Below are positions 1 through 64,000 of a stretch of DNA of 64,000 nucleotides, piece after piece. The position numbers and the translations under genes are program-made. Source of the stretch: Candidatus Iainarchaeum sp. (GTDB taxonomy: Archaea; Iainarchaeota; Iainarchaeia; Iainarchaeales; JAGVWC01); assembly GCA_018304465.1 (NCBI GenBank), contig JAGVWC010000009.1, positions 64,001 through 128,000 on the forward strand, in the 5' to 3' direction. Numbering within the stretch: the first letter of the stretch is position 1; the number at the start of each line of letters is the position of its first letter. The notes beneath the pieces were generated by a model, which did not search any database, was not told the DNA's origin, and saw only the letters and a list, made by a program, of their open reading frames with translations.

Positions 1-618
1 ATCGTTCCGCTGGACCGAAAATCCGTTTTCGATTCGTTCGAGAAAAAAAAAGAGGTGTTGGAGACGCTGGGAGGAGTATTGAATGATTTGAACCATAACG
101 ACCAACGAATTTGCGTCGAAACGATTCTGATGCCATCGGATCTGCCGGATTCTTTTTTTTATTCGGGAATGCTTCCAAGCGATTTCAAATTTTTGACAAA
201 AAACAAAAACGTCGGAGTCACGATTGATACGTGTCACGCCGGTATCAGCCAGGAGAATTGCCGGGAAATGCTTCAAAAAAACGCGTTATGCGAAGGATTG
301 GAAAAAAAAGATTTGGACGAAGTCAACGCGCTTGCCAAAGACCCGATCGAAGCGTATCTGTCGCTTGGAAACAAGATTTGGCATGTTCATTATTCGGATT
401 ATAAAAATCGACCCGGACAAAAGCCTTTGCACGGGCCCCCGTTTCCGGATGGAGAACGAAACGAAAACGATTTGTGGAAAGATTTGGAACGGATCCGAAA
501 AGCGACGGACAAAAAAAAGCTGGGTGCGACGCTTGAAATCGTTGAAACCGATTATTTGACGTGTTCCAATATGTGGCAAAGCCTGCAATGGATCGCGCGA
601 CAAGGGGGATCAAAATGA
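1..618 (+). CDS. Sugar phosphate isomerase/epimerase (xylose isomerase-like TIM barrel) family protein, 5' partial
   Basis: Frame +1 open from base 1; metal-binding motifs CVET, TIDTCH, HVHYSD, TLEI. Confidence 0.7.
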   Translation: MVPLDRKSVFDSFEKKKEVLETLGGVLNDLNHNDQRICVETILMPSDLPDSFFYSGMLPSDFKFLTKNKNVGVTIDTCHAGISQENCREMLQKNALCEGLEKKDLDEVNALAKDPIEAYLSLGNKIWHVHYSDYKNRPGQKPLHGPPFPDGERNENDLWKDLERIRKATDKKKLGATLEIVETDYLTCSNMWQSLQWIARQGGSK

Positions 619-1340
619 ATTTGGGAATTCGAAAAGCATTCGTGTTGGCCGGCGGAAAAGGGGAACGTTTGCGACCATTGACCTTGGAAACCGCAAAACC
701 GCTCGTCGAAGTCGCGGGAAAACCGATTCTTCAATGGAACCTTGAGCTGCTTCGGTCGTACGGCGTCGAAGAAGTTGTTCTTGGAATCGGTCATATGGGT
801 CACCAGGTACAACATTTTTTCAAGGACGGAGAGGATTTGGGAATCGCGATCGCGTACAGCGTCGAAAAAGATTTTCTTGGGACCGCGGGCGCGCTCAAAT
901 TGGCCGAGCATTTTTTGGACGACGAGGAAACCTTCATCATGATGAATGGCGACGAAGTCAAAGACGTTTTTTTTGACAAAGTAAAGAGCGTGTACGAAAA
1001 AAACGACGCGCAGGGCTGTATTTCATTGACCCGCGTGAAAGACGTTTCCGAATTCGGGTCCGTGAAACTGGATGGCGAGCGAATCACGGCGTTTTTGGAA
1101 AAAAGCCAGTCGCCGCAAAACGAACAAGGACTCGTGAATTGCGGAGCGTATGTTCTTTCAAATCAGGTGTTTGATTTGATTCCAAAAGAACAAAAGGTTT
1201 CGATTGAAAAAGACGTGTTTCCGAAGCTTGCGGAACAAAAACGCTTGTTTGGAATCGAGTCAACGGGACAATGGTTTCCAACAGATGATTTACCGCGGCT
1301 TGAAAACGCCCGAAGTGGATGGAAAACAACTTTTAAATGA
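615..1340 (+). CDS. NDP-sugar pyrophosphorylase / nucleotidyltransferase family
   Basis: LAGGKGERLRPLT...KPL, LGTAGAL, MNGD motifs; ATGA overlap with upstream stop. Confidence 0.9.
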   Translation: MNLGIRKAFVLAGGKGERLRPLTLETAKPLVEVAGKPILQWNLELLRSYGVEEVVLGIGHMGHQVQHFFKDGEDLGIAIAYSVEKDFLGTAGALKLAEHFLDDEETFIMMNGDEVKDVFFDKVKSVYEKNDAQGCISLTRVKDVSEFGSVKLDGERITAFLEKSQSPQNEQGLVNCGAYVLSNQVFDLIPKEQKVSIEKDVFPKLAEQKRLFGIESTGQWFPTDDLPRLENARSGWKTTFK

Positions 1341-1370
1341 ATCCCCCCATAAAACCGGTATCGCGATTAC

Positions 1371-1901
1371 ATGGAATTACGAGAACACATTCGAACCATT
1401 TCGGATTTTCCAAAACAAGGCGTTTTATTTAAGGATATCACGCCGCTTTTAGCGAACAAAAAGGCTTTTCGGCAATGCGTTGATGAAATCGTCGAGCATT
1501 ATTTAACGAAAGGAATTCATTTTGACAAAGTTGTGAGTGCCGAATCCCGTGGATTTATTTTTGGTTCTGTGCTCGCGTATGAATTTCATGCAGGATTTGT
1601 TCCATTGCGAAAACCCGGAAAATTGCCATGTAGTTGCATCCGGGAGGAATTCAAAACCGAATATTCCACTGATGCATTTGAAATGCATGCGGATGCATTA
1701 CGACCAGAGGAATCGGTATTAGTCGTTGATGATATAATTGCCAGTGGAGGAACACTGGAAGCCGCAGCGCGGTTGGTGGAACGAAGCGGCGCAAAAGTCG
1801 AAGGAATTTGTTGTGTAATTGAGTTGCCGTTTTTGGGCGGAAAAGAAAAAATAAAAAAATACGATTTTTTTTCGTTGTTTTCATTTGAGAAAGGCGAATG
1901 A
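1371..1901 (+). CDS. apt: Adenine phosphoribosyltransferase
   Basis: DFPKQGVLFKDITPLL, ESRGF, RKPGKLP, VVDDIIASGGT PRPP motif. Confidence 0.95.
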   Translation: MELREHIRTISDFPKQGVLFKDITPLLANKKAFRQCVDEIVEHYLTKGIHFDKVVSAESRGFIFGSVLAYEFHAGFVPLRKPGKLPCSCIREEFKTEYSTDAFEMHADALRPEESVLVVDDIIASGGTLEAAARLVERSGAKVEGICCVIELPFLGGKEKIKKYDFFSLFSFEKGE

Positions 1902-2683
1902 AGATGATTGGAATTATTGGGGGAACCGGGTTGGAAGACTCGAAAATCCTAAAAAATACGGAAGAGAAAACAGTTTCCACGCCGTGGGGAGATCCTTCAA
2001 GTCCGATTACGCTCGGGGAAATTGCGGGAAAAAAAGTAGCGATTTTGTCTCGGCATGGACGAAAACACCAGTTTAATCCAACCAAAGTGAATTATCGCGC
2101 CAATATTTGGGCATTAAAAGAGCTGGGATGTCATCGGTTACTTGCGTCCACGGCGTGCGGTTCTTTGCAGGAAGAAATGCATCCGGGAGAACTCGTAATT
2201 GCGGATAATTTTATCGATTGGACACGTCATCGAACCGTTACTTTTTTTGAAAAAGACCAAGTGGCACATGTTCCCATGGCGGACCCGTTTTGTCCGACGT
2301 TGCGAAAGAATTTAGCCGACTCCGCAAAAGAGCTCAATCTTTCTTTTCATTCAAAAGGAACCATTGTAACCATTGAGGGCCCTCGTTTTTCAACGCGTGC
2401 CGAAAGCCATTTGTTTCGATCTATAAAAGCCGATGTGATTAACATGACCACGGTCCCGGAAGTGATTCTTGCGCGGGAAGCCGGCATGTGCTATGCGACT
2501 ATTGCGTTGGTAACGGATTATGATTGCTGGAAAGAAACCGAAGAAAGCGTGGATATTGCAACTGTGCTTCGGGTAATGAAGCAAAATGCGGAGAACGCTA
2601 AAATGCTTTTTATCCAAACCATTTCAAAAATTGAGGACGATCGGTGCCATTGCCAGCAATTCATTGAAAAATCCTTACTCTAA
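1898..2683 (+). CDS. mtnP: S-methyl-5'-thioadenosine phosphorylase
   Basis: GIIGGTG, RHGRKH, NYRANIWALK, EGPRFSTRAES, VTDYDCW. Confidence 0.93.
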   Translation: MKMIGIIGGTGLEDSKILKNTEEKTVSTPWGDPSSPITLGEIAGKKVAILSRHGRKHQFNPTKVNYRANIWALKELGCHRLLASTACGSLQEEMHPGELVIADNFIDWTRHRTVTFFEKDQVAHVPMADPFCPTLRKNLADSAKELNLSFHSKGTIVTIEGPRFSTRAESHLFRSIKADVINMTTVPEVILAREAGMCYATIALVTDYDCWKETEESVDIATVLRVMKQNAENAKMLFIQTISKIEDDRCHCQQFIEKSLL

Positions 2684-2712
2684 AAATATACATAAGGAGA
2701 ATTTTTCGAGGT

Positions 2713-3180
2713 TTGTTTTTCGTGAACGTAAAGGGTAATCTGATCACGGCATGGATGCATTTGCTGGTTTTTCACGAGTTAAACCGGCTGCGCGTGACGC
2801 ATGAATGGCCGATCGAGAAAATTTTACCCGAAAAAACGGTGCTTCTCACCAAAAACGGTTCGGTGCGATCGGGAAGATTCGATTTTTTGGTTCAAACCAA
2901 GGACAAGTCCATCGGAATTGAAGTGTTGACGCGTCCAAGTCAGGGAAAACTCAAGCAAAAACTCGCTTACGCAAGCGAAGTGGACGAATTCGTGTTCGTG
3001 GTTCCAAAAGAAGCGCTGGAATTCTACAAGAAAAAAGATCACAAAATTCCAAGCAGAGTCCGGCCGAGTTTTTTCGGAAAAGAATTCAAAAGCCCGAACC
3101 TGAAAGCCTGGATCGTTGATCTGGCAGACGGACGCATTCTGAAAAAAAGCGTTTTTTCAAAAGTATTCAACACGAAGTGA
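2713..3180 (+). CDS. Hypothetical protein, PD-(D/E)XK nuclease-like fold
   Basis: IEK...GRFDFLV....IGIEVLT pattern; catalytic K position not conserved. Confidence 0.45.
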   Translation: MFFVNVKGNLITAWMHLLVFHELNRLRVTHEWPIEKILPEKTVLLTKNGSVRSGRFDFLVQTKDKSIGIEVLTRPSQGKLKQKLAYASEVDEFVFVVPKEALEFYKKKDHKIPSRVRPSFFGKEFKSPNLKAWIVDLADGRILKKSVFSKVFNTK

Positions 3181-3282
3181 GCCGCGACCGGTAATTTTGT
3201 TTTCCGAAACACAAGCCCTCTAAAACCCTTATCGTCAGGCATAAAAAGACTTTGATGAATTTTCCCTATTGGAGCGATTTTG

Positions 3283-4428
3283 ATGTCAACCGTGGCAATT
3301 GTAGGAGCGGGACCAGCCGGATTGAAAACGGCGGCACACTTGGCCAAGGAAGGCATTGACGTCACGGTGTTGGAAGAACACGAAAAAGTCGGGGAACCCT
3401 GCAATTGTTCTGGACTCATCAGCGTGGAGGGCGCCAAAAAAGCCGATTTGCCGCTGGATGACTGTTTAATCGGAAAAATAACAGGAGCCAAACTTTTTGC
3501 TCCAAACAACGCGATGCTGGTGGTTCAGCGAAACACAGCGGTTGCAAAAGTCGTGGACCGCGCCAAACTGGATCAGTTACTGGCCAAAGAAGCCCAGAAA
3601 TTCGGCGCGAATATCCGAAGCAAAAGCCGCCTGATCGATATCCGGAACGAAACCTTGTTTTTGGAGTCAAGCGGCCGCGGAGAAATTTTAAAAAGCAAGA
3701 TCGTGGTGGGTGCCGATGGTCCGAGTTCGAAAGTGCGAAATCTCATGGGAATCGAAGCCGGAATGAACGATTTCATCCATTCGTACCAGGTGCGCGCCGA
3801 AGGCGTGTTCGATCCGAATTTTGTCGAATTGTATTTCGGCGGGTTTGCGGTTAATTTTTTCGCGTGGGTAGTACCCGAATCCAAAAGCGTGGCCAAAGTC
3901 GGGCTCGGATGCAAAACCGGTTTGAATCCGAAGAATCAATTCGAAGCGTTTTTGAAGGCAAAGCAGATGGAATTGTACGATCGATTCGAGGAAAAAAGTT
4001 TTTTGATTCCGTGTCGAAAACCCTTGAACAGTCTCGTGGCGCAAAACAAGCTGTTGGTGGGCGACGCGGCGTTCCAAACCAAGGCGACGACCGGGGGCGG
4101 GATCGTGACCAGTTCGCTTGCGGGAAAACTCGCGGCGGAAACGATTCGCGAGCATTTGTTTGAGAAAAAAAAACTCGAAAATTACAACAAAAAACTCGAT
4201 TGGCTTAACAAGGAACTCAACATGCATTGGAAGATTCACAATTATTATACCAAATTAAACGACAACCAGGTCAATAAACTGTTTGAAAAAGCCAAGAAAG
4301 CAAAAGTCGAGGAATTGCTGTCGGATTACGGCAACATGGATTTTCCCACGCAGTTCATTCCGAAATTGGTTTCGAATCCGCGCGTGATCTTTTTCTTGCC
4401 GGACGTGCTGCAATTCTGGCGAAGCTGA
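3283..4428 (+). CDS. Geranylgeranyl reductase family FAD-dependent oxidoreductase
   Basis: VGAGPAG, CSGLIS, VGADGPSS, WVVP, VGDAA..TTGGGI. Confidence 0.9.
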   Translation: MSTVAIVGAGPAGLKTAAHLAKEGIDVTVLEEHEKVGEPCNCSGLISVEGAKKADLPLDDCLIGKITGAKLFAPNNAMLVVQRNTAVAKVVDRAKLDQLLAKEAQKFGANIRSKSRLIDIRNETLFLESSGRGEILKSKIVVGADGPSSKVRNLMGIEAGMNDFIHSYQVRAEGVFDPNFVELYFGGFAVNFFAWVVPESKSVAKVGLGCKTGLNPKNQFEAFLKAKQMELYDRFEEKSFLIPCRKPLNSLVAQNKLLVGDAAFQTKATTGGGIVTSSLAGKLAAETIREHLFEKKKLENYNKKLDWLNKELNMHWKIHNYYTKLNDNQVNKLFEKAKKAKVEELLSDYGNMDFPTQFIPKLVSNPRVIFFLPDVLQFWRS

Positions 4429-4497
4429 AAAATAGGACGCCAGGAAGCCCGATTGGAACCCCGATCGAAATAATAATTTGTCGGGATTTGTTTGTAC

Positions 4498-4812
4498 ATG
4501 ATTTCTTTTTCGGAAAAAGTATTCGCGGCCATGAAGCGGATTCCAAAGGGCAAAGTGTCGACCTATCGGGAAATAGCCAAATTCATCGGAAAACCCAACG
4601 CTTTTCGGGCCGTGGGGAACACGTGCAATAAGAACCCGAACGCGCCAAGAGTCCCCTGTCATCGCGTGGTAAAATCGGACGGTCGGGTCGGCGGATACGC
4701 GTTTGGAGAAAAAAAGAAAATTTTGTTGCTTCAAAACGAGGGGATCAAGGTTAAAAAAGGAAGAATTCTCAATTTTGAAGATTGTTTATTGAAAACATCA
4801 GAAGGAAGGTGA
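4498..4812 (+). CDS. Methylated-DNA-protein-cysteine methyltransferase (MGMT) single-domain protein
   Basis: IPKGKVSTY, RAVGN, PCHRVV active-site motif, LLQNEG. Confidence 0.9.
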   Translation: MISFSEKVFAAMKRIPKGKVSTYREIAKFIGKPNAFRAVGNTCNKNPNAPRVPCHRVVKSDGRVGGYAFGEKKKILLLQNEGIKVKKGRILNFEDCLLKTSEGR

Positions 4813-4816
4813 AAAA

Positions 4817-5128
4817 TTGCCTCGACGAAACCAACGAAAAGATTCGAATCGCAGCCGAAAATTCATTCGCGTTCGAAAACCGCGTAGTGCCGGATCGCAA
4901 GTCGCGCAGGCGTTTAATGTTCCGATCGGAAGCAAGATTCGAAGAAAATACAATCCGCTGGCCCGAAGAAAAAAATTCGATGTCGTGCAATCCAGAACCG
5001 CGGGCCTAAAAGTCAGACTGAACCCCGGAATGACCCTACAATTGGCCCTTGAAAAGCTTAAGAAGCTGGGAAAAAAAGAATCAAAAGGAAAATTAGTGCC
5101 GAAATCAAAACGCAGAGGCGACCAATGA
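4817..5128 (+). CDS. Hypothetical highly basic protein
   Basis: GGAGG-like RBS (aggtga) upstream; ATGA overlap with aroF; very R/K-rich. Confidence 0.5.
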   Translation: MPRRNQRKDSNRSRKFIRVRKPRSAGSQVAQAFNVPIGSKIRRKYNPLARRKKFDVVQSRTAGLKVRLNPGMTLQLALEKLKKLGKKESKGKLVPKSKRRGDQ

Positions 5129-5940
5129 CCAAAATGCCGCTGTATTTGCGAAAAAACACGTCCGACCAATCGGTCGTAAAAGTCGGTCCTGTGCGCATTG
5201 GCGGGCCGAAAATCGCGGTGATCGCGGGACCGTGTTCCGTGGAATCCGAAGCCCAGTTGTTGCTTTGCGCGGAATTCCTGAAAAAAAGCGGGATCAAAAT
5301 CATGCGCGCCTCGGCGTTCAAACCGCGGACCAGCCCGTATTCGTTTCAGGGATTAGGCGAAGAAGGCCTCAAGTTGTTGTCCAAAGTCGGCCATCAAACG
5401 GGGCTTGCAGTTGAAACCGAGGTCATGGATGTACGCGATGTGGCGGTTGCGGCCAAGTACGTGGATGTATTGCGGGTAGGAGCGCGCAACATGCAAAATT
5501 ACGATTTGCTGGAAGAAATGGGAAAACAGAAAAAACCGGTGATTTTGAAAAACGGTCTTGCAGCCACGATGGACGAATTCCTAAACGCTGCGGAGTACAT
5601 TCTTAAAGAAGGAAACCCGAATGTTATCTTATGTTTGCGGGGAATTCGGACTTTTGAAACCAAAACCCGTTTTTCGTTTGATCCCGGTTTGATTCCGGCG
5701 CTCAAACACGAAACCCATTTACCGGTAATCGTAGACCCGTCGCATCCGGCGGGAAAACGTGAATTCGTTCCGGCAATCGCGCGCGCGGCGATCGCGGCCG
5801 GAGCGGATGGATTACTGATCGAAGTGCATCCGAATCCCGTGCTCGCGTTAAGCGACAACGACCAGCAGCTGGATTTTCCGGAATTCGAAAAACTGCTCGG
5901 CGAGTTAAAACGCGTGACGATTGCTGTCGGCAGGCAATAA
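5125..5940 (+). CDS. aroF: 3-deoxy-7-phosphoheptulonate (DAHP) synthase, type I-beta
   Basis: IAGPCSVES, KPRTSPYSFQGLG, GARNMQN, DPSH, IEVHPNP. Confidence 0.93.
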   Translation: MTKMPLYLRKNTSDQSVVKVGPVRIGGPKIAVIAGPCSVESEAQLLLCAEFLKKSGIKIMRASAFKPRTSPYSFQGLGEEGLKLLSKVGHQTGLAVETEVMDVRDVAVAAKYVDVLRVGARNMQNYDLLEEMGKQKKPVILKNGLAATMDEFLNAAEYILKEGNPNVILCLRGIRTFETKTRFSFDPGLIPALKHETHLPVIVDPSHPAGKREFVPAIARAAIAAGADGLLIEVHPNPVLALSDNDQQLDFPEFEKLLGELKRVTIAVGRQ

Positions 5941-6235
5941 AAAAACAAGCCTGGTTTGGAAACCGCCAACGAGAAGTTCGTCTTCAAAAAAGGATTAAAA
6001 AACCGCTTTGACAAGTTTTTTACATGACCATCCAACTTACCTACTTGCAAGGCGACTGAAAAGGTCTAGCGGAGCCGTTCGAAGCCAGTTGTATTATATC
6101 CGGCAACAGCTTCTCGCGGGAAGTCATTTATCCGGCCTATTGAAAAGAAAAAAAATCGACGGGTTCCGAAAAGCGGTTGACGACTCCAAAAACCAAATCG
6201 GAAGGTTAATATAGAGGAATTGACTTGACACACGT

Positions 6236-8125
6236 ATGAAACACGGGTTGCGGTTATTGTTCGCGCTCGTTCTGATTTTGGGTCCCGTGCTCGGACAATC
6301 CCCAGATTCTTCAGTGCTCCCAGGTGAAAACGGCGAGTTTCCAGCTGATCAAGGACCGCCGGAAAACAGTTCGGGCGAACAAGGGCCAGGCCCGCCGGGC
6401 GCAACCGGTCCAGTGCCGCCGGGTTGTTCGACCAACGAAACCGCCGCAGGGGTTTTGGAGATTTCGTGTGAGTTTGACAAAAGCGCGTTTTCGGATTTTG
6501 ATTTGAGCGCACAGGTTCAATCTTGCGCGGATTCGTTTGAAATGATTAATGGCTCGCCGGCGTGCATCGCGCGTGGAAAAACGAGTTTTAAGGAAGCATC
6601 GTGTCCGAGTGCCGGACAGATCAGCGCGTTGAAATCCAAGTGCGACGGCGAACTCAAGGAATTCGTCGACGAAGCGAATTGCAACGCCGTGGTGTGCCTG
6701 CACAGCCAGTTCAAGCAAGAGTTCGACCAAAAAATCGCGGAGACTTTTGGCGAAGAACCGGTCAAGGCCAAAGTGTTTTCGTGCCAAAAAGACGGCGGAA
6801 CTCCGATCATTGTGGGGGAAAACGTGAAATGCCTGCGGCAAATCGACGATCCGGTGCTGGTGGAAAAAAACCTGGGATCGTTGACCGTGGACGACGTGGC
6901 GGGAGCGGCTGACAAACTCGGACAGCTTAAAACCAAGTTGGATACTTTATCGGAAAAGATGTCGACGGCCCAGGAAAAGTTCGAGCAAAACGGAAAAACC
7001 GAGCAAGTGGAAGTGTTCGAATTCGGAAAAGAAAAAATCGCGTTGGTTCAGGATCAGATCAGTCAGATTCAAGAAGCATTGTCCGACCCCGCGGAACTTA
7101 GCGTCTCGGACCGGCAAGAATTGTTAATGGATATTTCGACGATCAAAAAGACGATTTCCGAAGTGACGGTCACCGTGGCCAGCGGAAAAATCGCGTCTGA
7201 AAACGAATTGGCGGACGAGATGTTCGCGCGTCTCGACGCGTATTACGGAACCCCGTGGAAAAACAAAGCGGAGTTCCAAGAGTGGCGCGACCGCGAAAAA
7301 CAAGCCTTTGACATCATCCAAAACTGTGAGCAGTATTCTGCGGCGTCGCCCAAGACTTTCGTTCCGCCAGATCCTGACGCGCGCGTAGTCAAAATCGAAG
7401 TCATGGGACTCGTGGGCACCAAATGCCGTTTCGTGTTGCATTCGGCGCGCGGGGACAAAGCCGAGTTTTTGCTTCCGGGCGAATCGTACCTGGGCTGGAA
7501 CGGACCCGAAAAATTGTTGGGTTTGACCTGCAGCGGCGATTGCGAGTGGATGACTCAGTTACTTGAAATCGTCAAGAATGGAGGTCCGAGTTCCGATCCG
7601 CAGCAGGTTTGCATTCAAAAATGCGTGTACAAGAATTGTTCGGAAGGACATTTCGCGTGCCTGGAAAAAAACCGGGTCGCGTGCGAAGCGGAATGTGGAA
7701 TTGAAAAAGAACCCTTGCCGATCGGGCCCAGTGGAGAGGTCGACAAGTACCCGTTGTGTGTTTCGATGTGCGCTGGAGGTCTGCGGTGCGGCGGTGACAT
7801 TGTTAATGCCACGTGCAGCGAGTGCGAGGAAAAATGCATGACCCAGTACGGCCCCGGCGCGTGGTATGAACGCTGTCTCAACAATGAACAATTACAGGCC
7901 CAAAAAGCCAGATGCGGAAATGGAGAATACGCCGAACCCGTGGAAGAATTCATCAAGGACAAGACGTGTATTACGGGCGTGGTCTGCAAGCAATTCGAAC
8001 CGCCTGCGGGCGACGATCCGGGAACCGGGCCTGACGTCGGCCCGACTGGTCAAGTCGTGTTGCCGGAACTGGAAAACGACTGGGTGTCGGGTTTTCTGGA
8101 TTGGCTCAATGAGTGGTTTGGATGA
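6236..8125 (+). CDS. Secreted Cys-rich hypothetical protein with central coiled coil
   Basis: N-terminal signal peptide, many Cys, heptad region, Trp-rich amphipathic C-terminus. Confidence 0.8.
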   Translation: MKHGLRLLFALVLILGPVLGQSPDSSVLPGENGEFPADQGPPENSSGEQGPGPPGATGPVPPGCSTNETAAGVLEISCEFDKSAFSDFDLSAQVQSCADSFEMINGSPACIARGKTSFKEASCPSAGQISALKSKCDGELKEFVDEANCNAVVCLHSQFKQEFDQKIAETFGEEPVKAKVFSCQKDGGTPIIVGENVKCLRQIDDPVLVEKNLGSLTVDDVAGAADKLGQLKTKLDTLSEKMSTAQEKFEQNGKTEQVEVFEFGKEKIALVQDQISQIQEALSDPAELSVSDRQELLMDISTIKKTISEVTVTVASGKIASENELADEMFARLDAYYGTPWKNKAEFQEWRDREKQAFDIIQNCEQYSAASPKTFVPPDPDARVVKIEVMGLVGTKCRFVLHSARGDKAEFLLPGESYLGWNGPEKLLGLTCSGDCEWMTQLLEIVKNGGPSSDPQQVCIQKCVYKNCSEGHFACLEKNRVACEAECGIEKEPLPIGPSGEVDKYPLCVSMCAGGLRCGGDIVNATCSECEEKCMTQYGPGAWYERCLNNEQLQAQKARCGNGEYAEPVEEFIKDKTCITGVVCKQFEPPAGDDPGTGPDVGPTGQVVLPELENDWVSGFLDWLNEWFG

Positions 8126-8424
8126 AAACCGCTTTGATACTGATTGGTTTGATGGGAATTCTACTGCTGGTGGGTTGCACCCAGTATTCACCTCCAGCAA
8201 CGGGAACTGGGGACGACTCGACGCCTCAAACACCGGAAGCGATGATCGGTCAAAACCAGGATTCGAATTCCGGTTCGCAAAGTTCCAGGACTCCTTTGAC
8301 GCCATCGGCTGAACCGGGACTCGAGGCTCCGCCGTCACCTGCGGAACCCACGCCGGAAAACATAGCGAGCGAACTGGACGACTTGATGACCGACTTCGAC
8401 GACGTCGAAACTGATTTGAAGTAA
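8122..8424 (+). CDS. Small acidic lipoprotein
   Basis: MKTALILIGLMGILLLVGC lipobox; ATGA overlap with previous stop. Confidence 0.75.
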   Translation: MKTALILIGLMGILLLVGCTQYSPPATGTGDDSTPQTPEAMIGQNQDSNSGSQSSRTPLTPSAEPGLEAPPSPAEPTPENIASELDDLMTDFDDVETDLK

Positions 8425-8750
8425 ACTGGTTAACCATAGCTCCGTTTTGGTGGCGGGATAGTGAAGGCGCTCAACGATTTTTGGAACGCTCTCCGCGTAC
8501 ACGCGGCCAGATACACCTCCAACGAATGGAGTTTTACTACAATTTCATCAAGAATCGGGATGGTGGTATCGAACCACCAGCCGTTAGACTCGACTACGTT
8601 AGATGCCTGCCAAAAACCAGTATAAAACAATGATTCGCCCAACTGCTCGAACAAGCCAGTGCCCTATGGCGCCGGCTCACCAACCGAAAATGTCACCAGT
8701 TCCAAAAGCGATGAGAAACTATTAATAATATTAAATCCAAACTAATTCTG

Positions 8751-11700
8751 ATGCGTTTAGTTGTATTGTTTTTTATCGTCGCGATGATGGTGCCAGCGTT
8801 TGGCCAAGTCAACGTGATGGTAAATGACACCCTCGAACCGAATCAAGCGGATGATTTGCGGATCGGATTCCACATCAGTTTTGGTCGAACGCGGTATTCA
8901 GCGGATTTTACGAATAACCTGCTGGGACCCACGAATTTTGAAGATGGCGGCAATTGGGGATTGTTTCAGTATACTGGAGAATGGGGGCTTTCGTCCAATC
9001 CGTCCGGAGTAACGCTTTCATTGGATTCTTCCGCCGGAAATTTCATGCATGGAAAATCAAGCCAGAAAATCGCGGTGACGTCGGGTTCCGCGGTTCCGCT
9101 GAGCATGGGACAATACCAATCGTATAAAGAATTTCAGGTCGGGCCCACGTACGAGTTTTCGTGTTATATGAAACAACAGGGATTAACGCAAAATCCGCGG
9201 CTTCGAATCAGGTATCAGTGTCCGGAAGGACTCGTGGACCGATTTGAGGAATTTCCCGTATCGGATTCGTGGCAAAAATACGCGTTTCGTTTTTCGTTTA
9301 ACCAAAAATGCGCTCCGGCGGACCCCATTCAGGGAAGCGGAAGCAGCACCCGCGTCGATGTATTGAGCACCGGAACGCTTTGGGTGGACAGTTGCCAGTT
9401 GGTGGACCTAAACGATACCACGGACTGGGGGTTGTCGGCGCGGATGATTGAAGCCGTCAAAAAACTTCGCCCGGGAACGATTCGTTGGGGCGGACTCAGC
9501 GCAAACCCGATCGCGCCAAACAACATTATGGTGTCAAACCCTTTCGAAGCGACGTTGTATCAATCCGCGACCGGGGGATACGGCAGTCAGACCATGACTT
9601 TGAACCAGTTCATGAAACTGACCCAATTATCCGGAGCGGATCCGCAATGGGTGCTTTCCCAGCGGTTTTCGATGCAGGATCACACGAATTTTTTCGAGTA
9701 TTTGTTCGGCCCCGAATCGTCGGTGTACGGAAGCAAACGCACGGCGGATGGATACGGACCTTGGACCGGAAAATTCAAAAACTGGTTTTTCGAACTGGGA
9801 AACGAATTGCTGTGCTGTCCGTCGGATTCGTGCACGCCGCTTGCCTCGGGAGCCCCGTTGTGCGCGAATGGTTCGAACCAACTGCTGACCGCGGGCCCGT
9901 ACGCGGACTGGTCAACGGCACGCATCAACCATTTGAAAAACAATCCGCATTGGGATTTAAGCAAAATGAAAGTGGGTTTTGGAACCTGGTATTTTGGAAA
10001 AGAAGCGTACTCGCGTTTGACGTTAACTGAAGAAGCCGCGAACACCAACGGCGGAAAAGGGGATTTTTTGTTGACGGCCGAGTATTATCCGGATAACCCT
10101 TCTGCGTATTACACCACTCCAACCACCAATGCGAGCAAAAACCCGTTTTCTAATGCCACGGATTACTATAATGTGATCATGGGCGAGTCGGCGTACGGCG
10201 AAAAAATCCTGCAATATCACTTGGCGCTCTCGCAAGCCAGTTACACCAAACAATTACCCTATGGTTTTTATGAAGCGGGCGCAGCGGGAACCAAAACCGC
10301 GGGAACCCAGTTCAATCTGGAAACCTCGCAGGGGTTCGGAATATCCGCAGTGGATTTGGCGGTTAACATGCGCCGCATCGGCATGCTGATGATGGGCAGT
10401 TTCGCGTTAAACGGATTGGGTTGGAGCTGGGGATACATGGATAATTACCCCGTGCTCAAAAAACGGCCCAGCTATTATTTGTCGGAAATGTACGGGAGTT
10501 TTACCCGCGGAAAAATGCTGACCACGACGTTGTCCGGAAACATCATGACGTTTGATCCGTACGGTCCTGCCGCCGGCAGCGTGACCATTCCGGGAATGGA
10601 ACGATATCCGCAAACGTATCCGCAAGACGTGCCCGAAATCGCGGTGTACCCATTCAAATACAATAACCGGTATTCGTTTTTGATCATTAACCGAAGCCAA
10701 ACCAACACGATTCCGGTCAGCTTAAGCCTGCCGTACTCGCCGTCGAGTACGGCGCAGATTCATTTCGTGACGGCGGATTCGATCCAGGCCAACAATAACA
10801 CAACGGAAACCGTGAAACTACAGCACCAAACCGTTTCGAATTTTTCGAATAATTACACGGTGCAAGCCAAACCGTTTTCGGCGTACGTCGTCGTTAATTA
10901 CGCGGCGTCCACCACGGTTTGTTTGGATGAAGACCAAGACGGGTACGGAGCAAACGAATACGAAATCGCGCAATGTTCCGCTTCGACCACCAAAGTGGAT
11001 TGTGATGACGTGAATCCCCGCATCAAACCCGATAACTCAAACGCGTTTTGCGACTGTAATCCTTCGGATGGATATTACATCGGCGGATTCGAAATCACGG
11101 ACAGCATCGACAATGATTGCGACGGAACCGTGGATGACTTGAACGGACCGGTTCAGCCGCCGGTTTGTCTTGATTCCGATCATGACAATTACACGAGCGC
11201 CACCTGCGGCGGATCCGACTGCGACGATTCCAACGCGTCGATTCATCCGAACCAGACGGAAGTGTGCTCGGATTTGCGGGACAATGATTGCAACGGAAAA
11301 TCGGATTGTAACGACGCGTCGTGCAGTCAGTTTCCCGCGTGTCTCCAGCTTACCTGTACGGACGCGGATAACGACGGTTACGGCAGCGCGAATCTTTCGC
11401 AATGCGCGAATTCCCAGTTGGATTGCGTGGACACGAATGCCTTGATTAATCCCGGAAGAACCGAAGTCTGTGGAAACGGAGTGGATGAAGACTGTAACGC
11501 CGCAAACGATTTGTGCCCCGCGGGGCCCGCATGCACGCTGAACGCGGATTGTAATTCGGGTTTTTTGTGTTGCAATAGCGCATGTCGGGTCAGCGCGTGT
11601 ACTTCGGATGCCAATTGTAGCGCTGGAAAACGATGCGAAAACCCGGGTACTTGCGCCGCGACTTGCGTCACCGCGCCGCTTCCACCCGTGTGTACGGTGG

Positions 11701-12509
11701 ACGCCAATTGTAGTGGTGGAAAATTGTGTTGTAGCGGCGCGTGCATCACTGCGGCCTGCAGTTCTACCACGCCTTGTCCAACCGGATTCGAATGCAAAGA
11801 AACTGGGTCCTGCGGAGCATATTGTTCGTTGATTCCGTTGAAAAAATTCAAGATTACGACCCCCGCGTTTTTGGTGAACGGCCAGTCCTTTACCGTGAAT
11901 GTAAAAGACGAACTGGGAACCGTTTTGTCCGGAGTACGCGTACAGTACGGAGATGAGAACAAACAAACCGATGGAAATGGATCGGTTTCGTTTGTGGCTA
12001 AAACGGGTAAAACCGTTGTGGAAGTGGCCAAAGACGGGTATCAAACCGCAAAAATCGTAAAATTCATCAAATCCAGCGGAAGCGCGGGACCCAACAACCC
12101 GGTTTCAACGGTTGCGGGAGAAATCCAGTTATCCTTGGTGGATGAAAATATTTTCGTGAATGAAGAATTTGTCGTGATTGTTACGGACGATAATGGCTCG
12201 CCGCTTCCAAACGCCACGATTCGATACGGAAATCAAACAAAGCAAACGGATGAAGAAGGAACCGTTACCCTGACCGCACAAAAAAATGTGGTGGCGATTA
12301 CCGCTTCGAGCGGAGCCAAACGCAGTTCGTTAACTATTTTTCCAAAAACAAACCCTGTGACCCCGGATGGCGGAGAAGAACCGCAACCGGAACCCGGTGC
12401 GATTGACTGGATTGCCGTTGTCGGCGGCATCGCGGTAGTCTTGTTTTTGATCGTGTTGGGTTTACGCGTGTATTACATGGTTCGAAGAAACCAGCCCGCT
12501 AATCCGTGA
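8751..12509 (+). CDS. Membrane-anchored surface glycoside hydrolase (clan GH-A, GH51-like) with CBM-like N-domain, Cys/Asp metal-binding repeats and Ig-like domains
   Basis: Signal peptide; LRPGTIRWGG, FELGNE, FYEAG; repeated DCDDxNxxIHP...EVC.DxxDNDCxG; C-terminal TM followed by RR. Confidence 0.75.
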   Translation: MRLVVLFFIVAMMVPAFGQVNVMVNDTLEPNQADDLRIGFHISFGRTRYSADFTNNLLGPTNFEDGGNWGLFQYTGEWGLSSNPSGVTLSLDSSAGNFMHGKSSQKIAVTSGSAVPLSMGQYQSYKEFQVGPTYEFSCYMKQQGLTQNPRLRIRYQCPEGLVDRFEEFPVSDSWQKYAFRFSFNQKCAPADPIQGSGSSTRVDVLSTGTLWVDSCQLVDLNDTTDWGLSARMIEAVKKLRPGTIRWGGLSANPIAPNNIMVSNPFEATLYQSATGGYGSQTMTLNQFMKLTQLSGADPQWVLSQRFSMQDHTNFFEYLFGPESSVYGSKRTADGYGPWTGKFKNWFFELGNELLCCPSDSCTPLASGAPLCANGSNQLLTAGPYADWSTARINHLKNNPHWDLSKMKVGFGTWYFGKEAYSRLTLTEEAANTNGGKGDFLLTAEYYPDNPSAYYTTPTTNASKNPFSNATDYYNVIMGESAYGEKILQYHLALSQASYTKQLPYGFYEAGAAGTKTAGTQFNLETSQGFGISAVDLAVNMRRIGMLMMGSFALNGLGWSWGYMDNYPVLKKRPSYYLSEMYGSFTRGKMLTTTLSGNIMTFDPYGPAAGSVTIPGMERYPQTYPQDVPEIAVYPFKYNNRYSFLIINRSQTNTIPVSLSLPYSPSSTAQIHFVTADSIQANNNTTETVKLQHQTVSNFSNNYTVQAKPFSAYVVVNYAASTTVCLDEDQDGYGANEYEIAQCSASTTKVDCDDVNPRIKPDNSNAFCDCNPSDGYYIGGFEITDSIDNDCDGTVDDLNGPVQPPVCLDSDHDNYTSATCGGSDCDDSNASIHPNQTEVCSDLRDNDCNGKSDCNDASCSQFPACLQLTCTDADNDGYGSANLSQCANSQLDCVDTNALINPGRTEVCGNGVDEDCNAANDLCPAGPACTLNADCNSGFLCCNSACRVSACTSDANCSAGKRCENPGTCAATCVTAPLPPVCTVDANCSGGKLCCSGACITAACSSTTPCPTGFECKETGSCGAYCSLIPLKKFKITTPAFLVNGQSFTVNVKDELGTVLSGVRVQYGDENKQTDGNGSVSFVAKTGKTVVEVAKDGYQTAKIVKFIKSSGSAGPNNPVSTVAGEIQLSLVDENIFVNEEFVVIVTDDNGSPLPNATIRYGNQTKQTDEEGTVTLTAQKNVVAITASSGAKRSSLTIFPKTNPVTPDGGEEPQPEPGAIDWIAVVGGIAVVLFLIVLGLRVYYMVRRNQPANP

Positions 12510-13248
12510 ACCGTTGTGAAAGCGCGTGGAATTCGTGTTCCCACAGTTCTTTTGGAAACGTCACGGGTCCCAGCGGAAGAAAACCGGTAGTAAACAATCC
12601 TGTTTGGTCGAGCTGTTTTCCGAACACGAATTCGAAGTACCCGGGCAAATGCGCGTATTCGCGGATGACCATGCGAATGTGGTACGGTGACAGGAATTTT
12701 CCGTGATGTGACAATAATTCGAATTCGTGGCTTGCGAAAAAATCGAGAAAACCGTGAAGAGATTCTTTGGGCTGGGATAATTCGCGTTGGTTGGATACGC
12801 CGGGCTTGTGAAGGGATTCGCACACGATGTTTCCGGCGCCATCCGAAAAAACGCTTCCGACAAAACCGTTTCCCGGATTCGTGATCTGGGTCGTGACCAG
12901 ATAAGAATAATCCAACAGAACCGACGGGTTGTTGGCGATCCATTTTTCGACTTCCGAAAACGATTTTACGCCAAACAAGTATCCTTTGGTTAATTGCGGC
13001 GTGCGTTCTCGGTCCGAGGGTTCAAAAATAAACAAGCATGGAGAAAACTGGTTGACGAATACGCGTATTTTTTCCTGCAACTGCAAAAGATCCGACGGGT
13101 TTTTAGGGGAAAAAGATTCCCATTTCACGGTTGAAAGACCCAACGCCAGAATTTTTTCATAAACGTCGGTCGTTGAAGCCGCGTTTTGAATCGATTTGTT
13201 TTGACCCGCTTTTTGCAACGCGTTTTCCCATTGATTCCACGTGGCCAT
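12499..13248 (-). CDS. Hypothetical protein, weakly ATP-grasp/PEP-synthase N-domain-like
   Basis: 249-aa ORF; YLVTTQI...GSVFSD...IVCES...YFEFVFG pattern judged by eye. Confidence 0.6.
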   Translation of the reverse strand: MATWNQWENALQKAGQNKSIQNAASTTDVYEKILALGLSTVKWESFSPKNPSDLLQLQEKIRVFVNQFSPCLFIFEPSDRERTPQLTKGYLFGVKSFSEVEKWIANNPSVLLDYSYLVTTQITNPGNGFVGSVFSDGAGNIVCESLHKPGVSNQRELSQPKESLHGFLDFFASHEFELLSHHGKFLSPYHIRMVIREYAHLPGYFEFVFGKQLDQTGLFTTGFLPLGPVTFPKELWEHEFHALSQRFTD

Positions 13249-13387
13249 ATCGTTTTTTCGAAGACCAAAAAATTATTAATTCAGTTGACTGGTTCAACCT
13301 TTGGATCCGAAGGAAAAATTTTCGAAAAAATCCTTTTCAACCAAAAACCGTTTTTTTAACAGGGTTGATTCGATGTCGTTCCCTTTG

Positions 13388-14191
13388 TCAGTTTCTTTTC
13401 ATGCGCGATTTTTTCAGCGCTTTTGTTCTAGAGCAGCCCATTTCTTTTAGCCAGCGCGCTTTGAGGCTCGCATGATCCTGGAAAAATCCAGAATGATAAT
13501 TTGGATTGGGGCGAAAAATGTCGATTTCCTGCCAAAACAGGCTGGTGTCCAAAAGGGGGCGCAAGCTTGCCGCCGCGACCTGATAGCAACGCAGCCAGTA
13601 ACGTTTGTCGGCAAATGGACGCTCGCCGTGTTTTTCCGTGCTGCCAACATTGATGAATACGCCACGCACGTTCCCTCGAACTTGGTTTCGAATATATTCG
13701 CGGAGCAGGTTCTTGGATTTTGAGTAGGATTGCCACCATGGAACGACAAAACGGTCACTGATTGATCCGAAGGCGCACAGCGTCAGGACGTTTTTTTTTC
13801 TCTTACCCCAAGATTTTGCTCGCTTCAGAAGTGGCTCTGTCAAGTTTTTGAATCCAGAAAAATTACTGGAAAAGACGTCGTCGTCAATGCCATCGCGATC
13901 CGCATCATATTTGGGCCGTCCGGTCTTTTCGAAAAAGAATGGTCCAATGGCATATACCAGTATGATTTCACGATAATGCCGAAGCGGAAGATCGGAAATG
14001 AACCGTTCGGAACTCTGGGAATCAAGAACGTTCACCGCATACAGGTTTTTTTTTGGATCCGCGGTGTTTTGGGAAATACCGACACATTGTGTGTTCGGAA
14101 GCGAACCTAGAAAACGCGAAAACGTTTCACCCATCTTGCCGCGTGCGCCGGCGACAATAACGAGTCGAAAGGATTCTTTTGCTTGCGCCAT
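13388..14191 (-). CDS. Divergent SDR / NAD(P)-binding Rossmann protein
   Basis: VIVAGARGKMG glycine motif, GSISD, YSKSK (YxxxK). Confidence 0.7.
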   Translation of the reverse strand: MAQAKESFRLVIVAGARGKMGETFSRFLGSLPNTQCVGISQNTADPKKNLYAVNVLDSQSSERFISDLPLRHYREIILVYAIGPFFFEKTGRPKYDADRDGIDDDVFSSNFSGFKNLTEPLLKRAKSWGKRKKNVLTLCAFGSISDRFVVPWWQSYSKSKNLLREYIRNQVRGNVRGVFINVGSTEKHGERPFADKRYWLRCYQVAAASLRPLLDTSLFWQEIDIFRPNPNYHSGFFQDHASLKARWLKEMGCSRTKALKKSRMKRN

Positions 14192-14281
14192 ACTTAAATT
14201 CGGTTATCTTCCCTATTCTACTTCCCGTTCAAGCGGTTTTTAACCGTTTAGTTTAAATTGTTCGACAGGCCACTTGTTCTA

Positions 14282-15136
14282 ATGCCCTTGGAATTTGTCT
14301 TGCCATTCGGAAAAAAAAGCGGCCTGAAAAACTTGATTTTCAGCATTCTGGCCAATGAACACCCCTTGCGTCTCATCAACCTGGTTACGCGTATCCGTCG
14401 ACGGTACGGAAAAGAGGTTTCGTTCCAAGCCGTGCGCAAAGCGGTGCTTGGACTCGTAGAGGAAGGTATTTTGGTGCGCGAGGAAAACAGGTATTCAATT
14501 GACAAGGCATGGTTGCGCGGAATCAAACAGTCAGTTGACGCATTGTACGCGGACCTGAACGAGGAAAAAAGCACCGCAAAGCGGACGGAATCGATTCGAG
14601 GAGAAGTATCGATTTTTTCCTTCGATTCGCTTAACTCCATGGTGTTGTTTTGGCAAGATATAATTTCGAACTGGTTTTCATCCTTCAAAAAAGGTGATTA
14701 CAACATGAATTGCTACCAGGCCGCACATGCATGGGAAAGCTTACTTCACTTGGAACGCGAAAAGACGGTAATGGGCCAGTTGCGCAAAAAGAGAATCAAA
14801 AGCGTGATTGTCTGTATGGGCAATACGCCATTAGACCACAACATCATGCGTTTTTACAAAAAAATCGGGGTCAAAATGGTCATTCGACCGTCATTTTCGC
14901 AGTTTGATCGTGGGCATTATTTGGCAACATACGGCGATCTCGTAGTGCAAACCCAGTACCCGGGCGAAATTATGCGCGCCCTTGAACGCTTTTTCAAGAA
15001 AAACAAGTCTCTTGAAGACCTTGACCTGAAAGCATTGTCGGACATCGCCAACCAAAAATGCGCCTTGAAACTCACGGTAATCAAAAACCTTGAAATGGCA
15101 CGACAACTCAATCGTTCGATTATGGCCGTGCCTTAA
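14282..15136 (+). CDS. Putative transcriptional regulator (winged HTH plus effector domain)
   Basis: N-terminal IFSILANEHPL...VSFQAVRKAVLGLVEEGIL wHTH; divergent from the SDR gene. Confidence 0.65.
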   Translation: MPLEFVLPFGKKSGLKNLIFSILANEHPLRLINLVTRIRRRYGKEVSFQAVRKAVLGLVEEGILVREENRYSIDKAWLRGIKQSVDALYADLNEEKSTAKRTESIRGEVSIFSFDSLNSMVLFWQDIISNWFSSFKKGDYNMNCYQAAHAWESLLHLEREKTVMGQLRKKRIKSVIVCMGNTPLDHNIMRFYKKIGVKMVIRPSFSQFDRGHYLATYGDLVVQTQYPGEIMRALERFFKKNKSLEDLDLKALSDIANQKCALKLTVIKNLEMARQLNRSIMAVP

Positions 15137-15179
15137 TTGAAAAAAAAAGCACGGTTGAAGGGATATGACTTTTACAGCA

Positions 15180-15193
15180 TTAGCCCCGGAGAA
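15180..15193. repeat. Degenerate copy of tRNA-Gln 3' end (att-like site 5)
   Basis: TTAGCCCCGGAGAA vs TTAGCCCCAGAGAG at 27332-27345; intergenic; preceded by GACTTTT like sites 2 and 3. Confidence 0.7.
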
Positions 15194-15257
15194 AATACAT
15201 CTGAAACTGTGCAAAAAAGAGTTTCCGAAACAAATTCTCCAGGCACTTGGAAATTGA

Positions 15258-16328
15258 TCAGGGATAAAAATCGATTCGCGGATCAACAAACTTTTTCCAG
15301 TATTCCTTTTTTTCCGTCACATTTTGCGGAACGGTGTAAATATCCGAGCGGAGAGGCTTTCCCGCCACACTTTCTTTCATAGCGCGGGTCGGCTTCCAGT
15401 CCAAGCCAATTTTTTTCATCGCTTTTTGAAACAGATAACATCGGAGTTCAAGCATTTTTTGTTTCAGTTTTTCCTTGTCCAAACCTGCAAGTCGTTCCCA
15501 CTGTGCGACCGAAAAATCAGACAACACCATTTCCAATTCTCGGATTTTTTCAAACGGAACTGGCTTTTTATCCAGCAACACCGCCCAATGAGTCAGCCCG
15601 TTAATTGGGTCGCCCTCATATGCGCTGTGTGCAGAGACGGTATCTATTTTGATTCGCACGTTTTCGTAGACACAAAAAATTTGTAGGTCTTTTCCCGGCA
15701 ATGCGCTCGCTTGAGGCCAAAGTTCTGTTGCCTTTAAATTTAACACTTCTTTTATTGCCAACGAGTGGTTTTTCCCGAATACGTTCGTGGCATCATACGG
15801 ACCGTTGACTTCGATCCCAAAATCAGTGTAAATGTCTGAGTACAACCCGTTAATGACGTGGTATCCGGCCATATACAACCGTCCTAATTGGCGTGCGATG
15901 TCGGGAGTGGCTTTCAAAAATGCGATTTCTTTAAGCATTTTTTGAATTTCGTCTTCCGAATAGACTGAATTGATTCCATCTACGCAAAATGGGTTGGAGT
16001 GGCGTTGTATATTGTTGATTTCATAAAAAAATTCAACCAATTCCAGTCTTTTTTTTTTGCTAATCTTCGCGAGTTTCAATTCCGTTGTGAGAAAGAAAAG
16101 TTGGGTGCTGAGCGCGCTTGGATTTGGAAACAATTTGGCCAATTCTTTCTTGCTCAGTCCGCTTTCGTCGCATTTTTTCTTCAAGTTTGCCAAGAAGTCA
16201 ATCCATTCTTTTGCGTATAAGGAGTGCATGGCAATAAAATCAACTGGCTGAAGCGTAGTCGTATCCATCCCGACAAGTGCGTCCGAAAATCCGTCCACCA
16301 GTGGGTCTAACCAGGCATCATTTTTCAA
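15258..16328 (-). CDS. Hypothetical protein co-transcribed with the PEP-utilizer domain gene
   Basis: Long ORF; TTG start overlapping upstream stop; start position uncertain. Confidence 0.75.
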   Translation of the reverse strand: MKNDAWLDPLVDGFSDALVGMDTTTLQPVDFIAMHSLYAKEWIDFLANLKKKCDESGLSKKELAKLFPNPSALSTQLFFLTTELKLAKISKKKRLELVEFFYEINNIQRHSNPFCVDGINSVYSEDEIQKMLKEIAFLKATPDIARQLGRLYMAGYHVINGLYSDIYTDFGIEVNGPYDATNVFGKNHSLAIKEVLNLKATELWPQASALPGKDLQIFCVYENVRIKIDTVSAHSAYEGDPINGLTHWAVLLDKKPVPFEKIRELEMVLSDFSVAQWERLAGLDKEKLKQKMLELRCYLFQKAMKKIGLDWKPTRAMKESVAGKPLRSDIYTVPQNVTEKKEYWKKFVDPRIDFYP

Positions 16329-16647
16329 GCGCAAACACTTCCCCGGTTTTTCCATCCATTTCAACCAGTTGTCCGTTTCGAAGGCGTACCGTCGCATCTC
16401 TTGTTCCAACCACACAAGGGATTCCCATCTCACGCGCAACAATAGCAGGATGGGACATCATAGCCCCGATATCGCAAATAATTCCGCCCGCTTTTGACAT
16501 GAGCGGAACCATTGTTGGATCAGTAATTCGCGTGACGAGGATATCGCCGTTTTGAAAAGACGGCCAGTCGGTTTTTTCCAGGATGACCTTTACTTTCCCC
16601 CTTATTTTTCCAGAACTTACCCCAACACCCTGTAAAATTTTTTCCAA
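16318..16647 (-). CDS. Stand-alone PEP-utilizing enzyme mobile (phosphohistidine swivel) domain
   Basis: GDILVTRITDP, SHPAIVAREMGIPCVVG, VEMDGKTGEV. Confidence 0.9.
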   Translation of the reverse strand: MEKILQGVGVSSGKIRGKVKVILEKTDWPSFQNGDILVTRITDPTMVPLMSKAGGIICDIGAMMSHPAIVAREMGIPCVVGTRDATVRLRNGQLVEMDGKTGEVFALEK

Positions 16648-16658
16648 ACAACCACCCC

Positions 16659-17408
16659 TTATTTTCGCACTTGAATCGTTCTACGCGTTCCGTCACTGTA
16701 GACGAGTTGAATAACGCTTTGTCCTCGTTGTAATGCCTTGCCTACCGGTACTTTTCTTCCGGTAAGCGCTTCAACGGCATAATCTACTTGGATTGGAATT
16801 CCCTTTTCCCCGCCGTGACTCACGAAATTCAAAAAATAAACCGGAGAACCTCTGGTTAATTCTTTTCCGTGTAATCGAAAAATATCTGCAACCTCGGTCA
16901 CTTGGTGCATTTTTTCTCGCACACGCGCTTGGGATTCAAAACTTGGTACGGATTTACCGGCTCCGTATTGTTCCATTTTTCCGATAATATTTTGCTGGGC
17001 CTTTCTTGTTTTTGGATACTGTCGAAATCGTTTGTCCGTATTAACAAGGGCCAAACTTGGATTTTGAACGTGATGATGTCCTTGTACGTGAATGCCCTCA
17101 TCTGAAAGTTTTGCGGAAATACCCAAAAAGTTGGCTTGGTCTGTTTCGACCGCGCGTTGTAATGGAGAAGCGATTCCGGTATAGAAAAGGCCGCGTGCTC
17201 TAATCTGACGCCAGATGCTTGGATTTCGCTTTAAAACTTCTATGAAACGCTCGCCATGACGTGTTGCATGTGCAAGACCGGGCAAGCTAAGAGGATATTG
17301 ATTTTCGTTTGCCCAACGTCCCGGTTGCATGATGGCTCGGTCATGTCGCGTGACGGCAAAAATTCCAACCAAACGTTTGGAAGACGCAGTCCTCTTTATC
17401 GGCTTCAA
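16659..17408 (-). CDS. Divergent histidine phosphatase (PGM-like) superfamily protein
   Basis: VTRHD (RHG variant), LSLPG, ASPLQRAVET, FVSHGG. Confidence 0.65.
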   Translation of the reverse strand: MKPIKRTASSKRLVGIFAVTRHDRAIMQPGRWANENQYPLSLPGLAHATRHGERFIEVLKRNPSIWRQIRARGLFYTGIASPLQRAVETDQANFLGISAKLSDEGIHVQGHHHVQNPSLALVNTDKRFRQYPKTRKAQQNIIGKMEQYGAGKSVPSFESQARVREKMHQVTEVADIFRLHGKELTRGSPVYFLNFVSHGGEKGIPIQVDYAVEALTGRKVPVGKALQRGQSVIQLVYSDGTRRTIQVRK

Positions 17409-17454
17409 CGGTGCTCACCTTGACAATTTATTCAATAAACCTGCAAAGGCTTTT

Positions 17455-17660
17455 TTAAGGTGCTTTTCCCAACTTTGGTTGAAGCGCCAGTAAAATCGCT
17501 TTTGTTTGTTATTCCAGTGCCGCCATGCGCGCTTCGAGCTCTTTTTCTCGGCCCAGTTTTTCGGCCACGACCTTTGGATTGATTGAGATGCCGCAGGTCG
17601 GACAAACCCTGGTGATTTTTTTTGGGTTACGAATACCACAAAATCTGAAATATGCGGAAA
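17455..17660 (-). pseudogene. Remnant of a zinc-ribbon plus coiled-coil C-terminus, as in archaeal tyrosine integrases
   Basis: Minus frame FRFCGIRNPKKITRVCPTCGISINPKVVAEKLGREKELEARMAALE*QTKAILLALQPK; internal TAA at 17509-17511; no start codon. Confidence 0.5.
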
Positions 17661-17674
17661 AAATTGTTTCGGGG

Positions 17675-18121
17675 TTAGGGTTGAGAATGATGTGTGAGGA
17701 AGTCTCTCGGCGATACGACCTTGATTTTTTGCAATTCTTTTATCTTGAGCACGTTCTTGTCTCCGCTAATTAAAAAATCTGCATTAGCAGTTAGAGCGCA
17801 ATGAAAAAACTTGTCATCGTCGGGGTCTTCTGGCACGACTTTCGGCAAATACTTGGGTTGCACAAAAGCTGATTTTTGCTCGAAAGCCGCAAGCGCAAAA
17901 TCTCGAAATTCAACGGATGCGTACTTGGCGATTGCGTCGCGACCTAACACCCCCCTGATTTCACCCAAGATTTCTTCAGTCGCAAAGTTCTGGATTTTGT
18001 CAGAAAGCAACAACTTGAAAATATTGGCAGGCGGGCTTTCGCGCGACAACACAGCCGAAATAATGACGTTGGTGTCCAGTACCACATTAGGCTTTCTTTC
18101 GGGTTTTTCGGATAACGTCAT
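17675..18121 (-). CDS. PIN-domain toxin (VapC-like, PIN_3 type)
   Basis: VVLDTNVIISA, EILGEI, DPDDDKFFHCA, LISGDKNVL. Confidence 0.9.
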   Translation of the reverse strand: MTLSEKPERKPNVVLDTNVIISAVLSRESPPANIFKLLLSDKIQNFATEEILGEIRGVLGRDAIAKYASVEFRDFALAAFEQKSAFVQPKYLPKVVPEDPDDDKFFHCALTANADFLISGDKNVLKIKELQKIKVVSPRDFLTHHSQP

Positions 18122-18344
18122 TGATTTCTTCCTCGGTAAACTTGTTTTTGACGCCGGCACGCAAACGCTGGAATTCGGATACCAATTTCTGTGTATTCAT
18201 TTTCTTTAAAACAATAGTGTTCTTGTCCAACGGAGAAACCGTAAAAATCGTCTCCGATTCGGATTCCGTGAATTCACGCGTTTTTTTCGGAATAACAAGC
18301 TGGCCCTTAGTGGACATACGAGTCGTTTCAACAATTGTTTCCAT
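18087..18344 (-). CDS. AbrB/MazE/SpoVT family antitoxin
   Basis: TRMSTKGQLVIPK; GGTGA RBS; directly upstream of and overlapping the PIN gene. Confidence 0.88.
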   Translation of the reverse strand: METIVETTRMSTKGQLVIPKKTREFTESESETIFTVSPLDKNTIVLKKMNTQKLVSEFQRLRAGVKNKFTEEEINDVIRKTRKKA

Positions 18345-18402
18345 TCGTTTCACCCTGATACTATTAAAGGACAACCAATTTTTAAAACTTCTTAAAAGTA
18401 GG

Positions 18403-18424
18403 AAAATCTTAAAAGTAAGATTTT
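18403..18424. promoter_or_regulatory. Inverted repeat, probable TA autoregulatory operator
   Basis: AAAATCTTA-AAAG-TAAGATTTT; CTTAAAAGTA also repeated at 18391-18400; upstream of abrB. Confidence 0.5.
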
Positions 18425-18488
18425 AGCCCCGGAGAAAATAACAGGGGAAGAGTAGGAGCCCAACCTCTTTTCGGCTTTTTGTCTTGCC
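18423..18488. repeat. att-like site 4 plus conserved arm
   Basis: TTAGCCCCGGAGAA core; 54/66 ungapped identity with 20943-21008 (hand count). Confidence 0.85.
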
Positions 18489-18545
18489 TTTTTTTTTATG
18501 AGTTGTACGTAAGGGTTTTTAGAGACTTGTGCCAAAATAACTTTA

Positions 18546-19088
18546 ATGGCATGGAAAGTTATCAATTCAAAGTATGCGTTTGACAACAAATTTGTGAAAG
18601 TCAGACAAGACGAATGCCTATTGCCGAACGGGTCTTCATCCGATTTTTTTACTGTAGAAATTCGAGATTGGGCACTGGTAGTTGCGTTTACGCCTTCAAA
18701 AGAAATCGTTTTGGTAAAACAATACCGGCACTCCGCCGGTCAAGAGCTGATTGAATTACCCGCAGGAGTAATGAAAAAAGATGAAAAACCGGAAGACGCA
18801 ATAAAACGTGAATTTTTGGAAGAAACCGGCATGGGACTAAAACAGATAGAAGAACTGGGAGCCTGGTTCACCATGAGCGGAAAAAGCAATTGTAAAACTA
18901 CCGCGTTTTTTGGGATTACGATGGAGCAAAAAGGAGCACAGCAATTGGACAAAGAAGAAAATATTCACATTCTTTTCAAAAAACCAAAAGAAGTTTTGCA
19001 AATGATTGCAACCGGAGAAATCAAAACAGCCCCTTATATCGCGGGAATCTTGGCCGCAAAAGAAAAACATCCCGAATATTTCAAGTGA
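18546..19088 (+). CDS. NUDIX hydrolase (ADP-ribose pyrophosphatase-like)
   Basis: KQYRH, ELPAG....E....AIKREFLEETG Nudix box. Confidence 0.92.
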   Translation: MAWKVINSKYAFDNKFVKVRQDECLLPNGSSSDFFTVEIRDWALVVAFTPSKEIVLVKQYRHSAGQELIELPAGVMKKDEKPEDAIKREFLEETGMGLKQIEELGAWFTMSGKSNCKTTAFFGITMEQKGAQQLDKEENIHILFKKPKEVLQMIATGEIKTAPYIAGILAAKEKHPEYFK

Positions 19089-19106
19089 CCTTGAAGGTTT
19101 TGAAGA

Positions 19107-19868
19107 TTGAAGGCGATCATTTTAGCGGGTGGCCAAGGAAAACGATTCGGAATTGCTCAAAAAATACTGCCAAAATCGTTGGTTCCGATTGGAGGAACGC
19201 CAATTCTGAAAGCGGTTATTGAGGATTTTGCGCAAAATCCAGAAGTAGACGAAGTTATCATTCTTGCAGGGGGAAACCGAAGAATTCGAAATTTTGCCAA
19301 CTGGACTCGCTTCAAAAAACCCGTGGCCGTTCTAAACGTGGATAAAGGCGTTTTTGGAGACCTATTGAGTGTTCGAGACAAAATCGGAAATCAGCCTTTT
19401 ATCATAGGAAATGCTGACAATCTGGTTCTTGCCAGACTCCCAACCAAGGAACAATTTGAAAAGTCCAATGCTTGGATGGTAACCGCAGTTACCCGAATCA
19501 AAAAACCAGGAGAATTTACGGGAATTGAATTTGAAGGCGAAACCGTTACCCGTGTCGATGAAAAAACAAGAACAAGTCAAACCGACTTCGGGGTTGTTGG
19601 CAAAAAAATGCTTTCGCCAGAAGTAATGGATTTTATTGCAACCCAATCATTTCCAAGAAACTCCGGCATTGGGGCATTAACCCAACGCCTTTTCGAAACC
19701 GGAAAAAAAATAGTCCCAATTATCGTTCCACGAGAAAATATTATCCACGTTACCAACTTTTCGGATTGGTGGAAACACAGCAAACGCTATGATTCCTTAC
19801 GCGCCGCATGGATTGCCACCAAATCAAGAATTCCGAAAAGAAAGCCCAGACGACCATACAAACGGTGA
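19107..19868 (+). CDS. Sugar-phosphate nucleotidyltransferase family, divergent, with basic C-tail
   Basis: AIILAGGQGKRF...PKSLVPIGG; GNAD; VDEK. Confidence 0.8.
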   Translation: MKAIILAGGQGKRFGIAQKILPKSLVPIGGTPILKAVIEDFAQNPEVDEVIILAGGNRRIRNFANWTRFKKPVAVLNVDKGVFGDLLSVRDKIGNQPFIIGNADNLVLARLPTKEQFEKSNAWMVTAVTRIKKPGEFTGIEFEGETVTRVDEKTRTSQTDFGVVGKKMLSPEVMDFIATQSFPRNSGIGALTQRLFETGKKIVPIIVPRENIIHVTNFSDWWKHSKRYDSLRAAWIATKSRIPKRKPRRPYKR

Positions 19869-19869
19869 A

Positions 19870-20844
19870 TCATAGGCGGGCCACTATGATTTTGGCAACA
19901 TCGTTAAAACGGGTTGCTGAATTCTCATTGTCAAACCACGCGGACAACAACAACTGGTTCCCAATCACCCGTGTTTGTTTGCCAAGCACAATAGCAGAAA
20001 ACGAAGAACCAATAAAGGCGTTTGAATCCTTTTCCGACTTCAAGAGCTGAACAAGGCCCTTCAAACTTTTCCTGCTTGCTTCCTCAAAAATACGGTTTAC
20101 CTGCCGCGGAGTGGCCTTTTTCTTCAAAACAAATCGTAGGTCCATCAAAGAAACGCCCGGATACGGGACCGTTCGATAATTCACAAAAAAATCCTTAAGA
20201 ACCGGGAAGAGTTTAGGCCCTACGTACTCCAAAGTGCAGGGCTTTAGCAAAATTTCACCAAACGGTTTTGAGATTTTATTCAGAGGTGTATTGTGAATAA
20301 CGCTTGCCGAAGCCGACAAAATTCCAAACTTGGAATGAACGATCTTGGCGACCGGAAGAAAACAATTGATGGTACAAGACCCATATGAGACAACATGGTG
20401 CTTTGAAGCAGCATATTCCTTTTCGTTAAACCCAACAATAAGCGTTTTATCTGCCGACATAGAAGTAGCTGAAATCAAAACTTTACGAATATTTTTCCGA
20501 AAATGCTGCATCGCTTGCTTTCGTTTCGTAAACTGACCAGAACACTCAAACACCAGTGAAACATCTTCAGACCACGGAATTAATCCTGGTTTTGATTCGG
20601 ATAAAAGCCCAATTTTTTTGTTACTTATCGAGAGCGTGTTCTTTCCAATCAGCCTAACCGGAAATCCGATAGGCCCAACAACGGCATCTGCTTTTAGGTT
20701 TCGAACAATTTGTGAAGGAGACGAAAACGGTTCATTAATTTGCACAATTTCATAGTTGGTCTTGCCCGAATTTTTTTCATGTATCCAAAGTCGAAGCAAA
20801 CGAAGCCCAAAACGACCAAGACCATTCAAACCAACTTTAATCAA
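19870..20844 (-). CDS. Class I glyceraldehyde-3-phosphate dehydrogenase-like protein, divergent
   Basis: VGLNGLGRFG, FECSGQFT, GSCTINC catalytic Cys, AWFDNE. Confidence 0.8.
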   Translation of the reverse strand: MIKVGLNGLGRFGLRLLRLWIHEKNSGKTNYEIVQINEPFSSPSQIVRNLKADAVVGPIGFPVRLIGKNTLSISNKKIGLLSESKPGLIPWSEDVSLVFECSGQFTKRKQAMQHFRKNIRKVLISATSMSADKTLIVGFNEKEYAASKHHVVSYGSCTINCFLPVAKIVHSKFGILSASASVIHNTPLNKISKPFGEILLKPCTLEYVGPKLFPVLKDFFVNYRTVPYPGVSLMDLRFVLKKKATPRQVNRIFEEASRKSLKGLVQLLKSEKDSNAFIGSSFSAIVLGKQTRVIGNQLLLSAWFDNENSATRFNDVAKIIVARL

Positions 20845-20930
20845 ACCAATCCCCAAGTTCAACAAAATTGATACGTTGATTCTATTAAAACGGTTATTTT
20901 CACCGACACTTGCCGAAGACGACATTTCGG

Positions 20931-21008
20931 ACTTTTTCCCTGTTAGCCTCGGAGAGAAAAACAGAGAAAAAGTAGGAGTCCAACTCCTTTACGGGATTTT
21001 GTCTTGCC
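20931..21008. repeat. att-like site 3 with inverted arms
   Basis: ACTTTTTCCCTGTT-AGCCTCGGAGAGAAA-AACAGAGAAAAAGT; left arm identical to 24982-24995, right part matches 18423-18488. Confidence 0.85.
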
Positions 21009-21066
21009 GTTTACTGACTGTGCGGAAGTCTTTTTATTACTTTTTGTGTTGAGCAATAATTCATTT

Positions 21067-21098
21067 TATTGCTTAATATAATAAGCAATATTTATAAA
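21067..21098 (+). promoter_or_regulatory. Operator-like palindrome plus TATA box
   Basis: TATTGCTTA-N6-TAAGCAATA followed directly by TTTATAAA, about 23 nt before ATG 21121. Confidence 0.55.
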
Positions 21099-21120
21099 CG
21101 GTTTGGCAGATAATTAAGTC

Positions 21121-22398
21121 ATGATTTCAAAACAGGCCCTGAAAACGGTTATTTCAGACCAATGGAAGGAATTCGAATCCTTAAAGGATTCCGTTCCGCG
21201 AAGCGTTTTTTCCAAAGCCTCTTCGTATACCGGCGCTTCGGCATTTGTCGTCAAAGGCGTGAGGCGTTGCGGGAAGTCCACTTTGCTCAAACAGTTGTTA
21301 AAAGCGAAGTTTGATGGGAATTTTTTTTATTTCAATTTTGACGACGATCGGATAGCCGGTTTTATCACTGCCGATTTTCAAACTTTGATTGAAACCTTGA
21401 TTGAGGCATATGGAGAGAAAAAGACCGTTCTTTTCGACGAGATTCAGAACATTGCCGGCTGGGAACTGTTCATCAACCGGATTTTGCGCCAAGGCTACAA
21501 GGTTTTCATCACCGGTTCCAATGCGAACCTGCTAAGCAAGGAGCTTGGAACCCATCTGACGGGCCGTCATGTGGACATTGAACTGTACCCATTTTCATTT
21601 TGCGAGTTCTTGAAAGCAAACAAAATCGAAGTCCCGAGAAAAGGGTTCTATTCTACCGAACAAAAAGCCCAATTATCCAAAAAATTCAAGGAATACATTT
21701 TGAAAGGAGGAATGCCAGAACCCGTCGTACTAAAAAACGAGGAAATGTTGACCCAAGTATTCAACGATATTGTGCAAAAAGATATTGTCACCCGATACAA
21801 TCCGCGAAAACCGTCCGAACTCAAAATCGTATTAAAATTCCTGCTGGCCAATGTTTCAAATCCCATCACATATCGTTCCATCCAAAGCAACTTTAACATT
21901 AAATCCGCGAACACGATACAAAAATACACAGAATACGCGGAAGAAACATACCTAGTTTTCTCAGTCCAACGGTTTGAAAAAACACTTAAAAAGTTTGATA
22001 AAAACCCGAAAAAAATATATTGCGTCGACAACGGGTTGATCCTGAAGAATACTCCAACGATTTTGGAACGAAAAGGCGCCTTGTTGGAAAACATTGTTGC
22101 GGTTCAATTGAAACGCATTGGAAAAGAATTTTACTATTACAAAAACAAGTCCTCGCATAACGAAGCCGACTTCGTGGTACCCGATGAAAAAACCGCGATT
22201 CAGGTTTGTTACGAACTCACGGACACCAATAAAGAACGAGAACTAAAAGGATTAACCGACGCAATGAAGGAAACCAAAGCAAATACGGGGCATATTCTTA
22301 CGCTGGAGCAGGAACAGGAAATAGAATACAATGACAAGAAGATCCCTGTCAAACCCGTCTGGCAATGGTTAATCGAAACTGAACCCGATAACACGTAA
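21121..22398 (+). CDS. AAA_14 ATPase with DUF4143 domain
   Basis: GVRRCGKST, FDEIQ, TGSNA, LTGR, KIYCVDNG, LENIV, EADF. Confidence 0.92.
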   Translation: MISKQALKTVISDQWKEFESLKDSVPRSVFSKASSYTGASAFVVKGVRRCGKSTLLKQLLKAKFDGNFFYFNFDDDRIAGFITADFQTLIETLIEAYGEKKTVLFDEIQNIAGWELFINRILRQGYKVFITGSNANLLSKELGTHLTGRHVDIELYPFSFCEFLKANKIEVPRKGFYSTEQKAQLSKKFKEYILKGGMPEPVVLKNEEMLTQVFNDIVQKDIVTRYNPRKPSELKIVLKFLLANVSNPITYRSIQSNFNIKSANTIQKYTEYAEETYLVFSVQRFEKTLKKFDKNPKKIYCVDNGLILKNTPTILERKGALLENIVAVQLKRIGKEFYYYKNKSSHNEADFVVPDEKTAIQVCYELTDTNKERELKGLTDAMKETKANTGHILTLEQEQEIEYNDKKIPVKPVWQWLIETEPDNT

Positions 22399-22421
22399 AA
22401 ACTGTGATGAGAAGAAGGAAA

Positions 22422-24257
22422 ATGAGCCATATATTTCAATTCAAGATTCAACTGGATGAAATTCAACCGCTTATTTGGCGGCGTTTTCTGGTCGGAGACG
22501 GGATAACTTTTCAACAGCTTCATGAAACCATCCAGACCGCCATGGAATGGGAGGATTCTCACATGTATGAATTCGTAATTGGCGAACATACGATTATATG
22601 CAGTGAAGAAGGGCATAATTTTGCCGAAGCGGACTTTCGAAAACTGTTCAAATCACCCGAATTTCTGAAAATGCTCGAAAAGCAGCAAATCGGAAAAGAA
22701 GGAACGATGCTCAATCTCAGAAAAGTTAACGCGCTAAAAGAAAAAATAGAAAAAAACAAGCCAAAGCAACTATTTGACCTGGAGACCCCGCTTCAGGCAC
22801 TCGTAAACAAAGAGGGGCAAGAATTCAAGTACAGCGATGACTTCGGAGACAACTGGAACCACACAGTCACCTTGGAAAAAATAATTGAGCAAAAAGACGC
22901 AAAAGAATACCCGATCTGCCTTGAAGGTGCCCGCGCAACTCCGCCTGAAGACTGTGGAGGCGTCACAGGGTATTACGAACTCGTGAAGGCAATGGCAAAC
23001 AAAAACAGCCCGCAACGGAAAGAATTGTTGGATTGGCTCGGATATGAATTCGATCCGGAAAAGTTTGGCCCGAACCAAATCAACAAGACGCTTTCCGACA
23101 AAACAACCCGCGAATTTTCGAATGAAGAATCAGCAAGAGTCCCTCTTTCTCCGCTCGTTCGGAAACTGACCCAACTTGACAACGAAGAAGGGTATAAACT
23201 CGGACAAAAAGAGGCAATGGATATGATGGCCCGCACAATCGATGAAATCGTTCAGGGCGGAGAAGCAATAACCCCTGAGCTTGGAATGCTATTGAATAGA
23301 GAAGAAACCTACAGCAGTTATTTTGCACTAAAAGCAATGCGAAAAATCGGTAGTCCGAAAGCGATACCGCCCCTGATTCAATTCCTGAAGACTTTTGAGA
23401 ACGGAGATTATTACGAATCCTACGAAGAAGCGATGTTCGCGCTTAACGACATTGGCAAGCCATCCATAACACCACTAATAAACGAAATAAGATCAAGTTT
23501 CAAAAAAAAGGAATATTACACCTATCTCGTGGGGGGCCTTACGCAGATTAAAAGCGAAGAAGCCTACGCATTCATGCTGGAAATCGTAGAAGATTACTTG
23601 AAAAACGACAAAAAATACGGGGCCTGGTTTGACATTGTTCATTTCATTTTTGATCTCGACAAACAGGAAAAAAAGGAAGCCATTCCGCTTCTTCAGCGAA
23701 TACTACTTGAAAAAGCGCTTGATCCGCGGCAAATTCGCGAAATAGCGGACACGATCAAAGAGATTGAAGATCCAAAAAAGTTTAAGGAAAGAATCGATCA
23801 AAAAATGGATGCCATCGACGGAGCTGAGAATATTCCGCTAAAAGAACTGTTAACGACCGAATGCGACGTTAAAGCGTTTCGGGAACTCGAAAAGGATTCA
23901 GAAAATTTTTACAAAACCTTCGATACGTTCTTTTTCATGATTGACGTGAGCGTTAAGCAATACCATAAAGTGAACCCCGATTTAACGGACGAAGACGTTC
24001 TTGAAGCATTGAAGCGCATAAAAGAGAATATTTGGAGAGACGAAAACGACACCGAAGTGGAAGCGGTTATAAAGAAGCAAATCAAACAGTATTTGTTATC
24101 CGCAAAACAAGAGGGGCAAATGGTAAGCACGATTGAACTGAAAACGCTGGTAGGAAAGATAATAAAACGAATCAAAAACCAATCGTTGGGGGAAGAAAGT
24201 TATTTGGAATCCATCGACTCACTTTTTGGCAAAAGCCCGGGCAACAGACCTGTTTAA
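22422..24257 (+). CDS. Plasmid pRiA4b ORF-3 family protein fused to HEAT-like helical repeats
   Basis: IWRRFLV, LHETIQTAMEWEDSHMYEF, DFGDNWNH, PPEDCGG; C-terminal AIPPLI/SITPLI repeats. Confidence 0.85.
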   Translation: MSHIFQFKIQLDEIQPLIWRRFLVGDGITFQQLHETIQTAMEWEDSHMYEFVIGEHTIICSEEGHNFAEADFRKLFKSPEFLKMLEKQQIGKEGTMLNLRKVNALKEKIEKNKPKQLFDLETPLQALVNKEGQEFKYSDDFGDNWNHTVTLEKIIEQKDAKEYPICLEGARATPPEDCGGVTGYYELVKAMANKNSPQRKELLDWLGYEFDPEKFGPNQINKTLSDKTTREFSNEESARVPLSPLVRKLTQLDNEEGYKLGQKEAMDMMARTIDEIVQGGEAITPELGMLLNREETYSSYFALKAMRKIGSPKAIPPLIQFLKTFENGDYYESYEEAMFALNDIGKPSITPLINEIRSSFKKKEYYTYLVGGLTQIKSEEAYAFMLEIVEDYLKNDKKYGAWFDIVHFIFDLDKQEKKEAIPLLQRILLEKALDPRQIREIADTIKEIEDPKKFKERIDQKMDAIDGAENIPLKELLTTECDVKAFRELEKDSENFYKTFDTFFFMIDVSVKQYHKVNPDLTDEDVLEALKRIKENIWRDENDTEVEAVIKKQIKQYLLSAKQEGQMVSTIELKTLVGKIIKRIKNQSLGEESYLESIDSLFGKSPGNRPV

Positions 24258-24296
24258 AACCGTTTGCAAAAATCCAATCGCCCAAATTGGCTTGAT

Positions 24297-24900
24297 TTAA
24301 TCCAAATCCCAAAAATCGGTTCCGTTGTCTTGAAGTTGTTCAAGGCGCATCCAGATGACGACCGCTCTGCGCTTTTTTTCAGGGAGTTTGCAGATAGTAA
24401 TCGCGCCCGCGTTCATGAGACGATAGAATTCGCTGACCGTGATCGGATTTTGACCGAATTGTTTGGCGAGTTCTTCGAATTTTTCCCTGCAATCAAAAAG
24501 AATTTCGTCATGGTTAAAACATTTCCGATCACAGTTGTTCCCTGCATAAGTATTGATTGCTCTGACGATGAGCAGAACCAGAGGTTTTTTCCGGAATTTT
24601 CCAATGGACGTCAAGACCCATTTTATTTCGGCATACGAAAAATCTTGCGGCAATGTTTTTTATTTCGGTCAAGCCTTTGTTCGGGTTTTCGTTGACCGCT
24701 TTTTTGATTAATTCGATTTTGGTAGGAGAAAGAAGTTCCTCAATCCGCGTTCGCTTTTGCCCCAATAAAATTCGAATGTGGTTTTCGATGGTAGAAAATG
24801 CGAGTTTTCGCTTGTAGGCAATTTCAGGCATTGAAAACCCCGCTTTATGCAATTCCAGAGTCATTTCAAGCGAATTTATCAATGCATTCTTTTCTTTCAT
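24297..24900 (-). pseudogene. Frameshifted HTH protein (RecQ C-terminal HTH_40-like)
   Basis: TLELHKAGFSMPEIAYKRKLAFSTIENH...LTEIK continues as LPQDFSYAEIKWVL in another frame near the A6 run at about 24655. Confidence 0.7.
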
Positions 24901-24981
24901 TCATTAAGAAGTAGGAAGTTTTCAGTATAAATGATGATAGGATATCAGCCCACGATTTCATAGAACGCTCTGTCGGCTACG

Positions 24982-25029
24982 ACTTTTTCCCTGTTAGCCC
25001 CAGAGAGGCCGAAGAACGGAAGTAATCAG
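24982..25029. repeat. att-like site 2 (exact 14-nt tRNA 3' end duplicate)
   Basis: TTAGCCCCAGAGAG at 24994-25007 is identical to 27332-27345. Confidence 0.88.
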
Positions 25030-25136
25030 CCTGTGAAATTTTTTTCTTCGCTTCATTTATATTACGACGTTGAAAAATATAAATGTGACGTTTTTGATTT
25101 GGGGCTTTCATGACCGATGTAATTTTTTTGTTCTTG

Positions 25137-25967
25137 TTATTTTTTTGGTAGCGAAGCAAATATTTCTTGTGTGAGTTCCTTGATTTCTTTTTTTGGTCTT
25201 CTGTTTCTGTGGGAATAGAGCGCTAGGAATAGAGCGTATGGCTTCCAGAATTGTTGTGTTTGTGTGAACTCGTTTGTGTTTCCGCCATTTCGCTTGTATT
25301 CGGATATGAATCTTGCTTGTTGTTGTGGAGTTAGTTTCAATTTGGTCATAGTTCGCCAAAGTTCAAAGTCGCGAAATGAAATGCCTGCATCTCCGATATC
25401 AATTGCGACGAGTTTGCCTTTGCGTGTTACGATGTTGTCGCGTGCCAAGTCGTTGTGTGACAAGACCAGCGGCAGGCGGGTGGCTGCATGGGTCAAAAAG
25501 AATGTGCGCAAGCGATTTGCCTGTGAAGCAGTTAGGAATCTTTCTTGTTCTAGTATTCGGGTTCTTTCTTTTATCCGGTTGAAAACGGTTTCTATTTTGG
25601 GAACCTGAATTTTAAGGGGAATGTGTGCAGAATGCATTTTGGCGACCATTCGAGCCATTTCTGCGATCTGGCCTCCGGTTAATCTTTTTCCTTCAAGGGT
25701 TTCTCCTGCAATATAATCTAACAGAACAAATGGTCCTTTTCTTAGCAACACTTTTTGTACGGGAACTCGGCGTTGTACCCAAGCATTTGATATTGCTTCT
25801 AATTCTTGGGCTCTGCGTGGATTTTTTTCCATGTGGTAGCGGTACTGTGGATCGGGCCTGTTGTCAATAAACACATGTCTTTCGTTAACTGAACCGCGAG
25901 TGACTTCCCGAAATTGTGGGGTAATCACAGGGCTTTTTTGAACCTGTTTTCTGCTGCTCCTTTTCAT
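25137..25967 (-). CDS. Aminoglycoside phosphotransferase / choline kinase-like protein
   Basis: LDYIAGETL, VAKMHS, SHNDLARDNI, IDIGDAG. Confidence 0.85.
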   Translation of the reverse strand: MKRSSRKQVQKSPVITPQFREVTRGSVNERHVFIDNRPDPQYRYHMEKNPRRAQELEAISNAWVQRRVPVQKVLLRKGPFVLLDYIAGETLEGKRLTGGQIAEMARMVAKMHSAHIPLKIQVPKIETVFNRIKERTRILEQERFLTASQANRLRTFFLTHAATRLPLVLSHNDLARDNIVTRKGKLVAIDIGDAGISFRDFELWRTMTKLKLTPQQQARFISEYKRNGGNTNEFTQTQQFWKPYALFLALYSHRNRRPKKEIKELTQEIFASLPKK

Positions 25968-26036
25968 GGCAACATCAAGAACCAATCACTATTTGTATGT
26001 TTCGAATGCATTGAGATTTGTAAAATGTAACGCAGA

Positions 26037-27268
26037 TTAAATTTTTGAGTCGGTTCCAAAAATCGCGTCTTCGGCTAAGGGTATTTTTTCCAGTATTTGA
26101 ACTACATTAGACTCTCCACCGAAAGCGTGTAAACAGTTGTGACAGACGTATCTTCGTTGGGTGGTTCGAAAAACGATTTTTTGCCGTCTACGATGCGTAG
26201 AAAGACAAAAACAGCAGGGGGGAGAAACGATTCCGATGGCTTCGCGGTAGGCTTGGTTGGCGTCGTCGGAGATTAAGCCGGAGTAGATTTTGATCATTTG
26301 GCTGGATTCGTTTCCCCAGATTCGCTTGCAGGCAAGGGACTGGCTTTTCAGGTTTTTGAGTGCCCAGGTGGCAGCGGATCGGCGGAATTTGGTGAAATAG
26401 ATTTTTTGGCCTTCGTATTGGGAGTATCGGAATCCTTTGGAGGATTTTTTTTGGGCCCAGTGGCCTAGGCCGACTTTGATAGCTAGTCGTTTGAGGGTGA
26501 GGTTGAGTAGTTGGTTGCTGATTGGTTTTGGGGGTCCATTGGTGGTACAAAAGAGAAAGTCATTGGGTTGTTGGCGGGGCTTTTTTCGTACCATTCACGG
26601 ACGTAGTAGGCAAGGTCGGGGGTTAGCAAGACGTTTTCGCGGGGAAAGGTTTTGGATTCAAGGAATGAGGCGGCTACGGTTCCGTCGGAATTGAATTCGA
26701 GGTTTTTTCGGCGTAATCCTAGTAGTTCGCCGGAGCGGGGTCCGCAGCCAAAGCCAACGGCAAGAAGAGCTTTGTGTTGCGTGTTTCCAGCGTTCAATAG
26801 TTTGGAGAATGTTTCGTCGGTGATGAGGAATTCGTCGAGTTTTGCTTTTCGCTTGGGGTCGGAATAGGGATTTTGAACGGTGATGGCGTCTTTGCAATTG
26901 AGCAAAATGGTGGGATAGCGATCGGGATTGGTCCACTTGATCCAGATTTTGATGTTTTTGACCATTTCCCGCCAGGTATGCAAGGAATAAACTTTGTGTT
27001 TGTTTTCGTATCGCTCAATGAGTTTAACCAATTCGTTGGTTTCGCTTTCTTGAAACGGTTTCAAAGGCTTTTCGAATAAGGTGGAAAAGAAGTGTAATTG
27101 GCTGGCTAAGCGGCTTTTTCGGGCAATGCTTAATTGTTTCTTTTTGAATCGATAGTTTTCGAGAAAATCAAGAATCAGAGTCTTATTAGGATTAGGTAAA
27201 CGATTGATTTTGACGAGTTCGGCAGCCATTCGCCGTTCTAAACAGTGCGGATCAAATATCTGGTCCAT
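26037..27268 (-). pseudogene. Tyrosine recombinase/integrase split by one frameshift
   Basis: ORF1 has GPRSGELLGL and SKT; ORF2 has FLF, KFRRSAAT, IWG...MIKIY and a CxxC..CxxC tail; frames switch at GAAAAAAGCCCC, about 26575-26588. Confidence 0.8.
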
Positions 27269-27332
27269 ATAATTAATCCCTCTCCTTTCACATAGTTAAG
27301 AAACGAAGAGAAGACTAATTACTTTCAGTTAT

Positions 27333-27424
27333 TAGCCCCAGAGAGATTCGAACTCTCGTCACGGGAGCGCTCCTACTTAGACATAATCAGAGTCCCGGAT
27401 GCTTGGCCACTACACTATGGGGCT
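27333..27424 (-). tRNA. tRNA-Gln(CTG) with 19-nt intron at 37/38
   Basis: AGCCCCA/TGGGGCT acceptor stem, CGGGA-CTCTGA[TTATGTCTAAGTAGGAGCG]C-TCCCG, GAGAG-TTCGAAT-CTCTC; intron forms a bulge-helix-bulge. Confidence 0.95.
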
Positions 27425-27439
27425 GTGGATGTGGAGGTT

Positions 27440-28381
27440 GATTAGTGACTTCTTGCTGAAGAATGTTTAAAAGCTTTCGTTGTTTTGTCGGGTGCCAAAA
27501 ACCGACTTTTTTTTCAAATCGTGCAAGAGACGAACGTCGTTTGATCTGAAGCGAGTAAAGCATTTTGTATTTCGGATTTTTTAATCACGTGCCGCGGAAA
27601 GGACGAATGCCTTCGGCTTCCAATAAAGGGCAGATTTGATCGAGTATTTTGCAGCTTGTACTGGCATAACGAATCGATCGGGTGCTTGGAATGCAAGATC
27701 CGTCGGAATCAAACAACCCGCGAATGCAGGCTTTGTAAGATCAGTATTTTGGGTTTGGAAGATTCGATCTGGAATAATTATTCGGTCGGCTTTTTTTCCG
27801 CCGATAAAGCCGAAATACGTGCAAAAAAACCAATGGAACACAAATGAGCTGATAGATAGACAGACACATCCACGGCGAGGGTATTTTTTCGGTTTCAATG
27901 CAAAAGTGGAAACCAACAGATAGGAATACAACTCCGCATGATCCGAAGAATCGAAAAATACTTGTATGACCCGCTTACGAAATCCCTTCTGAAAACTCCC
28001 AGAAATCGATCCGTCGCCGAGCAATAATCCGACGATGTAACATAGTTCCGGCGACAGTTTTTTGGGAAACTTCATTTTGTGTCCCGAATAGTTCGCGCTG
28101 AGATAAAATTCTTTTTCGTCGAATCGTTGTCGGTATTCGAGTCGCTTTTCCGCCGGAAGAAATTCGATCATGCGATCGAGTTGTTTGAGCGGAATTGGTT
28201 TTCCTCTCCAAGGCCATTCGCAAACCTGTTTAAATTTCAGATTTAATTTTCGGGCAGTTTCGGTTACGCCACCAAGTTCGTGGCACATTCTTTTTATTTC
28301 TTCTCGGATTCCGTGAGCGAATATTTTTTCTTCGTTGTCTTGGCAAGCAGGTTCAAAAATCGATAATGTTTCGTTTTGCAT
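27440..28381 (-). pseudogene. Decayed two-motif LAGLIDADG endonuclease with N-terminal HTH-like region
   Basis: Motif 1 YIVGLLLGDGS; motif 2 CIRGLFDSDGS in a shifted frame, then in-frame TGA, then KVGFWHPTK. Confidence 0.75.
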
Positions 28382-28503
28382 TCACGGAATTCGGATTTGC
28401 TTTTTTTACGTCTTTAGAAGCGGTGCATCGCCAGTGAAATAGTAAGCATTGCCTCTTGCCATCAAGGATGGCAAAGTCTCTTGAAGGAACCGTACGAAAT
28501 CGG

Positions 28504-29202
28504 CTATTTTCCGTATCTGCGATCTCGTTCGTTGAATTCGGTAACGGCTTGGTTGAGGTCGTTTTTCTGGATTTCGGGCCAGTATTTGTCCAAAAAATAG
28601 AGTTCGGAGTAGGCGGATTGGTAGGTTAAAAAACCGCTTAGGCGTTTGGTTCCGCTGGTGCGGACAATCAAATCGGGAAACGAAAAATCGGAGTACAGGA
28701 ATCGTTTGAATGTTTCCGTGGTGACGTCCGATAATTTGAGTAATCCTTGTTGGTAATCCGTCGCGATTTTTTTGGCGGCGTCCACGATTTCGTTTTGTCC
28801 GGAGTAACCGATCGCGAGGTTGATGGTGCGGGTTTTGTTATCTTCGGTTTTTTTTTCCAAGTCCGTCATTTTTTCTTTGAGTTTTTTTGGCAACAGATCG
28901 GTTTGCCCGATGAAGCGTAACCGAAGGTTTTGGTCTTCGAAAATCGGATTGGCCGCGGCTTTGTCGAGTTCGCGGTCGAATATTTTGAGAAGCAAATGCA
29001 GTTCGGTTTTGTTTCGCGTCAGATTTTCCAACGAAAGCGTGTAAAAAGTCCCGGTTTTAATGGCGGGATAATCGGATAGCCAGTGCATGACGTCCCACGC
29101 TTTTTGGGTGCCCAAGCGATAGGAATCCACCAGGGAAATACCGTGTTGTTTGGCGAACCGGCGGTTTCCATCCGGAATAAACGCAATAGACGAGAGTTCC
29201 AT
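28504..29202 (-). CDS. uppS: cis-polyprenyl diphosphate synthase
   Basis: FIPDGNRRFA, SLEN, PDLIVRTSG..RLSGFL.YQSAYSEL, RRYGK. Confidence 0.95.
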   Translation of the reverse strand: MELSSIAFIPDGNRRFAKQHGISLVDSYRLGTQKAWDVMHWLSDYPAIKTGTFYTLSLENLTRNKTELHLLLKIFDRELDKAAANPIFEDQNLRLRFIGQTDLLPKKLKEKMTDLEKKTEDNKTRTINLAIGYSGQNEIVDAAKKIATDYQQGLLKLSDVTTETFKRFLYSDFSFPDLIVRTSGTKRLSGFLTYQSAYSELYFLDKYWPEIQKNDLNQAVTEFNERDRRYGK

Positions 29203-29319
29203 AAATTTGTCTCCGATAAAAACGATTCATTGGTTTTGGTACAATCCTCGAATGGAGTGCCCAATAACCTGCCCTAAATACCTAATAACAACGCTTTTAA
29301 ATTTCGAATGTTGTGGTCT

Positions 29320-29580
29320 ATGAAGGGAACGGATTTGGTTTCACCAAAAGAAGCGGAGCGACAAAAACGCATTGACGCGATTTTGAACCGGATGCAACAG
29401 CAGATTCGGGAAGTAGAAGCCCTCAAAAAAGAACTTGAAACCGAACCCGGAAAAGAGCCTTCTCCAACAGAAGCCAAAAAATTGATTGAAGAAATCAAGG
29501 TTCCGGATTTGGAAGTATTGCCGGACAAAAAAGAAAAGCGGGTTGTGAATTCGTTTGTTATCGAACAAGACCCGCAATGA
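29320..29580 (+). CDS. Hypothetical coiled-coil protein
   Basis: E/K-rich ORF divergent from uppS. Confidence 0.55.
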   Translation: MKGTDLVSPKEAERQKRIDAILNRMQQQIREVEALKKELETEPGKEPSPTEAKKLIEEIKVPDLEVLPDKKEKRVVNSFVIEQDPQ

Positions 29581-29971
29581 AACGATTTGTGAAAACGTGC
29601 GGTTCGCGTCCACTACTTGGCAACGGTTCAAGGGGTTGATGTTCGAGCAGGAAAAAAATTTCGATTATTGTCTCGTGTTTGAATTCGATGGTTCCCACCG
29701 CATCGAAGCGAGTATTCACATGCTGTTTGTTTTTTTTCCGATTGACGCGGTGTATTTGGATGAAAACAAAAAAGTGGTGGACATCAAACGAAATTTGAGA
29801 CCCTTTTCCCTGAATTATACTCCCAAAGCGCCCAGCAAATATTTAATCGAGATTCCAACGCACCTTGCCAGCGCGATTGGGATCGGAGACCAGTTATTTT
29901 GGGAGCTGGATGTCAAAAAGCGGGATGTGCAGCCGTATTTCCCAGCGACTCGAACCGCCGCAGGACTTTGA
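29555..29971 (+). CDS. DUF192 domain protein
   Basis: RFKGLMF, IHMLFVFFPIDAVYLD, YLIE. Confidence 0.85.
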   Translation: MLSNKTRNETICENVRFASTTWQRFKGLMFEQEKNFDYCLVFEFDGSHRIEASIHMLFVFFPIDAVYLDENKKVVDIKRNLRPFSLNYTPKAPSKYLIEIPTHLASAIGIGDQLFWELDVKKRDVQPYFPATRTAAGL

Positions 29972-30106
29972 CCGATGGTATGAGTGTCCATCGGCATTAG
30001 TATCCTGGCATTGGGTGCGATCGGGTACGAATATTTCAAAAAATAGTCGTCAACATAACGGGGGCTCAAACACGTTTTTTTAAATCGTTTGCTAAAGAAC
30101 TTGTTC

Positions 30107-30292
30107 ATGGACTTAAGCGGTTATATGAAGCGAAGCCGGTCCTCCGGAATGCGTGTCAATGACCGTGCGCGGTTTTGTTTGAATTGCAGCAAGCAACTCG
30201 ACAAGGAATCCGGGCACTTGTTTTTCCAGGGTTTTTGCAGTCAAAACTGTAAAGACGACTATTTGGAATCGATCCGTTCCGGAAAAGGATAA
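30107..30292 (+). CDS. Small zinc-finger protein
   Basis: CLNC...FCSQNC. Confidence 0.6.
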   Translation: MDLSGYMKRSRSSGMRVNDRARFCLNCSKQLDKESGHLFFQGFCSQNCKDDYLESIRSGKG

Positions 30293-30351
30293 ACCGTTTT
30301 TCTGAACCCAATCAACGCATTTTTATTCCTTAACTTCGTTTTCTTTGAAGC

Positions 30352-33045
30352 ATGACTGCTTCACAAACGGATTATTCGTGTCTTTCGGCCGAAGACGCTT
30401 TAAAATCCCTTAAAACAACCGAAAAAGGGCTTTCAAGCGAATGGGCGGAAGTTCGGTTAAAAGAAGTGGGGCCCAACGAACTGGCCAAAAAAAAGAAAAA
30501 TCTGGTTCTTGAAATTCTGGTCGAACAGTTTTCGGACGTCATGGTATTGATTTTGCTGGCAGCCGCGATTCTACTGTTTTTTGTGGTCAACGAAACCTTG
30601 GACGCTGTCGTGATTCTGGCGATTGTCCTGTTGAACGCGCTGGTGGGATTCATTCAGGAATACAAAGCGGAAAACGCCATTGAAGCCATCAAAAAGTTGT
30701 CGGCGTTTTCGGCGCGCGTGTTGCGAAACGGAAAAGTCGTGAACGTCAACGCTGCCGAATTGGTTCCGGGTGACATCATTTTTTTGGAAGCAGGCGACAA
30801 GATTCCGGCGGACGGGCGCATCCTGGAGAGTTTTTCGCTGTTGGTGGACGAATCATCTTTGACGGGAGAATCCACGGTTGTCGAAAAATCTTCGGAACCG
30901 CTTTTACGTCCAACTGATTTGGCGGACAAAAAAAACATGGTGTTTAAACAGACGATTGTCGCGAATGGAAAAGCCACGGTGGCGGTCACGAATACCGGAA
31001 TGACCACCGAAATCGGAAGAATCGCAGGATTGCTTTCCGAAATCGAGTCCGAAGAAACCCCGCTGGTCAAGCGGTTGAAAAAAGCGTCGGTCCAAATCGG
31101 AATTTTTATTACGGTCGTTTCGGCGGGGTTGATTCTGATTGGTCTTTGGCAGGGAAAAGAAGCCATGGAACTGGCGCTGGTTGCGATCAGTTTGGCGGTC
31201 GCCGCGGTTCCGGAAGGATTGCCTGCCATCATTACGATTACGTTGACGATCGGCGCGACGGTCATGAGCAAAAAAAAAGCGATTGTGCGCAAAATCCAGG
31301 CGGTGGAAACGATCGGCAACTGTTCCGTGATTTGTTCGGACAAAACCGGGACTTTGACCAAAAACGAAATGACGGTCACGCGGGTTTTTTCTTCGTCAGG
31401 AGAATTCGTTGTTTCGGGAAGCGGTTTTGACGTCCAAGGCGCGTTTTTTTCGGGAACCAAAAAAGTGTCGGTGGAAAAAGAACCGGAATTGGATTGGCTT
31501 TTGAAAGCCGTGGTGTTGGCCAACGACGCCACGTTTTCGGCGACCGAACAACGCGGGGATTCGACGGAATTGGCGTTGCTGGTGGCCGCGTACAAAGCGG
31601 GATTAAAACAAGACGAATTATCGTCCCGGTTCGAGGTGTTTGAACAAAACCCGTTTAACACCGAGCGAAAAGCGATGAGCGTGCAGGCGCGGCAAGAAGG
31701 ACGACACTTCGTGTTCGTGAAAGGAAGCGGAGAAACGATTTTGGAAAAAAGCGACCGGATTTTCGTGAACGGAAAAGAAATCGCTTTGTCGGAGGAATGG
31801 AAAAAGAAAATGCTGTTTCAAAACGCGGAAATGGCGTCCCTTGGATTACGCGTTTTGGGCGTGGGAATGATTGAAAGCAAATCGCCGGTTCCCAAAGAAA
31901 AAATGGAGGAAAACGTGGTGTTTTTGGGTTTAGTGGGAATGATCGACGCCGCACGACCCGAAGCAAAAGAATCCATTGCCAAGTGTCATCACGCGGGAAT
32001 CGAAGTCAAGATGATTACGGGAGACCATCCTTTGACCGCGCTTGCGGTCGGAAAAGAACTGGGATTATGCCAGCGACCGGAAGACGTGATCACGGGAAGC
32101 GAATTGGATTGCCTTTCGGGAAAATTATTGGAAGACGCTATTTTGAATAAACGGATTTTTGCGCGCGTAAACCCCGAACACAAGATGGTGATTGTCCAGG
32201 TATTGCAAAAAAAAGGGTTTGTTGTGGGCATGACGGGCGACGGAATCAATGACGGACCCGCGTTAAAGCAAGCCGATGTCGGGTTTGCCATGGGCATCAC
32301 CGGAACCGACGTGGCCAAGGAATCCGCCCAGATCGTTTTGGCCGACGACAATTTCGCGACGATTGTCACGGGAATCGAGGAAGGACGCCGGATTTATTCG
32401 AATATTCGCGGGTTCATGAAATATTTGTTCGCGGCAAACCTCGGCGAAATCCTCATTATTTCGTTGGCGATTCTGCTTGATTTTCGGTTTCTTCCCTTGG
32501 TGGCCATCCAGATTCTTTGGTTAAACCTTGCAACCGACGGGCTTCCGGCTTTGGCGTTGGGCGCCGAAAAAGGCGATCAGGACGTCATGGACAAAAAACC
32601 GCGTCGCCCCACCGAAGGATTGTTGCATGGATTGGAATCGTTTATTCTGGTGGCTGGAGTCATCAGCGCGATCATGGTGCTGGGCGTGTTTTCGTGGGGA
32701 ATCAACGAAGGGTTGTCCTTGGAAAAAGCGCGTACCTTGGCGTTTAACATGCTGGTGTTGTTCGAACTCGTGCTGGTGTTTAATTGCCGGAGCGAAGAAA
32801 AAACAATGCTTGAAAAGCCTTTTTGGACGAATCGAAAACTGATGGTGGCCGTGGTGGCATCGGGTTTGCTGCAGGTAATGATCACCCAGATTGATTGGTT
32901 CCACCCGATTTTTGAGACAACGGATTTGGCGGTTGCGGAATGGATCGGACTTGGACTATTGTCTTTTTCGGCGATCGTGGTGCCCTATTTGGCCCGCGGA
33001 TTAAACGGTTGGATATCCAAATTCAGACCGGAACGGAGCGGATAA
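30352..33045 (+). CDS. P-type cation-transporting ATPase (type IIA, Ca2+-like)
   Basis: TGES, VPEGLP, DKTGTLT, MITGDH, TGDGINDGPALK, NLATDGLPA. Confidence 0.95.
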   Translation: MTASQTDYSCLSAEDALKSLKTTEKGLSSEWAEVRLKEVGPNELAKKKKNLVLEILVEQFSDVMVLILLAAAILLFFVVNETLDAVVILAIVLLNALVGFIQEYKAENAIEAIKKLSAFSARVLRNGKVVNVNAAELVPGDIIFLEAGDKIPADGRILESFSLLVDESSLTGESTVVEKSSEPLLRPTDLADKKNMVFKQTIVANGKATVAVTNTGMTTEIGRIAGLLSEIESEETPLVKRLKKASVQIGIFITVVSAGLILIGLWQGKEAMELALVAISLAVAAVPEGLPAIITITLTIGATVMSKKKAIVRKIQAVETIGNCSVICSDKTGTLTKNEMTVTRVFSSSGEFVVSGSGFDVQGAFFSGTKKVSVEKEPELDWLLKAVVLANDATFSATEQRGDSTELALLVAAYKAGLKQDELSSRFEVFEQNPFNTERKAMSVQARQEGRHFVFVKGSGETILEKSDRIFVNGKEIALSEEWKKKMLFQNAEMASLGLRVLGVGMIESKSPVPKEKMEENVVFLGLVGMIDAARPEAKESIAKCHHAGIEVKMITGDHPLTALAVGKELGLCQRPEDVITGSELDCLSGKLLEDAILNKRIFARVNPEHKMVIVQVLQKKGFVVGMTGDGINDGPALKQADVGFAMGITGTDVAKESAQIVLADDNFATIVTGIEEGRRIYSNIRGFMKYLFAANLGEILIISLAILLDFRFLPLVAIQILWLNLATDGLPALALGAEKGDQDVMDKKPRRPTEGLLHGLESFILVAGVISAIMVLGVFSWGINEGLSLEKARTLAFNMLVLFELVLVFNCRSEEKTMLEKPFWTNRKLMVAVVASGLLQVMITQIDWFHPIFETTDLAVAEWIGLGLLSFSAIVVPYLARGLNGWISKFRPERSG

Positions 33046-33047
33046 GA

Positions 33048-33458
33048 ATGCAGGAATTGGAGGGAACGGTTGTTTCCGGAGCGGAGCGCGCCCAAGAATT
33101 GATTTCAAAACCAGGGTATCGGGTGCAGCTTCGCAGAATGCTCGGCATTGATATTTTTCCGGGAACATTGAATCTGGAAGTCGACGAAGAGGAACGCGAA
33201 TCGTTTTTGGCGCAGATTCGCGGGTTTGAAATCACGGGGTTTAGCGAAGAGGAAAACGAATTCGGAATGTTGTTTGTGTATCCCGTGTTTTTCGAAAACG
33301 GTCAAAAAGGCGGAGTCATTGTTCCGGAAAAAGCCGAACACGGTTCGGAAATCATCGAAATCGTTGCCGCGGATAATTTGCGAAAAAAATTCGGTTTAAG
33401 CGACGGAAGTTCGTTTCGGATTTTTGCGGGCGACTACGTGTATCCCGAAAAAACCTAG
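33048..33458 (+). CDS. CTP-dependent riboflavin kinase (DUF120) family
   Basis: GTVVSG, FPGTLNL, IIEIVA..NLRKKFGL.DG. Confidence 0.8.
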   Translation: MQELEGTVVSGAERAQELISKPGYRVQLRRMLGIDIFPGTLNLEVDEEERESFLAQIRGFEITGFSEEENEFGMLFVYPVFFENGQKGGVIVPEKAEHGSEIIEIVAADNLRKKFGLSDGSSFRIFAGDYVYPEKT

Positions 33459-33518
33459 CGGTTCGTTGATCGCCGGTGAATCGCTTTTTTTTAAACGTCT
33501 TGGGTCTTTTCTTCGAAG

Positions 33519-34976
33519 ATGACAAAAAAGGAAGCGCCAATGGATTCCAAAGGCGTTTTAGGCTGGCATTTTTGTCCGGTGCAAGACCCGGATATCGCCA
33601 AAGTAGTGGTTTCAAGCGACTTGTTTTCGATCGTTGAATTGCGGAATGAAAAACGCGTGTACGTGATCGCTTTTCCGACGCTTTCAAAAGACGAAGAACA
33701 ATTGGTTTTGGAAGTGTTGGTTTCTTTTCAGACGCAATCGGATACGAGTCGTTTTGACGCCGAGGATTTTCGGGTTTTTTTCGATTCGTTCTGCGAAGAA
33801 CGATTCCTAGACTTGGAGTCCGCGCAATCAGAGTACTTGTTTCGGTTGCTGTATTGTTTGGCATTTTTAGCCGGACCGCTCCAGTTTTTGTTGGAAAACA
33901 AAAACCTTGAAGAAATCGCGGTGTGCGGCGTTGAAAGGTCCACTCCGGTTCGGGTTTTTGACCGTGATTTCGGATGGCTCGAAACCAACCTGGTTATTTT
34001 TTCACCAGAGCTGTTTCGGAATCTGGTGAACCGGATTGTCCGAAAAACCGGGCGAAGGCTTTCGCTTAAAACCCCGCGCATCAACGCGGTGCTCGAAGAC
34101 GGTTCGCGAATTCATGCGGCCATGGAACCGGTTTCTTTTTCGGGCCCGACCTTGACGATTCGAAAGTTTCGCGAACGCCCTTTTTCCCCGTTGGAATTGA
34201 TCCGCTTTGGAACCCTCAGTTCGGAAATGGCCGCGTTTCTTTGGATGGCGTTTTTGACGGATTGTTCGGTTTTGTTGTGCGGAAACACGGGTAGTGGAAA
34301 AACAAGTTCGTTAAACGCGTTTTTTTGTTTTGTTCCGGAAAAAGAACGCGTGATTTCGGTGGAAGAAACCCCGGAATTGAAGTTGTCGCATCCGCATTGG
34401 ATTCGTTTGACTACCAGCGAAGAAGCCGGTATTTCGATGCGGTCCCTTATTTTGGATTCGCTTCGCATGCGGCCGGACCGCATTGTAGTGGGAGAAATCC
34501 GGAGCAAAGGGGAAGTCAAGGCGTTTTTGGACACGTTGCTTGCGGGACAAGGAAAAGGATCCATGGCCACGTTTCACGCGCAATCCGGCAAGGAAGCGTT
34601 GGTTCGAATGAGATCGTACGGAGTGCTCGAAATGGATTTGGCGTCGATCGATTTGATCGTGGTGCAGCGGCGGTTTTCCCGGGTAGACCCGGCAACGCTG
34701 CGGCAAACGGAAGAACGCAGAATCGTCGAGATCAGCGAAGTGGATTGGAACGGAAGCGGCGTGGAATTACGCAAATTATTCGAATTCGATTTTGGGTTGC
34801 GGCAGTTCAAGCGGGTGAATCAAAGCATTCGGTTGGCGGCCAAGATGGTTCACACCTTTGGAGTAAATCCGTTGGGGTTAGAGCAGCTGTTGGCCAAACG
34901 CAGGTTAGATCTCGAAGAACGAGTGATTAAGGAAACCGATTGGGGGGTCAAAGAAAAATGGATTCGGGAATCCTAA
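33519..34976 (+). CDS. Type II/IV secretion/pilus ATPase (CpaF/VirB11 family)
   Basis: TIRKF, GNTGSGKTS, SVEETPEL, LRMRPDRIVVGEIR, TFHA. Confidence 0.92.
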   Translation: MTKKEAPMDSKGVLGWHFCPVQDPDIAKVVVSSDLFSIVELRNEKRVYVIAFPTLSKDEEQLVLEVLVSFQTQSDTSRFDAEDFRVFFDSFCEERFLDLESAQSEYLFRLLYCLAFLAGPLQFLLENKNLEEIAVCGVERSTPVRVFDRDFGWLETNLVIFSPELFRNLVNRIVRKTGRRLSLKTPRINAVLEDGSRIHAAMEPVSFSGPTLTIRKFRERPFSPLELIRFGTLSSEMAAFLWMAFLTDCSVLLCGNTGSGKTSSLNAFFCFVPEKERVISVEETPELKLSHPHWIRLTTSEEAGISMRSLILDSLRMRPDRIVVGEIRSKGEVKAFLDTLLAGQGKGSMATFHAQSGKEALVRMRSYGVLEMDLASIDLIVVQRRFSRVDPATLRQTEERRIVEISEVDWNGSGVELRKLFEFDFGLRQFKRVNQSIRLAAKMVHTFGVNPLGLEQLLAKRRLDLEERVIKETDWGVKEKWIRES

Positions 34977-35788
34977 GCCAACAGTGGGCGGAATTTGAAA
35001 AATCCCTTTCAAAACGGCTGGAGTTATCAGGAAAAAAAGAAACCGCGATTTTTTTCGTGAAAAAAAAGTTTGTGGAACGGTTGTGGGTGCTGGGGGCCGT
35101 TTGGATTTTGTACGCGGTTTTTTTTTTGGATCTCGTGGCAGGATTTGGGGTCGGAGCGATCGTTTTTTTGGGTTGGTTTTTTGCGGGAATCAACGCGCCT
35201 TTTTCGGATTTGACGCGAAAAACCGAACAGTTTGAAAAAGAGTTGCCGTTGGCGTTGATGGCGTTAAGCGTGGAACTCAATATTGGAATTCCGTTTGAAC
35301 GCGGTTTGGCTGACATCGCGCGGTCCGGATATGGCCGGACAAGCGCCGAGTTCAAGACGGTTTTTGACGAAGTGGCCAAAAAAGGAAGCAGCGTGTCGGA
35401 GTCGCTGCAGCATTTGTCGGATCGGCTCGAGTCGCGGCAAGTCCGGCGCGTGGTCCTGGCCTTGATCAACGCGTATGAACAAGGGTCTCGCAAGGAAGCG
35501 GGATTGGCCGTGCGACGAATCGGGTTGGAACTGTTGTCGGAACAGCGGATAAAAGCGCGGGAATTCGGATCCAAGCTCGCGGTTTTTTCCCTGGTGTTCA
35601 TCACGGTTTCGGCGATCGCGCCGGCGTTGTTCCAGAGTTTCGTGATTGTCGGAGGGTTGTTTTTGGATTTTGATTTTTCGCCGCTACAGGTGTTGCTCGC
35701 GATCACGGTCGGGTTTCCGGCGCTGGATCTGGGCGTATTGGGATTGATTCGAAATCAAACACCGGTTTTTTTGCGGGATTGGAAATAA
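34958..35788 (+). CDS. Type II secretion system F / TadC-like membrane protein
   Basis: ELPLAL..LSVEL..G.PFE pattern, TM helices, follows the ATPase. Confidence 0.85.
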   Translation: MDSGILSQQWAEFEKSLSKRLELSGKKETAIFFVKKKFVERLWVLGAVWILYAVFFLDLVAGFGVGAIVFLGWFFAGINAPFSDLTRKTEQFEKELPLALMALSVELNIGIPFERGLADIARSGYGRTSAEFKTVFDEVAKKGSSVSESLQHLSDRLESRQVRRVVLALINAYEQGSRKEAGLAVRRIGLELLSEQRIKAREFGSKLAVFSLVFITVSAIAPALFQSFVIVGGLFLDFDFSPLQVLLAITVGFPALDLGVLGLIRNQTPVFLRDWK

Positions 35789-35797
35789 AGGAGGGAA

Positions 35798-36700
35798 GTG
35801 ACGGTGGATAGCCGGATCGTGACGCGGAAATTGGAAACGCTTTTGGTCGCGTGCGAATCGCCTCAAACCGCGGGGGTTTTTTTGGACCGGTCTATTCGAG
35901 AAGGCGCCGCAGCCGCGGCGGCGGGAGTCGTCGCGCTGTGGGTCCTGCAAACCCCTATGTTCTACATAACTTGCGCGGGCGCGGGGCTTTTTTTCCTCCC
36001 CGCTTTTTTTCGGTTCTTGTTTCTTTTGGTTGAATCCGATCGGCGTCGAAAACAACGAGAAGAAATGGTGCCGGATTTGTTGTTGCAGGCCAGTGTGTTT
36101 CCGCCGGGCACTCCCATCATGAAATTGATTTCGTATTGTGCGCGCTCGGATTTTGGGTTTCTTGGAGCCGAGTTTTTCCGGGCGGTCACCGAAATCGAGC
36201 GCGGTGCTTCGGTGGAATCAGCGTTAGGCGCGGTTTCCAGGCGTTGCAAAAGCCCCAGCGTGGATCGCGCGGTTCATTTGATCGTGCTTGGGTATTCCAC
36301 CGGATGCGACTTGTCGGAGACGTTTCGCCAGACCGCGGAAGACCTCTTGGAGACCCAAAGCATTCTTCGCGAGCGAAGTGCGTTGTTGTGGGTGGAAAAA
36401 TACACGATCTTGGTTGCGGGCGGCGTTGTGGTGCCGGTCGTATTGGGTTTGCTTTCCGGGTTGTCCGCGGACCTGGATGTCTCGGCGTTTAGTACCCTTG
36501 AAATCGGAGCCAGTAGCGTGGATCGAAAAAGCCTTTCCGAAATGGCGGGAATTGGAACCTGGATTTATTTGATTGAATACGGGGTTTTGGCGAGTTTTTT
36601 TGTGGCCATTCAGGAAGGCCGCTGGAAACGAGGCGTGTTGTACGCCGCGGTCCTGGTTCCGTTGGGTTTGGCGGGTTTTTGGCTGGCCGCGGGATGGTAA
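35798..36700 (+). CDS. Second TadC-like membrane protein
   Basis: VPDLL, FGFLGAEF...EIERGASVESAL, TM helices. Confidence 0.85.
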   Translation: MTVDSRIVTRKLETLLVACESPQTAGVFLDRSIREGAAAAAAGVVALWVLQTPMFYITCAGAGLFFLPAFFRFLFLLVESDRRRKQREEMVPDLLLQASVFPPGTPIMKLISYCARSDFGFLGAEFFRAVTEIERGASVESALGAVSRRCKSPSVDRAVHLIVLGYSTGCDLSETFRQTAEDLLETQSILRERSALLWVEKYTILVAGGVVVPVVLGLLSGLSADLDVSAFSTLEIGASSVDRKSLSEMAGIGTWIYLIEYGVLASFFVAIQEGRWKRGVLYAAVLVPLGLAGFWLAAGW

Positions 36701-36759
36701 GGATACAGCGGAAAAAAGGCGTGGTTTTATAAAGAATTAAATCGTTTTTTAGTTGGTGC

Positions 36760-37512
36760 ATGAAAATGGAACATTCGTCGATTGAATTTGTGGAATGGAA
36801 CAAGAAAAACCTCGCGGGATACACCTTGATAGAAGGGTTTCCGGGTCTTGGGCTTGTTGGAACGATTGCCGCCAAGTATGTGGTTGAAAAAGGCGGTTTT
36901 GAGGAATTAGGAGTCATTGAATCCGACGGGTTTTCCTCCATTATCCGGGTGCATGACGGCATGCCGGTGTTTCCTTCGCGTATTTACGTGAACGACAAAC
37001 AAAAACTCGTCGTGTTGATTTCGGAACAAATTATTCCCAAACAATTAACCCCGAAATTGGCCAAGAAAACGGTGCAATGGATCAAATCCAAGGGAATCAA
37101 ACGCGCCATTTCGCTTGCGGGCATCAATACCGGTGATCCAAAAGACCAGAATATTTATGGAATCGCGGACAACATTCAGTCCAAGCAAATGCTGGAAAAA
37201 AACGGGGTGCTCATGATCAAGGAAGGAATCACGACCGGTGTTACGGCGTTGATCCTGTTGGAGCTTCAAAAAGAAACTGCGATTGAAGCCATGTCGCTCA
37301 TGGGACCGGTGTCGATTGGCGCGGATTACAAAGCCGCGGCGAAACTCCTTGAAAAACTCAATACCGTGCTTGGATTAAACATCGATGTCAAACCGTTGTT
37401 GGCGGAAGCCAAAAAAACCGAAAGAGAAATCTTGGATCATTTGCAGAAAGTCAAGGAAACCGGCGAAACCATTCAGGAACTCGAAGACAAGACCACGACA
37501 ATGTATGCGTAA
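36760..37512 (+). CDS. PAC2 proteasome assembly chaperone family
   Basis: IEGFPGLGLVGTIAAKY, PSRIY, AAAKLLEKL...IDVKPL. Confidence 0.92.
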   Translation: MKMEHSSIEFVEWNKKNLAGYTLIEGFPGLGLVGTIAAKYVVEKGGFEELGVIESDGFSSIIRVHDGMPVFPSRIYVNDKQKLVVLISEQIIPKQLTPKLAKKTVQWIKSKGIKRAISLAGINTGDPKDQNIYGIADNIQSKQMLEKNGVLMIKEGITTGVTALILLELQKETAIEAMSLMGPVSIGADYKAAAKLLEKLNTVLGLNIDVKPLLAEAKKTEREILDHLQKVKETGETIQELEDKTTTMYA

Positions 37513-37521
37513 GGCGAAAAA

Positions 37522-38247
37522 ATGGCAAACGCAAGAAGACCCAGTCGACGACGCGGTTCTCCGCAGCATTCCGCGGGAAGCATCGAGGATTATCCGACAG
37601 GAGAAGATCGAAGGGCCAAGCGCACACCGTGGGCCATGGAACCGGAACCCGGCGAATTGACGCCGGCGCAACGGCAGTCGTACGAGAAAATCATAAAGGA
37701 CCGCACGGTTCTCCGGGAGCGAATCAACGATGAATTACGCGAACGCCAGGCCAAGGCGTTTCGTCTGGCCACATGGAGTTCGCCGCTTCGAACCTACGCG
37801 TATCCGGATAACCCGTTTTCCTGGAAAAAATTCAATATTTTCGGGGAAAAATTTGAACGCGTGTGGGGTCCGGCGCGGGCGACCGTTTTTTTGGTATCGC
37901 TTCCGTTTCGTTTGGCGTGGTTTCCGATTTCGTTGGGTTCAAGGTTTGCCGCGCGGGCGATTGCCAAGTATCAGATCACTTCCTCGCATGTAAAGGAACG
38001 GGCGATTGAAGTGGCCAACAGTGAAAAAGTCAGCATGCGAAGAGCAAAGGAAATGGTCAGAGCCAAAGACGCGAAAAGTCGGGAAGACCGAAAATCCACC
38101 GCGTTCCAGGCGGCCATGAAAGCCGATACCTGGACGGAGCAAGGAATCAAGTACGGCGACGCGGTCGAGCAACTGAAAAGGGACAAGTTGCGGAAAATCA
38201 AAACGTTGCGGAACAAAGCCCTTGGCCGAGACAAAAAAACGGCCTGA
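37522..38247 (+). CDS. Hypothetical basic protein
   Basis: 241-aa ORF with MANARRPSRRR N-terminus. Confidence 0.7.
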   Translation: MANARRPSRRRGSPQHSAGSIEDYPTGEDRRAKRTPWAMEPEPGELTPAQRQSYEKIIKDRTVLRERINDELRERQAKAFRLATWSSPLRTYAYPDNPFSWKKFNIFGEKFERVWGPARATVFLVSLPFRLAWFPISLGSRFAARAIAKYQITSSHVKERAIEVANSEKVSMRRAKEMVRAKDAKSREDRKSTAFQAAMKADTWTEQGIKYGDAVEQLKRDKLRKIKTLRNKALGRDKKTA

Positions 38248-38252
38248 TTTTT

Positions 38253-41200
38253 TTATTCGAATTCTTTGAATCGAATCGCGATGATGGTTCCGATGAGCGC
38301 GAGCACGAACAATAACAATACCACGGGGTTCGTGGGAAGCGACGGAAGATTGAATCCAAGTCCGTCGTTTCCGCCGACGTTCAGATTCAAAACGTTTCCG
38401 CTGGCTTGACTGGTCACGCGTCCGTCCGCACCGGCTTGGGTTGAGATCCCGTTTTTCTTGAAGGCTTCAAGCAACGGCAGTAATTGGGCGTTTTCGGTAT
38501 ACCACAGGCCTTTGTCCGGATCGTACCAGAACGCGCCGTTTTCGCCTTGGGCGCTGGTCAGGGTTTCGGGTCGGCCGTTATAAGATAAAATCGGTCGGCC
38601 ATTCTCCGAGCTGAAATCAAGCGCGTGTTCTTTTCCGTCCGCGGTCGTGATTTTGACGCCGGTCGGGGTTTGTTCGATGGATTTGATGGGTTGGTCCACG
38701 AGGGTTTCTCCCGTGGCTTTGTCAATGACTTTGAAGTACGGTACACAGGCCCCATTTTCGAGTTTGCTGTACAAAACGAATCGTTTGCTGGGCGTGTCGA
38801 AGATTTTGTAGGGACCCATTTTGTCAAGACTGTCGTTGAACAAACCCGCTTTGTATTGCGAGGTTTCGTTGTTTGAGTTTCCGGTGACGTCGAGGTTTAG
38901 CGCGGGTTCTTCACAACCGGTTTCGGGATTCGGCGAACTGGTTTTGGTGGCTTTGAGGCCCGTTACGTCGTTTTGCGTCAGAATCGCTTTTTCGTTTCGC
39001 TTGAGCCAGACAATGAGTTCGTTGGTTTCGGGTTTGTAAACGATGACGCCGTTTCGGAATTGAATGCTTTGCAGGTGACCCACGTCAGGTGTTCCGCCGA
39101 GGGTCGGCGTCATGATGGCAAACGTGTTCGCGAGTATTTCTACTTTGGCCGAACCGCCTTCCGCGATTTTTCGGGGGTTTCCTTCGGCAACGATGCGTCG
39201 CGCGCCGGGTTCGGGGTGAATATTCGGATGCGTGTCCGTGACAATGGCTTCGGTTGGACCGAATACTTCGGTTAAGTGTTCGGAATTAAGCGGAACTCCG
39301 GTTTGGGCCAGAACGCCGCTTTTGATGCAGTCCAATACTTCGCGATTAAGCACGATCAAGTCGCCTTGGGCGTCCATCAGGAAAATGACTTCGTTGGAGT
39401 TCGCAGGCAAACCGATTTTGGTGAGCGTGTTCGGGTATTCATACGCGGGAATCTGCAGGTTTTCCGCGGGTAAACGGGCGATGTCGGGGTTCGTGATTAC
39501 GTCTTTTCCGTTCACGCGGACTTTTCCGTCTTTGAAATTGTTTTCAATCGTGGTGTTGCCGTCCGAAATGAGTTCTTTTCCTTCGGTTCGGTATTTGGAC
39601 ACGTTGGTTTCCGCGTTGCCCTGGGTCCACAGATAAAACAAGTGCATTCCCGTGAATTGACCCGTGTTGCTTCCTTCGCTGACAATCACGGCTTCCACCA
39701 GGTCTTTGGTTTCCGCGTTTTGCACGAGCGATTCAATGCGGTCGCGCATGTCTTCTGTTGCTTCGCTGGCCCAGGTGCCGGAACCGTCGTTGGTGGGGGG
39801 TTGCGGTAGTCGACCATCAGGCGTGTTGTTTTGCGGATACGTCGTGTCGCGGCCTTGCAGGCTGTCGAGCACGCGGTCGGTTCCGTCTTTGAGGATGTTT
39901 GCGACTTTGTCGGTTCCGAGTTCGCCGTTTGCTTCCTTGCCTTTTTCCTTGTCGGGTGCCGGCGAAAAGAAATGAATGAAATATCCTTCCTGGGCATCCA
40001 CGCAGTCCTGTAGTTGCGGCGCGATGAGTACTTGCTGTACGATGCTGCCCAAAAAACCGGCCCAGGTAAAGAGCATGTAACCGATGTTTTCCCCGAACGC
40101 AAGGGCTCCGCCAATCGATGCGTCACCGGGTAAAAGGCTTCCGATAATTGGAATGTTCGCGTTTAGGGCTTTGACTTTTTCTTCGCAGGTTTCTTTTTTG
40201 CGGATCGCTTCTTCGAGATTGATACCGCCTTCTTCGATGTCACCGGTTTGTCCTTTTAGGTTGGTGTGACGCGTGAAAGCGATCAGGGTTTGTCCGACGT
40301 CTTTTTGGTCGGCGGGCGTGTCTTCAAGAATGAATGTTTGCAACCGGTCTGGAGCCGTGAAATACGGCGCGAAGGTTTTGAGGTTTTTCGTGGACAAGGT
40401 GATGCCGCAGTTGGGACAATCCGAGGGACCGGAAACATACGTGACGAGGTTTCCGGTTTCGCTGCGCATTTCGTTGTTGGTCAAAGACTGGAACAAGTCG
40501 TTGGCGGGATTGTAGCTTTCGGAGAGTTTGTTTAGGACCATTTTCCAGGGAAGTTTGTTCAAAAACAAAACGAAGATGTCGCCTTGGTCGCTTCCTTCGT
40601 TGGCGAAGAATTCGACGAACGCGTCGTTGTAGATCTGGGTCGAGCCCAACGTGATTTCCAGTGTTTTCCACGTATCGGGCAGTTGATAAAGCGACAAGTC
40701 TTCGCTTCCGAATCCGCGTTTGAATCCCCAGAACGCGAACGGGTACGCGGTCCATTTGGCGCCGCCTTTGGGGGAAAGATACGCTTTGATGATCTGGTCT
40801 TCGTATGCCATGGATTGATCCAAAAGACTCGCGTAGTGTTTTCGAAATTGCCAGTTGTGTTCACGCGCCCATTGGAGCATGGTGTCCGAGTTTCGCGACC
40901 AGGCGCCCGTTCTCCAGGAAACACGGGGCCCTAACAGAATGTCGGACATTTCTTGGGCGGATATTTCGCGGACTTTTTCGTAGCCGCCGCCGAACAATTG
41001 CACGTCTCCCGCGGTTTTCTTTATGATATATTTGACGTTTTGCGGCTGGAAGGGAACCATGGTTCCGTCATCGAGTTTGGCGAAAGCGCCCGCGTGCAGT
41101 CCGTGACTGGCAGCGCCTTCAATGTCCGCCCGTCCGACTTGCGCAAGCATGTTTCCTTTCGGAGTAGGCGAATACAGCACGAGTTTGTCGCCGACGTGTT

Positions 41201-42785
41201 CAAGCGTGGTTTTGTAATCCTTCACGTCGCCGGCATCAAAATGGAAGTTACCGCTTTTGTTGAGTTTTTGGAAAATGATATCCGCGAAATCCGAGTCGAC
41301 GGCGGGCTGTACGTATTCTCCGAGCGTGTCTTCGCGTTTGACCGCGTACTTGGCCCAGTTCAAGGATTTGTGGTTTAATACCCATTCCGGAATATCAAGT
41401 CCCGTGACGTCATCGATTTCGTGGTAAATCTGACCCATTTTTCCCGCGGCGCGGATTCGCGCCTGGAGAAACGCGGGGTCAGCGGCTTTGAGTCCTTTGG
41501 TGGCCGCGGCGAGTTCTTGCTGGGCCAATTTGGATTCAAGATCGTACGATTTCGCGATTTTTCGCATATAGGCAATGTAATCATAGACTTTTCCTTTTTG
41601 TTCTTTGGTCGTGTATTTGGGAATCAGTTCCTTTTCGATGACCGGGTTCCATCCGGCGTTGAATCCGCCGCCTTGGATGACGAATTTTTTTTCAGAGATG
41701 ATATTGTCAAACGGCAAGGCTTCTTGCTGGATTCTGCGGTACTGGCGGTTGAGAATGTATCGCGAGTACAGTCCACCAGGTCGCGCGTACAGGCTTTTGA
41801 TGCGTTGCGCCAACGCGGTTTCCCCGATTTTAAAGAATGGTTGGCGGCTTCCGACGTAACCGAAGGCTTTTTTGGCCTGGTTGATCAGAGTGGGTCCGAA
41901 GCTTCCGATGAGCATGTCGGTGGAAATGTAGGCGTTGAATAATTTGTCAAACATGGAATAGGTATTGATGTAACACGCGGCGTTCGTGCAGTTCGAGTTC
42001 ATCGTGGCTTTGAAGGTTCCGGCGAGGATGCTGTTCGGAATCGGATTGCTTTCTTTTCGCTGGGCGATTTTGGCTTCGAGCACGTTGTTGTCTTTGGAGG
42101 CTTCGATGAGTTCGTTTCGCACGTACGCGGCTTCGCCGTCGCTTAATCCCGTGGGTTTGTAGTCTTCGTTGTCGGGTTTGGCAAAACTCCACAAATCGTT
42201 AAAAACGTTTTTGACGTTGGCGACCACACCGGCGCCGCTGTTTCGATAGGAAAGGCTTTGGCCCACGAGTCCGCAGCTGGTGTTGACGTCTTCGCATTTT
42301 CCGACGCGCAGCGTGTCGGTTAATTCGAGTCCGAACGCGAACGCGCCTTTGTTGAATTTGTTCAGACGGTGAACGATTTCCTCGGGATTGATTTTTTGTC
42401 CAGGAACGGTTTGTTTGATGGCGAGTTGTCCTTCCAAGTCCGGCAAAATCAAAGTATTTTGATCGATACTGTCCCGGTCCTTGTTCGGAGGCGTTCCAGA
42501 AGACATTTCTTTTCCGACGAATCCTTTACGCAAGGTTTCGTCCCAAAACCGGTTTCGCTCGCGCGGATCCAGCACGGTACTTGAGCAGGCGAATCCGTCG
42601 CGATTGGGGATTCCGTTTCCCGTCAAGTCGCGGGTATCGATGCGCTCCGTTGAATCGGGATCCGGGTTTACGGGAGAAGCGTTTGGATCGGTTTGGGCCC
42701 AGACCGAAATCGAAAACACGGTGTTTAGGAGCAAAATGATCAGGAACAAAGAATAAAGTTGTTTTTGCGCGCTCACGAAATCCAC
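38253..42785 (-). CDS. Large secreted/membrane-anchored protein (~1500 aa)
   Basis: Signal peptide, Cys pairs, internal hydrophobic hairpin, C-terminal TM; probable GTG start. Confidence 0.85.
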   Translation of the reverse strand: MDFVSAQKQLYSLFLIILLLNTVFSISVWAQTDPNASPVNPDPDSTERIDTRDLTGNGIPNRDGFACSSTVLDPRERNRFWDETLRKGFVGKEMSSGTPPNKDRDSIDQNTLILPDLEGQLAIKQTVPGQKINPEEIVHRLNKFNKGAFAFGLELTDTLRVGKCEDVNTSCGLVGQSLSYRNSGAGVVANVKNVFNDLWSFAKPDNEDYKPTGLSDGEAAYVRNELIEASKDNNVLEAKIAQRKESNPIPNSILAGTFKATMNSNCTNAACYINTYSMFDKLFNAYISTDMLIGSFGPTLINQAKKAFGYVGSRQPFFKIGETALAQRIKSLYARPGGLYSRYILNRQYRRIQQEALPFDNIISEKKFVIQGGGFNAGWNPVIEKELIPKYTTKEQKGKVYDYIAYMRKIAKSYDLESKLAQQELAAATKGLKAADPAFLQARIRAAGKMGQIYHEIDDVTGLDIPEWVLNHKSLNWAKYAVKREDTLGEYVQPAVDSDFADIIFQKLNKSGNFHFDAGDVKDYKTTLEHVGDKLVLYSPTPKGNMLAQVGRADIEGAASHGLHAGAFAKLDDGTMVPFQPQNVKYIIKKTAGDVQLFGGGYEKVREISAQEMSDILLGPRVSWRTGAWSRNSDTMLQWAREHNWQFRKHYASLLDQSMAYEDQIIKAYLSPKGGAKWTAYPFAFWGFKRGFGSEDLSLYQLPDTWKTLEITLGSTQIYNDAFVEFFANEGSDQGDIFVLFLNKLPWKMVLNKLSESYNPANDLFQSLTNNEMRSETGNLVTYVSGPSDCPNCGITLSTKNLKTFAPYFTAPDRLQTFILEDTPADQKDVGQTLIAFTRHTNLKGQTGDIEEGGINLEEAIRKKETCEEKVKALNANIPIIGSLLPGDASIGGALAFGENIGYMLFTWAGFLGSIVQQVLIAPQLQDCVDAQEGYFIHFFSPAPDKEKGKEANGELGTDKVANILKDGTDRVLDSLQGRDTTYPQNNTPDGRLPQPPTNDGSGTWASEATEDMRDRIESLVQNAETKDLVEAVIVSEGSNTGQFTGMHLFYLWTQGNAETNVSKYRTEGKELISDGNTTIENNFKDGKVRVNGKDVITNPDIARLPAENLQIPAYEYPNTLTKIGLPANSNEVIFLMDAQGDLIVLNREVLDCIKSGVLAQTGVPLNSEHLTEVFGPTEAIVTDTHPNIHPEPGARRIVAEGNPRKIAEGGSAKVEILANTFAIMTPTLGGTPDVGHLQSIQFRNGVIVYKPETNELIVWLKRNEKAILTQNDVTGLKATKTSSPNPETGCEEPALNLDVTGNSNNETSQYKAGLFNDSLDKMGPYKIFDTPSKRFVLYSKLENGACVPYFKVIDKATGETLVDQPIKSIEQTPTGVKITTADGKEHALDFSSENGRPILSYNGRPETLTSAQGENGAFWYDPDKGLWYTENAQLLPLLEAFKKNGISTQAGADGRVTSQASGNVLNLNVGGNDGLGFNLPSLPTNPVVLLLFVLALIGTIIAIRFKEFE

Positions 42786-42863
42786 CGAATGACCGCCCAA
42801 CCGACGGCTACGTAATGAAGTATTTATTAAATTTAATAGTTTCGGAGTAGAAAAAGCCATCGT

Positions 42864-43397
42864 TTAGGCGAAATAGATCAAATAAATCGTTCCGGCCACT
42901 ACGTCGATTCCGATCGCGGGAAGCAAAAACAGTACCGCGACAATGCCGACGAAAACGCTTCCGAATACTCCGCCGGCAAACGAAACGATTTTGTTCGGAG
43001 TGCGTTTTTGAACGCTTTCGGAAATTGCCGTGCCGAGGAAAATAAACGGGAGCACCAAGGCGGACAACATGGCGGAAACGATTCCGACGCGGAGTACGGC
43101 CACGATAAACCGCAGTAATTCGTCGATAAACGACGGTCCGAGAGTTTCGGGAACCGCGCCTTGATTAAAATCCGCGCGTCCCAAAAAGAACGGAACGAAA
43201 TACACAAGCATTATTAATACGAAAAATAATATATACGTCGAAAAGACGGTGGCTTTGAGCCAGGAATGATCCTTGCTAAACGAGGCATGAATTTTTTTTC
43301 CGATGAATGCAAGAATGAATACGGGGATTCCTAAAAGAATGGTTTGCCGAACAAGATCCACGAAAGAAAAAACAATATTTTCCAGCAAGCCTGCCAT
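42864..43397 (-). CDS. Integral membrane protein
   Basis: About four hydrophobic helices. Confidence 0.8.
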   Translation of the reverse strand: MAGLLENIVFSFVDLVRQTILLGIPVFILAFIGKKIHASFSKDHSWLKATVFSTYILFFVLIMLVYFVPFFLGRADFNQGAVPETLGPSFIDELLRFIVAVLRVGIVSAMLSALVLPFIFLGTAISESVQKRTPNKIVSFAGGVFGSVFVGIVAVLFLLPAIGIDVVAGTIYLIYFA

Positions 43398-43438
43398 GAA
43401 AGGATGAAGGGAAAAGAACTATAAAAAGGTTGTGTTGA

Positions 43439-44323
43439 ATGGATTGGATTGGTCTTGGAATTTATTCGTACGCGCTGATTGGCGCGATGCCGTCGGGCTA
43501 CTTGACTTTAAAAATTCTTTTTGCCCGCGAGCTTGCCCAGCGTGACGTGATCAAGCGTCTGCAGTGGTCCGCGGTCACCGGAATCGGTTTTACTTTTACG
43601 TGCGGCGTGGTGGCGTACGGAGTGTCGTTTTTCTCGCCGTCCATTCCATTGGTTTCGGCGTTCGTGTACGCGACCTCGCTTGGGTTTTTGGGGCTAACAA
43701 TCGCCGCGGCGATCGCGAACGGGGTTTCGCATCGATCGGAATTCGCGTCAAAAGTTTCGTCCTTGAATCCGATCACGCCCAGTCCGCTTCCGTCGACCAA
43801 TCCCATGCCGGCTTCGTCGCCTTTAAGAAACGTTTCCGAACCGGAACCGATTCCGCTTCCATCCCGGGATGATTCGTTGTCGTTTGAATCCAACCGAAGC
43901 AGGCCGAAAAAAGAGTCTTCGATGCTGGATTCGTCCACTTCGATTCCGACCATGAAAAAAAGTCTTTTTTCCGAAAAAAAACCCGTGTTGCAATCACAGG
44001 AAAAATCCCTTGAAGACGAGTTTGCCAAGCTGACTCAAAAAGTGGAATTGGCGCTCACCGATACCGAAATTGCGCAAAAAAACCAGGCGGTTTCAAAACC
44101 CGTTGCTTCGGAACCCATCCGACCCCCGGTTCAAAAACAGGCGGCTTTCGGCGATTCATGGCAACCCGTAAAACCCAGTTTTGGTTCCACTGCAAAACCT
44201 TCGACGGACATGGATCGATCGCAAAAAGAATTGGATGAACAGGAAGCGGAATTGGAAAAATTAAAACAGGAACTTTCCCGCCGATTCAAATCCGAGGACG
44301 ATAAAAAAGGAGAATCCGCATAG
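43439..44323 (+). CDS. Membrane protein with disordered/coiled C-terminus
   Basis: Three N-terminal TM segments then S/P/E-rich tail. Confidence 0.75.
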   Translation: MDWIGLGIYSYALIGAMPSGYLTLKILFARELAQRDVIKRLQWSAVTGIGFTFTCGVVAYGVSFFSPSIPLVSAFVYATSLGFLGLTIAAAIANGVSHRSEFASKVSSLNPITPSPLPSTNPMPASSPLRNVSEPEPIPLPSRDDSLSFESNRSRPKKESSMLDSSTSIPTMKKSLFSEKKPVLQSQEKSLEDEFAKLTQKVELALTDTEIAQKNQAVSKPVASEPIRPPVQKQAAFGDSWQPVKPSFGSTAKPSTDMDRSQKELDEQEAELEKLKQELSRRFKSEDDKKGESA

Positions 44324-44331
44324 GAGTCAAG

Positions 44332-45054
44332 ATGGCCAACCAAACGCCACGACGATTGCGGCGGTTCGATCGTCAACATCAAAAAGAAGGGCTTGCGGGG
44401 GCACCGACTGATTTTTCTTCGGAAAAAACCGTTTCCGACGAATCCGCCCGACCACCGGGAACACGCGAATCGGAATTACGGTATTGGGACACGCGGGATT
44501 CGAAACTGGACGAATTGAGCCAAAGTCTTTTTGAGCAGCTTGAAAAAGACGCAAGCGAAGAAGGAACTTCCGTGCATGCGCACGCTCATTCGTCGCACGG
44601 AACCGAAAACCAGTTTCCTGCCGCAACGCCGCCCAAGACCGCCGAGAACCCGCCTCAAAAAGAATCGTTTTTGGAAGCGCGGCGCAAACGGCGCGAACAA
44701 GAACCCGTTTCTTCGCCGCCGGTATTGCCCCAAAACACGCCTCCGTCCCAGGGTATTCCCCCCATGGAACCCGTTTCTAAAAACCCGAAAGCCAAAATCG
44801 AAGCGCCGGCGCAAGTAACGCCGCCGGTCAGCGGAATGGATGTGAAGGATTTGTTCGGAAACGAGTCCACGGGCCCCGAAAAAAACGCGGCTGTCGAAGA
44901 CGAGTTGAAGAAACTGGAAAAAGAACTGGGTGCGTCCGAAAGCGGTTCGGAAACGCCTGCCGGGGATTTGGATTTACCCGATTTTTCGGATTTGTCACTT
45001 GAATCCGATTTGGAAAAAGCGAAAAAAGAATCCAAGAAAAAAAAACTGCCTTAA
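44332..45054 (+). CDS. Low-complexity disordered protein
   Basis: GGAG RBS; P/E/S-rich; N-terminal RRLRRF. Confidence 0.7.
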   Translation: MANQTPRRLRRFDRQHQKEGLAGAPTDFSSEKTVSDESARPPGTRESELRYWDTRDSKLDELSQSLFEQLEKDASEEGTSVHAHAHSSHGTENQFPAATPPKTAENPPQKESFLEARRKRREQEPVSSPPVLPQNTPPSQGIPPMEPVSKNPKAKIEAPAQVTPPVSGMDVKDLFGNESTGPEKNAAVEDELKKLEKELGASESGSETPAGDLDLPDFSDLSLESDLEKAKKESKKKKLP

Positions 45055-45881
45055 GGCGTCGCGTGTTTTTCGAATATCTTGTTGGTTTGCGCGCAAGCGC
45101 TCGCGGGAAAATCCGGCACGTCGGCTTCGCAGCAGCGAAGCGGTCCGAACACGTCGTTTGGGGATCCGGCTTGGTCCGGAAAGCTGGCGCTGGGCCACAC
45201 GATCAGATCCGCCTGGACGTTGCGGTATTTCAGGTCGCTTCCGGCTTGCGAAACGAGTAATTGGGAGCGGCCGCTGGTTTTGGATTTGTTCGAGATCGCG
45301 AACAACAAATTGTCCACGTCCGAAATGCTTTGCGGCCGGCAGAAAAAAAACGTGTGCCCCTGGTTTTCCACGATGACGTATCTTGGATCGGAGGCGTATC
45401 GGGGATCGGGATCATGCGTCACCGTGTACGTGCTTTTGTAGAATAAAAAAAACGGAAAGCTGTCCAGCGTGCTCGAACCGGTGGATGCGAGTTGTTCGGG
45501 CGGAATGTAAAAGTAAAACAGGTAGTCGTAGGCGGGCGCAAGCGGGATCATGGCGTTTTGAATGTTGTCGCGAAGCGCGTATGCGGTGCGGGAAAACGAT
45601 TCGTCGTCAAAATAATCTTCCTTGAGTCCGGCAAGCAAAAAATCGTTTTCTTTGGGGTTCGGATTGGTCATGTCGCGCGGAATCGTCGTGTAGAGAATGG
45701 TTTTGAGGGCGCTTGACGTGAATTCCTGGAGTTCTTTTTTTTGGACGTTTCGTTCGAGGTTTTCGCCGTAGAGAACCGAAAACGAGAACAAAAACGCGGA
45801 CAGCGTCGTTGCGATTATGAGAAAGTACATGGCGTCCGTGATCGCGGCTTGTCCTCGCTGTGAAAGCGGAATCAGCGCCAA
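45051..45881 (-). CDS. Pilin-like protein (class III signal peptide)
   Basis: QRG/QAAITDAMYFLII. Confidence 0.8.
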   Translation of the reverse strand: MALIPLSQRGQAAITDAMYFLIIATTLSAFLFSFSVLYGENLERNVQKKELQEFTSSALKTILYTTIPRDMTNPNPKENDFLLAGLKEDYFDDESFSRTAYALRDNIQNAMIPLAPAYDYLFYFYIPPEQLASTGSSTLDSFPFFLFYKSTYTVTHDPDPRYASDPRYVIVENQGHTFFFCRPQSISDVDNLLFAISNKSKTSGRSQLLVSQAGSDLKYRNVQADLIVWPSASFPDQAGSPNDVFGPLRCCEADVPDFPASACAQTNKIFEKHATP

Positions 45882-46381
45882 ACCGTCACCACCAGCATTC
45901 CGGTTTTGACGTCGCCGTCAAGGTTGACGGCCACGGGATACATGACGTTTTCGGGTTGTTGCGCCGCGAGATTGGTGAAAAACAAGGACTGGTCCGAGTT
46001 TTCGCAGAGAAATGGTTGTCCCTCAAATTCGATCATTTCCGCGACGTCTTCCGGTTCGCTGTCTTCGAATAGTTTGATGCGTTTGTAGCCGGAAGAATAA
46101 TCGCCCATGTTGTAAATCGCGGCGCGGAACTTGAAACTCGTGATGTTTAATGTTCTGCAGGCGGTTTCGAATTGGTCGTAATCATTGATGAGGCTGTCGC
46201 CTTTGAGGGTGGAACCGATTTTTAATTTGAGGAGTTTTTGATCGAATTTTTCCTGTCTTAAGTCGAATTGATTAAAGGTAAATCCCAGCGAAGCGAAAAA
46301 AACGAGTAACGCGAACGTGAGCGGGATCAAGGACGGCAAGTCGTCTCCGATGGACCCGAGGTACCCTTTTTTGTTCAGCAA
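45872..46381 (-). CDS. Pilin-like protein (class III signal peptide)
   Basis: KKG/YLGSIGDDLPSLIPLTFALLVFF; TTG start after GGAGG. Confidence 0.75.
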   Translation of the reverse strand: MLNKKGYLGSIGDDLPSLIPLTFALLVFFASLGFTFNQFDLRQEKFDQKLLKLKIGSTLKGDSLINDYDQFETACRTLNITSFKFRAAIYNMGDYSSGYKRIKLFEDSEPEDVAEMIEFEGQPFLCENSDQSLFFTNLAAQQPENVMYPVAVNLDGDVKTGMLVVTVWR

Positions 46382-47046
46382 TTGTAAACGCCTCCGAGTC
46401 GCGTGCTTTTGATGCGGGCCACGGCGTAACCGTAATTGGTTTCGCATTGGTGGACGCGGGAACTACATGGAATCACGTACAAGTAGGTTTCGCCGTTATA
46501 GACTTCTTTGACGAGTTTGACCGCGTTTTCGGGCGGGGTCGGAGCCGCGACCGGGTTTAAGGTGACGAAAATGTTTCCAAGCGCGTCCGGCACGGGGATT
46601 TTTAACGCGGTGAGCGGATCTGTTGTTCCGGATCTGGCATCCCATTCGAATATCTGAATGTGCGCGTTCGTGACGATGCGTTGCGCGGATAGCACTTGGT
46701 TGTCTTTTTTGGTTCGGATTGAAAAAATCAGGGCGTTTGCGGGATCCGTTGAAAGGTCGGCCAGCACGTTTTCCTGGCTGTTGATCTGAAACAGGTAATA
46801 CAATTTGTTGCCTCCTTCGCTTCTTCCAAGCGTGTTGATGTACGGCGGCAATGTCAAGGTGACTTCGTGGCAGATGCTTGACGAATTAATGACGCCAAAG
46901 GCGTCTTCGGTGATCTGGGACAAGACGGTGTCGGCTTGTTGTTTTTCAAGGGATTGCGCGAGATAAAAAGCGAAGTAACTTCCGATGGCAAACAAGGCCG
47001 TGACCAAAATGAGCATGTTGAGTTTGGATAAAATGTAGTCGAGCAT
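46375..47046 (-). CDS. Pilin-like/accessory protein with N-terminal TM
   Basis: MLDYILSKLNMLILVTALF; in operon; no basic leader. Confidence 0.7.
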   Translation of the reverse strand: MLDYILSKLNMLILVTALFAIGSYFAFYLAQSLEKQQADTVLSQITEDAFGVINSSSICHEVTLTLPPYINTLGRSEGGNKLYYLFQINSQENVLADLSTDPANALIFSIRTKKDNQVLSAQRIVTNAHIQIFEWDARSGTTDPLTALKIPVPDALGNIFVTLNPVAAPTPPENAVKLVKEVYNGETYLYVIPCSSRVHQCETNYGYAVARIKSTRLGGVYNC

Positions 47047-47048
47047 GG

Positions 47049-47576
47049 TTATCGCTCCCGTACATACGCGCAGATATTGGGGAACGCGGAGTTGTTTCCG
47101 CTTTTGTTGACCAGCGTGTACGCGCCGCGCGGAATCGAATCCTTGAAATTGACGAGTTTGTATCCGTCGCGGTCCTGGCATGGAGACGACGTCAAAAATT
47201 GCGTGAGAACGGACGCGGATTCTAGGCAGATGAGTTCGCGCCAGTCCACGGCGTCGTATTCGAATAGAAGGCATTCGCGTTTGGTTCCGCCGCAGTAATA
47301 ATTGCACAGGGGTTCCGAGTTCAATACGCGTAGTTTGATGGATTCTTTTTTCTGGTCAAAACAGCCAGGTGGAAAAAAATTGAGTTGGGTGTCGGTTCCT
47401 TTGACGACTTCCTGAACCTTGCTTTTGAGTTCGCTTCCGCTGCGCTTGATTTCGGCTTTGCATTGTTCTTCCATCAGAACGTTCATGGCCGTGAACGCGA
47501 TCACGATGACGAATCCCATGATGATGACTGAAATGAGCACTTCAAATGGCGCGCTTTCTTGTCCGCGGTTTTTCAT
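47049..47576 (-). CDS. Pilin-like protein (class III signal peptide)
   Basis: MKNRG/QESAPFEVLISVII. Confidence 0.82.
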   Translation of the reverse strand: MKNRGQESAPFEVLISVIIMGFVIVIAFTAMNVLMEEQCKAEIKRSGSELKSKVQEVVKGTDTQLNFFPPGCFDQKKESIKLRVLNSEPLCNYYCGGTKRECLLFEYDAVDWRELICLESASVLTQFLTSSPCQDRDGYKLVNFKDSIPRGAYTLVNKSGNNSAFPNICAYVRER

Positions 47577-47603
47577 TGGATTCCCTCCCACGGGAAGTTT
47601 TTT

Positions 47604-47777
47604 TCATTGGTTTGCGGCTTTGGTGTCTTTGATGAGTTGTTGGCTTTGTTTGAACATGGGTTTGACCACGGCAATCAGCAGTAATGCGGCGATAATGAGC
47701 ACGATAAGCATGTAGAGCGATCCCCATTCGCTTTGACAGCGTTTTTCGGACAGCAATCGTTTCAAACCGGTTTCCAT
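47604..47777 (-). CDS. 57-aa mini-pilin (not in ORF track)
   Basis: METGLKRLLSEKRC/QSEWGSLYMLIVLIIAALLLIAVVKPMFKQSQQLIKDTKAANQ*. Confidence 0.75.
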   Translation of the reverse strand: METGLKRLLSEKRCQSEWGSLYMLIVLIIAALLLIAVVKPMFKQSQQLIKDTKAANQ

Positions 47778-47898
47778 GACTAATTAGAAGGCGTTTTGCC
47801 TATTTAATTATTACCAACGGCCTTTTGGAAAAAGACCGGCGAAAACGAAAGTATTCGCTTGGAAGCGGAAAAAAGAAAAAAGAAAGAAAAAAAGACTT

Positions 47899-48438
47899 TT
47901 AGCGTGCGATGCGAAGCGAAATAATGCATACTTCGGCGTCAGCGACCGCGCTGGAAAAGTCGCACATGTCCATTTGGAGTTTGTCGCGCATATTCAGGGT
48001 ATCGAGCGTCGCGCCGAGTTCGGTTTCTCCGTAATCGCAGATCACGTCGATGCGGGCTTGCGCGGGAGAAGATCCTTTGTATCGCAGGGCTTTTCCGTCA
48101 GTAATGAATTCAAATCCGCGGTTATTCGTGGCAAAGTCGCCTAATGTAAGGCACAAGTCGTCGGCTTGGGGTCCGCCTTTGGCGGCTGCGGCGATTCCTT
48201 TGACGTTTAACGTGGTGTCAAAGTTGAATAGTGAGGTTCGACTGGATTTGATGTTGGACGGAGCGGTATAGGCGCCTTTGAGGGTTTCGGCGGCGGCCGT
48301 GGTCGGATCTTGTCCGACATTGAAAAACTTGGCCAAATCGAGTACTCCGAATAATACGCTTAGAATGGCAATGGCGACCACAGCGGCGATCAGTAGTTGG
48401 AAAACGCTGGAGCCTTGTCCTGTTTGGTTCAAAATCAT
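47899..48438 (-). CDS. Pilin-like protein, candidate major pilin
   Basis: NQTG/QGSSVFQLLIAAVVAIAIL; own GGTGA RBS and TTTATATA box upstream; T-rich tract downstream. Confidence 0.8.
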   Translation of the reverse strand: MILNQTGQGSSVFQLLIAAVVAIAILSVLFGVLDLAKFFNVGQDPTTAAAETLKGAYTAPSNIKSSRTSLFNFDTTLNVKGIAAAAKGGPQADDLCLTLGDFATNNRGFEFITDGKALRYKGSSPAQARIDVICDYGETELGATLDTLNMRDKLQMDMCDFSSAVADAEVCIISLRIAR

Positions 48439-48518
48439 GATTGGTTCACCGTCCGATTAATGCTGTATTAAGAATTCGGTTCCGATATATAAAACTGATG
48501 GGAAAGAAGGAAACCGTT

Positions 48519-48959
48519 CTAATTCGGTTTTAATCCGAATCCGATGCGGCAACACGTGTTACAACCGTTTAAGCATTGGGATGCGGGAGAACACAAGTAA
48601 TACACGTTCAGTTGGGTGTTTTGTTTGATGAGGACGACGCCAGGTTGGATCGAACTGATGGATTCGGTTTCGCGGGATTCCAGTTCGATGCATTCGGGTT
48701 CGAGGCCGCGCCGGCGGGCCAGTCCAACGGAAGAAAATTGTTCTCCCGCGCGAAACAGCAATTCGGGTTCGGTAATGACTTCGTTGGTTGGGGTCTGGAA
48801 CGCGCGGTCGAGAGTTTTTTCGAAGCGTTCTTTGCTTAACAGGAATTTTTCGTTTTCAAAGTATTGGATCAGACCGATGATGATCACCAAAATCGCGAGT
48901 CCCATGACGGCGGCGATCAAGATGTTGAAGGGTTCGAAGAATTGGCCTTTTGGATTCAT
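48519..48959 (-). CDS. Pilin-like protein (class III signal peptide)
   Basis: MNPKG/QFFEPFNILIAAVMG. Confidence 0.8.
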   Translation of the reverse strand: MNPKGQFFEPFNILIAAVMGLAILVIIIGLIQYFENEKFLLSKERFEKTLDRAFQTPTNEVITEPELLFRAGEQFSSVGLARRRGLEPECIELESRETESISSIQPGVVLIKQNTQLNVYYLCSPASQCLNGCNTCCRIGFGLKPN

Positions 48960-51325
48960 GAGCCCAGCGCTCCCACAACAGAGTTCGAGATAAGCACGCT
49001 GACGATAAAACAAAGAATCGCGATCGGAAGGGATTGCGCAAGATTGATCTTGAACAACACGTCGTTGTCTTCCTCGATCTTGGTGTTGTAGTAAGTCATG
49101 ATGATGACGAGTTCGATTACGTAAATGGCGACGATGAGAACGAATTGGACCGGCGTGACCATGGTTTGGAATACTTCCGGGTTTTGTCCCAGCAGCCCGG
49201 TTCCGACGTTGGATAAGTCGGGCAATCCCGGCACCGAAACAGAACTTGACGTCGTGACCGAAGAACTTCCTTGACTTGAAACGATTTGCGATAACGTAAC
49301 CATGACGACTTTTTGTAGCGACGTCGTGATTCCCAATACGATCGGAGCGATGAAAATCACCATGGTGTGCATCATGGACGTGACTTCGCGAACCAGGGCG
49401 GACAGCATGCGCGTGACTTTTTCCTGGTTGGTGAGTTGCATGGAAAGCGACATCAGGGTGCGCGCGGATACATTGACGCCAAGATTCACGGAATCCACGA
49501 GGAGTTTCATCGAGCTTTTGATGATGGCTGATGGAATGTTGCGCAGCGCGCCGAAGGTTTTGTCGAACACGGCGGCCTCAAGCGGCATTCCAAGCAGTGA
49601 AATGTTTTCCACTATTTTTCCGTAAATGCGTTCTGCCACGATGGTTTTGGGCAAAAATTCACGGGTGTGCTGCAGGGCTTCTTCGACGGGTTTGTTTTCG
49701 CCCATGCGTGACGCGAGAATGTAAAGACTGTCGCGGAATTCGGTTTCCATTTGCATGGTTTCAAGCTGCACTTTTCGTTTTCCCTGGTTCGAAAAAAACA
49801 AGTAAAAATACGCGAGCAATCCAAACGTCAATAGTCCTCCGAAAACGAGTTTGTACGGCGTGATGTCGTGAGTTCCCTGGGCAAAGTAGCGTTGTCGCTC
49901 CAAGGCAATGCGGTCCCTGCGCTGGACGGGATCCGTGATTTCGGTAGATAATTCTTTGTCGAGCAATCCGTCGGGTTCGAAATAATTCGTGGGTTTGTTG
50001 TCTTCCAACAGCACTTTTTCGGAGTTCGGATCGGGTGGAATCAGGTACGTGGATTGTCCGAGTTCGTCTTTTCCGTAGGGGACTCCGAATTGGGATAATC
50101 CCAAGGTGATTCCGCCGCACACCAAAAGGATCACGAGCAATCCGAGTCGAAGATCGACCATCATGTTTCCGATTTGCGCCTTGTTTTTGGGCGGAAGACC
50201 CGGATGGTTGTCCGGAACAACGGGCGGTTCGTAGGTGGGGGGACGGGTCAAGACGACGTTTCGCGCGAAAATGAACGCGCCAAGCGGAATCAAGATATTG
50301 TAGACCAGGATCAGGATTTCGGGGCGCGCCAAGGGCGCGCCGGAAAAAACGCTTCCGATGGGAAGAATGATAATCAGGATCAACGGCAAAAGCACGCCGA
50401 GATAAAACAGCATGATGGAGGGCTGTGAGAGCTGGCGTGCGTAATTTTCCATTTTGTTCTTGATGGAATCAAGCATTTCCGTGACGGTCCGATCGAGTAA
50501 CAGGTAGCGTTTGGATTCGGATTCTTCGAGCACGGACGCGCGGATCATCATGAGCGATCGTTTGAATTCGTCCGAGAATTTTCCCCAGCGGTACGCCATG
50601 GCGTCGAGTCCTTCGGAAAGCGTGTTGTAAAAACCCAGTTGGACTTCCCAGATCATTTTTCGCAGATCGTCCGCGATTTTTCCGCGGCCGTGTTCGGCGG
50701 CGAATTCGATCGCACGCTCGAGATTGGGAACGAGTTTCATGGACATCGTCATGTAACCCACGATTTCGGGTACGTACGTGAGCGCGCGGATTTGTTCTTC
50801 GCGTGCTTTTTCAAGCGGATAGCGTTGCACGTAATTGATCAAAAACAAGGCGATCAGCAACAAGGGCATGAAAATGTACACCAACGCCATTTCCATGCTT
50901 TTCGTAAAACCAATCACGAGCTGGAGCACCGAAATCGTGCCGCAGACCTGGATTCCTTCATCGTCGAATTTGGAGCAGTCGGGAATCAGCGGCACCGCAG
51001 CCAGGAGCAACCCGATCAATAGCGCGATTCCCACCCCGGCAAACATCGTGAACGAAACCGCGGATCCGAATTCGGATGCTTTCAGATCCCATCCCAAAAA
51101 ATCGATGGCTTCACGGTGTTCTTCGGAGTACCGGGCTTTCATGTCCGGTCGGATGAATTGTGTGGTCCATTTGCAGAATTTGACAAAGGCGGGCACCGTG
51201 GATTTGACGAGTTTTGTTTCGCCTTTTTCGAAATCGCGGTCTTCGGTGCGGATGCTTTTGTAGATTTCTCCCGGCGACGCATTGGGTTCGTAAAACGGCC
51301 GTTTATTGGCGTCAGACGGCGGCAT
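48956..51325 (-). CDS. Pilus platform membrane protein (fused double TadC/PilC-like)
   Basis: Multiple TM blocks, two T2SS-F-like repeats, follows the ATPase. Confidence 0.85.
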   Translation of the reverse strand: MPPSDANKRPFYEPNASPGEIYKSIRTEDRDFEKGETKLVKSTVPAFVKFCKWTTQFIRPDMKARYSEEHREAIDFLGWDLKASEFGSAVSFTMFAGVGIALLIGLLLAAVPLIPDCSKFDDEGIQVCGTISVLQLVIGFTKSMEMALVYIFMPLLLIALFLINYVQRYPLEKAREEQIRALTYVPEIVGYMTMSMKLVPNLERAIEFAAEHGRGKIADDLRKMIWEVQLGFYNTLSEGLDAMAYRWGKFSDEFKRSLMMIRASVLEESESKRYLLLDRTVTEMLDSIKNKMENYARQLSQPSIMLFYLGVLLPLILIIILPIGSVFSGAPLARPEILILVYNILIPLGAFIFARNVVLTRPPTYEPPVVPDNHPGLPPKNKAQIGNMMVDLRLGLLVILLVCGGITLGLSQFGVPYGKDELGQSTYLIPPDPNSEKVLLEDNKPTNYFEPDGLLDKELSTEITDPVQRRDRIALERQRYFAQGTHDITPYKLVFGGLLTFGLLAYFYLFFSNQGKRKVQLETMQMETEFRDSLYILASRMGENKPVEEALQHTREFLPKTIVAERIYGKIVENISLLGMPLEAAVFDKTFGALRNIPSAIIKSSMKLLVDSVNLGVNVSARTLMSLSMQLTNQEKVTRMLSALVREVTSMMHTMVIFIAPIVLGITTSLQKVVMVTLSQIVSSQGSSSVTTSSSVSVPGLPDLSNVGTGLLGQNPEVFQTMVTPVQFVLIVAIYVIELVIIMTYYNTKIEEDNDVLFKINLAQSLPIAILCFIVSVLISNSVVGALGS

Positions 51326-54300
51326 GGCTTACCCGTTCTTGGCTGGTTTTTTTCTTTTCAAGCAGGCGTTTTAAGAGTTTGTTTTGCACCCATTCTTTCC
51401 AGTCCACCAGCAACTGGTCGTAATCGACTTTTTTTCCGGCGGACAACTGGTCTTCGCGCAGAATCATGTATTTGTTGTTGGTTTGACAGTAGTTTTCGGC
51501 TTCGATGAGTTCGGGTATCTCGTACTTGTTTTTCAGGTCCACCAAAAATGCTTTGCTCGCGGCGTTGGTTTTGATCGCTTTCCAGATTTCCTCGATCGTC
51601 ATTCCCGAAGTGGATTGAATGCGCTCGAACAGGTCCGAGTCCTTGAGATTGTCTTCGAGCAAATCAATGCGGTCGTCTTTGGCATGGTATCTCATGATAT
51701 CCAGTAGTCCGCCTTCTTTGTCCGGGTCCGTGGTCCAGTGTTTTTTGACTTCCGTGACTTGGACGAGGCGACGATGGCGTTTTAAGGATCCGCGAAAACG
51801 AATCGGTCGGCAGACCACGACCAGATCGGTTGCTTTGAAAGACGTGGTGGGAACCGCAAGATCGTTGACGACGCGGTCCCAAACCGAGTACGCGGAATCG
51901 CCGTGAATGGTTCCAAGTACGATGTTTCCCGCGGCGCCAACCCGCATGGCTTCGTACAATACTTTGGCTTCGGTGGAACGCACTTCTCCGAGCACCAGTG
52001 CCGAGTCGCCTAATCGCAGCGCGGTTCGAAGGGATTCTTCGGGCCCGACTTCGGATTCGGTTTTTGAAACCGAGATCGGCGAGCGGGTTTTGAGCCGTTG
52101 AATATTGAAGCCCACGTTTTTCATGTATTCCGCAGGAATTTCGAGCGTGTTATGGGCGATAATGTTTTCACAAATAAAATTTTCGCATCCCGGGACCGAG
52201 AAATCGTACACGAATCGTTCGTTGGTTTCAAGCTTTTGAATTGCGGTTACTTCGTCCCACAAAATCTCGGATTCGACGAGTGTATTCAAACGATCAATCA
52301 AAACAGTCTGGGTTTTGGCGGTTGAAAGCATTTGCGATAGTTTTCGGCGCCCAATATTGTTTCCGCGGGTAATGTAATCACTATAACTGAACTTGTCGAT
52401 GAGGCGGGCCAAGGTTTTTTTGATCGGGATTCCAAGCGGAATCGTATCGGTGGCGTCTTGAGTGGGGCGATGGGTACAAAGGAGTTCCAAACGCGTTGTT
52501 TTTTCAATCTGGAGAAAACCGATTTTTTCTTTGAAACGATCGAAGTTTTGCCGGCCCCCGATATATAAACGGTACGTTTTGTCCCTTTCCTTTTGGGGAC
52601 CGACTCTTGCGGTAATTCCAAAATGCAACAATAGGGTCTGAAGCTGATCGATCATTTGCTTTGAGCAAAGACTGATTCCGAGTTCTTTTTGCGAAGCGTT
52701 GCCGTCTCCGCTGAAAAGTCCTTTGAGAAAATGACCTTTTTGGCGTTGGTCTAAATTAAACGCCCAATTTGGAATTTGCTTGGTATATGCATTCCCTTTC
52801 AGATGCAATATGTTTTTGAAAAACCAGACAAGGTTCGTGTTCGAGATGACGGTCGAGAACTGGTCGTGATGAATTCGCGGAACAAGCCCGAGTTTATCGC
52901 AGATGTCTTTAAGCAGTTTTTTGCTGGGGGCATCCCCGACCGAAACAATGATTGCGAAGCGAGAATCGTAGCATCCGTCCGCAAGCCATAATCCCGCTAG
53001 TTCGATCCAATCGTTGGACAATGGGATCGTTAGCGGAAGCGGGCGGGATTTTTGATCGATTTTGAATTTAAGATTGGTAGTGTCCAGCGAAACTTTGTTT
53101 CGAAGTTGTTCATAGATCTTGACGGGCAGTATTCCCTTGCGTTTCCATACGGAAGAAGAATTTTTTTTGTAACCGTTTTCTCTGGCGGCTTGCTTGACCA
53201 ATTTCCAGTTTTGTGCAATCCACGGTTTGATTTCGCTTCCGAGGAGAAAGCCCTTTTTGGAAGCAACCAAAGTATCCAGCACGGGGAACGCGCAAATCAA
53301 TGAAGGATCGTTCGGCAGAGTGCTTGGAACGGCGATTCGTTTTCCGACAGTTAGATCGGATGTCTTGATGGGAACAATTTGCGCGTTTTGGTCTAACGCG
53401 AAAAGAGAATGATCGCAAGTAACTTTGAGTGTTCGGCCGCTTTTTGTCCGAACCTCAAGAATGTCTTTGGTGACAGCATGCCGGGAAAATTGGGATACCC
53501 GTGCAAGAACAATTTTTCCGGATTTATCCATCGAATACACATGAATGTCTTCCGGATTGGAATCGAGCAGGTCGCGCCCATGAATATCGATTGACCCGAA
53601 TTTTGAAATCTGTTCGTCGATGAGAGCTCCAACGGTTGTGAATTCAAATGATTCCTTTCGTTTCACTTGAATTTTTGAATCACCGGTGACGCTGTCTTCC
53701 TGTAGAATAATCCGCGTGTTCTGAAGAATTTCCAGCATCAGGGCCTGGAGCAGCGATGTTTTTCCCGCGCCGCGCGAACCCGTAACAAGCGTGGTGGCTT
53801 GCTGGTCGATGAAAAACGAGAGTAGTCCCGCCGAAAGCGGCGTCATGAAATGATTGTCAATGAACTGGGGCAGTGTCCAAGGCGTGACTTTGTGGAGTCG
53901 AAACGCGAACGCGATTCCGTCGGGAGAAAGCGGGGGCCCGATGACGGCGACACGGGCGTCGGAATCATCGAGATCGAAATCAAGCACGGGGTGGGCTTCG
54001 TCGAACGGACGGCCGCTCATGGCGCGGAGTTTGGAAACCATGGAATTGGCTTCGTCCGCGGTGTACACGATGTTGGTCTGGCATTGTCCGTAGTCGGAGT
54101 GCACCACGTAAATTGGTTTCATTCCGATGGGCGCGTCGACGTAAATATCGGTGAGGCGTTTGTCCTGCAATACCAGTTCGAGGATTCCGTATCCGACAGT
54201 ATAACGCGCCACGACTTCGGCGAGTTCGCGGGCTTCGTCGTTTGAAAGCGGGATTTTCATGGATTGCGCGATGTCATGAATCGTGCTTTCGTAGATGCGC

Positions 54301-55172
54301 GTGAAGTATTTGCGGCTTTTGGCAACCATGGAAAGCGATGTTTTCCCGGGTTTGTAACTGGCAACGATTTCCTTGGTTTTCGAGAGAATGAAGTATTTTT
54401 CGGGGGGCAAAGAGTATTCCGGCGGGTTCACGAAATACAATGCTTCGGTTTTGTTCGGGTGTTTGAAGATCTGGACGTTGGCGAGGCCGATGTTGTATTC
54501 GTCCAAGAGTTCGAGTTCTTCGTCGTCGCCAAACAAGAGGCGGCTTCCGATAAAAGACGGTTTGATTTCGGCTTCGAACATCGAACGGTAGATTTCGCGG
54601 CTTTCGGGGACTTTTTGGAGTTTTTGCAAAAAGTCTTTGGCGCGTCCGATGAGTTCGGTGGATTCGAAGCGTTTCTTGATTTCGGTCAGTGTCGCGAGGT
54701 AAACCGCGTTGCATTCGCGAACCTTGTCTCCAAGACCGCTTAATTTTTCCTGTTCGGTTCGGATTTCATGCAGACACGTTAAGTATGCCATTACAGGGTC
54801 GTACGCGAGCAAATCGTGCGTGACGCGCACGATCGCGTCGTGGCGCGTGGCGAAGAATTTTTCGCATTCGAGGTCCGGCGTTCCGAGGTGCGCGTAGCTC
54901 CACATCGCGTCGTTTTCGAATTTCCGGATCAAGGAAGAGACTTCGGTGAGCATTTTGGTTTCGTGTTCGTCGTAGACGCGTTCGTATACTTCGGCGAATA
55001 CGATCAGGTCCGCGTCAACTTCCTGGAGCACGGATAACACGTGGAACATGCACGCGCGGTCTTCGGCGAGGCTTGCGCCGTACACGCAGTTCCGGCAGTC
55101 GAAAACGAGGTGGCGTTTTCCGCCCATATCCTTGACGACATAATCGCCGACTTCAAATTGCCCGATTTTCAT
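51312..55172 (-). CDS. Type IV pilus assembly ATPase containing an intein
   Basis: GSRGAGKTS, QED|T.E, LRLGDSALVLGEVR, GTIHG; N-terminal CxxC. Confidence 0.93.
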   Translation of the reverse strand: MKIGQFEVGDYVVKDMGGKRHLVFDCRNCVYGASLAEDRACMFHVLSVLQEVDADLIVFAEVYERVYDEHETKMLTEVSSLIRKFENDAMWSYAHLGTPDLECEKFFATRHDAIVRVTHDLLAYDPVMAYLTCLHEIRTEQEKLSGLGDKVRECNAVYLATLTEIKKRFESTELIGRAKDFLQKLQKVPESREIYRSMFEAEIKPSFIGSRLLFGDDEELELLDEYNIGLANVQIFKHPNKTEALYFVNPPEYSLPPEKYFILSKTKEIVASYKPGKTSLSMVAKSRKYFTRIYESTIHDIAQSMKIPLSNDEARELAEVVARYTVGYGILELVLQDKRLTDIYVDAPIGMKPIYVVHSDYGQCQTNIVYTADEANSMVSKLRAMSGRPFDEAHPVLDFDLDDSDARVAVIGPPLSPDGIAFAFRLHKVTPWTLPQFIDNHFMTPLSAGLLSFFIDQQATTLVTGSRGAGKTSLLQALMLEILQNTRIILQEDSVTGDSKIQVKRKESFEFTTVGALIDEQISKFGSIDIHGRDLLDSNPEDIHVYSMDKSGKIVLARVSQFSRHAVTKDILEVRTKSGRTLKVTCDHSLFALDQNAQIVPIKTSDLTVGKRIAVPSTLPNDPSLICAFPVLDTLVASKKGFLLGSEIKPWIAQNWKLVKQAARENGYKKNSSSVWKRKGILPVKIYEQLRNKVSLDTTNLKFKIDQKSRPLPLTIPLSNDWIELAGLWLADGCYDSRFAIIVSVGDAPSKKLLKDICDKLGLVPRIHHDQFSTVISNTNLVWFFKNILHLKGNAYTKQIPNWAFNLDQRQKGHFLKGLFSGDGNASQKELGISLCSKQMIDQLQTLLLHFGITARVGPQKERDKTYRLYIGGRQNFDRFKEKIGFLQIEKTTRLELLCTHRPTQDATDTIPLGIPIKKTLARLIDKFSYSDYITRGNNIGRRKLSQMLSTAKTQTVLIDRLNTLVESEILWDEVTAIQKLETNERFVYDFSVPGCENFICENIIAHNTLEIPAEYMKNVGFNIQRLKTRSPISVSKTESEVGPEESLRTALRLGDSALVLGEVRSTEAKVLYEAMRVGAAGNIVLGTIHGDSAYSVWDRVVNDLAVPTTSFKATDLVVVCRPIRFRGSLKRHRRLVQVTEVKKHWTTDPDKEGGLLDIMRYHAKDDRIDLLEDNLKDSDLFERIQSTSGMTIEEIWKAIKTNAASKAFLVDLKNKYEIPELIEAENYCQTNNKYMILREDQLSAGKKVDYDQLLVDWKEWVQNKLLKRLLEKKKTSQERVSHAAV
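52149..53693 (-). mobile_element. Intein with LAGLIDADG homing endonuclease (515 aa)
   Basis: Starts SVTGDS after LQED; block B VTCDHSLF; LAGLWLADG and FLKGLFSGDG; VYDFSV...IIAHN followed by T. Confidence 0.92.
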
Positions 55173-55303
55173 CGAATTCGGTCCCCTGTTGTTCTCTCTA
55201 TATACAAGGACTTGTGATTAATAAGGTTTGTTGACCGGAGAGCCCGCACATTCCCGACCAGCGGGTTTTTATTTTGGCGATTCGTTTTCGTTGTGGGTTT
55301 TGA

Positions 55304-56224
55304 ATGGAATTCGGACGGATTTTAAAATCCGGTTTGGTGGAGTGGTTAAAAGAACCGCGACTGGTTCGCTTGTTCGTGATTATTTTCGCGGTGTATTTTG
55401 TTTCGAGCCTGTTGACCACCGCTTTCATGGCCGCGTCTTTTGGATTGGATTTGTCCTGGCAAATGATCAAGTCCGAATGGGAAGTGATTCCAAATGACGA
55501 GAACTGGGCGGAAGATTTGACAGGCGATGCTTTTGTTAGCCGCGCGGTTTTGTTCGGATTGGCGGGATTGTTAATCGGAATCGCGGTATTGATCGTGGCC
55601 ACGATGATTTCGGCGTTCGCGGTGCACGAATCCATGATTTGGAAACGGATCCGCACAGGGACGATTTCGATCGGAAAATCATTGAAGTTTGTCGTTTTCA
55701 ATTTTTACGCGTGCATCGTGATTTTGCTGTTGTTGATGGACCCAATCTGGCTTGTGGTGCCGGTGATCAGCATGATCCTGATCGCGGTTGGACTTTTGTT
55801 CGGAGGCTTGGCCTTGGTTTTGTTGGTGCTGGGTTTTCTTGGGTTGCTGGCATACGCCGGAATCGTTATTTACCATATTTATCGTCTTTCGTTTGCGGAC
55901 ATCGCGTGGCTTTCCTCCGAGATGCCGATGCAGGACGCGTTGGAAGAATCCTGGCAGGCGACCAAAGGTCGTTTTTGGGAAATTTTCATCGGGGCTTTTG
56001 GTGCCAACATCGTGTCGGCGTTGCTTGCCGGAGTCGTGGTTTCGATTCTGGCGTTGGCGCCGATGATGATCGGGGACGCCTCGCAAAGTCCCGCGGTAAT
56101 AGCGATTTGCATGGGCGTACTGAATTTGTTGCGCGCCGTAATGACTTCGTTTTTGTTCATGGCGTCGTTTGCCATTATCGCCGAGATTTACGTTCAGGTT
56201 CTTCGCGACCCCAAGAAGCATTAA
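55304..56224 (+). CDS. Multi-pass membrane protein
   Basis: Six to seven TM helices; DALEESWQATKGRFW motif seen in DUF975/GDPD-anchor-like families. Confidence 0.75.
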   Translation: MEFGRILKSGLVEWLKEPRLVRLFVIIFAVYFVSSLLTTAFMAASFGLDLSWQMIKSEWEVIPNDENWAEDLTGDAFVSRAVLFGLAGLLIGIAVLIVATMISAFAVHESMIWKRIRTGTISIGKSLKFVVFNFYACIVILLLLMDPIWLVVPVISMILIAVGLLFGGLALVLLVLGFLGLLAYAGIVIYHIYRLSFADIAWLSSEMPMQDALEESWQATKGRFWEIFIGAFGANIVSALLAGVVVSILALAPMMIGDASQSPAVIAICMGVLNLLRAVMTSFLFMASFAIIAEIYVQVLRDPKKH

Positions 56225-56248
56225 AAAAACTCTCTTGGTTTTTCTATC

Positions 56249-56779
56249 ATGCAAAAACAGAATCCGCATGATTACGAATCCGCCAAAAAAGCCGTGGTGA
56301 GCGCGGGAAAATTTTTTCTGTTCCTGCTGGTTTCTTTTTCGGTTCTGTTCGTTTTGTCGATTTTGATTCCCGTGGCGGATTTCGAGCGGCTGCTCGCCGC
56401 ATTGGTCCAGAATGCGTTGTCGTTTTTTCGGATCGAAGCGTTCGCGGGGTTCGAGGAAGACGCGTTTGTTCAGGTGGTGTCGGGACCCAAAATCGTTTTC
56501 AATTTTTTGTGCACGGGCATCACCGAAACGATTATTTTGCTGAGCGCGATTTTTGCAACGTTTGAAATCGAATGGAAAAAAAGGCTCGTCGGAGCCGCGG
56601 CCGGAATCGTCGCGGTGTTCGCGTTCAATCTCGTCCGGATTTTCGTCACGGTGTGGTCGATCTTGACGCAGCCACTCGAAGTGGTGGTGTTGTCGCATGA
56701 AGTATTGTTCCGGATTTTTTTATTCGTGGTCATCGCGGGACTGTATTGGGCGTGGCTTCGATGGAGTCGAAAAAAATAA
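56249..56779 (+). CDS. Archaeosortase/exosortase family protein
   Basis: Catalytic triad motifs LCTG, FNLVRI, SHEVLF in a TM protein. Confidence 0.85.
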   Translation: MQKQNPHDYESAKKAVVSAGKFFLFLLVSFSVLFVLSILIPVADFERLLAALVQNALSFFRIEAFAGFEEDAFVQVVSGPKIVFNFLCTGITETIILLSAIFATFEIEWKKRLVGAAAGIVAVFAFNLVRIFVTVWSILTQPLEVVVLSHEVLFRIFLFVVIAGLYWAWLRWSRKK

Positions 56780-56821
56780 TCAAAGCAAAGTTTATATTGT
56801 CGGAAATGGCACTATTAAGTT

Positions 56822-59068
56822 ATGCGGTTTTGGTCTGGAATCGGTCTTGGCAGCGGGGTGTTGCTGGCTTTTTTTTTGGTGTTTCAAACCGTTGCGGCGG
56901 GAAACATTGATTTTGCGGCTAACGAATTGGCGAGTCTTTCGTGGGCGTGTAAAAGTCCCGGCATCAGTTGCGGTCCAGCGGGTTCGTATAATTGCAGCGG
57001 CGGAATAACGAATGATGTCACGTCGTGCAACGATACCGCGAACCAGATTTGCAAAGCGTATAACGACGGTACATGGTTTGCAACCGGCGCGTATTGGGGA
57101 ACCGGCACCACGCGAACCATGTTTGGTCATCCGGGCCTGGATAATTGCTATCGAAGAACCTATCGTTTGACCCTGAGTGGTTGGGTTCCGAATGAGTGGG
57201 TGCCCTACCCCAAAAGCGATAATGGAACTTACATCGGAGTGGAAGTGGGTTGTTGGCCGCCGCTTGACTCGGTCCAGCCGTTTCTTCCCGCGATGACGTG
57301 CGGAAGCTGCTTGGTGAGTTTTAGCTGCGCGCAATGCAACAATGAATGCACGGCGGGCGCGACACGCTGCAGCGGTTCCTCGGCGCAAGTCTGCAGTGCG
57401 AATTCGAATGGTTGTTTGTCCTGGCAAAACGTCGCCAATTGCGGTGCCGCAAGTTGCGGAGCGGGGGGAACCAGGTATTGTAATGCCGCGGGCGATGTCG
57501 TGCAAGACCAGACGTGTTCGGGCGGATGTAACAACGGAAGTTGTGTCGGCGACTGGACCAACAGCCAACTTGTTTCCAACTGCAGTCCCGGAACCACCTA
57601 CAGCGCATGGAGCGCGCCTTACTGCAAACCCGGAGATTTGACCAAAACGTACCATACCCGCGATGTCCTCACCAAGGGCTGCCGCGGGGCACCTGGAACC
57701 TGTTTTACGGACAACAGCGAAGAAGAAGCCGTTGCGAATAATTGTAGCGCGAGTCAAGTGTGTTATAGCGGCGCGTGTGTAGATGTGGTGTGTAATGCTT
57801 CCGTTGCCCCGACGCCGATTCTTCGAAACAATTCTTCCACGTATACCGGCGCCTACCAGGGATTCGTAGCCAAGCCAGGCACGGGTCCGGCCACGCTTAA
57901 CTGCGGAAACAATTCTTACGCTTCGATCGGTTGCACGGATCCGGTTGGAACCAACGGAACCTGTACCGCGGATTGCGCGTATCCGACTGCGGGAACTTTC
58001 ACGACGAGTTCGTTTTTGCTTTCTTCCAACGGATATTCGGCAACGTGTGCCGCCCAAAACGTGTGCGTCTATAATACCTGCGCGGATATGCCGGGTCGCT
58101 GTGGAAACGTTCCGCTTGGATGCGGACAATTCGACCCCGCCTGCAACAACTGCACCGCAGGAACCGAAGCATGCGTCAACACCGACTGCCGCGTCATCAG
58201 CTGCAACGTTTCATCGCAATCGCCGATCACTCCCCAAAGCACGTCCACGATTTCGATTGGATACACTGGATTTGCGTCAAAACCCGCAGGTTCAATTCCC
58301 TGCGGAACCATTCCGCAAAGCAGCGCGACGTTGAATTGCACCAATCCGAATGCGAATGGCGACGGAACCTGCACCGCGACCTGCGGACCGTTTTTCACGG
58401 TTGGCAACTATTCCACTCAGTCGTTTGGTCTTTCCAATGGCGAAAGCAATGCCGCGTGCGCTTCAAGCGTGGTGGAAGTCGGTGGAGTTTCGGGCACGGT
58501 TTCGATTTTTATCCGGACACTCAATGGAAAAGGCGAGGATGTTTCGCAGTTCGCAAAAAAAGATACGATCAACGTGGTGATTGACGTGGTTAACAATACT
58601 TCGAATCCGATTGGCGGACCCGGAAACGATTTGTCGGTTTCGTTTTTGACCAAAGAAGAGAATCTGAAAAAAAGAATCAACGTGGGGTTTTCGGCGGGCG
58701 CCAATTCCGCGATCAACATCGATTCGGGTTCGGAGGACGTTGATCTGAAACCGTTGGATTTGTCGGACGGTATTTTTTTGTTGCGGGTGGCGATTCCAAC
58801 CGAAGGCGCGAATTTCAGCCGCGAATACGTCGCCGAAATTCCGTTTGAAACCCGTCGTTTCGAAGAATCGACCGGTGAAAAACTTTTTCTTCAAGCCACT
58901 CCGTTTTCGAGCCAAAAATATATTTCCGTGCTGGATATCCAGGCCAGCGCGGTTCCCGAAACCAACGTAATCGGAGCCGCGCTCGTGGGGTTGTTGGCAT
59001 TGGCGTTTGTTTTTGGCAGTCGGCAAAAAAAGCGCGTTTTTTTGGTTTTAAGGCCAAAAGGGCAATAG
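56822..59068 (+). CDS. Cys-rich secreted protein with VPET-TM-basic C-terminal sorting signal
   Basis: Signal peptide; many Cys; AVPETNVIGAALVGLLALAFVFGSRQKKR. Confidence 0.85.
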   Translation: MRFWSGIGLGSGVLLAFFLVFQTVAAGNIDFAANELASLSWACKSPGISCGPAGSYNCSGGITNDVTSCNDTANQICKAYNDGTWFATGAYWGTGTTRTMFGHPGLDNCYRRTYRLTLSGWVPNEWVPYPKSDNGTYIGVEVGCWPPLDSVQPFLPAMTCGSCLVSFSCAQCNNECTAGATRCSGSSAQVCSANSNGCLSWQNVANCGAASCGAGGTRYCNAAGDVVQDQTCSGGCNNGSCVGDWTNSQLVSNCSPGTTYSAWSAPYCKPGDLTKTYHTRDVLTKGCRGAPGTCFTDNSEEEAVANNCSASQVCYSGACVDVVCNASVAPTPILRNNSSTYTGAYQGFVAKPGTGPATLNCGNNSYASIGCTDPVGTNGTCTADCAYPTAGTFTTSSFLLSSNGYSATCAAQNVCVYNTCADMPGRCGNVPLGCGQFDPACNNCTAGTEACVNTDCRVISCNVSSQSPITPQSTSTISIGYTGFASKPAGSIPCGTIPQSSATLNCTNPNANGDGTCTATCGPFFTVGNYSTQSFGLSNGESNAACASSVVEVGGVSGTVSIFIRTLNGKGEDVSQFAKKDTINVVIDVVNNTSNPIGGPGNDLSVSFLTKEENLKKRINVGFSAGANSAINIDSGSEDVDLKPLDLSDGIFLLRVAIPTEGANFSREYVAEIPFETRRFEESTGEKLFLQATPFSSQKYISVLDIQASAVPETNVIGAALVGLLALAFVFGSRQKKRVFLVLRPKGQ

Positions 59069-59118
59069 AATTTATATAATAGAATCCCCTAATGGTGTGG
59101 GTTAACGGCCGGGATAAT

Positions 59119-62100
59119 ATGGCGATTCTGCAGACATTATCGGAATGGTATGCCAAGGCAGAAGACAAGTTTTTTTCGACCTTGGATTGGCTGGATTCCA
59201 AAGGAGTCCCAGTGTACGCGTACAGCAACGCGTTGGAATCCAGGGGAATTCCTTCTTTTCCCGTCACGGTTTGCCTGATTGTATTGCTGTTGTTTGGTTT
59301 GGCGTGGCTTTTGTTCTTGCCCGCGGCCAGCGGAACCACCTTGGATTTGGGTTTAACCGACCAGGGAGAAAACGCGTTGTCGGGCGTATCCGTCAAGGTT
59401 CTGGATGAAAGCGGCAAAAATATTTTCGAAGGAACCAAAAACAACGGGGATTCGATTGCGCTTTCGGGAGTCGTGGGAAAAGAATTGTCGGTGCTTGCGT
59501 CCAAAGACGGTTTTGATCCCGCATCCACGAAAATACGCGTGCGAAGCGAAAACGAAAGCGTTTCATTGATGCTGCAAAAACAATTCATTCCCGTGGTCGC
59601 CCAAGTGCGATTCGTGGATTCGATTACGGGGGTTCCGATTACGAACGCCGCGGTTTCTTTTTCCTGGCAGAATCTGAACCAGACCGCAACCACGGACGCC
59701 AACGGTTTTGTCACGTTAACGGGTTTTCCCGGAAACGAGGATATTTTGGTGGCGGTCACGTCGGATAATTACGAGTCCAAGCAAAGCACGATTCGGCTGT
59801 TGGACGGACAAAAACAAAGCATTCCCTTGGTTCCAAAGCAAAGCGCGCAATTCGGAAACGCGAAAATCATCGTTAAAGTATTTGAAAAACAAACGCAGTT
59901 GTCCCTCGATGACGCGCACGTCGTGCTGTTGAATCCACAATCGAACGCGAGTTATTCCGAAGGATCCACGCAAGACGGACAATTCATCGCGGATCTGCCC
60001 AAAGGCACCGTGTTCGTCGCGCGGGTTTCAAAAGGCGGGTATGTCAAATTCGTTTCCGCCCAGCAAACCGTTCGCGACGAGGAAATGCAATTGAACGTGG
60101 AGCTGGTCAAAGGCGGAACCAAAGTTCGGGTCACGGTCCAGTCCAAAGAAAGCAGTTTGCCGCTGGCGGGCACCTTGGTGTCATTGTACAAAACCGACGG
60201 TTCACGGGTCGAAGAACAATCCGCGCCGTTTAGCGGAACCGTGGATTTTTCGGGATTGCAACCGGATGAAAATTATTTCGTCGGCGGTTATTTGACGGGG
60301 TTCGTTCCGGCGCTCGAGTTTTTTTCGCCGTTTGAAACCAACGAATTGACGTTGGAATTGGAAACCGAAAGCACTTCGAACATGGCCAAATTCAACGTGT
60401 TCGTCACGGGTTCGGACGGTCTTGCGGGAAACAACGCGGGCGTATCTTTTTTCGAAGTGATCAACGGGTATACGATTCCCACGGGTTTGCCAACAGTAGT
60501 CACGGAGTACGACGGATACGTGTCCATCAAGGCGCCGGTTGGAAAAAACATTCTTGGCCGCGCGTCAAGAGGACTTGAAACCGGGGACGCGAACAAGATC
60601 GTCGCCTTGGGAGAAAACAATGTTGCGATTCGCATGAAACTCACGGACACCGCCAAGCGACTGCGCGTACTCGGGTTTGACGGAAACCCCGTAGTCCAGG
60701 CATTCTTGCACGTCGAATCCCCGTCCAAAGAAGTGTTGTTTGACGGAAACATCGGGGACGACGGCAGTATTTTGTTTGACGCCAAAAAAAGCGATTCCAT
60801 TAACGTCACGGTTTCCTTGCCGGACGGAAACGTGTTTTCAAGCCAGGAAATAGTCAAAGGAAAAAGCGAAGTCATCGTGCGGTTAAAACCCAACAACACG
60901 GACGCGCTGGCTCCGCCCATCAAATTTTTGGGACTCGAACAATCGGATGGCACCGTGGTGCAAAGCCTCACGCCGGGAACCGAATATTGGGCGAAGTTCC
61001 AGATCGACTGGGTGGAAGGACAATACCGCGGCGGCGTGCATGTGCGCATCGGAAACGACAACGAACCGTTCGCCGAATCCGACGATGTCGGAATCATGGG
61101 TTTTGACGCCGGCGGGTTTTCGTCGTTCGCGTATTCGCGTTCGTATTCCCCGCTTCCGTCCCCCGGAAACGAATCCCTCGATCTTCGCAACAAAGGCGAA
61201 GCCGGCCAGTACAACAAATGGGCGGAGATTTATTTTGACAATCCGAAAGGAACCCAGATTATCCGCGTGAAAGTCAAAGCGAAAGAAACCATTTCCAAGC
61301 AAACCGTTTTTCTGCATTACCGCGCGTGGTCTTTGGTCGGAACCGCGTATCACCGGTCTCCGGAAGACCCGGAATTAAAGAACGAACAATTCTCGAATTC
61401 GAAAACCGCGTTGTACGCGCAGACGAACGCGGAAACCCTGTCCGTGTTTTCGACACAGCCCGACTGCCAGGGAAAAGCCTGCGCCACGTTCACGATCGTT
61501 TCAAGCGACGGGGAAACGGTTCAAAAATCCGATTTCACGTACGCGGCGCGTGGACGCGTCTACGCGATCGAAGCCACGATTCGAAGCCAGCAAGCCATGG
61601 GCGCGCTGATCAAAGCGACGACCCCCAAACAAAAACCAAAATTGTTTTTTACGGGAAGCGAAGTCGAGAGTTTCACGCAGTTCATTGACACGAATTCCAC
61701 GCAAACCGCGATGGAAATCAACGATTTAAGCGTGCTTGAAAACGTCGAGCGAAAAGCCCGCATTTATTTCAAACCAGTCCAGGACGGCCCCGCGACGATT
61801 CACATGGAGTTTTTGGGCGAGGACGTCATCGTCAAAGAGGATTTCTTTTTCAATGTCGGCGAGGACAAAACCTTGTTCGTGGCGGTGGAACCCGGAATCG
61901 TTAATCTGGGTTCTTCATTCAAAGTCATCGTAACGGACGACAAGAACAAAGGAGTCGAAAACGCCACGGTGCACATCCGCGATAATCTTAACGCGATCGC
62001 GTCAAGCATTGTCGGCAGTTCGTCGTTTGGAATGGGTCGCGGCGGAGAATACGGTTTTGGAACCACGATGGGCGCGGGAGAATTCACCGCTGAGGTATCC

Positions 62101-64000
62101 GCGCCGGGTTACGAGCCGAAAACGGTTTCGTTTAGCATCAGCGCCAATGACGCGCTCAGATTGCCGGAAGAAATTATTTTGAAGATTCCGATGGGACAGC
62201 CCACCGCCAATATGGCCGTTGATTTGGAGAATATTTCCGCGGGAGTCATCCGCGATATTTCAACCGAAGTCCAGCAAAACGGTAGCTGGCCGTACGAGTT
62301 GTCCTTAAACGCGGGAACGGTTTCGAGTTTGCGCCAAGGACAAAAAGGAAAACTGGATGTCACGGGAACGTTTGCCGGGGACAGCAATCGCGTGGTGCAA
62401 GGCGAAGCCGACGTAATCGTGAAAGGATACGTCACGGGCAAATATCCGGCGATCGCGTCCACGCACGTGATTGTGTCGTATAACCAGCCGTTGGATCCGC
62501 ATTGTCTGGTGTTCGAACCCAAGGAATTGACCGTGTATTTGGCCGCCAACGCGCCGTATCCCGGCGTGGATGGTCTCTTAAGCCCGAACAAGTTTTACTC
62601 GGATTACTCGAAATACAGCGCGTCGTACGCGCCGTATTATTCGAATACCCAGGACCAGTCGAATTACAATTCCCAGTTAAACCAAGGCCAATACGGCGCG
62701 TTGTATGACCAGTACAACACCAATGGCCAGATCAATTCGCAGATGGATCCGCGGTATTCACAGTACAACGATCCGGGATATACTCAAAACGGATCGCAGT
62801 TGTACGGCGGATCGTATTCCCAGCCCAGTAATTATTACGCGCCGTATTCGAACGTGTACGAGGATTACGATAACCAGCAAAAAGAACTGGAAATTCAGGT
62901 CAAAAACAATTGCGGCGTGGCACTGAACCTGACCGGCAAAGTTGTGGCCAAGCAAGGCGGAAACACGGACCCGTTTATTCAGGTAACGGCGCCGCCGCTG
63001 GTGTTGCAACCCAATGAATCCACGACCACGACGATTTCTGTTAGAAACCTGCGCGATCGTATCGTCAGCCGTCAGGAAACCCGAAACTTCGACATAACGT
63101 ATGCTTCGAACGCGAACCTCGCGACGCTTCCCTTGCATGTCGTGCTGTGGGATTCGCGATACGCCTTGGCGATGCGCGACAACATCGTCATGTATTTGTC
63201 CCAAGGCGCCAAAGGCGAGCCCGTGATTTCGGCCGAACCGATTTTCGTTCGCAACGTGGGGCTTCAGGACATTGAAAACTTTAATATTTTCCTTTCCGGC
63301 GACACGTATCAAAATGGCGTGGACGTGCGGATCACACCCAGCGGAGACGTTCCGATCCTAGGACGAAACCAGGTGATTTTTCCCCCCAAGATGCTGGTCG
63401 CGGAACTGCGCGGCGGAACCGACAAAGGCCGCTTGATCCGCGCGCAAATCATCGCCACGGGAATGATTAACGGAAAAGAAATGGAACTTCGGCGCGCCAA
63501 TGTGTGGATCAATGTCAGTGCGTACGAATGCCTGCGGATTTCGCCGGCGGAATCCCTTGATTTCGTCAGTCAGGAATCGCGCATCGGAACCATTGACAAG
63601 AAAATCAAGGTGCGAAACACCTGCGAAGAAGCCGTGCGCGTCGCCGACATCCAACCCAACAAATTGGGCGCCAACGAGGTTTCGATTGTTCCGATCGCAA
63701 GCGATATTCTCGCTCCTGACGCCGAAGCGGAGTTTTTGGTGCGCGTCGTCAAACGCCAGGATTACAAGAGCCAGAACCTGAATTTTTCGGTTGTTGGTCT
63801 CACCACGGTGTCGCGAAAATTCATCGGGTCCAATCGTCTTCATGCGCTCGTGGAACTCGGTCAAACCGCGGTGTCCACGGGGGTCTCGACCGAAGCCTAC
63901 ACGATCAACGTGTGCAAGGAAGACGGAACGATTTCCGCGGAAACCCGTCAAGTCAAATTCCCCAAAGTCGCGTCTACCGCCAATTGTGACAAGGCATATT
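59119..64000 (+). CDS. Giant membrane-anchored surface protein with carboxypeptidase-regulatory/Ig-like repeats, 3' partial (not in ORF track)
   Basis: ATG at 59119; frame +1 reads open at all points checked; MAILQTLSEWYAKAEDKFFSTLDWLDSKGVPVY..., TM, repeated SKDGF/TTDANG/SKGGY beta modules. Confidence 0.88.
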   Translation, partial: MAILQTLSEWYAKAEDKFFSTLDWLDSKGVPVYAYSNALESRGIPSFPVTVCLIVLLLFGLAWLLFLPAASGTTLDLGLTDQGENALSGVSVKVLDESGKNIFEGTKNNGDSIALSGVVGKELSVLASKDGFDPASTKIRVRSENESVSLMLQKQFIPVVAQVRFVDSITGVPITNAAVSFSWQNLNQTATTDANGFVTLTGFPGNEDILVAVTSDNYESKQSTIRLLDGQKQSIPLVPKQSAQFGNAKIIVKVFEKQTQLSLDDAHVVLLNPQSNASYSEGSTQDGQFIADLPKGTVFVARVSKGGYVKFVSAQQTVRDEEMQLNVELVKGGTKVRVTVQSKESSLPLAGTLVSLYKTDGSRVEEQSAPFSGTVDFSGLQPDENYFVGGYLTGFVPALEFFSPFETNELTLELETESTSNMAKFNVFVTGSDGLAGNNAGVSFFEVINGYTIPTGLPTVVTEYDGYVSIKAPVGKNILGRASRGLETGDANKIVALGENNVAIRMKLTDTAKRLRVLGFDGNPVVQAFLHVESPSKEVLFDGNIGDDGSILFDAKKSDSINVTVSLPDGNVFSSQEIVKGKSEVIVRLKPNNTDALAPPIKFLGLEQSDGTVVQSLTPGTEYWAKFQIDWVEGQYRGGVHVRIGNDNEPFAESDDVGIMGFDAGGFSSFAYSRSYSPLPSPGNESLDLRNKGEAGQYNKWAEIYFDNPKGTQIIRVKVKAKETISKQTVFLHYRAWSLVGTAYHRSPEDPELKNEQFSNSKTALYAQTNAETLSVFSTQPDCQGKACATFTIVSSDGETVQKSDFTYAARGRVYAIEATIRSQQAMGALIKATTPKQKPKLFFTGSEVESFTQFIDTNSTQTAMEINDLSVLENVERKARIYFKPVQDGPATIHMEFLGEDVIVKEDFFFNVGEDKTLFVAVEPGIVNLGSSFKVIVTDDKNKGVENATVHIRDNLNAIASSIVGSSSFGMGRGGEYGFGTTMGAGEFTAEVSAPGYEPKTVSFSISANDALRLPEEIILKIPMGQPTANMAVDLENISAGVIRDISTEVQQNGSWPYELSLNAGTVSSLRQGQKGKLDVTGTFAGDSNRVVQGEADVIVKGYVTGKYPAIASTHVIVSYNQPLDPHCLVFEPKELTVYLAANAPYPGVDGLLSPNKFYSDYSKYSASYAPYYSNTQDQSNYNSQLNQGQYGALYDQYNTNGQINSQMDPRYSQYNDPGYTQNGSQLYGGSYSQPSNYYAPYSNVYEDYDNQQKELEIQVKNNCGVALNLTGKVVAKQGGNTDPFIQVTAPPLVLQPNESTTTTISVRNLRDRIVSRQETRNFDITYASNANLATLPLHVVLWDSRYALAMRDNIVMYLSQGAKGEPVISAEPIFVRNVGLQDIENFNIFLSGDTYQNGVDVRITPSGDVPILGRNQVIFPPKMLVAELRGGTDKGRLIRAQIIATGMINGKEMELRRANVWINVSAYECLRISPAESLDFVSQESRIGTIDKKIKVRNTCEEAVRVADIQPNKLGANEVSIVPIASDILAPDAEAEFLVRVVKRQDYKSQNLNFSVVGLTTVSRKFIGSNRLHALVELGQTAVSTGVSTEAYTINVCKEDGTISAETRQVKFPKVASTANCDKAY

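Follow-up and report, generated by a model that had tools for sequence, protein, structure and literature searches.

Integrase-less segments flanked by att sites and standing in tandem with an integrase-bearing element are reportedly known as CIMEs from the accretion-mobilization of streptococcal ICEs (Pavlovic is said to have described this in 2004), and archaeal integrated elements and their "gene capture" were reportedly treated by She et al. in 2001. In bacteria, tandem accretion with integrase-less members has already been described: at the ssrA gene of Dehalococcoides, 15 islands without an integration module were proposed to be cis-mobilizable elements (PMC3146451). For archaea, a review reports tandem integration at one locus together with integrase loss that fixes the cargo, and it does not mention Iainarchaeota or DPANN (0 occurrences of the latter word; PMC8371274). 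The principle, which an earlier note on this DNA had not known from DPANN archaea, is thus already described for both domains. In the Prochlorococcus tycheposons, successive integrations push older ones inward and leave partial tRNAs and fragmented integrases (bioRxiv 10.1101/2020.12.28.424599), and in the Islander survey of 3919 islands only 4 arrays have at least 3 members (PMC4383910).

The locus described here lies in the window, i.e. the whole stretch of 64,000 nucleotides that was analyzed (Table 1). It is a case of the known stacking of integrase-carrying elements at a single tRNA, here in a lineage that has been little studied, and it probably arose by serial site-specific integration (tandem accretion) at tRNA-Gln followed by decay.

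Table 1. Features of the tRNA-Gln locus, in window coordinates
Feature	Position	Strand	Basis or remark
Geranylgeranyl reductase-like gene, conserved distal flank of hotspot	3280..4428	+	Pfam
Rest of variable gap, without recognizable att site	4429..15179	.	Synteny, Pfam, weight-matrix scan, GC profile
Att site 5, most distal recognizable	15167..15197; core 15180-15193	-	Core 12/14
Block D, 3.2 kb	15194..18422	-	Pfam, NCBIfam
D: 394-aa ORF, no assigned family	15258-16442	-	
D: 249-aa ORF	16659-17408	-	No family match; RHGE motif visible
D: integrase C-terminal relic, in-frame stops	about 17470-17655	-	Smith-Waterman
D: PIN_3 toxin	17675-18160	-	
D: AbrB-like, 95 aa	18087-18374	-	
Att site 4	18423..18492; core 18423-18436	-	Core 12/14 and 56-nt right arm
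Block C, 2.5 kb	18437..20942	.	
C: NUDIX	18546-19088	+	
C: NTP-transferase	19107-19868	+	
C: divergent GAPDH-like dehydrogenase	19870-20925	-	
Att site 3	20930..21012; core 20943-20956	-	Core 12/14
Block B, 4.05 kb	20957..24993	.	Pfam
B: AAA_14/DUF4143 ATPase	21121-22398	+	Pfam
B: PRiA4_ORF3 and HEAT protein	22404-24257	+	Pfam
B: 143-aa ORF, no named family	24264-24695	+	
B: HTH_40 protein	24529-24900	-	Pfam
Att site 2	24981..25007; core 24994-25007	-	14/14 against tRNA end
A: cargo, APH/choline-kinase-family kinase	25137..25985	-	PF01636 51.8 bits, PF01633 34.8 bits
A: tyrosine integrase pseudogene	26037..27268	-	Two overlapping ORFs
Proximal att core, attL type	27333-27345	-	3' end of tRNA-Gln(CUG)
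tRNA-Gln(CUG), 19-nt intron at canonical position	27333..27424	-	Rfam RF00005, 50.6 bits
Undecaprenyl-diphosphate-synthase-family gene, conserved proximal flank	28504..29202	-	PF01255 210 bits

The array is defined by the motif TTAGCCCCAGAGAG, which consists of the final 13 bases of tRNA-Gln(CUG) plus one (the 3' strands of the T stem and the acceptor stem, the discriminator and an additional base), and which recurs four times downstream of the tRNA gene in the same orientation. With at most two mismatches allowed, five matches are found in the window, on the + strand only (no mismatch at 27332 and 24994, two at 20943, 18423 and 15180), for a chance expectation of 0.10, and this number was reached in 0 of 100 shuffles. 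Over the whole genome (1,246,008 bases, both strands), five of the six matches are the array sites, the sixth being C7:114769 with two mismatches. A 32-nt weight matrix scores the five sites at 32.7-39.6 bits and the next best position of the genome at 17.7; the matrix being trained on these very sites, only the score gap is informative, and it argues that the genome holds no sixth site. The internal sites all fall between long ORFs, and the successive spacings of 2338, 4051, 2520 and 3243 bases cut 12.2 kb into blocks A, B, C and D. The earlier note, which had reported four intergenic recurrences of the tRNA-Gln 3' end in one orientation, is borne out in its match counts and block sizes, in its supposition that the motif is not as common elsewhere in the genome and, through the matrix scan that it had envisaged, in the number of sites.

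Similarity between the sites extends beyond the cores. The left arm of site 2, GACTTTTTCCCTG, is common to site 3 (repeat family D2, 93%), the 56-nt right arm of site 3 is common to site 4 (81%), and sites 5 and 4 have an exact stretch of 18 nt in common. Taken block by block, and as serial integration would predict, C and B have P arms (the right arms at 18423 and 20943) with 81% similarity over 70 nt and P' arms (the left arms at 20943 and 24994) with 93% similarity over 27 nt, so that both blocks carry one attP type. These P' arms resemble those of integrase-bearing relatives, with whose flanks (L013 and L014) they share an AAAGT..TAG(T/C)C pattern. Furthermore, the cores at 15180, 18423 and 20943 have a C where the local tRNA-Gln has a T, and this variant is that of the tRNA-Gln ends of two relatives (G015 and G017), as expected if the sequence is attP-derived. 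When the four internal sites are folded as single strands, the one at 20943, whose core is flanked by the dyad ACTTTTTCTCTG / CAGGGAAAAAGT, is alone in folding better than shuffles (z -2.7 and -4.0), the remaining ones being no better folded than shuffles (z 0.0, -0.06 and -1.4). These data support tRNA-derived, double-stranded att-type sites and not attC-like hairpins, in agreement with the earlier note.

It could be argued that the repeats act as a common regulatory or terminator element, or resemble the tRNA end by chance, since each site precedes a gene on the strand of the tRNA and a terminator-like hairpin followed by a T run is present in the arm of site 20943. We consider this very improbable, because one 14/14 and three 12/14 copies stand in one orientation within 12 kb downstream of a tRNA and an integrase, with a single further match in 1.25 Mb; moreover, only one internal site in four folds well, and neither promoter-like nor terminator-like counts in the region are above those of shuffles. 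The genome (1.25 Mb), from a very small archaeon living in groundwater, was assembled from a metagenome in 15 contigs, and the repeats of the array are up to 70 nt long; contigs of different populations might have been joined at short repeats by faulty assembly or binning. However, the same fixed array is seen in contigs from four other runs, which agree with the window letter by letter (0 differences in the pieces listed), and each site is bridged by at least 31 nt on both sides: 15180 and 20943 by X5 and X6, 18423 by X10, and 24994 and the tRNA each by X5. Since contigs from independent runs bridge every site, the array is not an artefact of this one assembly, and such a chimera deserves practically no credence.

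The target gene is a complete tRNA, its RF00005 alignment covering the full model (1-71) with the anticodon loop aligned as CU-CUG. ARAGORN miscalls this gene as Ile or Glu. The integrase gene of block A starts 64 nt after it, and a frameshift near codon 240 splits it into ORFs of 261 aa (26483-27268) and 185 aa (26037-26594). Its product is 69% identical to intact relatives of 411-424 aa (P0004, P0005 and P0007), with which it is collinear from residue 1, and P0004 matches PHROG 1 "integrase" at 2.7e-15. The N-terminal part alone reaches 19.3 bits with PF00589, below the cut-off of 27.1, the intact relatives carry this domain, and the alignment displays what we take to be the box I Arg, the Lys, the RR box and the Tyr-containing motif. 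In L013 and L014, relatives are encoded 60-70 nt behind a tRNA-Gln gene, of the CUG type in the former and of the UUG type in the latter. The relatives are named Candidatus Iainarchaeum and Diapherotrites. This fits the DPANN host and the stacking at one tRNA that had been proposed earlier, the enzymes being a family of tyrosine integrases specific to tRNA-Gln. The closest virus-borne relatives are integrases of archaeal pleomorphic viruses (24-27% identity), and a scan of metagenome and viral collections gave no match to the family. In addition, contig C15 of the same genome encodes an intact 426-aa paralogue (PF00589 33 bits, for the cut-off of 27.1), only 45% identical and with a nearby core of tRNA-Gln(UUG) type. 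As expected of an island, the locus thus combines an intact target tRNA, displaced repeats of the same orientation and a tyrosine recombinase, albeit frameshifted, beside an att site.

Comparison with relatives points to an insertion hotspot. The undecaprenyl-diphosphate-synthase-family gene lies 44-58 nt from tRNA-Gln in L013, L017, L019, L020, L054 and L056, and the gap between tRNA-Gln and the geranylgeranyl reductase gene, 22,904 nt here, is roughly 36, 579, 2017 and 2356 nt in four relatives. The reductase homologue follows tRNA-Gln at about 40 to 2400 nt in L020, L017, L015 and L019, and it is this contrast with 22.9 kb that identifies the hotspot. The part of the gap distal to the array encodes an MGMT-like protein, a DAHP-synthase-family protein, proteins of 629 and 1252 aa and three ORFs of no assigned family. 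GC content is 0.40-0.45 over the array and about 0.50 further out. As the low GC also runs beyond the tRNA to about 30500, composition alone cannot delimit the island, and as the low-GC tract extends distally to about 12500 and the flank beyond the last site at 15180 is still P'-arm-like, the array may reach beyond its last recognizable site.

In the scenario of accretion and decay that we favor, a family of archaeal tyrosine integrases of about 420 aa, which target the 3' part of tRNA-Gln, would have brought small integrative elements into tRNA-Gln(CUG) in succession. At each insertion, the attP of the element would have recombined with the T-stem and acceptor end of the tRNA, which would have been rebuilt from element DNA, while the displaced copy and the earlier elements would have been pushed downstream. 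Block A would then be the youngest and block D the oldest, and serial displacement would make each internal site a hybrid of the P arm of the nearer element, a core and the P' arm of the farther one. Later decay may have frameshifted the integrase of A, left a relic beside the toxin-antitoxin pair of D and reduced B and C to cargo and att arms. The repeats and their arms, the integrase family and its linkage to tRNA-Gln, the relic and the hotspot are observed; from these we infer the order of events and the crossover region, and likewise that B and C formerly encoded integrases or were helped in. Decay tracks position: the core is still 14/14 at the nearest site but 12/14 at the other three, and the integrase is frameshifted in A and down to a relic in D. 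The relic of block D aligns with the C15 integrase and P0005 (Smith-Waterman scores of 67 and 56, 0 of 500 shuffles each) and with P0004 and P0007 (45 and 41, 5 and 6 of 500 shuffles), which indicates that at least one block once had its own integrase. One point against accretion and decay is that two clean, independent losses in B and C are not parsimonious.

Neither tblastn (E up to 10) nor a six-frame profile search detected a trace of an integrase in B and C, and the first start codon of block C lies a mere 18 nt from the core, which leaves no room for integrase remains. The distribution of integrases is therefore that of the earlier note (one in A, frameshifted; none detectable in B and C; a C-terminal relic in D), including its three blocks without a working integrase. 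Its cargo labels were confirmed by Pfam except for "phospho-His", the 249-aa ORF of D offering nothing beyond its RHGE motif. The ATPase of block B matches the PADLOC candidate defence family PDC-S01 (353 bits). The cargo is patchy among the 195 other genomes of the order, with one close relative of the GAPDH-like gene and three partial ones of the PRiA4 protein. A counterpart of the GAPDH-like and NTP-transferase pair, at 67% and 74% amino-acid identity, stands in G113 immediately behind a tRNA-Leu gene and a piece of a second tRNA-Leu 3' end.

Comparable loci exist in the order, since at least 6 of these 195 genomes have extra tRNA-Gln 3' copies just downstream of the gene. The units that they bound as att sites are very small (49 to about 1140 nt), and four integrase queries gave 0 matches to the block A family in the 6 mini-unit loci. 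The blocks of G018 and G100 (0.9-1.1 kb) hold toxin-antitoxin-like pairs only, the units of G104, G110, G015 and G020 (about 50-120 nt) are made of hairpin arms and a tRNA end, with a P arm that is nearly identical between two different families. Such integrase-free units are not obviously predicted by simple decay.

One may ask whether B, C and perhaps the mini-units never had an integrase and were moved in trans as cassettes or CIME-like segments, candidates for the enzyme being that of an A-type element or the intact C15 paralogue. The unrelated cargo of B and C between common att arms, the absence of an integrase trace, the blocks with toxin-antitoxin-like pairs alone, the tiny units and the recurrence of the block C pair in G113 all speak for this. 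On the other hand, the local integrase is broken, the C15 paralogue is divergent and associated with a tRNA-Gln(UUG)-type core, the integrase family is absent from the collections scanned, and the relic of block D demonstrates that integrase loss does occur here, so that the "non-autonomous" blocks of the earlier note need not have been so originally. The cassette movement that it had envisaged also found no echo: no circle, deletion, skipped-block or reordering joint was detected at any core in the contigs of the four other runs, a weak argument since rare variants are dropped from such contigs, and the 91-nt att of B/C type has no credible match, hence no second copy with other cargo, in the 195 other genomes. 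Altogether, we regard transfer in trans as possible but unlikely.

Accretion with subsequent decay also accords with the described systems. The locus resembles tandem tRNA/tmRNA islands in its single RNA target, regenerated 3' end, displaced border repeats and islands in a row (PMC3146451, PMC4383910), but its blocks are much smaller (2.3-4 kb) and its recombinase is an archaeal tyrosine integrase, whereas that of Dehalococcoides is the serine recombinase DsiB (PMC3146451). For Islander, a tandem requires an integrase in every member (PMC4383910), which B and C lack and of which D keeps a relic only. Like the elements covered by the archaeal review, those described here are tRNA-targeted, in tandem at one locus and subject to later integrase loss (PMC8371274). 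With tycheposons they share tyrosine recombinases and metabolic cargo at tRNA genes (bioRxiv 10.1101/2020.12.28.424599); they differ in their domain of life and integrase family, and Pfam found no replication module in the array blocks. Unlike SSV-type (class I) elements, in which att lies inside the integrase gene and the gene is split on integration, the core is here outside the gene, 64 nt upstream of its start. B and C resemble CIMEs, being flanked by att sites of a related autonomous element, devoid of integrase and transfer genes and placed beside an integrase-bearing element at the same site; unlike the streptococcal ones, they have no conjugation genes and reside in an archaeon beside a broken integrase. 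As in integrons, one platform gains successive units at one end, next to the integrase. The label "integron-like gene cassettes" given earlier is nonetheless not supported, since blocks of 2 to 5 genes on both strands contrast with single promoterless ORFs of one direction, the sites are tRNA-derived, with neither attI nor attC hairpins, and the nearest named integrase relatives are those of archaeal viruses.

On present evidence, the mechanism is that usual for tRNA islands, and the array seems fixed and mostly decayed. DPANN archaea, whose genomes are tiny, are believed to rely on gene transfer, and to our knowledge the vehicles of this transfer are poorly known. The locus provides a concrete one, with a tRNA-Gln-specific integrase family and a hotspot that ranges from tens of bases in relatives to 22.9 kb, and that has gained a GAPDH-like dehydrogenase with a nucleotidyl transferase, a candidate defence ATPase, a kinase and a toxin-antitoxin pair. 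Furthermore, it supplies defined att sequences and intact natural integrases usable for a simple recombination assay. More speculatively, and in our opinion improbably, tRNA-Gln might serve in Iainarchaeales as a platform on which a dedicated integrase family exchanges integrase-less att-flanked units in trans; these may range from "empty" arm pairs of about 100 nt through toxin-antitoxin pairs to metabolic or defence modules of 2-4 kb. If true, such a platform, resting on double-stranded tRNA-derived sites, would be a functional analogue of the integron and a way for genome-reduced DPANN archaea to acquire metabolic genes.

The sole tRNA gene of the window (Table) shows, in the Rfam alignment, a C-U-C-U-G anticodon loop with 19 extra bases after position 37 and is therefore a tRNA-Gln(CUG), as the earlier note had named it. 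ARAGORN calls this gene Ile or Glu; indeed, depending on the mode, intron-bearing tRNA-Gln(CUG) genes (this one and L056:4891-4980 in a relative) come out as Ile, Glu, Ser, Lys, or Pyl, and automatic annotation of such genomes may therefore overlook a link to tRNA-Gln. The reverse complement of the motif TTAGCCCCAGAGAG consists of the final 13 bases of the tRNA and one further base. The motif occurs at up to two mismatches five times in the window, always on the plus strand (0.10 expected), and six times on both strands of the whole 1.246-Mb genome. Furthermore, a weight matrix built from the five sites scores them at 33 to 40 bits, the next best place in the genome reaching 17.7. The motif is thus not as common elsewhere in the genome as here, and a possible sixth site to the left of site 15180 was rejected by the weight-matrix scan. 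Successive sites are 2338, 4051, 2520, and 3243 bases apart, counted from the tRNA, and each internal site falls between long ORFs.

Coordinates and content of the array and associated features (G, L, and C denote other genomes, loci, and contigs of the window's own genome)
Feature	Location	Strand	Content or remark
tRNA-Gln(CUG)	window 27333-27424	minus	canonical intron
Block A	between sites 24994 and 27332 (tRNA end itself)		integrase in two ORFs; APH/choline-kinase-family kinase
Block B	between sites 20943 and 24994		HTH_40 protein; unknown 143-aa ORF; PRiA4_ORF3 + HEAT protein; AAA_14/DUF4143 ATPase
Block C	between sites 18423 and 20943		GAPDH-like dehydrogenase; nucleotidyl transferase; NUDIX hydrolase
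Block D	between sites 15180 and 18423		AbrB-like ORF overlapping PIN_3 toxin, followed by ORFs of 74, 249, and 394 aa
Integrase relic	window 17479-17640	minus	profile positions 365-414
266-aa ORF	window 27581-28381	minus	between prenyltransferase gene and tRNA-Gln
Paralogues of 266-aa ORF	C13:164426-165043; C15:279484-279879
Homologue of 266-aa ORF, G110	L055:52-657		38%; upstream of intron-bearing tRNA-Gln
Prenyltransferase gene	window 28504-29202
Geranylgeranyl reductase homologue	window 3280-4428
Intact 426-aa integrase paralogue	C15:2593-4077 (L052)	minus	45% identity; PF00589 above cut-off
In-frame TGA of L014 integrase	L014:10673-10675		conserved Trp codon
GAPDH-like gene pair, G113	L042:4973-6876
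Small units, G104	L054:791-1003
Small unit, G110	L055:1076-1186
tRNA-Glu(UUC) repeat pair	C12 (L051): 14098 and 15109-15183		same strand

We propose that the array arose by serial site-specific integration at a tRNA gene regenerated each time, so that the newest element would lie nearest to the tRNA, followed by decay. Each internal site would then be a hybrid in which the core is preceded by the P arm of the element closer to the tRNA and followed by the P' arm of the more distant one. In the direction of the tRNA, sites 18423 and 20943 have 70 nt in common at 81%, namely the core and 56 nt upstream, the same 13 nt, CAGGGAAAAAGTC, follow the core of sites 20943 and 24994, and a stretch of 18 bases is identical between sites 15180 and 18423. 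On the serial-integration reading, blocks B and C would thus represent one attP type on both arms despite their unrelated genes. A pattern AAAGT..TAG(T/C)C recurs in the downstream arms of A, B, C, and the distal site and in the flanks that follow tRNA-Gln in L013 and L014, two integrase-bearing loci of relatives. The three distal cores have a C in place of the T of the window tRNA and match the tRNA-Gln end of two other genomes (G015 and G017), as would be expected if this portion derives from incoming attP sites. The dyad ACTTTTTCTCTG / CAGGGAAAAAGT that flanks the core of site 20943 would suit a recombinase core site. Upon single-strand folding, only site 20943 among the four internal sites does better than shuffles; the sites are therefore not attC-like hairpins, in agreement with the earlier note. 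Searches with the 91-nt att of site 20943 in 195 other genomes of the same order gave marginal matches of 20 to 40 nt in eight of them (E 0.0016 or worse), treated as noise, and four exact metagenome matches to a 19-mer of the P' arm were discarded as chance, their flanks being unrelated.

The stretch is present in eleven sequencing runs. Contigs of four of these (X5, X6, X8, and X10), compared over 11500-31000, cover all blocks and bridge all five sites by at least 31 nt on each side, with no differing letters in the pieces listed and no joint at any core. Since contigs cannot reveal rare circles or deletions, this result shows only that several samples agree in their consensus array, and it is neither support for excision nor evidence against it. 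Missing blocks, as suggested by word shares ranging from 0.94 to 0.22, were rejected in favor of low, patchy coverage of all blocks, and two listed joints (14120/15911, with a side of 22, and 17077/19574, with 37 foreign letters) are off the att cores and look like foreign contigs.

The genes carried by the four blocks are diverse. The ATPase of block B scores 353 bits against the PADLOC candidate family PDC-S01, and its PRiA4 protein has partial matches in three of the 195 genomes. The block C dehydrogenase reaches 185 bits on the type I model, whose cut-off is 367; it has one close relative (67%) among the 195 genomes, in G113, and matches proteins of 90 others at 27 to 36% identity only, presumably the housekeeping enzyme. 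In G113, the GAPDH-like gene is again paired with a convergent nucleotidyl transferase gene (74%), and the pair directly follows a tRNA-Leu(UAG) gene and an interposed 26-nt fragment, apparently the 3' end of a different tRNA-Leu; no second copy of this fragment turned up in the 10.8-kb contig. For the 394-aa and 249-aa ORFs of block D, Pfam, NCBIfam, PHROGs, and PADLOC give no family, and the Atlas returned nothing usable for the former; the "phospho-His" label attached to this block by the earlier note was not confirmed, since there is no family match and only an RHGE motif is visible. Beyond the array, three ORFs at 12499-15136 are likewise without a Pfam, NCBIfam, or PHROGs family.

Relatives, all outside the genus of the window, indicate how the locus looks elsewhere. 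The prenyltransferase gene lies 44 to 58 nt from tRNA-Gln(CUG) in six loci (L013, L017, L019, L020, L054, and L056), and the geranylgeranyl reductase homologue is found past the tRNA and convergent with it in four, at roughly 36 (L020), 579 (L017), 2017 (L015), and 2356 nt (L019). In the window this gap amounts to 22,904 nt, and the array is therefore the recognizable tRNA-proximal half of a larger variable region, whose remainder (4429-15179) has no att site left by weight-matrix scan and a mixed GC content. A low GC content (0.40-0.46) extends from about 12500 to about 30500, past both ends of the array and over the conserved prenyltransferase gene, so that composition does not delimit the borders of the island. 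At least six of the 195 genomes carry additional copies of the tRNA-Gln end shortly past the tRNA, a lower bound counted among the matches listed, with BLAST picking up copies of some 20 nt or longer and missing short cores: at 49 and 167 nt in G015, 93 nt in G020, about 1140 nt in G018, about 930 nt in G100, 118 nt in G110, and as two units of about 110 nt in G104. The larger units (G018 and G100) each contain two small overlapping toxin-antitoxin-like ORFs. The small units combine hairpin-rich arms with 21 nt of the tRNA end. Those stacked behind tRNA-Gln(CUG) in G104 and G110, two genomes of different families, consist of about 100 to 110 nt with one or two perfect hairpins and the last 21 nt of the tRNA, and the arm adjoining the core is nearly identical in both; such units may have arisen by internal deletion of elements or may be miniature elements made of att sequence only. 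Four integrase queries gave no match of this family in the six loci (1.7 to 14.5 kb) at E 1e-3. Elsewhere in the window's own genome, the last 14 bases of tRNA-Glu(UUC) are repeated about 1 kb downstream with one mismatch, and a 258-aa ORF without known family lies between the two.

Where the six relatives have only 44 to 58 nt, the window contains a 266-aa ORF whose product looks like a free-standing LAGLIDADG homing-endonuclease-like protein, as judged from Atlas features (0.93) and structure (TM 0.77), Pfam giving only a weak HTH match. One of its two paralogues is located about 290 nt upstream of an intron-bearing tRNA-Leu(CAG) gene of the same genome, and a homologue precedes a tRNA-Gln gene in G110; this protein family may be linked to tRNA introns or to tRNA loci.

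Over their whole length, the two overlapping integrase ORFs of block A align with intact 411-424-aa proteins (66 to 69% identity). The frame changes near codon 240, outside any homopolymer run, and contigs of four other runs show no indels against the window. The family is divergent: its relatives match PF00589 and it also matches PHROG 1, the closest relatives carried by viruses are archaeal pleomorphic virus integrases (24 to 27% identity), and the profile of the integrase alignment (A3) found no match among PDB sequences and nothing in metagenome or viral contigs. In genome contigs it matched only L013 and L014, the two relatives with context, and both integrase genes begin 60 to 70 nt past a tRNA-Gln gene: an intron-bearing CUG gene in L013, from a genome of the same family as the window's, and a UUG gene in L014, from Candidatus Iainarchaeum. 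No second copy of the tRNA end was found within 11 kb in L014 or in the 4974 bases of L013. The in-frame TGA at a conserved Trp codon means that the L014 copy is also dead; it lies about 8 codons before the position of the frameshift in the window copy, and the closeness of these two independent breaks is probably due to chance. The window's genome also encodes an intact paralogue on contig C15. The 3' end of tRNA-Gln(UUG) is repeated there (12/12), 66 nt upstream of the paralogue's start and in an orientation opposite to that of block A. On contig C1, the tRNA-Gln(UUG) gene itself lies 800 nt short of the contig end and is followed by a MazE-like antitoxin gene; a second element may extend across the ends of C1 and C15.

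When all six frames of the window were searched with a profile built from four intact integrases, a single match besides block A was obtained, in block D (weak; independent E 0.043). Translated with stops as X, this region is collinear with the integrase tail, which comprises a zinc ribbon and a coiled coil. Its alignment scores of 67 with the C15 paralogue and 56 with P0005 are reached by none of 500 shuffles, and those of 45 with P0004 and 41 with P0007 by 5 and 6 of 500, respectively (P0004, P0005, and P0007 being intact relatives). We accept it as an integrase relic: block D formerly had its own integrase, now mostly replaced by a toxin-antitoxin pair. This relic shows that integrase decay occurs at the array. 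The same search detected nothing comparable in blocks B and C, and this absence, along with their common arms, the mini-units of relatives, and the tRNA-linked GAPDH-like pair of G113, speaks for a CIME-like or cassette-like origin, in which B and C would have been mobilized in trans with no integrase of their own, a reading that we consider rather unlikely. Serial integration followed by decay is the simplest account, and all observations fit it. Insertion order and crossover point are both inferences. Both readings involve the same integration chemistry and differ only in the source of the enzyme.

Tandem islands with copies of the end of an RNA gene at their borders are described, in the portions of the sources available, at Dehalococcoides ssrA, where half have no integration module and were proposed to be cis-mobilizable (PMC3146451). 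Islander, which requires an integrase in each island, counts 125 tandems with at least two members and 4 with at least three among 3919 islands (PMC4383910). In Prochlorococcus, tycheposons pile up at tRNAs, where partial tRNAs and broken integrases remain behind (bioRxiv 10.1101/2020.12.28.424599). The available part of an archaeal review notes tandem integration and integrase loss and leaves DPANN unmentioned (PMC8371274), and that of a paper on Aenigmarchaeota suggests integrase-mediated transfer (PMC8407114). No title or abstract found on integrases or mobile elements of DPANN, Diapherotrites, or Iainarchae- describes such an array. The principle is already known, and the array of Candidatus Iainarchaeum is a further case of tandem tRNA islands.
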